Assembly: GCA_034717975.1 (NCBI GenBank)
Contig: JAYEMF010000106.1
Span: 35,908-75,523, forward strand
Reading direction: 5' to 3'
DNA from: Campylobacterota bacterium
Lineage (GTDB): Bacteria > Campylobacterota > Campylobacteria > Campylobacterales > Sulfurimonadaceae
DNA: 39,616 bases
Shown here: positions 1 to 39,616 of the stretch, piece by piece
How the letters are laid out: every line of letters starts with the position of its first letter
How positions within the stretch are numbered: the stretch's first letter is position 1
The notes under the pieces: generated by a model
What the model was told of the DNA's origin: nothing
Database searches by the model: none
Seen by the model: the letters and a program-made list of their open reading frames with translations, nothing else
Position numbers and translations under genes: made by a program

Positions 1-45
1 TAAATACATACTTAGTGTTTGCAGTATGCATTAAAAGGGCATGTA

Positions 46-1224
46 TTGGACTTAAAAGAAGATTTAAATAACATAGACTGGACAAATATATGGTGGTGGG
101 ATGAGTTAAAAAACAACATAAATTCAATCGACAAAATAAAAGAGTATGTAGACCTTGAACAAGAGGAAGAGGTGAAGTTGCGGGATGTTGTGGATAAACA
201 TCCAATGAATATCCCTCGATATTATTTCAGTCTGATTGACCAAAACAATCCAAACGACCCCATTAAAAAATTGGCTTATCCAAGTGAAGATGAACTCGTC
301 ATATCAGGTTCTATGGGTGAAACGACACAAGACCCTTACGGCGATGACAAGCATAACAAAGGCAATGGGATTCTGCATAAATATCCGTATTCGGCACTCA
401 TTGTTGCTACGGATTACTGTTCCATGTATTGCCGTCACTGTTTTAGAAAAGCGATTGTCGGTCTACCAAATGATAAAACGGTTGAAAACTTTCAAAATGC
501 CTTGAAGTATATCAGGGAGCACAAAGAGATTACCAATGTCATCATTTCCGGTGGCGATCCGATGTTGATCGATACACCAAAACTGAAAAAGATGCTTGAT
601 GGACTTAAAGAGATTGACCATATCAATTATGTCCGTATAGGCACCAGGACGCCTGTCGTTTACCCTATGCGTTTCTTTGATGATGAACTGATGGAATATC
701 TCAAAGAGTTCAATAAAGTAAAAACACTTTATATGCCAACACATTTCAATCATATCAATGAAATCACGCCAACAGCCACCGAAGCTATTTTACGCATTCG
801 TGAAGCGGGTATTACTGTCAATAACCAGGCAGTATTGCTTAAAGGCGTCAATGATTCGGTAGAAGAGATTGAAAATCTCATGAACGGTCTTGTCAGAATC
901 GGTGTCAATCCCTATTATCTCTATCAGTGTATGCCAGTCAGCAGGGTAAGAAACCATTTTCAATTACCGTTAAAAGAAGGTGTCGATCTTGTAGACAAAG
1001 CCAAGGAAAAACTTGATGGTTACGCCAAGCGGTTCAAGTTTATTATAGGGCATGATATTGGAAAAATCGAGATTATAGGTCGAACCGATGAGGCACTTAT
1101 TTTAAAACATATCCATTCAAGGCCAGAGAAGCCTCATGATGCCAGTAAAATGCTGTTTATGAAGCTTGATGATAAGGCAGGATGGTTGGATAACATGGAA
1201 GAGGTAGCACTAAAACCCTCTTAA
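46..1224 (+). CDS. KamA-family radical SAM protein (lysine 2,3-aminomutase-like)
   Basis: CxxxCxxC motif (YCSMYCRHCFRK), HKYP, ISGGDP, RIGTRTPV, THFNH, NQAVLLKGVND and PYYLYQC are typical of the KamA family. Start placed at TTG 46 behind AAAGGG; the ORF is open from 19. Confidence 0.85.
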   Translation: MDLKEDLNNIDWTNIWWWDELKNNINSIDKIKEYVDLEQEEEVKLRDVVDKHPMNIPRYYFSLIDQNNPNDPIKKLAYPSEDELVISGSMGETTQDPYGDDKHNKGNGILHKYPYSALIVATDYCSMYCRHCFRKAIVGLPNDKTVENFQNALKYIREHKEITNVIISGGDPMLIDTPKLKKMLDGLKEIDHINYVRIGTRTPVVYPMRFFDDELMEYLKEFNKVKTLYMPTHFNHINEITPTATEAILRIREAGITVNNQAVLLKGVNDSVEEIENLMNGLVRIGVNPYYLYQCMPVSRVRNHFQLPLKEGVDLVDKAKEKLDGYAKRFKFIIGHDIGKIEIIGRTDEALILKHIHSRPEKPHDASKMLFMKLDDKAGWLDNMEEVALKPS

Positions 1225-1274
1225 TAACTCAAAAAATATTCTATAATTGCATAGAACTTATTTAAGGTCGAAAC

Positions 1275-1613
1275 GTGGCATTATTAAACAATGAAAAAGA
1301 TATCCTGCCTTTAAGCAGTATTGCCGAACTGTTAAGTGCTAAAGTACGCACGCTGAAAATGTATGAAGACAAAGGCTTCTTCCCGCCAAAAGAGTCTTCA
1401 AAAAAAATGTACTCTATTAACGATGTCAAGCTTATTGCATTTGTACATTATCTGGCCAGTGTTAAAAAAATCAATGCGAATGGAATAAAATATATCCTTG
1501 AAATGCTTGAAAAGAATATGGACGAAAAAAACAGAGAAGAGTTTTTGAATATTGTTGAAGAAAAACTTGAAACAATTTCGGGTAAAGACATCAAGGATGT
1601 TGAAGAGTTATAA
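1275..1613 (+). CDS. MerR-family (HspR-like) transcriptional regulator
   Basis: N-terminal MerR HTH pattern LSSIAELL...RTLKMYEDKGFF...KMYSINDV, plus INANGIKYILEM resembling HspR; GTG start behind AAGG. Confidence 0.75.
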   Translation: MALLNNEKDILPLSSIAELLSAKVRTLKMYEDKGFFPPKESSKKMYSINDVKLIAFVHYLASVKKINANGIKYILEMLEKNMDEKNREEFLNIVEEKLETISGKDIKDVEEL

Positions 1614-1749
1614 CTCTAAGCCTCTTTCCTTTTTTCCGAAATAAAAAAGAAAGAAAATCGTTGATAGACATGCTCTGCAACAAAAGTAAAGTTACTCAAA
1701 ATCAAAAGCGGTCTATCAACTGTCTAAAGAACCAAAAGCAAGGTCAGAG

Positions 1750-1755
1750 TATAAT
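1750..1755 (+). promoter_or_regulatory. Putative sigma70 -10 box for mqnA
   Basis: Perfect TATAAT about 30 nt upstream of the GGAGG-preceded ATG at 1785. Confidence 0.5.
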
Positions 1756-1784
1756 TCGCTTACTAAAAAAATATGGAGGCGGCA

Positions 1785-2435
1785 ATGGTTTTTGGCAAGA
1801 TCGAGTACTTAAACCTTCTGCCCTACCATGTCTTCATGAAACGTTATGCCAAAACAACCCGTCACCATATGAGCATGCACTATAAAAAAGGGGTTCCCTC
1901 CAAGATCAACCGTGATTTTGCCGCACGACGGATCGATGCCGCTTTTATCTCCAGTATTACAGCTAAACGTTCACGCTCTGTCCCATTGGGGATTGTGGCA
2001 CGCAAAGAGGTTCTTAGTGTTCTGCTGATCCCCGGTGATACCCCCGTAGCGGATTCGGCATCAGCAACCTCCAATGTCCTTGCCAATATCTTGGGGCTTA
2101 AAGGTGAGGTTGTGATTGGGGACAATGCCCTTCGTCTTTATCTGCAGGGCAGTGATGCGATCGATCTGGCCGGTCGCTGGCATGAACAGTTCGGTCTGCC
2201 TTTCGTCTTTGCACTCCTTTGCTATCACAATCATGAGCGGGCGATGCACACACTGGCCAAAAACTTTTTACATAAAAAACAGAAAATTCCGCACTATCTT
2301 CTTCAGCGTGCATCCGAACGGACAGGTGTCGCACCCAAAGATATTTTGCACTATCTGGAGTATATCTCTTATGAGATCGATGAAAAGGCAAGAAAAGGGC
2401 TGAAAAAGTTCTGGCGGCTGGCCGACGCACGGTAG
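1785..2435 (+). CDS. mqnA: Chorismate dehydratase MqnA (futalosine menaquinone pathway)
   Basis: MVFGKIEYLNLLP, GVPSKIN, DAAFISSI, SATSN, IGDNAL and GLPFVFA match the MqnA/MqnD SBP-like family as found in Campylobacterota; RBS GGAGG before ATG 1785. Confidence 0.85.
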   Translation: MVFGKIEYLNLLPYHVFMKRYAKTTRHHMSMHYKKGVPSKINRDFAARRIDAAFISSITAKRSRSVPLGIVARKEVLSVLLIPGDTPVADSASATSNVLANILGLKGEVVIGDNALRLYLQGSDAIDLAGRWHEQFGLPFVFALLCYHNHERAMHTLAKNFLHKKQKIPHYLLQRASERTGVAPKDILHYLEYISYEIDEKARKGLKKFWRLADAR

Positions 2436-2446
2436 GTCCGCCCGTT

Positions 2447-2869
2447 TTATAAAAGCTCTCTCAGTGCTTCAACTTTTTCCGGAAATGCTTTCAGCAGTAC
2501 CTGTATGCCTACAATATCGAAGACATCGACCTTTTCAAGCAGTGCCGCGGCATAGCTGTGGAGCATATCGATTTTGTACTCTCTGGCGATCAGCTCGATA
2601 TCGTTGGCAAACCTTTTGATATCCGTGAAGTTGTTGTTTTTGAGAGCCAGTTTCCATAGCTCCGTGACAGTGCCGTCGAGTGCCTCCAAAATCTGAGGCA
2701 GCTTTTTCAAAGCCGCTTCGGAGAGTTCAGGGCTCTTCTCCTTACTCTCGGTTATCTCTACTGTTTTATGCGGCAGAAAGAGGCTCAGCTCTTTAAAGAG
2801 GTCACTGCGCAGGACAGGTTTTCGCAGATACCCCTCAAAGTTTTCGCTTTTTATGCGTTCATGTTCATC
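2447..2869 (-). pseudogene. 5'-truncated C-terminal remnant of a hybrid sensor kinase/response regulator (end of receiver domain plus Hpt-like helical tail)
   Basis: Extending the 2447-2710 frame upstream gives DEHERIKSENFEGYLRKPVLRSDLFKELSLFLPH (receiver-domain GYLxKPV motif). There is no ATG/GTG or RBS before an in-frame stop at 2888-2890. Confidence 0.65.
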
Positions 2870-3024
2870 ACAAGGTGAGTATCTGTTTTAATTAATGTTA
2901 TTGATCTGGCGGCTGGATGAGGATGTTATACTTTTTTTGTAGCAAATCAGATATCTGCAAAGCTATTTTTAAATAAAATATTCTGATATAATAGTTTTAC
3001 TTTTGATCTGTTGAAAGGCCTATA

Positions 3025-4749
3025 ATGCTATGGCGTTTTCTATTTCTTGTCTGTTTCACTACTCTATCTCTTTTTGCTGTTGAGACGGTCAGGGTCGGTG
3101 TGCTGGCCAAGCGTGGCAGTGCCATTACGGTGGAGAAGTGGTCGGCTACGGCGGAGTATCTCAGCCGTGAAGTAGATGGGTACCGGTTCGAAATCGTACC
3201 GCTCGGATTTGAAGCACTTTACGAAAGTGTTGAGCGCAACGAGATCGATTTTGTACTGACCAACACTGCCTACTATGTAGAACTCGAGTACCTCTACGGC
3301 GTCAGCCGGATCGCTACGCTGAAAAATATCAGCAGCCAGGGCGATGTACTGACCAGTTTTGGCGGCGTGATCTTTACGAAAAAAGATAGCGGTATCAAAA
3401 CACTCGATGACCTCAAAGGCAAACGTTTCGGTGCTGTCAATATCAGCTCCTTCGGTGGCTGGATCATGGCAGAGAAAGAGTTGCATAATAAGGGCATCGA
3501 TATCGATGATTTTTCCGAATTTCGATTTTTTGGCAGCCATGACAGCGTGGTGCTGGCCGTGAAAGAGGGAGAGATCGATGCAGGAACCGTCCGCACCGAT
3601 ACCATAGAGCGAATGGCCAATGAGGGGATCATTGATTCGAAGGTCTGCAATGTTTTAGCTCCGAAACAGTATGCCGGGTTCCCCTTTAAGGTCAGTACGG
3701 CACTCTATCCGGAGTGGCCCTTTGCCAAGCTCCCTTTGACCCCGGATGAACTTGCTGACAAGGTGCTGATCGCCCTGCTGCAGATGCCTTCAGACTCCAA
3801 AGCGGCGGAGAGTGCCCATGTTGCCGGCTGGACCATCCCTCTTGACTACTCCAAGGTACATCTTCTGCTTCAAGAGCTGCATCTTGGCCCCTATGCCGAG
3901 CTGAAAAAGCTCACTTTTTCGCATATTTATAAGAAGTATATGTGGTGGTTCTATGGGGTATTGGCAGGGTTTTTGGCTGTTATCACCGTATTGCTCTATA
4001 TCTCCAGGCTCAATGCTCAACTCAGAGAGAAAAAAGAGCAGATCGAGGCGATGAATGCGGGACTGGAGCAAAAAGTGCATGAGAAAGAGGAGGTGATGAT
4101 CGCGCACCAGTGGCGCCAGCCTATTACGGTGATTGCCATGGGGGCCAACAACCTGCTGGCCGATGTCGAACTCGATGATGTGGAATCGGAGAGTGTCAAG
4201 CATAGTGCGACGATGATGCTGGAACAGACCCACCACCTCTCCAAGACGATCGACGATTTCAAAAACTTCTTCAGACCGAACAAAAAAGCGGAGATGATAC
4301 TGGTCAATGATATCCTCGAAGAGAACTTTTCCATTGTCGGCAAGAGTCTGGAAAACCACAATATCGCGGTAGAAAAAGAGTATGGCAGCCAGACACCGAT
4401 CGCCATCTACTCCAGGGAGCTGCTGCAGGTCTTCATCAATATCCTCAAAAATGCGCAAGAGGCGTTGATAGAGAACGAGGTCAATGAACCGCTGATCTCG
4501 GTTACTACCCGTGAAGATGAAGCGCATGTTCATATATCGATCTGCGATAACGGCAAAGGGATCGACCCCTCGATACTTGCCAAAATATATGACCCCTACT
4601 TTTCGACAAAAGTTGAGAAAAATGGTACCGGACTGGGACTCTATATGAGTAAAACCATCATAGAAAAACACCTCAACGGCCAGATCAAAGCAGAGAACCG
4701 TAAAGAGGGGGGAGTGTGCTTCACCGTATCACTTCCGAAAGAGGGGTAG
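3025..4749 (+). CDS. Sensor histidine kinase with periplasmic PhnD/phosphonate-binding-type domain (TtrS-like)
   Basis: Signal/TM N-terminus, GVLAKRG...DFVLTN...DAGTVRTD...YPEWP sensor motifs, TM helix, H-box HQWRQP, N-box NILKNA, G-boxes DNGKGI and GTGLGL. Confidence 0.85.
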   Translation: MLWRFLFLVCFTTLSLFAVETVRVGVLAKRGSAITVEKWSATAEYLSREVDGYRFEIVPLGFEALYESVERNEIDFVLTNTAYYVELEYLYGVSRIATLKNISSQGDVLTSFGGVIFTKKDSGIKTLDDLKGKRFGAVNISSFGGWIMAEKELHNKGIDIDDFSEFRFFGSHDSVVLAVKEGEIDAGTVRTDTIERMANEGIIDSKVCNVLAPKQYAGFPFKVSTALYPEWPFAKLPLTPDELADKVLIALLQMPSDSKAAESAHVAGWTIPLDYSKVHLLLQELHLGPYAELKKLTFSHIYKKYMWWFYGVLAGFLAVITVLLYISRLNAQLREKKEQIEAMNAGLEQKVHEKEEVMIAHQWRQPITVIAMGANNLLADVELDDVESESVKHSATMMLEQTHHLSKTIDDFKNFFRPNKKAEMILVNDILEENFSIVGKSLENHNIAVEKEYGSQTPIAIYSRELLQVFINILKNAQEALIENEVNEPLISVTTREDEAHVHISICDNGKGIDPSILAKIYDPYFSTKVEKNGTGLGLYMSKTIIEKHLNGQIKAENRKEGGVCFTVSLPKEG

Positions 4750-4824
4750 GTCATGAGTAAGTTTAAAAGGTTGAACCGCTAAGTTGTAATTTTATTGTCC
4801 TTTGTGATATTTTCATGATTCTAG

Positions 4825-4833
4825 TGCTATAAT
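4825..4833 (+). promoter_or_regulatory. Extended -10 promoter (TGnTATAAT) of the ech operon
   Basis: TGCTATAAT 20 nt upstream of ATG 4853, with RBS GAGGAG in between. Confidence 0.6.
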
Positions 4834-4852
4834 CTTGTATAGAGGAGCTGTT

Positions 4853-6622
4853 ATGGAATTGGTTTCGGTGCTTGTTTTTCTTCCGGTTGTCGCTGCACTG
4901 TTAATGCTGGTAAGCCGTGCGGAACAGTTACAGTATCTGGTCGTGACGGTAACGGTACTGATCTTGTCGTTGCTCTGCGTTTATCTTCTTTTTATTCCAT
5001 TACAGCCTGTCACTTTTTCCTTTTCCCATACGCTTGAAACATTTTTGATCATTGCTGACGTAGCGTTGCTGCTCTTTTTCGTTCAGCAGGGGTTTCGCTT
5101 CAAAGCGAACATGGTGGTGGGACTGGCACTTCTTCAACTGCTGCTCTATGGCCTGGCTGAAGCAAGCCTTGGCGACTACAGCGGTGCTGCAATGATTGTA
5201 GACCGGCTTTCGATCCTGATGTTTCTGATTATCAATATTGTCGGCGGTATTATTGTCTTTTACGCCTTGCGCTACATGGCGGATGAAGCGATGAACGCCT
5301 TCAGAAAACGTCTTTTTACCGCCTATCTGCTGCTCTTTCTCTCGGTGATGAATATGATTGTCATGGCAAATTCGCTGCTGCTCTTCTTCTTCCTCTTCGA
5401 GATGACGACACTGGCATCCTATCTTCTGATCGGATTCAGAAAGGATGAACTGAGTCAAAACAATGCCCTCAAAGCACTCTGGATGAATCAGGTCGGCGGT
5501 GTGGTGATACTGCTGGGGACGATTATCGCCATCACACAGTTTGATACGGTCTATTTTGATACGTTGCTGGCTTCTTCGGGCGGGTACCTGCTCTTGGGGC
5601 TGGCGCTACTCAGTATGGCGGCGCTGGTCAAGGGGGCTTCCCTGCCGTTTGACAGCTGGCTTCTGGGTGCCATGGTCGCGCCGACACCGGTGAGTGCGAT
5701 CTTGCACTCGGCGACGATGGTAAAGATCGCCCCCTACCTGATCTTGAAACTGGCCCCGGCTCTTGGCGGGACACTTCTGGGCGGAGTGCTGGCTCTCGGC
5801 GGAGCATTGGGCTTTGTTGCCGCTTCCTACCTGGCACTTTCGCGTTCGGTGTTTAAAGAGATACTTGGTTACTCGACCATTGCGCTTCTGGGCTTGATGA
5901 TGAGTCTTGCAGCGATCGGCACGGAAGAGAGCATGATGCTGGCAATGGCACTGATCTTCTTTCATGCCTTCTCCAAAGCGCTGCTCTTCCTCAGTGCCGG
6001 GGTGCTGGAGAAGAGTTTTCATCTCAAAAACATTGAGGTGATGAAGGGGCTGGCCCATATCGCACCGCGTAGTGTCGGTTACATCATGTTCGGGTTTATC
6101 TCACTGACCCTGCCGCCCTTTGGTCTCTTTATGGGCAAGCTGTTCGCCATTGAGTCAGTAGCGGCTCTGATGAACGAGCGGCCGTGGCTGGTCGTTGTCC
6201 TGCTGGCTATTATCGTAGGCAGTGCCTTGCTGGTACTGCTCTACTTCAAAGTGGCTTCGGCTCTGCTTTCCAAACCTTCAGATATCGTTCCCTCCGAGAA
6301 GGAGCAGATACCGTTTGGCTTCGCTCTGCCGCTGATGCTCTTAACGCTTGTCGGTATCGTAACGACGGTCGGATTTATCCTCATTCAAAATGATGCCTAT
6401 CTGACCCTCTTTGCCGTACCGCTTCTTTTTGTCGCTCTCTTGCCGTGGATCGCCAGAACGATGGAGCGGTTTGACCGTGTCAAGGTCTACCATTGCGGTG
6501 AGAAAGAGGGGTTTGATGCGGCGCTCTTTTACTTTGAGCCTTCACCAAAAACGGCGCAGGTCATCTACTGGGGCTTTACGCTCATCTTTGGTGCGGTAGC
6601 GCTTGCAGGAGTGCTGTCATGA
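4853..6622 (+). CDS. echA: Ech-type hydrogenase antiporter-like membrane subunit (NuoL/MrpA family)
   Basis: Highly hydrophobic; FFFLFEMTTLASYLLIG, WLLGAMVAPTPVSAILHSATMVK and HAFSKALLFL motifs; first gene of a six-gene operon. Confidence 0.85.
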   Translation: MELVSVLVFLPVVAALLMLVSRAEQLQYLVVTVTVLILSLLCVYLLFIPLQPVTFSFSHTLETFLIIADVALLLFFVQQGFRFKANMVVGLALLQLLLYGLAEASLGDYSGAAMIVDRLSILMFLIINIVGGIIVFYALRYMADEAMNAFRKRLFTAYLLLFLSVMNMIVMANSLLLFFFLFEMTTLASYLLIGFRKDELSQNNALKALWMNQVGGVVILLGTIIAITQFDTVYFDTLLASSGGYLLLGLALLSMAALVKGASLPFDSWLLGAMVAPTPVSAILHSATMVKIAPYLILKLAPALGGTLLGGVLALGGALGFVAASYLALSRSVFKEILGYSTIALLGLMMSLAAIGTEESMMLAMALIFFHAFSKALLFLSAGVLEKSFHLKNIEVMKGLAHIAPRSVGYIMFGFISLTLPPFGLFMGKLFAIESVAALMNERPWLVVVLLAIIVGSALLVLLYFKVASALLSKPSDIVPSEKEQIPFGFALPLMLLTLVGIVTTVGFILIQNDAYLTLFAVPLLFVALLPWIARTMERFDRVKVYHCGEKEGFDAALFYFEPSPKTAQVIYWGFTLIFGAVALAGVLS

Positions 6623-7437
6623 CCTGGTTATGGATTGTGCTGGCCCCGTTGCTCGGCGGTCTGGTCTATGGGGGTGAACGGGTGCTTCGGGCACGGATGC
6701 AGCGCCGTCAGGGTCCGCCGATTCTGCAGCCCTTTTACGATATGTTCAAACTGATGGACAAACGGACTATCATCATCCACTCTACCCACGCCTTGCTGGC
6801 GGTGGCACACTTTTTCCTGCTCTGGTTCAGTGTCGCAGCGATCTTTCTGGGCTGGAACCTGCTCTACATCATATTTCTGCACCTCTTTGCACTTATCGTC
6901 CTGGTAGCGGCGGGGTACAGTGTACGTTCGGTCTACTCCCACATAGGGGCCAACCGTGAACTGCTGGCTCTGGTGGCGTATGAACCGGTGCTGATCCTGG
7001 TCGCTGTCGGCTTTTACCTGAGTGGGGGAAGTTTTGATATCGGTACGATTCTTGAACAGGAGAGTTATCTGCTGCAGATGCCGCTGCTCTTTATAGCTCT
7101 GTTGATCATCGTTCCGATCAAGGTGAAAAAGTCCCCTTTTGATGTCGTCGAAGCGCATCAGGAGATCGTCGGGGGTGTCGAGGTGGAGTACAGCGGCCTC
7201 TTTTACGAGTTTTTGTATATGGCCCGCTTTCTGGAGTATATTTTTATCTACAGCTTCATCTTTCTCTTCGGCGGGAGTTCGGTCTGGGTCGGGATCGCGT
7301 TGGTGACAGGCACCTTTTTCCTGATCAATCTTGTCGATAACGCGACAGCCCGTGTACGTACGGCAGATATGATCAAGATCGTCTATACGGTAGCGATAAC
7401 ACTGGCGGTAGCCAATATTTTATGGATTGTCCTATGA
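6619..7437 (+). CDS. echB: Ech hydrogenase membrane subunit (NuoH family)
   Basis: ERVLRARMQRRQGPPILQPFYDMFKL and PFDVVEAHQEIVGGVEVEYSG are NuoH/EchB motifs; ATGA overlap with echA. Confidence 0.85.
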   Translation: MTWLWIVLAPLLGGLVYGGERVLRARMQRRQGPPILQPFYDMFKLMDKRTIIIHSTHALLAVAHFFLLWFSVAAIFLGWNLLYIIFLHLFALIVLVAAGYSVRSVYSHIGANRELLALVAYEPVLILVAVGFYLSGGSFDIGTILEQESYLLQMPLLFIALLIIVPIKVKKSPFDVVEAHQEIVGGVEVEYSGLFYEFLYMARFLEYIFIYSFIFLFGGSSVWVGIALVTGTFFLINLVDNATARVRTADMIKIVYTVAITLAVANILWIVL

Positions 7438-7961
7438 AGTTCTTTACCCCCTTTCGTAAAAAGTCACCTTGGATCCTGCACTACAACGCCGGAAGCTGCA
7501 ACGGCTGTGATATCGAGATACTTGCGGCACTGGCACCAAAATATGACCTGGAGCGTTTCGGTGTCATCAACACCGGAAATCCGAAACAGTCCGATATCTT
7601 TTTGGTCACCGGTCCGGTCACCTACCGTTCACGCGAGCGGCTGGTTGAACTTTACACACAGATACCGGAACCAAAAGTGGTGATAGCCGTAGGTGCCTGC
7701 ACGGCAACAGGCGGGATGTTCCGCGATATGTATAACGTCGAGGACGGGATTGACCAGTACATCCCGGTCGATGTCTATGTCCCGGGGTGTGCCACGACTC
7801 CGCAGCTCATCATCGACGGGGTGGTCAAGGCTCTGGCAATTCTGGAAGCGAAAACCAAAGAGATCGAGAAGCCATTCAAACTTTTCGGGGCGATCGAGAC
7901 GGTAGCAAATAAAATCAGCCGCCATAAGATGGCGACAAAGGTGGATCATGAGAAAGATTGA
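7434..7961 (+). CDS. echC: Ech hydrogenase small [4Fe-4S] subunit (NuoB family)
   Basis: KSPW, SCNGCDIE, VTGPVT, VGAC and VDVYVPGC; ATGA overlap with echB at 7434. Confidence 0.88.
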   Translation: MKFFTPFRKKSPWILHYNAGSCNGCDIEILAALAPKYDLERFGVINTGNPKQSDIFLVTGPVTYRSRERLVELYTQIPEPKVVIAVGACTATGGMFRDMYNVEDGIDQYIPVDVYVPGCATTPQLIIDGVVKALAILEAKTKEIEKPFKLFGAIETVANKISRHKMATKVDHEKD

Positions 7962-8292
7962 GACGACCTATTTAACACTGCTGGATGATTTGATGGCATT
8001 TTATAAGCCGGAGATCTGGCATTTTTTAACGCTTAACGGCATTGATCTGGGTGAAGGGAAGATCGAACTGCAGTGGATCTTTTCAAAGTATGGCGCAAAA
8101 GATGAGACGGTTGTCTACTATGCCAGCAGCGATTATGAGACGCCGGCCCCTTCCATCGTCTCGCTTATCCCATCGGCGATCATGGGAGAGCGAGAGGTGG
8201 TCGATATGTTTGGTGTGACCATCGACGGAGCGGAAAAAGGGCTCTATCTCGATGGCGACTCGCTCTCGATGCCGCTACGGTGTTCATTATGA
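7948..8292 (+). CDS. echD: Ech hydrogenase subunit D (NuoC-like)
   Basis: PSIVSLIPSAIMGEREVVDMFGV NuoC-like motif; 114 aa; position in the operon. Confidence 0.8.
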   Translation: MRKIETTYLTLLDDLMAFYKPEIWHFLTLNGIDLGEGKIELQWIFSKYGAKDETVVYYASSDYETPAPSIVSLIPSAIMGEREVVDMFGVTIDGAEKGLYLDGDSLSMPLRCSL

Positions 8293-9374
8293 AGAAGGTA
8301 GTCAATATCCCTCTGGGTTCCCAGCATATCTCACTGCTTGAGCCGATCCGCTTTCAGTTTACAACGGAAAACGAGAAGATCGTCGAGGTGGGTGCCGATG
8401 TCGGCTTTGTCCATCGCGGGATCGAGAAAGCGTGTACCGAACAGTTCGAGTGGAAAAAGGTACCTTATGTCGTGGCCCGTGTCTGCGGTCTCTGCGCCAT
8501 CACCCATTCGCTCTCCTATGTGTTGGCGGTGGAGAAACTGCTGGGTTTTGAGGCCAATGAACGCATCAAATACCTGCGGATGCTGATGGTCGAGCTTGAC
8601 CGCATCCATTCGCATCTGCTCTGTCTCGCCCATGTAAGCGAAAATGCCGGATTCGAAGCGATGTTCATGCAGATCATGGCAGACCGTGAACTGGTGATGG
8701 ATATCCAGGAGGCGATCAGCGGCAACCGGGTGCAGTTTGACTACATCGCCATCGGCGGTGTCAACCGTGACATCACCTCTGAACTGGCGCAGCTGGTACA
8801 CAGAAATCTTGATCTGCTTAAACCGAAGATCGATGACCTGATGGAGCGTTTCAGCAACAACTGGTCACTCTCTCTGAAATATAAAGGTATCGGAGCGCTT
8901 ACGTACGAAGAGGCGTATACCTATAATACGCTTGGGCCGTTGGCCCGTGCTGCCGGACTGAAAACCGATGTCCGTGTAGAGAGCTCGGATTTTCCCTATG
9001 AAGCGGTAGGGTATGAGATGATGGTGGAGAGCAGCGGAGATATCTATGCCAGAAACATTGTCCGCATCAGGGAGATCTTCAACAGTATTGCGATGTGCAA
9101 GAACATTGTCGACAACCTCCCGACAGGCGAGATCATCGAGAAGGTCAAAGGCAAACCCGATGGCGAGGCCGTCGCCCGGGTGGAAGCACCTCGCGGCGAA
9201 CTCATGTATCTGGTCAAGGGGAGCAAGAAAAATTTTCTGGACAGGGTGCGTATCAAAACGCCTACATTTTCTGCCATCCCGGCGATGGTCGAGGTGTTCA
9301 AGGGAAGCGAGTATGCCGATGCGCCGGCGATCCTGGCTTCGTTTGACCCCTGTATGTCCTGTACGGCTAAATAA
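8289..9374 (+). CDS. echE: Ech [NiFe]-hydrogenase large subunit (group 4)
   Basis: Both Ni-binding motifs are intact (RVCGLC and DPCMSC); HRGIEK, EAPRGE; no C-terminal extension; ATGA overlap at 8289. Confidence 0.9.
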   Translation: MKKVVNIPLGSQHISLLEPIRFQFTTENEKIVEVGADVGFVHRGIEKACTEQFEWKKVPYVVARVCGLCAITHSLSYVLAVEKLLGFEANERIKYLRMLMVELDRIHSHLLCLAHVSENAGFEAMFMQIMADRELVMDIQEAISGNRVQFDYIAIGGVNRDITSELAQLVHRNLDLLKPKIDDLMERFSNNWSLSLKYKGIGALTYEEAYTYNTLGPLARAAGLKTDVRVESSDFPYEAVGYEMMVESSGDIYARNIVRIREIFNSIAMCKNIVDNLPTGEIIEKVKGKPDGEAVARVEAPRGELMYLVKGSKKNFLDRVRIKTPTFSAIPAMVEVFKGSEYADAPAILASFDPCMSCTAK

Positions 9375-9392
9375 GATCAATGGAGGTACATA

Positions 9393-9851
9393 GTGTTTAA
9401 AGCAGTTATTCAAGCCTTTACCAACCTTTTTAAACCGCCTCATACGGTCAAATACCCTTTTGAAGAGGATGTCGTCCTGCCAAAAGATTACAGAGGCCTC
9501 ATAGAGTACAATGAAGAGGAGTGTATCTTCTGCGACAAGTGTGAAAAGGCCTGTCCGCCTAAGTCCATTGTCTTTTATCAGCATGAAGACGGCTCGAAAG
9601 AGTACAAGTACAACCCCTATCTCTGCATCTACTGCGGGGAGTGCATAAGAGCCTGTCCAAAGGCCGAAGAAGCACTGTGGCAGAGTGAGAAAAAACAGCT
9701 CAGTGCGACCAAAGAGGATGATGTCAACAACCAGTGGTTTGTCTGGCAGCGCGAAGCGGCTGCAAGCCGTGAAGCCTATGCAGCAGCTAAAAAAGCTGCT
9801 AAAGAGAAGAAAAATGCTTCTAAAGGTGATGAAGGGGAGGCAAGTGTTTAA
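9393..9851 (+). CDS. echF: Ech hydrogenase 2x[4Fe-4S] subunit (NuoI family)
   Basis: TVKYP, YRG, CIFCDKCEKACP and CIYCGECIRACP; GTG start with GGAGG RBS. Confidence 0.88.
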   Translation: MFKAVIQAFTNLFKPPHTVKYPFEEDVVLPKDYRGLIEYNEEECIFCDKCEKACPPKSIVFYQHEDGSKEYKYNPYLCIYCGECIRACPKAEEALWQSEKKQLSATKEDDVNNQWFVWQREAAASREAYAAAKKAAKEKKNASKGDEGEASV

Positions 9852-10004
9852 TCCCGCAAGTGTTCGACAATTGCAACTCAAGGGCGCAAACGGCGTAAGA
9901 GTCTACTGCCGAAGCGGTCTACTCTGTGCCATTGGTCAGTACTGGATAAGCGTAGATTTAGGGGTTTTTGCTCCTATGGAGTTCTAAATAATAGAAGGAG
10001 TAGC

Positions 10005-12377
10005 GTGAAAAAGTTGGCATGGTATCTGATCGTTATTTTCATCCTGTTTGCGCTGGTTATCTCTTCGTTTATTTTTGTCTCTTCTGAGTTTGAGAAACAG
10101 ATTAGAAAAACAGAAAATGAGATTAATGGGGTTTTGTTCGCCAAAAAAGTTCAGTCTCTTATTGTAAAACTCCAGCTGCTCAGAGGGTATGGCCAGTTTA
10201 CGGAAGATGCGACTACTGATACAGAGCTTCAGGAAATTGCATCGGAAAAAGAGCAAATAAATCTTTCTCTTCAGCAAGATATTGCCGAATTTAAAGAGTT
10301 TAAAGTGAAATTTCCAAGCCTGTATGATGATGAGTATAGTTATATTCTTGATACTTTGCGGGTGTTAAAGCAGAAAAATGCTATGGGGCCAGCTGAACTT
10401 TTTCAAAAGTACACGCATCTCATTACAAGACTCAAAGAGAAATTTTATCATCTGGGTATAGCGTCTGAACTCTTTTTTGAGGAGGAGTCTGAAAGCTACT
10501 ATTTAATGGATATTCTTTTTGATCATCTGCCAAATTATATTGAAGCTATTGCCAGACTCAGAGGTGAGACGTCACGTTATCTTCTACAAAAAGATTTGTC
10601 GCAAAATTTGACAGACTCTATTAGTAACAGCTGTTATATGTGTGAAAATGAACGAAGTGAGATTAAAAAAATCATTGATGTCATGCATGATCACAATCAA
10701 AAGATGACTTTCTCGACCAACCTTACAGAAATAGAAAGCAATCTATCGGAGCTGAGAAAATATATAAAAAAAACGATCAATGGTGAAGCGATTAATATTA
10801 CGGCATTGGTTTTTTTTAAAAAGGCCTCCTTGGTAGTTGATCAAAGTAAGGAAATGTATGAGATGAGTACGGACTTTTTATTACAAAAACTACAATCAAG
10901 AGAACAAAGGTTTAAAAGCAGGCAACAGTATAGCGTGATGGCTGTTGTCCTGTTCGTTCTGCTTATGTCTGCAATACTCTACTTTATGGTTAGAAATACA
11001 CGAATATTGATGACACGTGAAGAAGCAGAGAAAGAGGAGCTGATCGCAACCAATAATTTGAAAACAGTTTTATTGCAGTGCAATACACTTGAGGAGATGT
11101 CTGTAAAAGCGCTCACTTTTCTGGCAGAAAAGTCCAATGCATTTCAGGGGATGATCTACCTTTACAGTGAAGAGAATGACAAACTCTACCTTTCAGCTAC
11201 CTATGCAGCAGAAGATGCTGATCCGATCGTTGAGATGGGCGAGGGAACTGTTGGACAAATAGCGTTAACTAAGAAGAATGTCTGTAATAGGTATCCTTCA
11301 ATGCACATAGAGAAAGAGAGTATAGCAGTGACACCGAGCACGGTTTGTACGTTTCCATTTCTAAGTTCGAATCAACTGGTTGCCGTTGTAGAGCTGAGCT
11401 TTTTGAGTGATAAACAAAAGTGCTCTATTGACGATGCAGAGCATTTTATCGAGATTATCATTGGTTTTTTACGTGATGCCCTGCATGAGCAGAACAATCA
11501 AAAGCAACTTGAACTGCTGGATAAAAATGTAATGACATCGAAAACAAATAAAGAGGGTGTGATTATAGATATCAGTGCGCTGTTCGCAAGTGTAAGTGGG
11601 TATACAAAAGATGAGTTGATCGGAAAGAATCACAATATACTCAAACATTCGGATACTCCGGTTGAAGTCTATCAAGAGATGTGGACGACACTCTTGTCCG
11701 GCAGGGAGTGGAGGGGTGAGATTAAAAATCGTAAAAAAGATGGAAGTGATTATTGGATAGAGACACTCATAACACCAGACAGGGACAACTATGGGAATAT
11801 TCTTGGCTTCTCCGCCGTTATCCATGAGATCACAGACAAAAAAAGAGTTGAAAAGATCTCCATAACCGATGCCTTGACCGGACTTTATAACCGCCATTTT
11901 TTTGATATCACTTACCCCCGAATTTTTAAGAGTGCAAAACGGGAAAAGAGGGGCATGGTATTTTTAATGATGGACATCGACTTTTTCAAACAGTATAATG
12001 ATACTTATGGCCACCAGAAAGGGGATGAGGCGCTCAGATCAGTCGCAGAAGTTATGAACGAACAGTTTACGCGACCGGATGATTACCTCTTCAGGCTCGG
12101 CGGAGAAGAGTTTGGTGCGCTTTATTACAGTGATAACCTAGAAAGTGCCTATAAAATGGCAGAAACAGTGAATCAACAGGTTGTAGAGCTTAAAATCGAT
12201 CATGAACAAAACAGTGCATCGCCGTATCTGACCATCTCAATCGGATTGTTTTTTATCCCGGCTGATTGTCATCTTATAGATTTGGATGAGATCTATAAAG
12301 CAGCTGACGATGCACTATACAGAGCCAAAGAGAGTGGACGTAATTGTATTGAGCTGGTTGAGAGTACAATATGTTAA
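10005..12377 (+). CDS. Membrane-anchored diguanylate cyclase (periplasmic helical sensor, GAF, PAS, GGDEF)
   Basis: Two TM helices flank a periplasmic domain; GAF-like GEGTVGQIA; PAS (SGYTKDELIG...WRGEIKNRKKDGSDYW); DALTGLYNR, DIDFFKQYND, I-site RPDD and active site GGEEF. Confidence 0.9.
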   Translation: MKKLAWYLIVIFILFALVISSFIFVSSEFEKQIRKTENEINGVLFAKKVQSLIVKLQLLRGYGQFTEDATTDTELQEIASEKEQINLSLQQDIAEFKEFKVKFPSLYDDEYSYILDTLRVLKQKNAMGPAELFQKYTHLITRLKEKFYHLGIASELFFEEESESYYLMDILFDHLPNYIEAIARLRGETSRYLLQKDLSQNLTDSISNSCYMCENERSEIKKIIDVMHDHNQKMTFSTNLTEIESNLSELRKYIKKTINGEAINITALVFFKKASLVVDQSKEMYEMSTDFLLQKLQSREQRFKSRQQYSVMAVVLFVLLMSAILYFMVRNTRILMTREEAEKEELIATNNLKTVLLQCNTLEEMSVKALTFLAEKSNAFQGMIYLYSEENDKLYLSATYAAEDADPIVEMGEGTVGQIALTKKNVCNRYPSMHIEKESIAVTPSTVCTFPFLSSNQLVAVVELSFLSDKQKCSIDDAEHFIEIIIGFLRDALHEQNNQKQLELLDKNVMTSKTNKEGVIIDISALFASVSGYTKDELIGKNHNILKHSDTPVEVYQEMWTTLLSGREWRGEIKNRKKDGSDYWIETLITPDRDNYGNILGFSAVIHEITDKKRVEKISITDALTGLYNRHFFDITYPRIFKSAKREKRGMVFLMMDIDFFKQYNDTYGHQKGDEALRSVAEVMNEQFTRPDDYLFRLGGEEFGALYYSDNLESAYKMAETVNQQVVELKIDHEQNSASPYLTISIGLFFIPADCHLIDLDEIYKAADDALYRAKESGRNCIELVESTIC

Positions 12378-12400
12378 TAAACAGCAGACAGGAGGATAAG

Positions 12401-14836
12401 ATGCGTATAGTTATTGTTGGCGGCGGGATTGCCGCCGTATATACAGCCAATGCCATAATGGAGCTCAAACGTGATGCCGAAGTGGTGATCGTCTCCGGGG
12501 AGAAGTATGCCCCGTATGACCGTATTCACCTCTGTGCCTTGGTGGATGGGAGTGAAGATGTCGATGGCGTGACGCTTGAACTCGACCCTGCTGTCAAAGT
12601 CGAGCTGGATCAGGAGATCACCTCCATCGACAGAGATGCCAAACGTATCTACTCCGAGCATGCGATGTTCGCTTATGACAAGCTCATCATCACGACCGGT
12701 TCCAAGCCCGGAGAACTTTTCGATATCAGCGGCATTGAAAACGCTACGACCTTTCGAAGTGCCGATGACAGCTTCAAGATAGCGAAAAGCATCAAAGATA
12801 AAAATGTCATCATCATGGGAGTCGGACCGATCGGTCTGGAACTGCTCGACACCTTGATGAAGATGCCCGATGCCAAAGGGATCTACCTGCTCTCACGCGG
12901 ACCCCATCTCTACTCGAAAGATCTCAACCCCGCTTCCATCGCACTGATCCAGGGGATCTTTGAAGCCGATCCGCGCATTACCATCTCCTTCAATGACGAG
13001 ATCGTCGATAAAGAAACTGAAGGTAGTCAAATCACGACAGTCTCTACCAAAAAACATACCATTGATGACCCGTTCATCATTTTTGGCGTCGGTATCTCTC
13101 CCAATGTCGGTTTTGCTGCGTCATCTGTTGAGGTCAATAAAGGGGTTCTGGTCGATGATACGATGTGTTCAAGCGACCCCGACATCTATGCTGTCGGCGA
13201 ATCGGCTGAAATACGCTCAAGCGGCTATGTTGCCGGCCGAGTGAAAGAGTGTACGCTTCAGGCGAATGTCGCCGTAGCGAACATTTTGAAGACAGAAGAG
13301 CTGAGCATCAAGGAGGAAGCGGCGATTGACGGGCTGAAGGTCGGCTCCTTCCTCTTTACCGATGTCTCATCGCCGAATTATGATGTCCGCAGTGAAGATA
13401 ACGAGCATATTGTTCTCTATTCGAAAAAAGAGAACCGCATTGACCAGTACATCATCAACAGCGACAGACTTGTAAGGTTCATCGGGATCAACTCCAACAT
13501 CGATGCCATACAGCTGAAAAAAATGATCGAAAACGATGAAGAGGTGGATGCTGCCTACTTCTACCAAAACCGTCTTATCAGTGAACGCGGCCGCATCGTA
13601 TGTAGCTGTGAGAGTGTCTTTGAACAGGACCTTGTCGATCTTATCAAAGAGAATGCCGTTACCAGTTTTGGTGAGCTTAAAGGATTGAGCGAAGCGGGCC
13701 GAACCTGCGGCCGATGTAAAAAAGATATCTCCGATATTATCGCCGCAACCCCGGTAGACCCGGAAGAGGCAGCGCGTATCAAGGCGGAGAAAATAGCAGC
13801 CAGAGATGCTGCAGAGCTGGCAAAAGTTCAAAAGCGGATCGACAAGTTCAACAAACTGCACCCGGCCAATCAGATCGATGCCAGTAACCTTGAAGAGGCG
13901 ATCAACTCCTTTGATATGAATCAGGAGTATAACCGCTGGGTCTCGATGATCACGGCCAGCATGCGGCTTCCGCATCGCTATGAAGGGGTGGTCAAGTGCG
14001 GGATCCAGAATCTTAACAAGATCCCGATTGTCTGGCTGGAGCTGTCGGACTGTACCGGCAACTCCGAGGGTTTCATAAAGTCAGCCCATCCGAAAGTGGA
14101 CGACCTGATCCTGAAATATATCTCGCTCGATTATCACGATCTGCTTATGGCGGCGGCAGGCGATCAGTCTGAGAGCGTGCTTGAAGGTATCATTGAAAAT
14201 GACAAGGGTAAGTATATTCTGATGGTCGAAGGGGCGGTGCCGCTGGGGATGGATGGCAAGTTCCTGCGTATCGGGCCAAAAGGCGAAACGGGTGAAGAGC
14301 TTTTGAAACGGGTAGCCAAGGATGCAGCAGCGGTGCTGGCTGTCGGTACCTGTGCGCTCGATGGCGGTGTCGTTGCCGCTGAACCCAATCCTACCGGAGC
14401 GGTAGGTGTGGCCGAGGCGCTTGGCAGGGACGATATCATCAACCTGCCGGGTTGTCCGGTCAACCCGATCAATATTGTCGGAACCCTGCTGCACTACATC
14501 ATGTTTGACGAACTCCCGGCCCTCGATGCCAAGAACCGACCGGAGTGGGCCTACAGTTTCAGGGTCCATGACAACTGTGAACGGCGCGGTCACTACGATA
14601 TGGATGAGTTTGTCCTGGAGTGGGGTGATGAGGGGGCGAAAAAAGGGTGGTGCCTTTTCGAGATGGGCTGTAAAGGGCCGTATGCCGATCTGAACTGTTC
14701 GCTTGTGAAGTTCAATGAGGGAACCAGCTGGCCGGTTCAGGTGGGCCATGGCTGTTTTGCCTGCGGTGAAGGGAAGATCGCCTTCGACCACTACGCCAAC
14801 AATAGAAAATTAGAGGTTGAACCCGATGAAAAATAA
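12401..14836 (+). CDS. Fusion protein: NirB/NasB-like FAD/NAD(P)H oxidoreductase + BFD-like [2Fe-2S] domain + group-1-type [NiFe]-hydrogenase small subunit
   Basis: Flavoprotein motifs GGGIAA, YDRIHL, TTGS, GVGPIGLE, IYAVGE; BFD motif CSC...CGRC (13601-13717); from about 14021 hydrogenase small-subunit motifs IVWLELSDCTGN, SLDYH, VEGAVP, GTCA, PGCP, HDNC, WCLFEMGCKGP, SWPVQVGHGCFAC. RBS GGAGG before ATG 12401. Confidence 0.9.
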   Translation: MRIVIVGGGIAAVYTANAIMELKRDAEVVIVSGEKYAPYDRIHLCALVDGSEDVDGVTLELDPAVKVELDQEITSIDRDAKRIYSEHAMFAYDKLIITTGSKPGELFDISGIENATTFRSADDSFKIAKSIKDKNVIIMGVGPIGLELLDTLMKMPDAKGIYLLSRGPHLYSKDLNPASIALIQGIFEADPRITISFNDEIVDKETEGSQITTVSTKKHTIDDPFIIFGVGISPNVGFAASSVEVNKGVLVDDTMCSSDPDIYAVGESAEIRSSGYVAGRVKECTLQANVAVANILKTEELSIKEEAAIDGLKVGSFLFTDVSSPNYDVRSEDNEHIVLYSKKENRIDQYIINSDRLVRFIGINSNIDAIQLKKMIENDEEVDAAYFYQNRLISERGRIVCSCESVFEQDLVDLIKENAVTSFGELKGLSEAGRTCGRCKKDISDIIAATPVDPEEAARIKAEKIAARDAAELAKVQKRIDKFNKLHPANQIDASNLEEAINSFDMNQEYNRWVSMITASMRLPHRYEGVVKCGIQNLNKIPIVWLELSDCTGNSEGFIKSAHPKVDDLILKYISLDYHDLLMAAAGDQSESVLEGIIENDKGKYILMVEGAVPLGMDGKFLRIGPKGETGEELLKRVAKDAAAVLAVGTCALDGGVVAAEPNPTGAVGVAEALGRDDIINLPGCPVNPINIVGTLLHYIMFDELPALDAKNRPEWAYSFRVHDNCERRGHYDMDEFVLEWGDEGAKKGWCLFEMGCKGPYADLNCSLVKFNEGTSWPVQVGHGCFACGEGKIAFDHYANNRKLEVEPDEK

Positions 14837-16520
14837 AAAGATTGTCATTGACCCGATCACCAGAATAGAGGGGCATCTGCGTATTGAAGTAGAGATCGAC
14901 GAGAACAATGTTGTGCAAGAGGCATGGGCTTCAGGACAGCTCTTCCGCGGGATCGAAACCATCCTCAAAGGGCGGGACCCGCGTGACGCCGGGCTGATCG
15001 CACAGCGTATCTGCGGGGTCTGTACCAATGTCCACTACCGTGCTTCCATCAGTGCGGTAGAGGATGCCTATAGTATTGTGCTGCCAAAAAATGCCGAGAT
15101 CATCCGCAATCTCACAACACTGGCACTCTTTGTGCAGGATCACCTTGTCCACTATTACCATCTGCATTCACTCGATTTTGTAGATGTGGTCAGTGCGCTT
15201 GATGCGGATGAGAGAGAGGCAAAAGAGGTGAGTAAGAAGTTTCATCACTACCCTTACCGCAGTTCGACAGGCCGCTTTAGCAATGTCAAAGAGAAGCTGG
15301 CTTCTTTTGTCAAAGCGGGGCGTCTGGGACTCTTTGCCAATGGTTACTGGGGGCACAGTGAGTATAAACTGACCCCGGAAGAGAACCTCGTTCATATGAG
15401 CCACTATCTCGACGCTCTGCGTATTCAGCGTGATCTGAGCAAAGCGATCGCCATCTTTGCCGGCAAGACGCCGCATCCGCAGAACCTTATCGTCGGCGGG
15501 GTGACGAGTGTCGCCGATATGCTAAACCCGCAGCGTCTGAACGATTTTATGTTTATTATCAAAGATGTCAGAGACTTTATCGAGCGGGCCTACATCCCCG
15601 ATATTATGATGGTAACAAAAGCCTATATGGGTGAGATCAAAGCGGGTGTCGGGCGCGGAAGCGGCAACTTCCTGGTTGCCGGCGGTTACCGCTTCGGCAA
15701 GGCGAAGACACTCTTTAGCGAAGGGGTGGTCACGGGGCATGATTTTGAAAATATCGAAGCCTTTGATGTGACGAACATTACCGAAGAGGCATCACGGGCA
15801 TGGTATACGGATGATGAACCGGCTTCTCCGTATGAAGGAACAACTACTCCGAAGTATACTGATCTCAATGAGGATGGAAGCCTTAAGACCGAGGGCAAAT
15901 ACAGCTGGGTCAAAGCGCCGCGCTATAAGGGAAAACCTATGGAAGTGGGGCCGCTTGCGCGGATGGTGATCGGCTATGCCAAAGATTCGGAAGTCATCAA
16001 GCCCTATATGGAGCGCTTTATGGAGGCGACCGGAATGGAGCTGATGGACTTTTCGACGACCGTCGGACGTACTGCCGCACGGGCGGTCGAGGCGCAGATC
16101 TGTAATGACTACATCTTCGATTTTATCAGTGATCTCATCGAAAATATCAAGTATTATGATGAAGAGACCTGGACCAAGTACGTGTTTGAAGAGCTGCCGA
16201 CAGAAGGAAAAGGTGCCGGGATTTTTGAGGTTCCGCGCGGAATGCTCTCCCACTTCGTCCGTATCGAAGATGCGAAGATCGCCAACTATCAGGCGGTGGT
16301 CCCGACGACATGGAACGCTTCACCCAAAGATGCCTCAAATGTTCGCGGGCCGTATGAAGAGTCCCTTGTAGGTATCACCCTGGCTGATCCTTCCGCTCCA
16401 CTGGAAGTGTTACGGGTGATCCACTCGTTCGATCCGTGCCTTGCCTGCGCGGTACATGTGATCGATACCAAAGGGAGAGAGCTGGCGGAGTACAGAGTCA
16501 ATTCGGCCTGTAGCATTTGA
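14826..16520 (+). CDS. hydB: Group-1-type [NiFe]-hydrogenase large subunit
   Basis: IDPITRIEGHLRIEV, RGIETILKGRDPRDA, QRICGVC, GKYSWVKAPRY, VVPTTWNASP, and SFDPCLACAVH followed by a cleavable C-terminal extension. Confidence 0.92.
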   Translation: MKNKKIVIDPITRIEGHLRIEVEIDENNVVQEAWASGQLFRGIETILKGRDPRDAGLIAQRICGVCTNVHYRASISAVEDAYSIVLPKNAEIIRNLTTLALFVQDHLVHYYHLHSLDFVDVVSALDADEREAKEVSKKFHHYPYRSSTGRFSNVKEKLASFVKAGRLGLFANGYWGHSEYKLTPEENLVHMSHYLDALRIQRDLSKAIAIFAGKTPHPQNLIVGGVTSVADMLNPQRLNDFMFIIKDVRDFIERAYIPDIMMVTKAYMGEIKAGVGRGSGNFLVAGGYRFGKAKTLFSEGVVTGHDFENIEAFDVTNITEEASRAWYTDDEPASPYEGTTTPKYTDLNEDGSLKTEGKYSWVKAPRYKGKPMEVGPLARMVIGYAKDSEVIKPYMERFMEATGMELMDFSTTVGRTAARAVEAQICNDYIFDFISDLIENIKYYDEETWTKYVFEELPTEGKGAGIFEVPRGMLSHFVRIEDAKIANYQAVVPTTWNASPKDASNVRGPYEESLVGITLADPSAPLEVLRVIHSFDPCLACAVHVIDTKGRELAEYRVNSACSI

Positions 16521-17056
16521 GCCGCATCATTGTCATCGGTGTTGGAAACATCCTCTTCCTGGATGAAGGGGTAGGTGTCTATGCCGCGGCCTATCTGGAT
16601 GCCAACTACAGTTTTTCTCCACCCATAGAGATCATAGACGGGGGAACACTGGGAGTAAGGCTCAGTGAGTATTTTCTGGCGTATGATGATGTCATTATCT
16701 GCGATACGGTCTCTATCGATGATAAGGCAGGCTCTGTCTACGCGCTGAACGATGAGGCACTCTCCGGTCTGGGAAAAACGGCGCAGAGTGTCCACGAGAT
16801 CGAGATCACACAGATGCTCGAGACCTGCAAAATGGCTGGCAAGTGTGCCGATGTCGGGATCGTAGGGGTGGTTCCAGAAGATATTGAAACGGTAGCTTTC
16901 GGGCTTAGCCGACATCTCAAAGATGCCTTTCCCCAAATGATAGAGACGATTATCTCGTTACTTGAGACCAAAGGTATTACTGTGCAAAAGGGTGGGAAGT
17001 CCACCCCGCTTTCAGAGATCATTGCCGGCTATACGACGGCTACGGCCCCGCGATGA
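16517..17056 (+). CDS. hydD: Hydrogenase maturation endopeptidase (HyaD/HybD family)
   Basis: IGVGNILFLDEGVGV, IIDGGTLG, SVHE; overlaps the large-subunit stop codon. Confidence 0.9.
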   Translation: MSRIIVIGVGNILFLDEGVGVYAAAYLDANYSFSPPIEIIDGGTLGVRLSEYFLAYDDVIICDTVSIDDKAGSVYALNDEALSGLGKTAQSVHEIEITQMLETCKMAGKCADVGIVGVVPEDIETVAFGLSRHLKDAFPQMIETIISLLETKGITVQKGGKSTPLSEIIAGYTTATAPR

Positions 17057-19317
17057 AGCATCTAAAGATCACCTTGACCGGCATTGTCCAAGGTGTCGGA
17101 TTTCGCCCTTTTGTTTATAAACTGGCTCAGCGGCATCACTTGAAAGGGTATGTATTAAACAACGGCAAAGGGGTGAGTGTAGAGCTTGAAGGAAAAGCGG
17201 AATCACTTGATCTGTTTATGAGATCCATGTATGAAGAGCTCCCGCCACTTGCACGGATAGACAGTGTGATTACAGATGATGCTCTGCCTGCTGTCGGTTA
17301 TAGAACATTTGATATTCTCCACTCCCGGGAAAACAGCCAAAAAAGTGCGTTGGTATCGCCGGATATATCGCTGTGTGATGCGTGTCTGGCAGAGATGCAG
17401 GATCCGCACAACAGACGCTACCGCTACCCTTTCATCAACTGTACGAACTGTGGTCCGCGCTACAGCATCATAAAATCTATTCCTTATGACCGATCACGTA
17501 CTTCAATGGATGTTTTTACTATGTGCCCCGAGTGTAAAGCAGAGTATGAGGACCCCGGTGACCGCCGTTACCATGCCGAGCCTATAAGCTGTGATGCGTG
17601 CGGACCGGAACTGCTCTGTCTGGACAGAGAGAGGAGGATCAAAGGAGAGGGAGGTGATGCCGTTGGTCTGACTGCCGAAGCTGTCAAAGCGGGGCAGATC
17701 GTCGCCATCAAAGGGGTTGGCGGTTTTCATCTGGTCTGTGATGCGACCAATGAAGCGGCAGTCACCCTGCTGCGGGAACGGAAAAAACGCCTTACCAAAC
17801 CTTTTGCGGTGATGTTCCCCTCGCTTAAGGCGCTTAAAAGCAGTGCAGATATTACTCCCGAAGAGGAGGAGCTGATCATCTCCAAAGAGCGGCCCATTGT
17901 TGTTGTCAGGAAAAAGATGGAGAGCATTGTAGCTGATGGTGTCGCTCCGGCCATTGATCGTCTAGGTGTTTTTTTACCCTATACGCCGCTGCACCATCTG
18001 CTGCTTGATCAGATAAAAGAGCCGATCGTCGCTACCAGCGCCAACCTCAGTGATGAACCGATCATCCGTGACAGCGATGAGCTGTTTAACAAGCTTGGCG
18101 GAGTCGTTGATCTGCTTCTCGATTACAACAGAGAGATCGTCAATGCCAATGATGACAGCGTGACGCAGATCGCTGAAGGAGAGTTGATAACGCTTAGAAT
18201 GGCCAGAGGCTTTGCCCCTAAAAGCATAAAGCTCCCCTTTAAGATCACTGAAAAGATCCTTGCGGTCGGCGCCCATCAGAAAAACAGCATTGCCCTGGCC
18301 TTTGATGAGACAGTGATCTTGAGTCCGCATATCGGTGACCTGAACTCCATTGAAGCGTTTGAATATTTTGAGCGCACCATGGAGACCTTCAAACGCTTTT
18401 ACGATTTTGAGCCCGATATGATCGTTTGTGACAAACACCCTGACTACGAGACTACGAAGTGGGCGATAGAGCAGGGGAAGAGGCAAGAGGAAAGGGGAAA
18501 GAGGGTTGAAGTGATTCAGGTTCAGCACCATTATGCGCATCTGCTGGCCTGTATGGCCGAACATGATCTTAAGAAAAAAGTTTTGGGGTTTGCCTTTGAT
18601 GGAACGGGTTATGGTGAGGGTGGAACTATCTGGGGCGGGGAAGTGATGATTGCCGATGAAAAGAAGTATGAACGGGTAGCGAGCATCAAACCGTTTAAAT
18701 TGCCTGGCGGTGAGAGAGCGGTGAAGGAGCCGCGACGTGTGGCTCTCTCTCTGCTCTTTGAGATCTATACACTTGATGAGATAAGAGTGCTTGATCTTCC
18801 GACACTTCGACAGTTTACAGAGCAGGAGATAAGAGCCCTTCATCTGGCATGGGAAAAGGGAGTGAACGCTCCGCTTACAAGTTCGATGGGCAGGCTGTTT
18901 GATGCGGTGGCAAGTCTGGCTGATATCGTGCATCACTTGAATTTTGAAGGGGAGAGTGGATTGATGATGGAGTCTTTTGTGGATGAGAGCATCGAGGAGA
19001 GTTTCCCGTTTACAATCCATGAAGGTGAGATCGATACAGCTCCGATGATCAGAGCGATGGTAGCGCTTGAGGACAAAGTAGTGATTGTATCGATGTTCTT
19101 CAATACGCTTATCGAGGTCATCGCTGAGATCGCGAAGAGGTATCCTGAACTGCCGCTGCTCTTTTCCGGCGGTGTTTTTCAAAACAGGGTATTGGTTGAA
19201 AAAGTGCAGAAACAGTGCCGACGAAATGGTCGAGTGCTCTATTTCCAACATGATACCCCGATCAATGATGGTGGTATTGCGCTCGGTCAGGTGTGGTACG
19301 GAATTAATCAGCTCTGA
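17053..19317 (+). CDS. hypF: Carbamoyltransferase HypF
   Basis: GIVQGVGFRPFV acylphosphatase domain, zinc fingers (CDAC...NCTNCGPRY, CPEC), QHHYAH, DGTGYG, NDGGIALGQ. Confidence 0.97.
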   Translation: MKHLKITLTGIVQGVGFRPFVYKLAQRHHLKGYVLNNGKGVSVELEGKAESLDLFMRSMYEELPPLARIDSVITDDALPAVGYRTFDILHSRENSQKSALVSPDISLCDACLAEMQDPHNRRYRYPFINCTNCGPRYSIIKSIPYDRSRTSMDVFTMCPECKAEYEDPGDRRYHAEPISCDACGPELLCLDRERRIKGEGGDAVGLTAEAVKAGQIVAIKGVGGFHLVCDATNEAAVTLLRERKKRLTKPFAVMFPSLKALKSSADITPEEEELIISKERPIVVVRKKMESIVADGVAPAIDRLGVFLPYTPLHHLLLDQIKEPIVATSANLSDEPIIRDSDELFNKLGGVVDLLLDYNREIVNANDDSVTQIAEGELITLRMARGFAPKSIKLPFKITEKILAVGAHQKNSIALAFDETVILSPHIGDLNSIEAFEYFERTMETFKRFYDFEPDMIVCDKHPDYETTKWAIEQGKRQEERGKRVEVIQVQHHYAHLLACMAEHDLKKKVLGFAFDGTGYGEGGTIWGGEVMIADEKKYERVASIKPFKLPGGERAVKEPRRVALSLLFEIYTLDEIRVLDLPTLRQFTEQEIRALHLAWEKGVNAPLTSSMGRLFDAVASLADIVHHLNFEGESGLMMESFVDESIEESFPFTIHEGEIDTAPMIRAMVALEDKVVIVSMFFNTLIEVIAEIAKRYPELPLLFSGGVFQNRVLVEKVQKQCRRNGRVLYFQHDTPINDGGIALGQVWYGINQL
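18468..18505 (+). repeat. Purine-rich heptamer tandem repeat (RGGVAAG x4) inside hypF
   Basis: GGGGAAG AGGCAAG AGGAAAG GGGAAAG; 18468-18489 matches 39595-39616 at 21 of 22 nt. Confidence 0.55.
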
Positions 19318-19346
19318 TTTGATATCATAATACCAAAGGAGTCAAC

Positions 19347-19523
19347 ATGTTAAGAGTATTTGTTTTAGTTTTTTTCTTTTTAGGATCTTTTTTGCATGCC
19401 CATGAGAGCGGTACAGGGCATATGCATTTTCTAAGTACCTTGCATACACAGGATGTTTTAGCTGTTGTCGTTGTTTCACTGATAGCCTTGATTGTCTATA
19501 AGAAATATATGGTGAGCCGATAG
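19347..19523 (+). CDS. Small (58 aa) His-rich membrane protein, signal peptide plus one TM helix; candidate nickel-handling peptide
   Basis: AAGGAG RBS, ATG 19347, MLRVFVLVFFFLGSFLHAHESGTGHMHFLSTLHTQDVLAVVVVSLIALIVYKKYMVSR; the TAG stop directly abuts the hypB ATG. Absent from the supplied ORF track. Confidence 0.75.
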   Translation: MLRVFVLVFFFLGSFLHAHESGTGHMHFLSTLHTQDVLAVVVVSLIALIVYKKYMVSR

Positions 19524-20330
19524 ATGTGCCAGGATTGTGGTTGCAGTATAACGGAACACACGCATCCAGTGCAAACCAGTGGCACTGAACACACGCATCC
19601 AGTGCAAACCCGTGGCACTGAACACACGCACTCGCATACCCATCAGGCAGCACTGCATGATAATCCGCAACTCAACGATAAAAAGACCATAGAGGTCATC
19701 TCGAAGATTTTAGATAAAAATGATCATGAAGCCTCGCATAACCGGGCGCATTTTGACAAGCACAGTGTCCTTGCGATCAATCTGATGAGTGCGCCGGGCA
19801 GCGGCAAGACGACACTGCTGGAACGTATTGCCGACCTCTCCGATCTTAAATTCGGTGTGATCGAAGGCGATCTTGAGACCAGCCGTGATGCCGATCGTAT
19901 CAGGGCCAAAGGAATTCCGGCCTATCAGATCCAGACGGGGAGCGCCTGTCACCTGGATGCTTTTATGGTACACAAGGGACTGCACGATATGCCTCTTGAA
20001 GCTATGGATCTCTGTTTTATTGAAAATGTCGGTAACCTGGTCTGTCCGGCAAGCTATGACGTCGGATCGCACCTCAATATTGTACTGGTCTCCATTCCGG
20101 AAGGGGGCGACAAGATCGAAAAATACCCTGTGATGTTCAGACAGGCTGATCTCATACTGATCACCAAGACCGATCTTTTGCCTTATTTTGATTACGATAT
20201 TGAACATGAAAAAGCTGAAGCCCGCAAGATCAAACCGAATGTCGATATTCTGGAAGTGAACATCAAGGATGAGGCAAGTATTGGCCGGGTCATCGAATGG
20301 ATCGCATTCAAACAGAAGATGCGAAGTTAA
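19524..20330 (+). CDS. hypB: Hydrogenase nickel-insertion GTPase HypB
   Basis: N-terminal MCQDCGC, His-rich linker, SAPGSGKTT, ACHLDA, ENVGNLVCP, TKTD. Confidence 0.97.
   Translation: MCQDCGCSITEHTHPVQTSGTEHTHPVQTRGTEHTHSHTHQAALHDNPQLNDKKTIEVISKILDKNDHEASHNRAHFDKHSVLAINLMSAPGSGKTTLLERIADLSDLKFGVIEGDLETSRDADRIRAKGIPAYQIQTGSACHLDAFMVHKGLHDMPLEAMDLCFIENVGNLVCPASYDVGSHLNIVLVSIPEGGDKIEKYPVMFRQADLILITKTDLLPYFDYDIEHEKAEARKIKPNVDILEVNIKDEASIGRVIEWIAFKQKMRS
19554..19630 (+). repeat. 33-bp tandem repeat (about 2.3 copies) in the hypB His-rich linker
   Basis: GAACACACGCATCCAGTGCAAACC(A/C)GTGGCACT at 19554 and 19587, with a partial copy at 19620; encodes EHTHPVQT(S/R)GT. Confidence 0.9.
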
Positions 20331-20331
20331 T

Positions 20332-20625
20332 ATGTGCCTCTCCATCCCCTCCAAAGTGGTAAAGATCGATAAAGAGAAGAACACGGCCATTGTCGATACT
20401 ATGGGGGTTCAGCGTGAAGCAGGGTTGGACCTGATGGAAGAAGATGGTGTGGCGGTTGGCGATTATGTTCTGCTGCACATCGGTTTTGTGATGAACAGGA
20501 TCGATGAAGCGGATGCTCTGGAGTCATTGAAGATATATAACGAAATCCTTGAAAAGATGGAAGATCAGGAGCGTGAAAGCGTTATTCTTGAGAGTGACAA
20601 CTGTGAAAACAGAGATGCTCCTTGA
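20332..20625 (+). CDS. hypC: Hydrogenase chaperone HypC
   Basis: MCLSIPSKV N-terminus; VGDYVLLHIGF. Confidence 0.95.
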   Translation: MCLSIPSKVVKIDKEKNTAIVDTMGVQREAGLDLMEEDGVAVGDYVLLHIGFVMNRIDEADALESLKIYNEILEKMEDQERESVILESDNCENRDAP

Positions 20626-21743
20626 GTGAACTGAAACTTAAAGAGCTTTATGACGGGTTTCGTGATCCGGACACTATCCGCATTCTGGCAAAACAGATCA
20701 GGGAAGAAGCCAAGGAGCTGAAAGAGCCGCTGAAGATTATGGAAGTGTGTGGCGGTCATACCCACACTATCATGAAGTACGGACTTCCACAGCTGCTGCC
20801 GGAGAACATCGATTTCATACATGGTCCGGGCTGTCCGGTCTGCATTATGCCAAAAGAGCGTATCGATCATGCCATTGCTCTGGCCAAGATGGATGATACG
20901 ATTCTATTGACGCTCGGCGATATGATCCGTGTGCCGGGCTCAAAAACCTCTCTGGCTGCCGAACGCGCTGCCGGTCGTGATATCAGGCCCCTCTATACCC
21001 CCGCTGATGCCCTGAAGATCGCGAAGGGGAACCCCGATAAAAAGGTGATCTATTTTGCGATCGGTTTTGAGACGACGACGCCGATGACGGCGGCGGTGAT
21101 CAAACAGAGCATCGACCAAAATATAAGCAACCTCTTCTTTCATATCAACCATGTGCTTGTACCACCCGCAGTCGATGCGATCATGGCCGATGGCAAAGCC
21201 AAGATCAATGCCTTCATAGGACCGTCGCATGTCAGTGTCATCACCGGAGCGAAGATCTATACGCCGCTCCCCTTGACTTATAGCACGCCGGTAGTGGTGG
21301 CCGGATTTGAACCGGTCGATGTACTGCAGGGTATTTTGATGATAGTGCGTCAGAAAGTACAGAACAGGGCAGAGCTCGAGATCGAATACACCCGTTCTGT
21401 TACGATGGAAGGCAATCTCAAAGCACAGGAGATGATTGACACTTATCTGCAGCCCCGGGCACATTTTCGCTGGCGTGGCATAGGTGATATCCCGAACAGT
21501 GCACTGGAACTCAAGCCGAAGTTCGCCCATCTCGATGCAGAGAAACTTTTTGCCGAGGTGCTGCCGACTGACCCGATCGATGATCATAAACTCTGTATCT
21601 GCGGGAGCATCCTAAAAGGGCTGGCCAAGCCGATGGATTGTAAAGTGTTTGGAAAGGCCTGCACACCAAACAACCCTATGGGAAGCTGTATGGTGAGTTC
21701 TGAAGGGGCGTGTAATGCCTATTATCGTTATGCAGAGATTTGA
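20622..21743 (+). CDS. hypD: Hydrogenase maturation protein HypD
   Basis: MEVCGGHTH, GPGCPVC, GFETT, PSHVS, CMVSSEGAC. Confidence 0.97.
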   Translation: MSELKLKELYDGFRDPDTIRILAKQIREEAKELKEPLKIMEVCGGHTHTIMKYGLPQLLPENIDFIHGPGCPVCIMPKERIDHAIALAKMDDTILLTLGDMIRVPGSKTSLAAERAAGRDIRPLYTPADALKIAKGNPDKKVIYFAIGFETTTPMTAAVIKQSIDQNISNLFFHINHVLVPPAVDAIMADGKAKINAFIGPSHVSVITGAKIYTPLPLTYSTPVVVAGFEPVDVLQGILMIVRQKVQNRAELEIEYTRSVTMEGNLKAQEMIDTYLQPRAHFRWRGIGDIPNSALELKPKFAHLDAEKLFAEVLPTDPIDDHKLCICGSILKGLAKPMDCKVFGKACTPNNPMGSCMVSSEGACNAYYRYAEI

Positions 21744-21833
21744 CGTCTCTGCCCTGTAAGGGCAAGCTTTAGTGCCACAGCGGCTAGCGTAAGCAAACGG
21801 GCTTTGCTCGTTTGGTGTTCAATTAAAGATAGC

Positions 21834-21890
21834 ATGGTCAGCTCGGAAGGGGGGGCTTGCAATGCGTACTTTAGATATGGAAAGAGTTGA
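21834..21890 (+). pseudogene. Diverged duplicate of the hypD 3' end
   Basis: Translates as MVSSEGGACNAYFRYGKS* versus the hypD terminus MVSSEGACNAYYRYAEI* (21690-21743); mostly synonymous differences. Confidence 0.85.
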
Positions 21891-22009
21891 AGAAATTACA
21901 AAAAAGTGCAATATTGATTTGAGTAAGTCATAGTTTATGTTATTGTTATCACTAAATGAAAAGATATGAATGCTTATAAAAATACTTCAAAGTGAAAGTA
22001 AGATGAATT

Positions 22010-22339
22010 ATGAATGATTTGATAGTTCAAGCCAATATTGAAAATAGAATATTTACTATTCGTGGCAGTCATGTAATGGTTGATAGAGATTTGGCAGAGC
22101 TTTATGGTGTAGAGACTAAAGTTCTAAATCAAGCTGTCAAAAGAAATATGCAACGATTTCCCAAAGAGTTTAAATTCCAACTTTTAGAGAGTGAAAAAAA
22201 TGAACTGGTCACAAATTGTGACCGGTTCAAAACTCTAAAGTATTCAGTGTCACTCCCTTATGTTTTTACAGAACAAGGGGTGTCTATGTTGTCAGCTGTA
22301 TTAAAAAGTGACACTGCTAATCATTGCAAAGGCAAATAA
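22010..22339 (+). pseudogene. ORF6N-domain DNA-binding protein, probably C-terminally truncated
   Basis: IFTIRGSHVMVDRDLAELYGVETKVLNQAVKRN...RFP...PYVFTEQGVSMLSAVLKSDTA, then ends abruptly at the R-M gene start. Confidence 0.7.
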
Positions 22340-25048
22340 ATGGCTCTGAGCTGGAATGAAATTAAAAATAGGGCGATCAGCTTTTCCAAAGAGTGGGAAA
22401 ACGAGTCAAAAGAGCATGCCGAATCACAAAGCTTTTGGAATGATTTCTTTAATATCTTTGGCATAAGCAGAAGAAGAGTCGCCTCCTTTGAAGAACCTGT
22501 AAAAAAACTGGGAGACAAACGGGGGCGTATAGACCTTTTTTGGAAAGGGACACTTTTGGTAGAGCACAAATCCAAAGGTAAAGACCTCGACAAAGCCTAC
22601 GCGCAAGCCCTGGATTATTTCCCCGGGCTTAAAGATGCCGAACTCCCAAAATACATTTTAGTATCTGATTTTGACATGTTCAGACTTTATGATCTGGAAG
22701 AAGATACAACACATGAATTTCATATCAATAAACTCTATAAAAATGTCCATCTTTTTGGCTTTATAGCCGGATATACAAAGCATAAAATAGTCGCAGAAGA
22801 CCCCGTGAATATTCAGGCGGCAGAACTTTTGGGAAAACTGCATGATGAACTGAAAGAGACAGGTTATGACGGTCATGCACTTGAACACTTTCTGGTAAGA
22901 GTGCTATTTTTACTTTTTGCAGAAGATACATCCATTTTTGAAACCATGGTGTTTGCCGAGTTTATAGAAAACAGAACCGCAGAAGATGGAAGTGATGTAG
23001 GTGCAAGACTGGCAGAACTTTTTCAAGTCCTGAATACACCCGAAGATAAGAGGTTGAAAAACAGAGATGAAAGCTTAAGTCTTTTCCCTTATGTGAATGG
23101 AAAGCTCTTTAAAGAATTTTTGCCCATTGTCGCTTTTGACAGCAAAATGAGAGAGATTTTGCTTGAGTGTTGCTATCTTGACTGGGGTAAGATAAGTCCG
23201 GCGATCTTTGGCTCACTGTTCCAGTCGATCATGGATGCAGAGCATAGAAGAAACCTTGGTGCCCACTACACCAGCGAAACCAATATTTTAAAACTTATCA
23301 GGCCTCTATTTTTAGATGAACTTTATGGGCGGTTTGAAAAGGTTAAAAAGAGTAAAAAGAGACTTCAGGAGTTTCATAAAGAACTCTCGGCACTAAACTT
23401 TTTTGATCCGGCATGCGGATGCGGAAACTTCCTAATTATTGCATACAGAGAGCTAAGAGTACTGGAACTTGAAATCTTGAAAATACTGCACAAAGAGAGT
23501 GTTTTAGATATCGAATCAATCGTCTGGTGTGATGTCGATCAGTTTCACGGTATTGAAGTAGAAGAGTTTCCTGCACAGATCGCGCAAGTCGCTATGTGGC
23601 TCATCGATCACCAGATGAATATGATGATCAGTGAGTATTTCGGGCAGTATTTTGTAAGACTTCCGCTTAACAAATCGGCCAATATCGTTCATGAAAACTC
23701 ACTCGCTATAAATTGGGAAGAGCTGGTCAGCAAAGATAAGCTCTCCTATATACTTGGCAATCCGCCGTTTGTCGGAAAACAGCTACAGAACAAAGAGCAA
23801 AAAGAAGATATGAAAAGCATCTTTGGCAAAGTCAAAGGTGCCGGGGTGCTTGACTATGTAACAGCCTGGTATCTGAAGGCGGCACGGCTTATTCAAGACA
23901 CAAATATCAAAGTAGCTTTTGTATCAACAAATTCTATTGCCCAGGGTGAACAGGTAGGAATCCTTTGGAAAGAGCTGTTTGAAAACTACCGTATCAAAAT
24001 ACATTTTGCCCATCAAACATTTTCATGGAGTAATGAGGCAAAAGGTAATGCAGCGGTACATGTGATCATAGTAGGGTTTGCTAACTTTGACAGTGACAAT
24101 AAAAAAATATTTGAATATGAAGATTTAAAAGGTGATGCTCACGAAAAAAATGTAAAAAACATTAACCCATATTTGGTTGAGGGTGATGATATAGTTGTTT
24201 CAAAAAGAAATATACCTTTATTAAATAATCCAATTATGTTACTTGGAAACATGCCAAATGACGGTGGTTTCTTAATGTTGTCTGATGAAGAAAAAATTGA
24301 ATTAATAGATAATGAGCCGCTTTCAGAAAAATACATAAAAAAATTACTTGGTTCATATGAATTTATTAACAATAAAAACAGATGGTGCTTATGGCTTGAA
24401 AATTTAGCTCCAAACGATTTAAAATTAATGCCATTAGTCAAACAAAGAATAGAAAATGTAAAAAATACAAGACTCAAAAGTTCAAGAGATGCAACAAAAA
24501 AACTTGCTGAATATCCTATGCTGTTTGGTGAGATAAGACAACCAAAAACTGATTATATTATCATTCCGCAGGTATCATCTGAAAATAGAAAATACATCCC
24601 TATAGGATATGTTAGTCAAGATATTATTGTAAATAATAGATGTTCATTTTTAGAGTCACCAGATATATATTTATTTGGCATTATGACATCGTCAATGCAT
24701 ATGACTTGGACAAGTTATACATGTGGAAGAATGAAAAGTGATTACAATTACTCAATAGGTGTAGTTTACAATAATTACCCATTCCCAAAAAATGTAAGCG
24801 TTAAAAGCAGAAAAAATGTAGAGCAAAAAGCTCAAACAGTATTAGATGTTAGAGAGAGCTTCCCCGATAGCTCACTTGCCGACCTCTACGACCCACTTGC
24901 CATGCCACCCACCCTGAAAAAAGCCCACCAGGAGTTAGACAAAGCAGTCGATAAATGCTACACCAACAAAGCGTTTAAAAGTGACAAAGAGCGAATCGAG
25001 TTTTTGTTTGGGTTATATGAAAAGTATATAAACGAGACTATAAAATGA
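22340..25048 (+). CDS. MmeI-like type IIL restriction-modification enzyme (fused nuclease, N6-adenine methyltransferase, TRD)
   Basis: N-terminal PD-(D/E)xK-like IDLFWKGTLLVEHKS, GAHYTS, motif I DPACGCGNFL, motif IV GNPPF, C-terminal SLADLYDP...LDKAVD typical of MmeI/YeeA. Confidence 0.88.
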   Translation: MALSWNEIKNRAISFSKEWENESKEHAESQSFWNDFFNIFGISRRRVASFEEPVKKLGDKRGRIDLFWKGTLLVEHKSKGKDLDKAYAQALDYFPGLKDAELPKYILVSDFDMFRLYDLEEDTTHEFHINKLYKNVHLFGFIAGYTKHKIVAEDPVNIQAAELLGKLHDELKETGYDGHALEHFLVRVLFLLFAEDTSIFETMVFAEFIENRTAEDGSDVGARLAELFQVLNTPEDKRLKNRDESLSLFPYVNGKLFKEFLPIVAFDSKMREILLECCYLDWGKISPAIFGSLFQSIMDAEHRRNLGAHYTSETNILKLIRPLFLDELYGRFEKVKKSKKRLQEFHKELSALNFFDPACGCGNFLIIAYRELRVLELEILKILHKESVLDIESIVWCDVDQFHGIEVEEFPAQIAQVAMWLIDHQMNMMISEYFGQYFVRLPLNKSANIVHENSLAINWEELVSKDKLSYILGNPPFVGKQLQNKEQKEDMKSIFGKVKGAGVLDYVTAWYLKAARLIQDTNIKVAFVSTNSIAQGEQVGILWKELFENYRIKIHFAHQTFSWSNEAKGNAAVHVIIVGFANFDSDNKKIFEYEDLKGDAHEKNVKNINPYLVEGDDIVVSKRNIPLLNNPIMLLGNMPNDGGFLMLSDEEKIELIDNEPLSEKYIKKLLGSYEFINNKNRWCLWLENLAPNDLKLMPLVKQRIENVKNTRLKSSRDATKKLAEYPMLFGEIRQPKTDYIIIPQVSSENRKYIPIGYVSQDIIVNNRCSFLESPDIYLFGIMTSSMHMTWTSYTCGRMKSDYNYSIGVVYNNYPFPKNVSVKSRKNVEQKAQTVLDVRESFPDSSLADLYDPLAMPPTLKKAHQELDKAVDKCYTNKAFKSDKERIEFLFGLYEKYINETIK

Positions 25049-25125
25049 GACATGGCAAACTGAAATATAATCAGGGAGTGAGGCTGAAGTCAAATAAAAT
25101 AGTGTTTATTTGCAAAGGCATATAG

Positions 25126-26136
25126 ATGGCAAAGATAAACCAAAATACATCAACACAATTTTTACTCTACACTACAGCTAACCAACAGGTAAAAGTAGAA
25201 GTCCTTATACAAGATGAAACAGTATGGCTTACACAAGCTCAATTATCAGAGCTTTTTGATAAAAGTCGTTCAACTATCAATGAACATATTAAAAATATAT
25301 ATGCAGAAAGTGAACTTCAAGAAGAGAGCTCTATGAAGAAATTCGGAATTTCCGAATTTGCTAAAAAACCTACAAACTATTACAACCTTGATGTGATTAT
25401 CTCTGTAGGTTATAGGGTTAAGTCTCTGCAGGGTACTAGATTTCGCCAATGGGCTACTGCTCATCTAAAAGAGTTCATTGTCAAAGGGTTTACTATGGAT
25501 GATGAGCGACTTAAAAACCCTCATCAGCCTTTTGGCAAAGATTATTTTGAAGAGCAGTTGGCACGCATACGAGATGTACGAAGCAGTGAGAGAAGGCTTT
25601 ATCAGAAGATAACAGATATTTATGCACAGTGCAGTGCAGACTATGATCCTCGTCATCAAACCAGCAAAGATTTTTTTGCAACAGTTCAAAACAAACTTCA
25701 CTGGGCGATTGTCGGTGAAACAGCGGCAGAGATTATATATAACAGAGTTGACAATCAAAAAAATAATATGGGATTGACTGGCTGGAGGAATGCACCAAAA
25801 GGAAGAATTAGAAAAGATGATGTAGTTGTAGCAAAAAACTATTTATCTTTAGATGAGTTGGACTTTTTTAATAGAATTGTTACGATGTATCTTGACTATG
25901 CTGAACTACAGGCAAAAAATAAAAAAGTGATGTACATGAAAGACTGGGTAGCTAAACTTGATGCTTTTTTGTTATTTAATGAAAAAGAAGTTTTAGAACA
26001 TAAGGGTAAAGTATCTAACAGCGTGGCAGTAGCACTTGCAATTGAGGAATACGAAAAATATAGAGTGATACAAGATAAAAATTATCTTTCTGACTTTGAT
26101 AAATTATTGTTGGAAATGGAACAAAAAGATGATTAA
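25126..26136 (+). CDS. RhuM-family (Virulence_RhuM) protein
   Basis: ETVWLTQAQLSELF, YNLDVIISVGYRVKS, FRQWAT, GFTMDDERLK, RIRDVRSSERR, VQNKLHWA, AKNYL. Confidence 0.88.
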   Translation: MAKINQNTSTQFLLYTTANQQVKVEVLIQDETVWLTQAQLSELFDKSRSTINEHIKNIYAESELQEESSMKKFGISEFAKKPTNYYNLDVIISVGYRVKSLQGTRFRQWATAHLKEFIVKGFTMDDERLKNPHQPFGKDYFEEQLARIRDVRSSERRLYQKITDIYAQCSADYDPRHQTSKDFFATVQNKLHWAIVGETAAEIIYNRVDNQKNNMGLTGWRNAPKGRIRKDDVVVAKNYLSLDELDFFNRIVTMYLDYAELQAKNKKVMYMKDWVAKLDAFLLFNEKEVLEHKGKVSNSVAVALAIEEYEKYRVIQDKNYLSDFDKLLLEMEQKDD

Positions 26137-26153
26137 AATTATAAAGGCAGTTC

Positions 26154-27152
26154 ATGAATCAGATACAGCTTAGCCACGGTGGTGGCGGGGAAGAGACTAA
26201 CAACCTGATCCACGATCTTTTTTACCATCACTTTAAAAATGAGATCCTCATCAAAGCCGAAGATGCCGCGGTATTGGAGGTGGAGAAAAAGATCGCTTTT
26301 ACGACGGACAGTTTTACGGTCAGTCCGATCTTCTTCAGTGGCGGTGATATCGGAAAACTGGCTATTGCCGGGACGGTCAATGACCTGGCGATGATGGGTG
26401 CACGGCCGCTCTATCTGAGTTCAGCTTTCATAATCGAAGAGGGACTGCCCTTTGAAGAGCTGACGCGCATTGTCGAGAGCATGGCGGCAGAACTGGAAAA
26501 ATCGGGGGCGAAGATTGTCTGCGGTGACACGAAAGTAGTTCCCCGAGGCGGTGTCGACAGGATCTTTATCAATACGGCGGGTATCGGTGAGGTCGTAAGA
26601 GAAAATATCTCGGTAAGCAGTCTCAATGAGGGTGATGTCATCATCGCTTCGCGAGATGTTGGCCGTCATGGGGCAACCGTGTTGATGGCACGCGAAGAGC
26701 TGGAGGTGAGTGCAGACCTGCAGAGTGACTGCGAGACACTCTGGCCTGCGGTAGAAGCACTTATTGAAGGTAATATCTCTATCAGCACCATGCGTGATGC
26801 CACGCGCGGCGGACTCTCTGCCGTACTCAACGAATGGGCGCAGGCTAGTGAGCTCTGCCTGGAGATCGAAGCGTCTGCGGTCAAGATCAGGGATGAGGTG
26901 CAGGGTGTCTGCGAAATATTTGGGTTTGAAGCGATGGAGTTTGCCAATGAAGGGACTTTTATATTGGCCGTCGCACCGATGCATGCCGCTTTTGCCATCA
27001 AGATACTTCAGCAATTCGGTTTTTGCAAAGATGCCGCAGTGATCGGGCGTGTTACTCAGAAATACCCGGGAAAAGTCGTATTGCACTCAAGCTACGGCAG
27101 CAGTCGATTCCTTGATCTGCCAAAGGGCGAACTGCTGCCGAGGATCTGCTGA
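26154..27152 (+). CDS. hypE: Hydrogenase maturation carbamoyl dehydratase HypE
   Basis: LSHGGGG, FTTDSF, GTVNDLAM, GDTKVV, RDATRGG, C-terminal LPRIC. Confidence 0.97.
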   Translation: MNQIQLSHGGGGEETNNLIHDLFYHHFKNEILIKAEDAAVLEVEKKIAFTTDSFTVSPIFFSGGDIGKLAIAGTVNDLAMMGARPLYLSSAFIIEEGLPFEELTRIVESMAAELEKSGAKIVCGDTKVVPRGGVDRIFINTAGIGEVVRENISVSSLNEGDVIIASRDVGRHGATVLMAREELEVSADLQSDCETLWPAVEALIEGNISISTMRDATRGGLSAVLNEWAQASELCLEIEASAVKIRDEVQGVCEIFGFEAMEFANEGTFILAVAPMHAAFAIKILQQFGFCKDAAVIGRVTQKYPGKVVLHSSYGSSRFLDLPKGELLPRIC

Positions 27153-27194
27153 TGCAATTATTATCAACTCCTCTTCTCCTGCGTAGAGTGCACC

Positions 27195-27536
27195 ATGCAT
27201 GAGTACTCCATTGTTCAGGCACTGCTGGAGCAGATCGAGCCGATAGCTGATGAGAACAGTGCGGAGAAAGTGACAAAAGTGATCGTCAAGATCGGTGTGA
27301 TGAGCGGGGTGGAGCCTCACCTGCTCGAGGTCGCTTTTAACACTTTTAAAGAGAAGACCATCTGTGAGGGTGCCGAATTTGTGATGAAGATACAGCCGGT
27401 AACGGTTCACTGCCTGGATTGCGAAGCGCACAGCGAACTTGATGTCATGCACTACCGCTGCCCGGAGTGTGAAAGCCTGAATATAAAGGTCACCGACGGT
27501 GAAGAGATGTTCCTGATGACCCTGGAGATGGAATAG
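27195..27536 (+). CDS. hypA: Hydrogenase nickel metallochaperone HypA
   Basis: MHEYSIV N-terminus; CLDC...CPEC zinc site. Confidence 0.96.
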   Translation: MHEYSIVQALLEQIEPIADENSAEKVTKVIVKIGVMSGVEPHLLEVAFNTFKEKTICEGAEFVMKIQPVTVHCLDCEAHSELDVMHYRCPECESLNIKVTDGEEMFLMTLEME

Positions 27537-27550
27537 ATGGAATTAGGCGA

Positions 27551-29965
27551 TTACTGTTTTGACTCGAGCTCCGTTACCAGTTTCCAGGTTTTGACAATGG
27601 AGTCGGGGTTGAGCGAGATGGAGCTAATGCCGTTTTCGATCAGAAACTCGGTGATCTCCGGATAGTCAGAAGGTGCCTGGCCACAGATACCGATATATTT
27701 GTCCGCTTTTTTACAGGCATCTATGGCCATCTTGAGCATTCGTTTAACCGCTTCATTCCGTTCGTCGAAGACGTGGGCGATAAGATCGCTGCCGCGGTCG
27801 ACGCCCAGTGTCAGCTGGGTCAGGTCGTTAGATCCGATGCTGTAGCCGTCGAAAATCTTCAAAAACTCGTCGGCAAGAATGACGTTGGCCGGTATCTCGC
27901 ACATGGCATAGACCTTGAGACCGTTGACCCCCTGTTTCAATCCCTGTGACTCCATGATCTCGATGACATTTTTTCCTTCCTGTGGCGTACGGACAAAGGG
28001 GAGCATGATGATCATGTTTGTCAGTCCCATCTCGTCACGGACGCGTTTAAGTGCTTCACACTCCCACTCAAATGCTTCTTTATAGCGTTCCGAGTAGTAA
28101 CGGCTGGCACCGCGGTAGCCGATCATCGGATTCTCTTCGTCGGGTTCGTAGCGTTCGCCTCCGAGCATATGTTTGTATTCGTTCGATTTGAAGTCCGAGG
28201 TACGGACGATGACCGGTTTGGGGTAAAAAGCGGCAGCGATAGTGCCGATCTTTTCGGAGAGTTCGCCAATGAAGAAGCTTTTGGGGTCACTATAGTTTTT
28301 GATGAGTGATCTGATCGCTTCTGTGTCATCGATTTCATTGCCTTTATGAAGCTCTATAAGGGCGTTTGGATGGGCTTTGATAGCGCTGTTGATGATAAAC
28401 TCCATCCGTGCCAGGCCAACTCCATGGTTAGGCAGATGTGAAAAGCCAAAGGCTTTTTGCGGATCGCCGACATTCATATAGAGATGGGTTTTTGGTTCGG
28501 CGAGTTCTCCGAGATCGAGCTCTTCGATACTATGTTCGAGTTCGCCTTCGTAGACAAATCCTGTACTCCCCTCTGCACAGCTGATGGTAACGTCCATGCC
28601 ATTTGTAAGAACGCCGGTGGCTTCAACGCTTCCTACGATAGCCGGTACACCGATTTCACGGGCGACAATGGCCGCATGGCAGGTACGCCCGCCGCGGTTG
28701 GTAACGACGGCTGAGGCTTTTTTCATGACAGGTTCCCAGTCGGGATCGGTGTTGTCCGTCACCAGGATATCGCCGCTGCGGAACTGTTCGAACTCGGACT
28801 TGTCACGGATAAGTTTGACGCGTCCTGTCGCGATTTTTTCGCCGACAGCGGTTCCGGTCAGCAGAGTATGCTTCTCCTGGCCGGGGGCGAGCTTATGGCT
28901 CTTCAGGGTAAGCGAGTGCTCCTGAAGCTTTTTGCTGTGGACTGTTTCCGGGCGGGCCTGAACGATGTAGAGTTTGCCGTCTTGGCCATCTTTTGCCCAC
29001 TCAATATCCATCGGTGTGTAGCGGCCGGAGCGATCACTGTAGTGCTCTTCAATAGCGATACCGCAGCGCGTCAGTGTCATGATATCCTCATCACTGATGC
29101 AGTACTGTTCCTGCTTCTCAAGCGGTGTGTCGGTATTTATGGTACTGGCGAGGTTGCCCGGATCGTAGATCATGGTAAGCGCTTTGGTACCGAGTTCACG
29201 ACTCAAGACGGTAGAGTGACCCTCTTTGACGGTCGGCTTGAAGAGTGTGAACTCGTCCGGATTGGTGGTGCCGCCGACGATGTTTTCGCCAAGTCCCCAG
29301 ATAGCGTTGATAACGACCAGTTTATCTGACCCGGTGTCGGGGTCTATGGTAAACATGACACCGCTGGATGAGAGATCGCTGCGTACCATCTTCTGCACAC
29401 CTGTACAGAGGGCAACCTGAGAATGGTCGAAACCGTGGCTGTGGCGGTAACTGATAGCACGGTCGGTAAAGAGCGAGGCATAGCAGCGCTGGACTGACTC
29501 GACCACTTCATCTTCACCGCAGATGTTCAAAAAGGTCTCCTGCTGTCCTGCAAAGCTGGCATCGGGAAGATCTTCTGCTGTTGCAGAGGAGCGTACGGCC
29601 ACATCGAGACTGTCGGTATCATAGACGGTACAAAGCTGACGGTAGGCCTGTCTGATCTCTTTGGCAAGCTGTTCAGGCATCCCGGCCTGCATAATGGTGT
29701 GTCGAAGCCGTTCACCGGCAGCGGCAAGCTGGATTATATTGGTCGTATCAAGAGAAGCGGTAACCTCTTCTATAAACCCACTGAGTCCGGCCTCTTTCAT
29801 AAAGTCGCGATAGGCTTCACTGGTCGTGGCAAATCCGAAGGGGACATTGACCTCTTTATTGGAAAGATTTTGATACATCTCTCCAAGACTGGCATTTTTC
29901 CCGCCAATCAGGGCAACATCATCATTGGTGATCTCATCGTAGAAGCGGATATATTTCAGCGCCAT
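27551..29965 (-). CDS. ppsA: Phosphoenolpyruvate synthase
   Basis: GGKNASLGEM, AVRSSATAEDLPDASFAGQQET, DIEWAKDG, GGRTCHAAIVARE phospho-His motif, SIGSNDLTQ, GICGQAPSDYP. Confidence 0.96.
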   Translation of the reverse strand: MALKYIRFYDEITNDDVALIGGKNASLGEMYQNLSNKEVNVPFGFATTSEAYRDFMKEAGLSGFIEEVTASLDTTNIIQLAAAGERLRHTIMQAGMPEQLAKEIRQAYRQLCTVYDTDSLDVAVRSSATAEDLPDASFAGQQETFLNICGEDEVVESVQRCYASLFTDRAISYRHSHGFDHSQVALCTGVQKMVRSDLSSSGVMFTIDPDTGSDKLVVINAIWGLGENIVGGTTNPDEFTLFKPTVKEGHSTVLSRELGTKALTMIYDPGNLASTINTDTPLEKQEQYCISDEDIMTLTRCGIAIEEHYSDRSGRYTPMDIEWAKDGQDGKLYIVQARPETVHSKKLQEHSLTLKSHKLAPGQEKHTLLTGTAVGEKIATGRVKLIRDKSEFEQFRSGDILVTDNTDPDWEPVMKKASAVVTNRGGRTCHAAIVAREIGVPAIVGSVEATGVLTNGMDVTISCAEGSTGFVYEGELEHSIEELDLGELAEPKTHLYMNVGDPQKAFGFSHLPNHGVGLARMEFIINSAIKAHPNALIELHKGNEIDDTEAIRSLIKNYSDPKSFFIGELSEKIGTIAAAFYPKPVIVRTSDFKSNEYKHMLGGERYEPDEENPMIGYRGASRYYSERYKEAFEWECEALKRVRDEMGLTNMIIMLPFVRTPQEGKNVIEIMESQGLKQGVNGLKVYAMCEIPANVILADEFLKIFDGYSIGSNDLTQLTLGVDRGSDLIAHVFDERNEAVKRMLKMAIDACKKADKYIGICGQAPSDYPEITEFLIENGISSISLNPDSIVKTWKLVTELESKQ

Positions 29966-30145
29966 TACAAACTCCTTGCTCTTTCTGCCATTTCATAATA
30001 GTTATCTATGATACTCCAGAAAATCTTATAGAAAGGGAAACCCTTTAGAGGTGCCCTTTATATACCTTTCACAGCGTATTCGGTATGATTGTTAAGAGCT
30101 ATAAAAAAGCCCTTGAAACGAAATTGAACGGAAGCGAGAAGAATT

Positions 30146-33100
30146 ATGCCTGCAGAGAATGAATTAAATGCCATATGTGCGCAGCTTTTAACATCGGAAG
30201 ACCTTGATGTCTCTCAGGAGCTATTTGAGAAAGTGGTGCGTGAAGAGGTGGTGTCCCATCTCTCCTTGAATGAGACGATAACATCAATACGTGTTTTTGC
30301 GACACGCCAGCTCTATCTCTCCGAGATCACCCCGATTTTGCATAATTTCGGATTTAATATTATTGATGAGGTGACCTACCATATCGAGCATGGTGAGAAG
30401 CGGATCTACATCAACCGTTTTAATCTTGATCTGCTTGAGCCGAAGCGGATCGAAAAAGCAAAAAGCAATATTGAATTTGTTCTGGCGGAAGCACTCAAAG
30501 GAGATCTTTTTGGCCAATGCAAGATATTTTCACTGGTCTATAAGCAAAATATCACCATTCGCCAGGTGACGCTGCTTCGGGCTATCATCGAGTATATCGA
30601 TCAGGCGGTCGTCGAGCTCAACTTTGAAGCGGTCTTGAACACGATCACTTCGCATGATGAGATCGCAAAGCTCTTTATTCACTACTTTACGATGCGTTTT
30701 AAACCGGGTGTAAAAAAGCGTGATGCCCAGGTCAAGGAGCTTGAAGCGTTGATTGAGGAGAGTATCAAGATCGTGCCCAACATCATGGATGACAAGATTT
30801 TGAAACTGACCTATGCGATGCTGCGTTCCATGCTGCGGACCAACTGTTTTATTGACCGTGAAGCGATCGCCTTTAAGATCAATACGGCTGAATTTGCCGA
30901 AAACCTGAAGGGACTTCAGCCATCCATAGAAGCCTTCGTCTACCATCCGGAGTTTAGCGGTCTGCATCTTCGTATGAGCCTGATCAGCCGGGGCGGTCTG
31001 CGCTGGAGTGAACGGCATGAAGATTATCGTACCGAGGTCAAGTCGCTGATGATCACCCAGGAGGGAAAAAACTCGATCATCATCCCTGATGGTGCCAAAG
31101 GCGGGTTTGTGATCCGTCGTGAGAAATCGGAGATCACAAAAGAGTATTTCACCGAGGTCTACAGTGCTTTCATCCACAATCTGCTTGACCTTGTCGATAA
31201 CCGGGAGGGTGATACGATCGTGCGTGATGAACGTATTGTCGCGTATGACGGTGATGATGCCTATTTCGTTGTGGCAGCCGATAAAGGAACGGCAGCGATG
31301 AGTGATGTCGCCAACAGTATTGCCGTTGAACGGGGGTATTGGCTTGGTGACGCTTTTGCCAGTGGCGGTTCAAACGGTTTTGGGCATAAAGACCTCGGAG
31401 TCACGGCCAAAGGCTCACTGGTCTCCACGGCACGCTTCTTTATTGAAAAAGGGATCGACTTTTACAAAGAGAGCGTTACCGTAGTCGGGATCGGTTCGAT
31501 GAACGGAGATGTCTTTGGTAATGGAATGCTCGAGTCAAAGGCCTTTAAACTGCTTGCGGCCATTTCACACAAAGAGATATTTATTGATCCCGATCCGATC
31601 CCGGCAGCCTCTTTTGAGGAGCGCCAGCGCCTCTTTATCTCTAAAAAAGGGGGATGGAGTGAGTATAACCGATCCCTGATCTCCAAAGGCGGCGGCGTCT
31701 TTTTGCGTGCAGATAAAGCGATAGAACTCTCAGCAGAGATCAAAAAGATGGTAGGAACCTCAAGAAAAGTCCTTAGCGGTGAGGAACTTGCCCGTAAAGT
31801 CCTCGGCATGAAGGTTGACATGCTCTTCAACGGCGGTGTCGGTACCTATGTCAAAAGTTCGGATGAGAGTAATCTCGACCTTGGGGACAAACAAAATGAA
31901 GCAGTCCGTCTGGATGCCGGTGAGGTCAGAGCCGAGATCGTCTGCGAGGGAGGAAACCTCGGGTTTACCCAAAAAGCGCGCATCGAGTACGCGCTTGGCG
32001 GGGGCAAGATCAATCTTGACGGCATCGATAATGCGGCCGGTGTCGATACCTCCGATCATGAGGTAAACCTCAAGATACTGCTCAACATCATCGCTTCCAA
32101 GGGTCTGATGAATAGTGAAGAGAAGAACAAGACCCTGCACTCATTGACAGAGCAGGTGGTCAATATGGTACTTTGGAGCAACTATCGTCAGGCGCTGGCG
32201 CTCTCGCGCGATGAAGCACTCAGCTGCCACTATCAGAAAGATTTCATGATGGCGATCGAGATCCTGGAGGGCGGGGTCAAAGCCTTTAACCGGCGTGATT
32301 TTTACATTCCTAAAAATGAGAATATCCGTGATATCGTCTCCAAAAAGGGTTCGATCGTCCGGCCGATACTTGGTTCGATGCTCTCCAATGCAAAGATCTT
32401 TGTCAAGAACCTGCTGGTCAAAACAGAGCTGATCGATGAACTGTTTGCCCAGGAGTACCTCTTTAAATATTTCCCGAAATCATTTGTCGGGGCCTATGAA
32501 CATGAGATTACCAACCATCCGCTCAAACGCGAGATCATCGCCACGGTCATTGCAGATATTGTCATCAATCTTCAAGGGAGCACCTTTATCTGCGACTACA
32601 AGAAACTGGATGAAGAGCGTTTCCTTATCAAAATCAAATCCTACCTTATCAGCAACCGCCTCTTTGGGGCAAACGATATCCGTCATGAGATCTATCGTCA
32701 GGATTTCACTATGACGGTCGGTAAACAGTATCCGCTGCTTAGTGAGATAGAACATACTTTAAACTTCAGTACGCGCTGGATGGTCAAATACCTTAATGAT
32801 TATCAGATCGATGCGGCACATATGCTTGACTATAAAGAGCAGCTCTTTGAGCTGCTGGGCAAGATCAACGCAAATAAAGCTGAGGAGATCATCCCGGATA
32901 ACCCTGAGTTCAACCGTTTCTTCAGTGTGATCGAGTATCTGCGGTTTGCCGTTGCCGCCATTATGATCAAAGAGAACACCCATAACTCCTTTGAAGATGT
33001 TGGAACGCTCTTTTATATGATCGTCAATGAGTTCAAGATTCTGGAGATGATCAGCTCCCTTGATGAGATTGAGATCATAAGCGAGAGTGATCTGAAGCTT

Positions 33101-33334
33101 CGTCACCAGGTGATGCAGTTTATCGAGTTTATCGTTGTGCACTATACACAGAAAGTCCTTGCTTTCCAGCGTGTGGATGAGACACCCTCAGTGGCATTTA
33201 AAAGTTATATAGAGAATGATAAAGAGGTGTTTGAGAACATCAAAGATCAGATCGACGCATTTATGGGCAAAGAGGTGAAAGATATTAAAGAGATTACCGT
33301 TACGGTCAATCAGTTGATGGCTTCGGCTATTTAA
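30146..33334 (+). CDS. NAD-specific glutamate dehydrogenase (large Bac_GDH family, shortened form)
   Basis: RGGLRWS, KNSIIIPDGAKGGF, YFVVAADKGTA, GDAFASGGS, GDVFGNGML, EGGNLG, DNAAGVDTSDHEVNLKI. Confidence 0.92.
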   Translation: MPAENELNAICAQLLTSEDLDVSQELFEKVVREEVVSHLSLNETITSIRVFATRQLYLSEITPILHNFGFNIIDEVTYHIEHGEKRIYINRFNLDLLEPKRIEKAKSNIEFVLAEALKGDLFGQCKIFSLVYKQNITIRQVTLLRAIIEYIDQAVVELNFEAVLNTITSHDEIAKLFIHYFTMRFKPGVKKRDAQVKELEALIEESIKIVPNIMDDKILKLTYAMLRSMLRTNCFIDREAIAFKINTAEFAENLKGLQPSIEAFVYHPEFSGLHLRMSLISRGGLRWSERHEDYRTEVKSLMITQEGKNSIIIPDGAKGGFVIRREKSEITKEYFTEVYSAFIHNLLDLVDNREGDTIVRDERIVAYDGDDAYFVVAADKGTAAMSDVANSIAVERGYWLGDAFASGGSNGFGHKDLGVTAKGSLVSTARFFIEKGIDFYKESVTVVGIGSMNGDVFGNGMLESKAFKLLAAISHKEIFIDPDPIPAASFEERQRLFISKKGGWSEYNRSLISKGGGVFLRADKAIELSAEIKKMVGTSRKVLSGEELARKVLGMKVDMLFNGGVGTYVKSSDESNLDLGDKQNEAVRLDAGEVRAEIVCEGGNLGFTQKARIEYALGGGKINLDGIDNAAGVDTSDHEVNLKILLNIIASKGLMNSEEKNKTLHSLTEQVVNMVLWSNYRQALALSRDEALSCHYQKDFMMAIEILEGGVKAFNRRDFYIPKNENIRDIVSKKGSIVRPILGSMLSNAKIFVKNLLVKTELIDELFAQEYLFKYFPKSFVGAYEHEITNHPLKREIIATVIADIVINLQGSTFICDYKKLDEERFLIKIKSYLISNRLFGANDIRHEIYRQDFTMTVGKQYPLLSEIEHTLNFSTRWMVKYLNDYQIDAAHMLDYKEQLFELLGKINANKAEEIIPDNPEFNRFFSVIEYLRFAVAAIMIKENTHNSFEDVGTLFYMIVNEFKILEMISSLDEIEIISESDLKLRHQVMQFIEFIVVHYTQKVLAFQRVDETPSVAFKSYIENDKEVFENIKDQIDAFMGKEVKDIKEITVTVNQLMASAI

Positions 33335-33348
33335 AATAAGGAGTCGGC

Positions 33349-34017
33349 ATGCGACGTTTAAGTTTATCTATCTTTCTCTTTTTTCTATTTACAGCTCTGC
33401 AGGCAGCATCGCTAATGGGTAAATGGGAATACAACGGTCCGCAAGGTTATATTTTACTTGATTTTCGTTCATCTTCTGAACTGGTATATGAGGGTGAAAG
33501 TATGCCGTATCAGATCGTGGGAGAGAGTATTCGTGTCCCTGGAGAGTATGGATATATTGATTATCCCTATGTACTTGAGAAAAACGGTTTACGTATCAGT
33601 TATCCGGAAGGTTATCAGCTCACCTTTAAACGGCCTGCAAAACGGCAAAATCAACAACACTCAGGCAATAATCAAACACTTGCCAACCAGATCGCAGGGA
33701 TATGGTGGGGGTATGCAGGTTCTACCGAAAGAGAGATCGGGCTCTGTCCAGGCGGCATGTACAGGGACTTTACAGAATCGGGTTACAGTGGAAACTCCTA
33801 TAATTCAATGGGTGATGCCACTATGAACTGGGGTACGGCAAATCAGAGTAGTGGTCAGGGCCGCTGGACTATTCAAGGGGATACCCAAAGCGGTGTGATT
33901 CATGTGCGTTATAACAATGGTTCAACTGCCGCACTCCACTATCACCAGATCAACGATCCCGGATGTTTAAAGTTCAACGGCAATACATTGTGCCGTAAAT
34001 CGGTTACATGTCAGTGA
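33349..34017 (+). CDS. Hypothetical secreted protein
   Basis: Signal peptide (ALQA|A), AAGGAG RBS, Gly/aromatic-rich beta-type sequence, four Cys in the C-terminal half. Confidence 0.7.
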   Translation: MRRLSLSIFLFFLFTALQAASLMGKWEYNGPQGYILLDFRSSSELVYEGESMPYQIVGESIRVPGEYGYIDYPYVLEKNGLRISYPEGYQLTFKRPAKRQNQQHSGNNQTLANQIAGIWWGYAGSTEREIGLCPGGMYRDFTESGYSGNSYNSMGDATMNWGTANQSSGQGRWTIQGDTQSGVIHVRYNNGSTAALHYHQINDPGCLKFNGNTLCRKSVTCQ

Positions 34018-34218
34018 TCTCAATCGGCTATTGATACCATCGAACCATTAGTAATCTAAAAGAGGTAAGTATGGGTCATAATCGTATGATGGTCAGGTGT
34101 CTTGAAGATGGCAAAGCAAAACAGTTCTACACGAGTCGGCACGGCTCACTCTGGAAGATCGACTATAAAGCGGGCAGAAAAACAGACTAATTGCCTTTGT
34201 GCTCCACTCTGAAAACAG

Positions 34219-36123
34219 TTAGCCGGTTATAGCGATGCGCTCTTGCAGTTCCGAGAAGACGCTGGCACGCTGCTTCTCATCCGGATGGATCATACGGTAG
34301 ACAATATCTGCGAGTGTTGGATCACTCTCTTTCAGCGGTGCAGGTTTTTTACTGGTATCGGGAGCAAAACGGGCGGTTGACTCATAGGCTCTCTCGCCGC
34401 TTAACTGATAGTAGAGATGTGTACCCATATCGAACAGTTCAAAGGCCTCGTTTCTACCGGTAGTTACTTTTGCCTGAAAGCCATAGGGGATGTTGATCTT
34501 CTGAGTGCGCAGGTAGGCCTGAAGACGCATTACAAAGCCTATGGCCGCATGCGAATAGTTTGCCAGGATGCGATCATGGAAGCGTGCGAAGCTTTCGCCC
34601 GGTTGTTTGAGGCGGCGGTACTCCCGCACCAGAGACTCCACATAGTGGTGGGCAAAACGAAGTGGGACGGACTTCATAACGCTGTGGCCCTCTTCGCCCT
34701 CTCCGGTAAGCTTGCCGCCGACTAAAATATGGACGCCATATTCACTCTGGCCGTTCACTTTGGCTTTACACCCCTCAAAACCGATATCACCCACACCATG
34801 GATACCGCATCCTTTGACGCAGGCTGACCAGTACATACGGATACGACCCTCTTCGAGTGGAACCGCCTGTGTCAGGTACTCTGCCATATCGATCGCGTCG
34901 GGCTTGTTGGGGATGACGCCAAAGGGGCAGTGCTCGGTTCCGGCACAGGCGATCATATGGTTGAAGTAGGGGGAATCGACATTCTTATACGCCTCAAAAA
35001 ATGGATGTTCCAGTGCTGAAGCGATCTGCTCCTGCTTGATCCCGATGAGGTAGAGACTCTGCTCCACATCCAAACGGATACGCCCGTCACCAAAGGTTTT
35101 TGAAGCATCGGCAGCCAGCAGCAGAGCGCTTCCGCTGAAGATACCCGACGGGATAACGGCATGCAGGGCAAAGCTGCCATCACGGAGCTGTACGCGCCCC
35201 TGATCCGGGTCGGTACACTCCATCTGCGTCAGGGTGACACCGGCTTTTGCGAAGTCGATGCTTGCACGCTCGCGAATCGCAGTCGTGACCGCATCCATGC
35301 CGACCGCTTCGATAAGAAAGTAAAGGCGGTTTTTATTGCGGTTGTCACGGAAGCCGTAATCGCGGAAGAGTTCGATGAGTGCCTGGTAGCCAGCTTCCAC
35401 TTCAGCTTCGTTTTTGAAGAAGATATCGGCACTCTTGGCTACCTGACCCACTTTGCCGCCAAGGTAGAGGTTGTAGCCGTAGAGACCTTCCCGCTGAGCG
35501 AGAACGAGCGAACAGTCGTGTCCAAAGGCGTTGGAGCGGTTGGTCATGGAACCCGTGATGGAGGTGTTGAACTTTCTTGGCAGGGCACTGATCCACTCCC
35601 AGTTGTGAAGAAACCTCGACTGAAGTTTTTCCAGCAGGGGCTGAGAGGGGAGGATCGTGTCCATTCCCACTCCGTCAAGGGGATCGTTCATGATGTTACG
35701 GAAGTTGTCGACACCGGTCTGGTAGGCGGTGATGCCGACACTTTCAAGCTTTTTAAGCAGGGTCGGGATAGCTTCGATGTTGAGATAGCGCAGTTCGATC
35801 TGCATACGCGTGGTGATGTCAATGTAGTCATTGCCATGATCGCATGCGACTTCACCGATGGCGACAGCCTGTTCATTGTTCAGTTGTCCGCCGGGGATAC
35901 GCAGACGGATCATGAACTGCCTTGGCGTTGCCGGTCGGTCGTAGATACCGAAACATTTCAGGAAGTAGCTCTTGTCTTCGTCGCTGATGGCATCGTACCC
36001 TTCAGCGGCGTAATACTCGAGAAGCTCAAAGGCCTCTTTGGGTGTTTTTAGGGCTTTGGTCTTCTCGATCTTATTGATTTTTTTGGCGCGGGCCTCATAC
36101 GCCTGTTTTAGCAGTGCTGACAT
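34219..36123 (-). CDS. nirA: Ferredoxin-dependent assimilatory nitrite reductase (siroheme)
   Basis: FMIRLRIPGG, DITTR, DNFRN, LPRKFN, siroheme/[4Fe-4S] motifs ACAGTEHC and SACVKGCG; coupled to the nitrate reductase gene. Confidence 0.85.
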   Translation of the reverse strand: MSALLKQAYEARAKKINKIEKTKALKTPKEAFELLEYYAAEGYDAISDEDKSYFLKCFGIYDRPATPRQFMIRLRIPGGQLNNEQAVAIGEVACDHGNDYIDITTRMQIELRYLNIEAIPTLLKKLESVGITAYQTGVDNFRNIMNDPLDGVGMDTILPSQPLLEKLQSRFLHNWEWISALPRKFNTSITGSMTNRSNAFGHDCSLVLAQREGLYGYNLYLGGKVGQVAKSADIFFKNEAEVEAGYQALIELFRDYGFRDNRNKNRLYFLIEAVGMDAVTTAIRERASIDFAKAGVTLTQMECTDPDQGRVQLRDGSFALHAVIPSGIFSGSALLLAADASKTFGDGRIRLDVEQSLYLIGIKQEQIASALEHPFFEAYKNVDSPYFNHMIACAGTEHCPFGVIPNKPDAIDMAEYLTQAVPLEEGRIRMYWSACVKGCGIHGVGDIGFEGCKAKVNGQSEYGVHILVGGKLTGEGEEGHSVMKSVPLRFAHHYVESLVREYRRLKQPGESFARFHDRILANYSHAAIGFVMRLQAYLRTQKINIPYGFQAKVTTGRNEAFELFDMGTHLYYQLSGERAYESTARFAPDTSKKPAPLKESDPTLADIVYRMIHPDEKQRASVFSELQERIAITG

Positions 36124-38138
36124 TATTGATCTCCACTTTTTGAAATAGTTGCTGCGGCATGATTGAAGTCGGGCTCCTTGGAGAGCGGGTCAAGCAGATC
36201 GTTGGTCAGATAGTTGACTTGGCGTTCTGTCACCGGAATAAAAATGGTTTTTTCACGGATATTGTCAGTCACTTTTGCCGGAAGCGTCACTCTGCCGCGC
36301 AGTGTAGAGACCTCGACATGCTCGCCGTCTTGAATATGGAGTGAAGCGGCATCACTGCTGTTGATCTCGACGAAGCTGTCAGGTTTATGTTTTTTCAGTT
36401 TTTCTATCAGACCGGTTTTTGTACCGGAGTGCCACTGGTCTCTGATTCGTCCGGTCAAAAGTATAAAAGGAAAGTGTGGCGATCTCTGCTCCGACTCGTT
36501 TTTACTCTCTACCATATGGAGGTTTGCCTTGCCGTTGGCCGTTAAAAACCGGTTTTCGCCAAAGAGGTTTTCACCCCAGACATAAGGTTCTGTTTTAAGC
36601 CTCTGCTGATCGACACGGTAAATATCAAGATGTGCCTCCTTGCTCAACTTCGTCATCGCTTTGAACTCTTCAAAGATCTCAGCAGCGTTTTTGTAAGCAA
36701 ATGCCTCTTGAAATCCGAGCTTACGGCCTATCATCGAAAAGATCTCCCAGTCTGGTTTTGCCTCTCCTGATGTTTCGACGAGTTTCTCCTGACGGGTAAT
36801 CGTGCGATCCATATTGGTCTGTATTCCCTCTTTCTCACCCCATGGTGCTGCCGGCAGTCGTAAATGGGAAAATGGTTTTGTCTCGCTGTCGTCATAAGCG
36901 TTTATCTCTATGATAAAGGGGATTTTTTTGAATGCCGCTTCAACCCTGTTTCGATTCGGCAAATGGTAGATGGGATCGGTATGGGAGATGATCAACAGAT
37001 CCAGCTCTCCGCGTTCAGCCGCTTCGACCATTTCGAAGGCGCTCAGGCCTGCTCTGTTGTCAATGTTCTCTGTTCCCCAAAAGTCGGATACTTTGGCAAT
37101 CGACGCTTCGTCAAAATCCAGATGTACGGCAAGCATCGTCGATAATCCGCCAACTTCACGTCCACCCATGGCATTGGGCTGACCCGTCAAAGAGAAGGGA
37201 CCGTTGCCGGCTTTGTTGATCTTGCCGCTGATCAGATGCATATTGATGATGGAGAGATTTTTTTCTACTCCCTGAACACTTTGGTTGATTCCCATCGTCC
37301 AGGCCGTGATAATATTTTCACTGGAACCAAAAAGTGTCATAAACGCCTCAAACTTCTCAGGGGCAATGCCGCAACGAGTCAGGAGTTCTGATGCAGGCAG
37401 TTTGCCGATCGCTTCTGCGTATCTCTCATAACCGTTGACATGCGCATCGATGTAGTCCAGATCAGCCATGCCCTCCTGGATCAGATGCCCGGCAACCAGA
37501 TTGAAAAAATCGATGTCGCTGCCGGGACGGATCGGAAGATACAGGTCGGCATACTCAGCCGTCATCGTCTCCCTCGGATCGATGACTACCACCTTCAAGC
37601 CCTTTTTTTTGGCTTTTTTGATCTTGTTGGAGAGGACTACGTGCGCTTCGGCGGCATTGGAACCGACGAGGATCAACAGGTTGCAATGCTCTATGTCGTC
37701 CATTCGTACCGGGACGTAGTCGGCACCAAAAGCTTTTTTATGGGCAACAACGGCACTGGACATGCACATGCGGGAGTTGGTGTCAACATTGTTGGTACCG
37801 ATGAACCCTTTTCCCAGCTTATTTGCCACATAGTAGTCTTCACTCAGTAACTGCCCGGACAGATAGAGCCCGACACGATCAGCCGTTGTAGCAGTGATCT
37901 TTTCAGCAATCATATCTATTGCCGTTGACCACTCGATTGCACTGAAATCATCATGGAGAGTGAGGCGTGATTGGGAATGCAAAAGACGTGCATCGGTATT
38001 GACAGAGCTTAGAGAGCTTGCACCTTTTGCACAGAGAAGCCCCTTGCTAACGGGATAGGTACGGTCACCTTTTAATGTGCCGTTATGTATTTCAATACCG
38101 CAGCCCACCCCGCAATAACCACATACACTCTTCATCAT
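36123..38138 (-). CDS. narB: Assimilatory nitrate reductase, molybdopterin catalytic subunit (NarB/NasA-type)
   Basis: SVCGYCGVGCG, LCAKG, SGQLLSEDYY, NNVDTNSRMCMSSA, GPFSLTGQPNAMGGRE, TGRIRDQWH; start at 38138 behind an AAAGG RBS; no C-terminal BFD domains. Confidence 0.88.
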   Translation of the reverse strand: MMKSVCGYCGVGCGIEIHNGTLKGDRTYPVSKGLLCAKGASSLSSVNTDARLLHSQSRLTLHDDFSAIEWSTAIDMIAEKITATTADRVGLYLSGQLLSEDYYVANKLGKGFIGTNNVDTNSRMCMSSAVVAHKKAFGADYVPVRMDDIEHCNLLILVGSNAAEAHVVLSNKIKKAKKKGLKVVVIDPRETMTAEYADLYLPIRPGSDIDFFNLVAGHLIQEGMADLDYIDAHVNGYERYAEAIGKLPASELLTRCGIAPEKFEAFMTLFGSSENIITAWTMGINQSVQGVEKNLSIINMHLISGKINKAGNGPFSLTGQPNAMGGREVGGLSTMLAVHLDFDEASIAKVSDFWGTENIDNRAGLSAFEMVEAAERGELDLLIISHTDPIYHLPNRNRVEAAFKKIPFIIEINAYDDSETKPFSHLRLPAAPWGEKEGIQTNMDRTITRQEKLVETSGEAKPDWEIFSMIGRKLGFQEAFAYKNAAEIFEEFKAMTKLSKEAHLDIYRVDQQRLKTEPYVWGENLFGENRFLTANGKANLHMVESKNESEQRSPHFPFILLTGRIRDQWHSGTKTGLIEKLKKHKPDSFVEINSSDAASLHIQDGEHVEVSTLRGRVTLPAKVTDNIREKTIFIPVTERQVNYLTNDLLDPLSKEPDFNHAAATISKSGDQ

Positions 38139-38290
38139 AAATGCCTTTCTATTAAAAAACGTATACAAAATTATAAGGCAGTATGAGAAAAAATAATCCA
38201 TCTTGCTGTATAAATATTAATCAACTTATGATTATAAAACAGTCTATTCTCTATTATAATTCGTGGTATCAATACTATCAGGAGAGACAA
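38139..38290. promoter_or_regulatory. Divergent promoter region between narB and the nitrate transporter
   Basis: AT-rich; TATAAT on the + strand at 38255-38260 and on the - strand at 38170-38175. Confidence 0.5.
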
Positions 38291-39571
38291 ATGGCAGGTT
38301 TTAAAGCGTTAAAAGGAGAGGGACACTGGCCGACACTGCTCGCAGCATTCCTCTACTTTGATTTTTCATTTATGGTGTGGACGATGCTCGGACCGCTTTC
38401 AACAGAGATTGCGGAGGCATTGGCTACAACAGGTTTTATTATGAGTGCGGGTCAGAAAGCGACTTTGCTTTCACTCCCGATCCTCTCCGGTGCCCTACTG
38501 CGTATCGTACTTGGTTTCGGTGTAGACAGATTTGGTGCCAAAAAGACTGCTCTGGTTTCACAGGCGATTGTTATTACCGCGCTCTTCTTTGCTTATCTGC
38601 AAGCAGACGTGATTACCTATAATCAACTGCTGATCGTAGCATTTGGCCTCGGTTTTGCCGGGGCATCGTTTGCGGTTGCCCTGCCGCAGGCCGGTCAATG
38701 GTATCCTCCCAAGCTGCAGGGAGTGGTGCTTGGTATTGCCGGTGCCGGTAATATCGGTGTGGTGATCGACTTTTTGTTTGCACCGAAAATCGCAGAACTC
38801 TGGGGTTGGGACTCGGTATTCCTGGTGGGTGCTGTCCTTTCGTCTATTATTTTTGTAACCTATATGTTTATGGCCAAAGATGCTCCGGCAGATGTTTATA
38901 AGCCAAATCCCAAGAAGCTCTCCGATTACGGTAAGCTTTTGAAAGACAGAGATACGTGGTGGTTTAACCTCTTCTATGCGGTGTCATTCGGTGGTTTCGT
39001 CGGATTTGCCGGCTATATGAAAGTCTACCTGATGAACACCTACCAGCCTGAGATGAGTGCACTTGGACTGGATTGGCTGGCAGAAGAGAATGTCAAGGTT
39101 ATGGCGGGTTATTTCGGTGCGCTATGTATCTTTGCCGGTGCGATACTCCGTCCGGTCGGTGGTGCGATTGCCGATAGTATGGGCGGTATCAAATCACTCT
39201 ATATCTTTTACGGTACAGTGGCTGCACTGGCCATTGTCAATGCGTTGATCCCGCTTCCATTCTGGGCGGCTATCCTTGTGCTTTTCATGATCATGGCCAG
39301 CCTCGGTATGGCCAATGGTGCGGTTTTCCAGCTGGTACCGCAGCGTTTTGGAAAAGATATCGGTATCATGACGGGTATCATCGGTGCAGCCGGCGGTCTT
39401 GGCGGAACGGCACTGATCAAGACACTGGGTTGGTCAAAAGGTGCCTTTGATGGCTACTCGACAGGATTCCTGATCTTCGCTGCGGTCGTTCTTGTAGCGA
39501 TCTCCGGTATCTCACTGGTAAAAACACGCTGGAGAACAACCTGGGGTGTAGTGGCCGGCGGGAAGATTTAG
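38291..39571 (+). CDS. MFS nitrate/nitrite transporter (NarK/NNP family)
   Basis: GHWPTLLAAFLYFDFSFMVW, GASFAVALP, GIAGAGNIG, FGGFVG, RPVGGAIAD, GMANGAVFQLVP nitrate-signature motifs; GGAG RBS. Confidence 0.9.
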   Translation: MAGFKALKGEGHWPTLLAAFLYFDFSFMVWTMLGPLSTEIAEALATTGFIMSAGQKATLLSLPILSGALLRIVLGFGVDRFGAKKTALVSQAIVITALFFAYLQADVITYNQLLIVAFGLGFAGASFAVALPQAGQWYPPKLQGVVLGIAGAGNIGVVIDFLFAPKIAELWGWDSVFLVGAVLSSIIFVTYMFMAKDAPADVYKPNPKKLSDYGKLLKDRDTWWFNLFYAVSFGGFVGFAGYMKVYLMNTYQPEMSALGLDWLAEENVKVMAGYFGALCIFAGAILRPVGGAIADSMGGIKSLYIFYGTVAALAIVNALIPLPFWAAILVLFMIMASLGMANGAVFQLVPQRFGKDIGIMTGIIGAAGGLGGTALIKTLGWSKGAFDGYSTGFLIFAAVVLVAISGISLVKTRWRTTWGVVAGGKI

Positions 39572-39616
39572 AGTGCCGTTGGCACAGTAGAGGAAGAGCA
39601 GGGGAAGAGGAAAGAG

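Follow-up and report, generated by a model that had tools for sequence, protein, structure and literature searches.

A flavoprotein-fused, group-1-type [NiFe]-hydrogenase in a Campylobacterota genome and its possible coupling of H2 to NAD(P)(H)

The window, that is, the whole stretch of 39,616 nucleotides analyzed here (contig JAYEMF010000106.1, assembly GCA_034717975.1), carries a two-gene [NiFe]-hydrogenase whose small subunit is joined to a flavoprotein. An unbroken reading frame listed at 12371..14836 on the + strand contains the fused small-subunit gene (12401..14836, +; 811 aa plus stop, as given by the ORF list, Pfam, and homologues); the ATG at 12401 is taken as its start because homologues begin with MRIV and because a Shine-Dalgarno sequence read directly from the DNA, AGGAGG (12390..12395, +), lies 5 nt ahead of it. 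Pfam and alignments divide the + strand gene into a NirB-like FAD/NAD(P)H reductase module (aa 1-395, 12401..13585; Pyr_redox_2 at aa 1-270, E 2e-36), a BFD-like [2Fe-2S] domain (aa 396-448, 13586..13744; Fer2_BFD at aa 399-448, E 1e-9), a connector defined by alignment (aa 449-540, 13745..14020), and a [NiFe] small-subunit domain (aa 541-811, 14021..14833; Oxidored_q6 at aa 551-698, E 3e-27, and NiFe_hyd_SSU_C at aa 718-793, E 1e-24), with the TIGR00391 hydA model aligning to aa 508-792. The protein ends in YANNRKLEVEPDEK, approximately 40-60 residues short of the C-terminal hydrophobic helix of the Tat-bearing HydA, HyaA, and Cupriavidus small subunits with which it was aligned. A twin arginine occurs in none of 29 fused family members, while all 12 Tat-type small subunits examined, 10 of them from Campylobacterota, carry RRxFxK. 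An earlier note, made from the DNA letters alone, had described a single 811-residue frame that unites the reductase, the BFD domain, and a complete small subunit devoid of a transmembrane anchor, and both the Pfam assignments and the alignments bear this description out.

The gene for the group-1-type [NiFe] large subunit (14826..16520, +; 564 aa; PF00374, 678 bits) overlaps the stop of the small-subunit gene by 11 nt and encodes the nickel-binding motifs CGVC near the N-terminus and DPCLACAVH near the C-terminus, the latter followed by a 20-residue extension. Directly 3' of it lies a maturation endopeptidase gene of the HyaD/HybD type (HycI fold; 16517..17056, +; Pfam and NCBIfam), and the maturation set in the window is complete: by the window's ORF annotation, hypF (17053..19317, +), hypB (19524..20330, +), hypC (about 20332..20625, +), and hypD (20622..21743, +) are separated by a low-GC restriction-modification island from hypE (26154..27152, +) and hypA (27195..27536, +). 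As the earlier note had it, the large-subunit gene is followed by hydD and not by hydC; cytochrome b of the PF01292 type was found neither among the annotated ORFs of the window nor on the contig, the two matches in the genome residing on other contigs (C35 and C114). HoxFU-like genes are likewise absent from the annotated ORFs of the window, and no other group 1 or group 2 hydrogenase was found in this genome, which does encode ATP-citrate lyase. Upstream of the fused gene, Pfam and the ORF annotation place a six-gene, Ech-type (group 4) [NiFe]-hydrogenase cluster (4835..9851, +). Ech-type genes adjoin the fused pair in 7/26 genomes, and in several Sulfurovaceae genomes the two appear to form one operon; a functional partnership between the Ech-type cluster and the fused enzyme is possible.

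The possibility that the fusion is an assembly chimera, raised in the earlier note, can be set aside, since full-length fused genes were recovered from 26 of the 401 Campylobacterales genomes searched (one more is cut by a contig end) and contigs from four metagenome runs (Logan; all from one study, one run possibly being the source of the assembly) span the domain junctions with neither joints nor indels. The same design recurs throughout the best 120 database matches, all of which are 803-836 aa long and contain PF07992, PF01058, and PF14720; PF04324 is missing from the precomputed domain list for three of them. A single-protein scan of genome contigs returned nine close relatives. In a representative library clustered at 50% identity, the family is reduced to fragments and a single full-length representative (P0121, 53% identity), with no unfused intermediate evident in that library and no Hydrogenovibrio name among the listed cluster members. 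In one genome (G232), the large subunit, fused-type by its score, sits on a different contig from the fused small-subunit gene.

Every site expected of an electron-transferring chain is conserved. The FAD site (G7-G8-G9 with E34) and NAD(P) site (G140-x-G142-P143 with E147) of the reductase module, the four BFD cysteines (C401, C403, C436, and C439, present in 29/29 sequences), and the 11 ligands of the proximal (C551, N554, C651, and C685), medial (C766, C785, and C788), and distal (H723, C726, C751, and C757) clusters show invariant glycine motifs, cysteines, and ligands across sets of 25 and 29 family members with identities down to 52%. Asn554, which stands in place of the second proximal cysteine, was considered as a family-specific oddity or defect and rejected as such: the same Cys-x-Gly-Asn motif occurs in 7/10 Tat-bearing Campylobacterota HydA proteins and in 5/5 group 2d small subunits examined, and is therefore a lineage trait rather than damage. 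That this Cys-to-Asn ligand exchange is common to the fused type and to the Tat-bearing, cytochrome-b-linked HydA is newly pointed out here. With regard to the coenzyme, R166 is invariant in the fused family, where the end of strand beta-2 has no acidic residue, and residue 165 is Ser, Val, or Ile; this position is Glu in three of the five aligned structures shown. Because Arg166 is invariant and NADH-type relatives have Glu at the preceding position, NADP(H) is the probable coenzyme, on the strength of this one signature; the invariant Arg166 as a putative NADP-type mark is also newly pointed out here. Purifying selection acts on all modules, with NG86 omega values in six pairs, for which dS is partly saturated, of 0.08-0.17 in the reductase, 0.05-0.13 in the BFD domain, 0.06-0.15 in the connector, and 0.025-0.054 in the small-subunit domain.

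The ancestry of the enzyme can be traced through both subunits. The large subunit is 39-43% identical to HybC, HyaB, and the Cupriavidus large subunit, 48-50% identical to Campylobacterota HydB, and only 22-27% identical to group 2d large subunits, and a single clade (SH-aLRT 100) takes in all 13 fused-type large subunits and lies within the Campylobacterota group-1 clade of a 26-row tree from which five group 2d rows and the near-duplicate L008 row were left out; the group-1 backbone was unresolved in an earlier 32-row tree with the group 2d sequences. Its L1 and L2 strings match the 1b patterns quoted in the available part of Hansen and Perner (2016; PMC4744846). By sequence affinity, tree, and L1/L2 strings, then, the large subunit is assigned to group 1 and to the 1b type; the earlier note had called the enzyme group-1-derived. 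Identity as a group 2d (Hua) cytosolic hydrogenase was also considered and is ruled out by the low identity of the 2d large subunits from genomes that also carry the fused type, their length of approximately 435-455 aa, and their separate long branch. The connector measures exactly 92 aa in 29/29 family members, and where the HydA leader reads RRDFMKW the fused protein reads QEYNRW, the twin arginine having been lost. Judging from this alignment, the connector's second half is what remains of the long Tat leader found in Campylobacterota HydA, a correspondence that is newly pointed out here.

The architecture itself has been in print for some time, to the extent that the relevant papers are represented by the portions available. 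Scott et al. (2006) described it, together with a proposed H2 <-> NAD(H) reaction, in Thiomicrospira crunogena XCL-2, now placed in Hydrogenovibrio as H. crunogenus (PMC1635747), and Hansen and Perner (2016) reported the design in Sulfuricurvum, Sulfurovum, Sulfurimonas, and Arcobacter under the name "cluster II" (PMC4744846). The SP-41 genome paper of 2019 (PMC6501319) calls the XCL-2 type "hydrogenase gene cluster I", HydDB places it in 1b (PMC6501319; PMC9751133, 2022), and the 2022 paper still terms its function unknown (PMC9751133). The novelty implied by the earlier note is consequently lost, both for the architecture and for the H2-to-NAD(H) idea (PMC1635747; PMC4744846). Its remark that no characterized example was known holds within bioRxiv and the CC-licensed part of PMC, where a biochemical characterization was not found. 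Such physiology as has been published is negative: in the portions available, XCL-2, which has the fused type as its sole hydrogenase, failed to consume H2 under a wide range of conditions, and neither its soluble nor its membrane fractions had uptake activity (PMC4744846), while S. autotrophica, which also has the large small-subunit gene (PMC4744846), neither grew on H2 nor showed uptake activity in extracts (PMC4584964).

Taken together, these features lead us to favor, with moderate confidence, a cytoplasmic two-gene [NiFe]-hydrogenase that would couple H2/2H+ to NAD(P)+/NAD(P)H via one built-in electron path. Electrons would pass from the NiFe site through the proximal, medial, and distal clusters to the [2Fe-2S] cluster, FAD, and finally NAD(P)+, in a reaction that would be reversible. 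In a host that fixes carbon by the reductive TCA cycle, NAD(P)H would probably be made directly from H2, and the neighboring Ech-type hydrogenase could tie H2 to ferredoxin. The missing H2 uptake in XCL-2 and S. autotrophica counts against this reading, as does the presence of Ech-type genes next to the pair in no more than 7/26 genomes. The cytoplasmic enzyme with a built-in wire envisaged in the earlier note survives as far as its anatomy goes, given the group 1 origin, the lack of a Tat motif, anchor, and cytochrome b, and the invariance of all cofactor ligands; its implied novelty does not. A more elaborate form of the proposal, which we regard as speculative and rather doubtful, would see a true NADP+-reducing [NiFe]-hydrogenase derived from periplasmic group 1b independently of group 3, with the obsolete Tat leader turned into a rigid 92-residue connector, and with a Sulfurovaceae unit of the fused enzyme and the adjacent Ech that either provides both reductants required by the reductive TCA cycle, the fused enzyme yielding NADPH and Ech drawing on the membrane potential to reduce ferredoxin, or uses intracellular H2 to move electrons between ferredoxin and NADP.

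Several other readings of the same features must be weighed. Flow in the reverse direction, whereby the enzyme would oxidize NAD(P)H and evolve H2 as a redox valve that sheds excess reductant when electron acceptors are scarce, strikes us as rather unlikely. Group-1-type large subunits are typically uptake-biased and the production of H2 from NAD(P)H is thermodynamically unfavorable unless H2 is very scarce (approximately -414 mV vs. -320 mV), both of which count against a valve, as does the finding that 19/26 genomes with the fused gene also carry uptake hydrogenases and belong to organisms that live where H2 is available. Nevertheless, all cofactor sites fit either direction, a valve would account for the missing H2 uptake in XCL-2 and S. 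autotrophica, and this role was put forward for XCL-2 under oxygen scarcity and starch breakdown in the portion available of Scott et al. (2006; PMC1635747). Alternatively, Cys45, by the flavin, might pass electrons from H2 to an acceptor other than NAD(P)+ (O2, peroxide, persulfide, polysulfide, or CoA-disulfide), making the enzyme detoxifying or sulfur-reducing. Such a role is suggested by the invariance of Cys45 in 29/29 family members at a position that is Ser or Pro in the aligned reductases, by weaker but significant matches to NADH oxidase, NADH peroxidase, and CoA-disulfide/persulfide reductases, and by the fact that the hosts are sulfur bacteria; we deem it improbable, however, as the top-scoring relatives are of the ferredoxin/rubredoxin-reductase and NirB types and not of the single-cysteine CoADR/Npx family, and as conservation of the second dinucleotide site is complete. 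The alignments to NADH peroxidase also begin only at residue 83, so that Cys45 is left unmatched to the active cysteine of that enzyme.

The two remaining readings carry still less weight. A membrane-associated enzyme that feeds quinone through a separately encoded cytochrome b, with the flavoprotein adding an entry or exit for NAD(P)H, is very unlikely, given that the small subunit has neither export signal nor anchor helix in 29/29 sequences and that a cytoplasmic enzyme could not use a periplasm-facing arrangement of the HydC type. In three related Sulfurovum loci (L008, L009, and L010), the gene immediately 5' of the fused one does encode a cytochrome b561-like protein of 193 aa (PF01292), and a 59%-identical homologue of this protein is encoded on a different contig of the window's genome; the adjacency, which was seen in only three of the examined loci, all in one subclade, would allow a membrane link in that subclade. 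Finally, a silent or crippled relic, inactivated by odd FeS-binding motifs and by the loss of Tat and cytochrome b, would be consistent with the lack of detectable activity in XCL-2 (PMC4744846, in the part available). Purifying selection on all modules, ligands invariant across four families, the sharing of Cys-x-Gly-Asn with Tat-bearing HydA and group 2d proteins, the retention of all the hyp genes along with a dedicated protease, and the report, in the portion available, that non-canonical FeS ligands can be functional (PMC4070099) render this highly improbable.

If H2 does reduce NAD(P)+ in the favored, cytoplasmic, NAD(P)-coupled enzyme, sulfur-oxidizing Campylobacterota and some Gammaproteobacteria would be able to make biosynthetic reductant without reverse electron transport, and [NiFe]-hydrogenases would have acquired pyridine-nucleotide coupling on at least two occasions. 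Surveys usually classify hydrogenases by the large subunit alone, and a cytoplasmic fused enzyme would therefore be counted as a membrane-bound respiratory group 1b enzyme. As the fused type is the only group-1-like hydrogenase in 7/26 genomes, and as XCL-2 and S. autotrophica, the two cultured organisms of this kind, fail to oxidize H2 in the tests done, metagenomic claims of hydrogenotrophy that are based on such genes may accordingly be wrong. Being a two-gene system, the enzyme would also lend itself well to expression and to the regeneration of NADPH with H2.

Among known systems, the closest is the XCL-2-type hydrogenase (Tcr_2037-2038), the homology to Tcr_2037/Tcr_2038 being drawn through the Sulfuricurvum, Sulfurovum, and Sulfurimonas members named in the available part of PMC4744846; Sulfuricurvum and Sulfurovum members match the window's fused protein at 64-76% identity. 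The two enzymes have in common a pyridine-nucleotide-disulfide-oxidoreductase domain with FAD and NAD(H) sites within a small subunit of similar length (813 aa vs. 811 aa here), the lack of a Tat motif and of a cytochrome b gene, hyp genes in the cluster, a group 1b large subunit that groups with Epsilonproteobacteria, and the loss of the first His of the L3 motif (Q-D-H here). They differ in host, a gammaproteobacterium for XCL-2 and a Campylobacterota MAG from brine for the window, and in locus, as the window has a restriction-modification island in the midst of its hyp operon and Ech-type hydrogenase genes upstream of the fused gene. HydABC (group 1b; Wolinella and Sulfurospirillum), with a large subunit 48-50% and a small-subunit domain 45-50% identical to those of the window, likewise has a three-cluster small subunit, the Cys-x-Gly-Asn proximal motif, a long leader region (recognizable in the connector), and the same type of maturation protease; the window's enzyme, however, dispenses with the twin arginine, C-terminal anchor helix, and HydC, and gains approximately 450 N-terminal residues of flavoprotein and [2Fe-2S] domain. 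Group 2d (Hua/HupSL) enzymes are also cytoplasmic and Tat-free and often occupy the same hydrogenase gene neighborhood, but have small subunits of approximately 300 aa that lack a flavoprotein.

In the N-terminal reductase half of the assimilatory nitrite reductase NirB/NasB, an FAD domain, an NAD(P)H domain, a reductase C-terminal domain, and a BFD [2Fe-2S] domain follow one another as they do here, and no NCBIfam model matches aa 3-453 better than TIGR02374 (NirB; model positions 1-471, E 2e-40), although the window's protein scores 139 bits against a family cut-off of 578 bits; in the window's protein, the siroheme/[4Fe-4S] half is replaced by the hydrogenase small subunit, with no NIR_SIR domain found by Pfam, and the usual Ser is Cys45. 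Lastly, the group 3b/3d hydrogenases (e.g., the NAD-reducing soluble hydrogenase, PDB 5xf9) share the proposed H2 <-> NAD(P)H chemistry and the cytoplasmic location. The separateness from group 3 that had been claimed at the outset agrees with a large-subunit match confined to residues 4-124 at 90 bits (5xf9_D, 3zfs_A, and others); moreover, group 3b/3d enzymes employ separate NuoEFG-like, FMN-containing diaphorase subunits, whereas the window's enzyme has an FAD reductase fused to the small subunit itself.

The fused gene lies in an unbroken plus-strand reading frame (12371..14836 in the ORF listing of the window), and its translation start is placed at the ATG at 12401, for a product of 811 residues, because homologues begin with MRIV and an AGGAGG element stands at 12390-12395. 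Pfam assigns Pyr_redox_2 to residues 1-270, Fer2_BFD to 399-448, Oxidored_q6 to 551-698 and NiFe_hyd_SSU_C to 718-793; among NCBIfam models, the first 471 positions of NirB align with residues 3-453 (139 bits, under the model cut-off) and the hydA small-subunit model with residues 508-792 (362 bits, over its cut-off). ORF, Pfam and NCBIfam results thus bear out the earlier note's view of a single uninterrupted frame joining an FAD/NAD(P)H reductase, a BFD domain and a hydrogenase small subunit, and alignment upholds the absence of a C-terminal anchor, the anchor helix of HydA (small subunit of the Campylobacterota membrane-bound group 1b HydABC) being missing from the fused protein. The [NiFe] large-subunit gene (14826..16520, plus strand; PF00374, 678 bits) overlaps the stop of the fused gene by 11 nt, and its product carries the two nickel-binding motifs along with a 20-residue C-terminal tail of the sort that a maturation protease cleaves off. 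A HyaD-type endopeptidase gene (16517..17056) comes directly 3' of it, followed by hypF, hypB, hypC, hypD, an inserted island, hypE and hypA. This low-GC island (22010-26136; 33-41% GC versus about 50% in the flanks) divides the hyp operon between hypD and hypE and holds an ORF6N-domain gene, a gene for a 902-aa MmeI-family restriction-modification enzyme and a RhuM-family gene. The N-terminus of HypB (19524-19650) bears a His-rich tandem repeat, TEHTHPVQT twice and then THSHTH, which is presumably a nickel-storage region.

The fusion is genuine and not an assembly chimera: full-length 811-residue matches occur in 26 of 401 Campylobacterales genomes, several of them single-contig, with one further match ending at a contig edge, and Logan contigs read through from the reductase into BFD and from BFD into the small subunit with neither joints nor indels. 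The stretch is present in Logan contigs from four brine-metagenome runs, all of one study, one of which may be the source of the window. The architecture is accordingly found in other genomes, as had been asked, in families f1 (18/35 genomes), f4 (5/20), f7 (2/23) and f12 (1/4), and in no genome of f2 (n = 118) or f3 (n = 158). A clustered-protein search (5.8 billion proteins) returned 724 matches, the best 120 of which are all 803-836 aa long with the same domain set, PF04324 being missing from the precomputed list in three rows. The large subunit directly follows the fused gene in 24 of the 26 carriers; in the two exceptions (loci L015 and L063), the fused gene and the fused-type large-subunit gene are about 9 kb apart (genome G074, contig C14) or on different contigs (genome G232, C62/C63), with TPR/NB-ARC and Uma2 genes downstream of the fused gene in G232.

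The group-1 derivation proposed earlier is confirmed by the large subunit. Its identity is 57-82% to the partners of other fused small subunits, 48-50% to HydB of Campylobacterota, 39-43% to HybC, HyaB and a Cupriavidus large subunit, and 22-27% to the group 2d (Hua/HupSL cytosolic) large subunits of the same genomes. Among solved structures, periplasmic and membrane-bound group 1 enzymes score 429-496 bits, followed by 7utd at about 204 bits and 5aa5 at 141 bits, which we take to be group 2a and group 1h enzymes, respectively; NAD-reducing and F420-type enzymes align over the first 120 residues only. A tree including group 2d placed those rows on a very long branch and left the remainder unresolved. 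In a second, quick-search tree, from which five 2d rows and one near-duplicate were left out and in which HybC, HyaB and the Cupriavidus sequence served as outgroup, all 13 large subunits of the fused type fall in a single clade (SH-aLRT 100) nested in a Campylobacterota group-1 clade (23 rows, SH-aLRT 100), which suggests that the fusion arose once, within group 1b.

The segment joining the two halves appears to retain part of that ancestry. Ordinary HydA genes match the fused protein from residue ~455-478 onward in the genome search, ahead of the start of the mature small subunit at ~540, because the long leader of Campylobacterota HydA is homologous to residues ~465-540, including the hydrophobic segment that follows the Tat motif. 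The twin-arginine region itself reads RRDFMKW in HydA versus QEYNRW in the fused protein; RRxFxK occurs in 12 of 12 Tat-type small subunits examined (10 from Campylobacterota), and a twin arginine in none of 29 fused family members. From BFD to small subunit the distance is exactly 92 residues in all 29, and this constancy, together with purifying selection, argues for a structured connector over a loose tether.

Two family alignments (25 and 29 sequences, with identity down to 52%) show every cofactor position to be invariant: the FAD fingerprint (G7-G8-G9, E34), the second dinucleotide fingerprint (G140-x-G142-P143, E147), the BFD [2Fe-2S] ligands (C401, C403, C436, C439), and those of the proximal (C551, N554, C651, C685), medial (C766, C785, C788) and distal (H723, C726, C751, C757) clusters. 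The sole deviation seen in the FeS motifs is Asn554, which stands where the second proximal cysteine would be expected. Its reading as a damaged motif is ruled out by its recurrence: of ten Tat-bearing HydA from Campylobacterota, the seven that adjoin HydB and cytochrome b (loci L024-L028, L034, L055) have the same Cys-x-Gly-Asn, as do all five of the group 2d small subunits examined (L040-L044, L055). The standard Cys-x-Gly-Cys is seen in three HydA belonging to a second type. Judged by this distribution, the motif is a lineage trait, and non-canonical FeS ligands can work, according to one published account (PMC4070099). Pairwise dN/dS (six pairs, dS partly saturated) is low in the reductase module (0.08-0.17), the BFD module (0.05-0.13), the connector (0.06-0.15) and the small-subunit domain (0.025-0.054); selection therefore maintains all modules. 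Cys45 (12533-12535) is likewise invariant (29/29), and Ser or Pro stands there in aligned ferredoxin/rubredoxin reductases.

Residue-by-residue alignment of the N-module with its five best-scoring structures shows that in three (8c0z_E, 3fg2, 6tuk) strand beta-2 of the NAD(P) domain ends with Glu; at this site, the fused family has Ser/Val/Ile165 and then an invariant Arg166. The best-scoring BphA4 entries, presumably variants engineered towards NADPH, have Ala-Arg-Gly there. This one signature suggests NADP(H) as the coenzyme.

The genome of the window is 99.9% complete and lacks any further hydrogenase of group 1 or 2, as its PF00374 matches are the fused-type and Ech large subunits only and PF01058 and PF00346 add just two complex-I sets; it also encodes ATP-citrate lyase and a NuoF homologue. 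Seven of the 26 carriers have no full-length PF00374 large subunit besides that of the fused enzyme. In the window, a group 4 [NiFe]-hydrogenase cluster of Ech type lies upstream of the fused gene on its strand and comprises six genes (4835-9851: antiporter-like, NuoH-like, NuoB-like, NuoC-like, large subunit, 2x[4Fe-4S]), and a group-4/Ech-type large-subunit match occurs within 6 kb of the fused gene in 7 of 26 carriers, the full Ech set having been checked by Pfam in the window and in genomes G152 and G394; in the latter two, these genes directly adjoin the fused pair and share its strand. The window instead has a lower-GC gene (36-41%) for a 790-aa GAF-PAS-GGDEF protein (10005-12377) interposed after the Ech cluster, its stop 23 nt ahead of the fused-gene start. 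Further along the window is an assimilatory nitrate cluster (34219-39571, enzymes on the minus strand, with an adjoining MFS transporter), comprising a 634-aa NIR_SIR-type nitrite/sulfite reductase without a NirB-type flavoprotein half and a 692-aa molybdopterin nitrate-reductase-like protein.

The sequence establishes the parts, their cofactor ligands and conservation, and that features for export and anchoring were lost; on these grounds, reversible cytoplasmic coupling of H2 to NAD(P)+ is the role that we somewhat favor. H2 would be cleaved at the NiFe site, and electrons would pass through three FeS clusters to the [2Fe-2S] centre, FAD and finally NAD(P)+, along a built-in path that could also run in reverse. 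The main rival, a rather unlikely one, has this same path working as an H2-evolving redox valve; the ligands would serve either direction, and passages of published work report neither H2 consumption nor uptake activity for Thiomicrospira crunogena XCL-2, a gammaproteobacterium with a same-type hydrogenase (PMC4744846), and no growth of S. autotrophica on H2 (PMC4584964). The XCL-2 result could also be set beside an inactive relic, which the selection on every module renders highly improbable.

Delivery to a different acceptor via the invariant Cys45 is improbable, given the fully conserved second dinucleotide fingerprint. Were the enzyme tied to the membrane by a separately encoded cytochrome b, the partner might be sought in a 193-aa cytochrome b561-like gene (PF01292) directly upstream of the fused gene, present only in three related Sulfurovum loci (L008:7379-7957, L009:1863-2441, L010:7398-7976); the window's genome has a homologue with 59% identity (L068) on a different contig. 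The earlier note was right that the maturation protease directly follows the large subunit with no cytochrome b gene: none is among the window ORFs, and both PF01292 matches of the genome are on other contigs. Such a membrane link is very doubtful beside reversible NAD(P)+ coupling.

The flavoprotein-fused design, which the earlier note implied to be new, was in fact already published for XCL-2. Passages of Scott et al. (2006; PMC1635747) describe a small subunit that lacks a twin-arginine leader and has a second domain resembling pyridine nucleotide-disulphide oxidoreductases, with sites for FAD and NADH, and those of Hansen and Perner (2016; PMC4744846) a small subunit of 813 aa and a large subunit in group 1b with Epsilonproteobacteria. 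For Hydrogenovibrio crunogenus SP-41, which has a same-type hydrogenase, the 2019 genome paper credits another cluster, of group 1d, with the use of H2 (PMC6501319); a 2022 passage still terms the fused-type enzyme function-unknown (PMC9751133), and our literature search found no biochemical study of it. The H2-NAD(P) interpretation seems reasonable and has likewise been published. The design is a known type, of which the window adds a further example, and this analysis adds modest points to it: the descent of the constant-length connector from a Tat leader, an apparent single origin inside Campylobacterota group 1, the rehabilitated Asn ligand, an NADP-type signature, the recurrent Ech pairing and a count of genomes that have no group-1-like hydrogenase apart from the fused enzyme.
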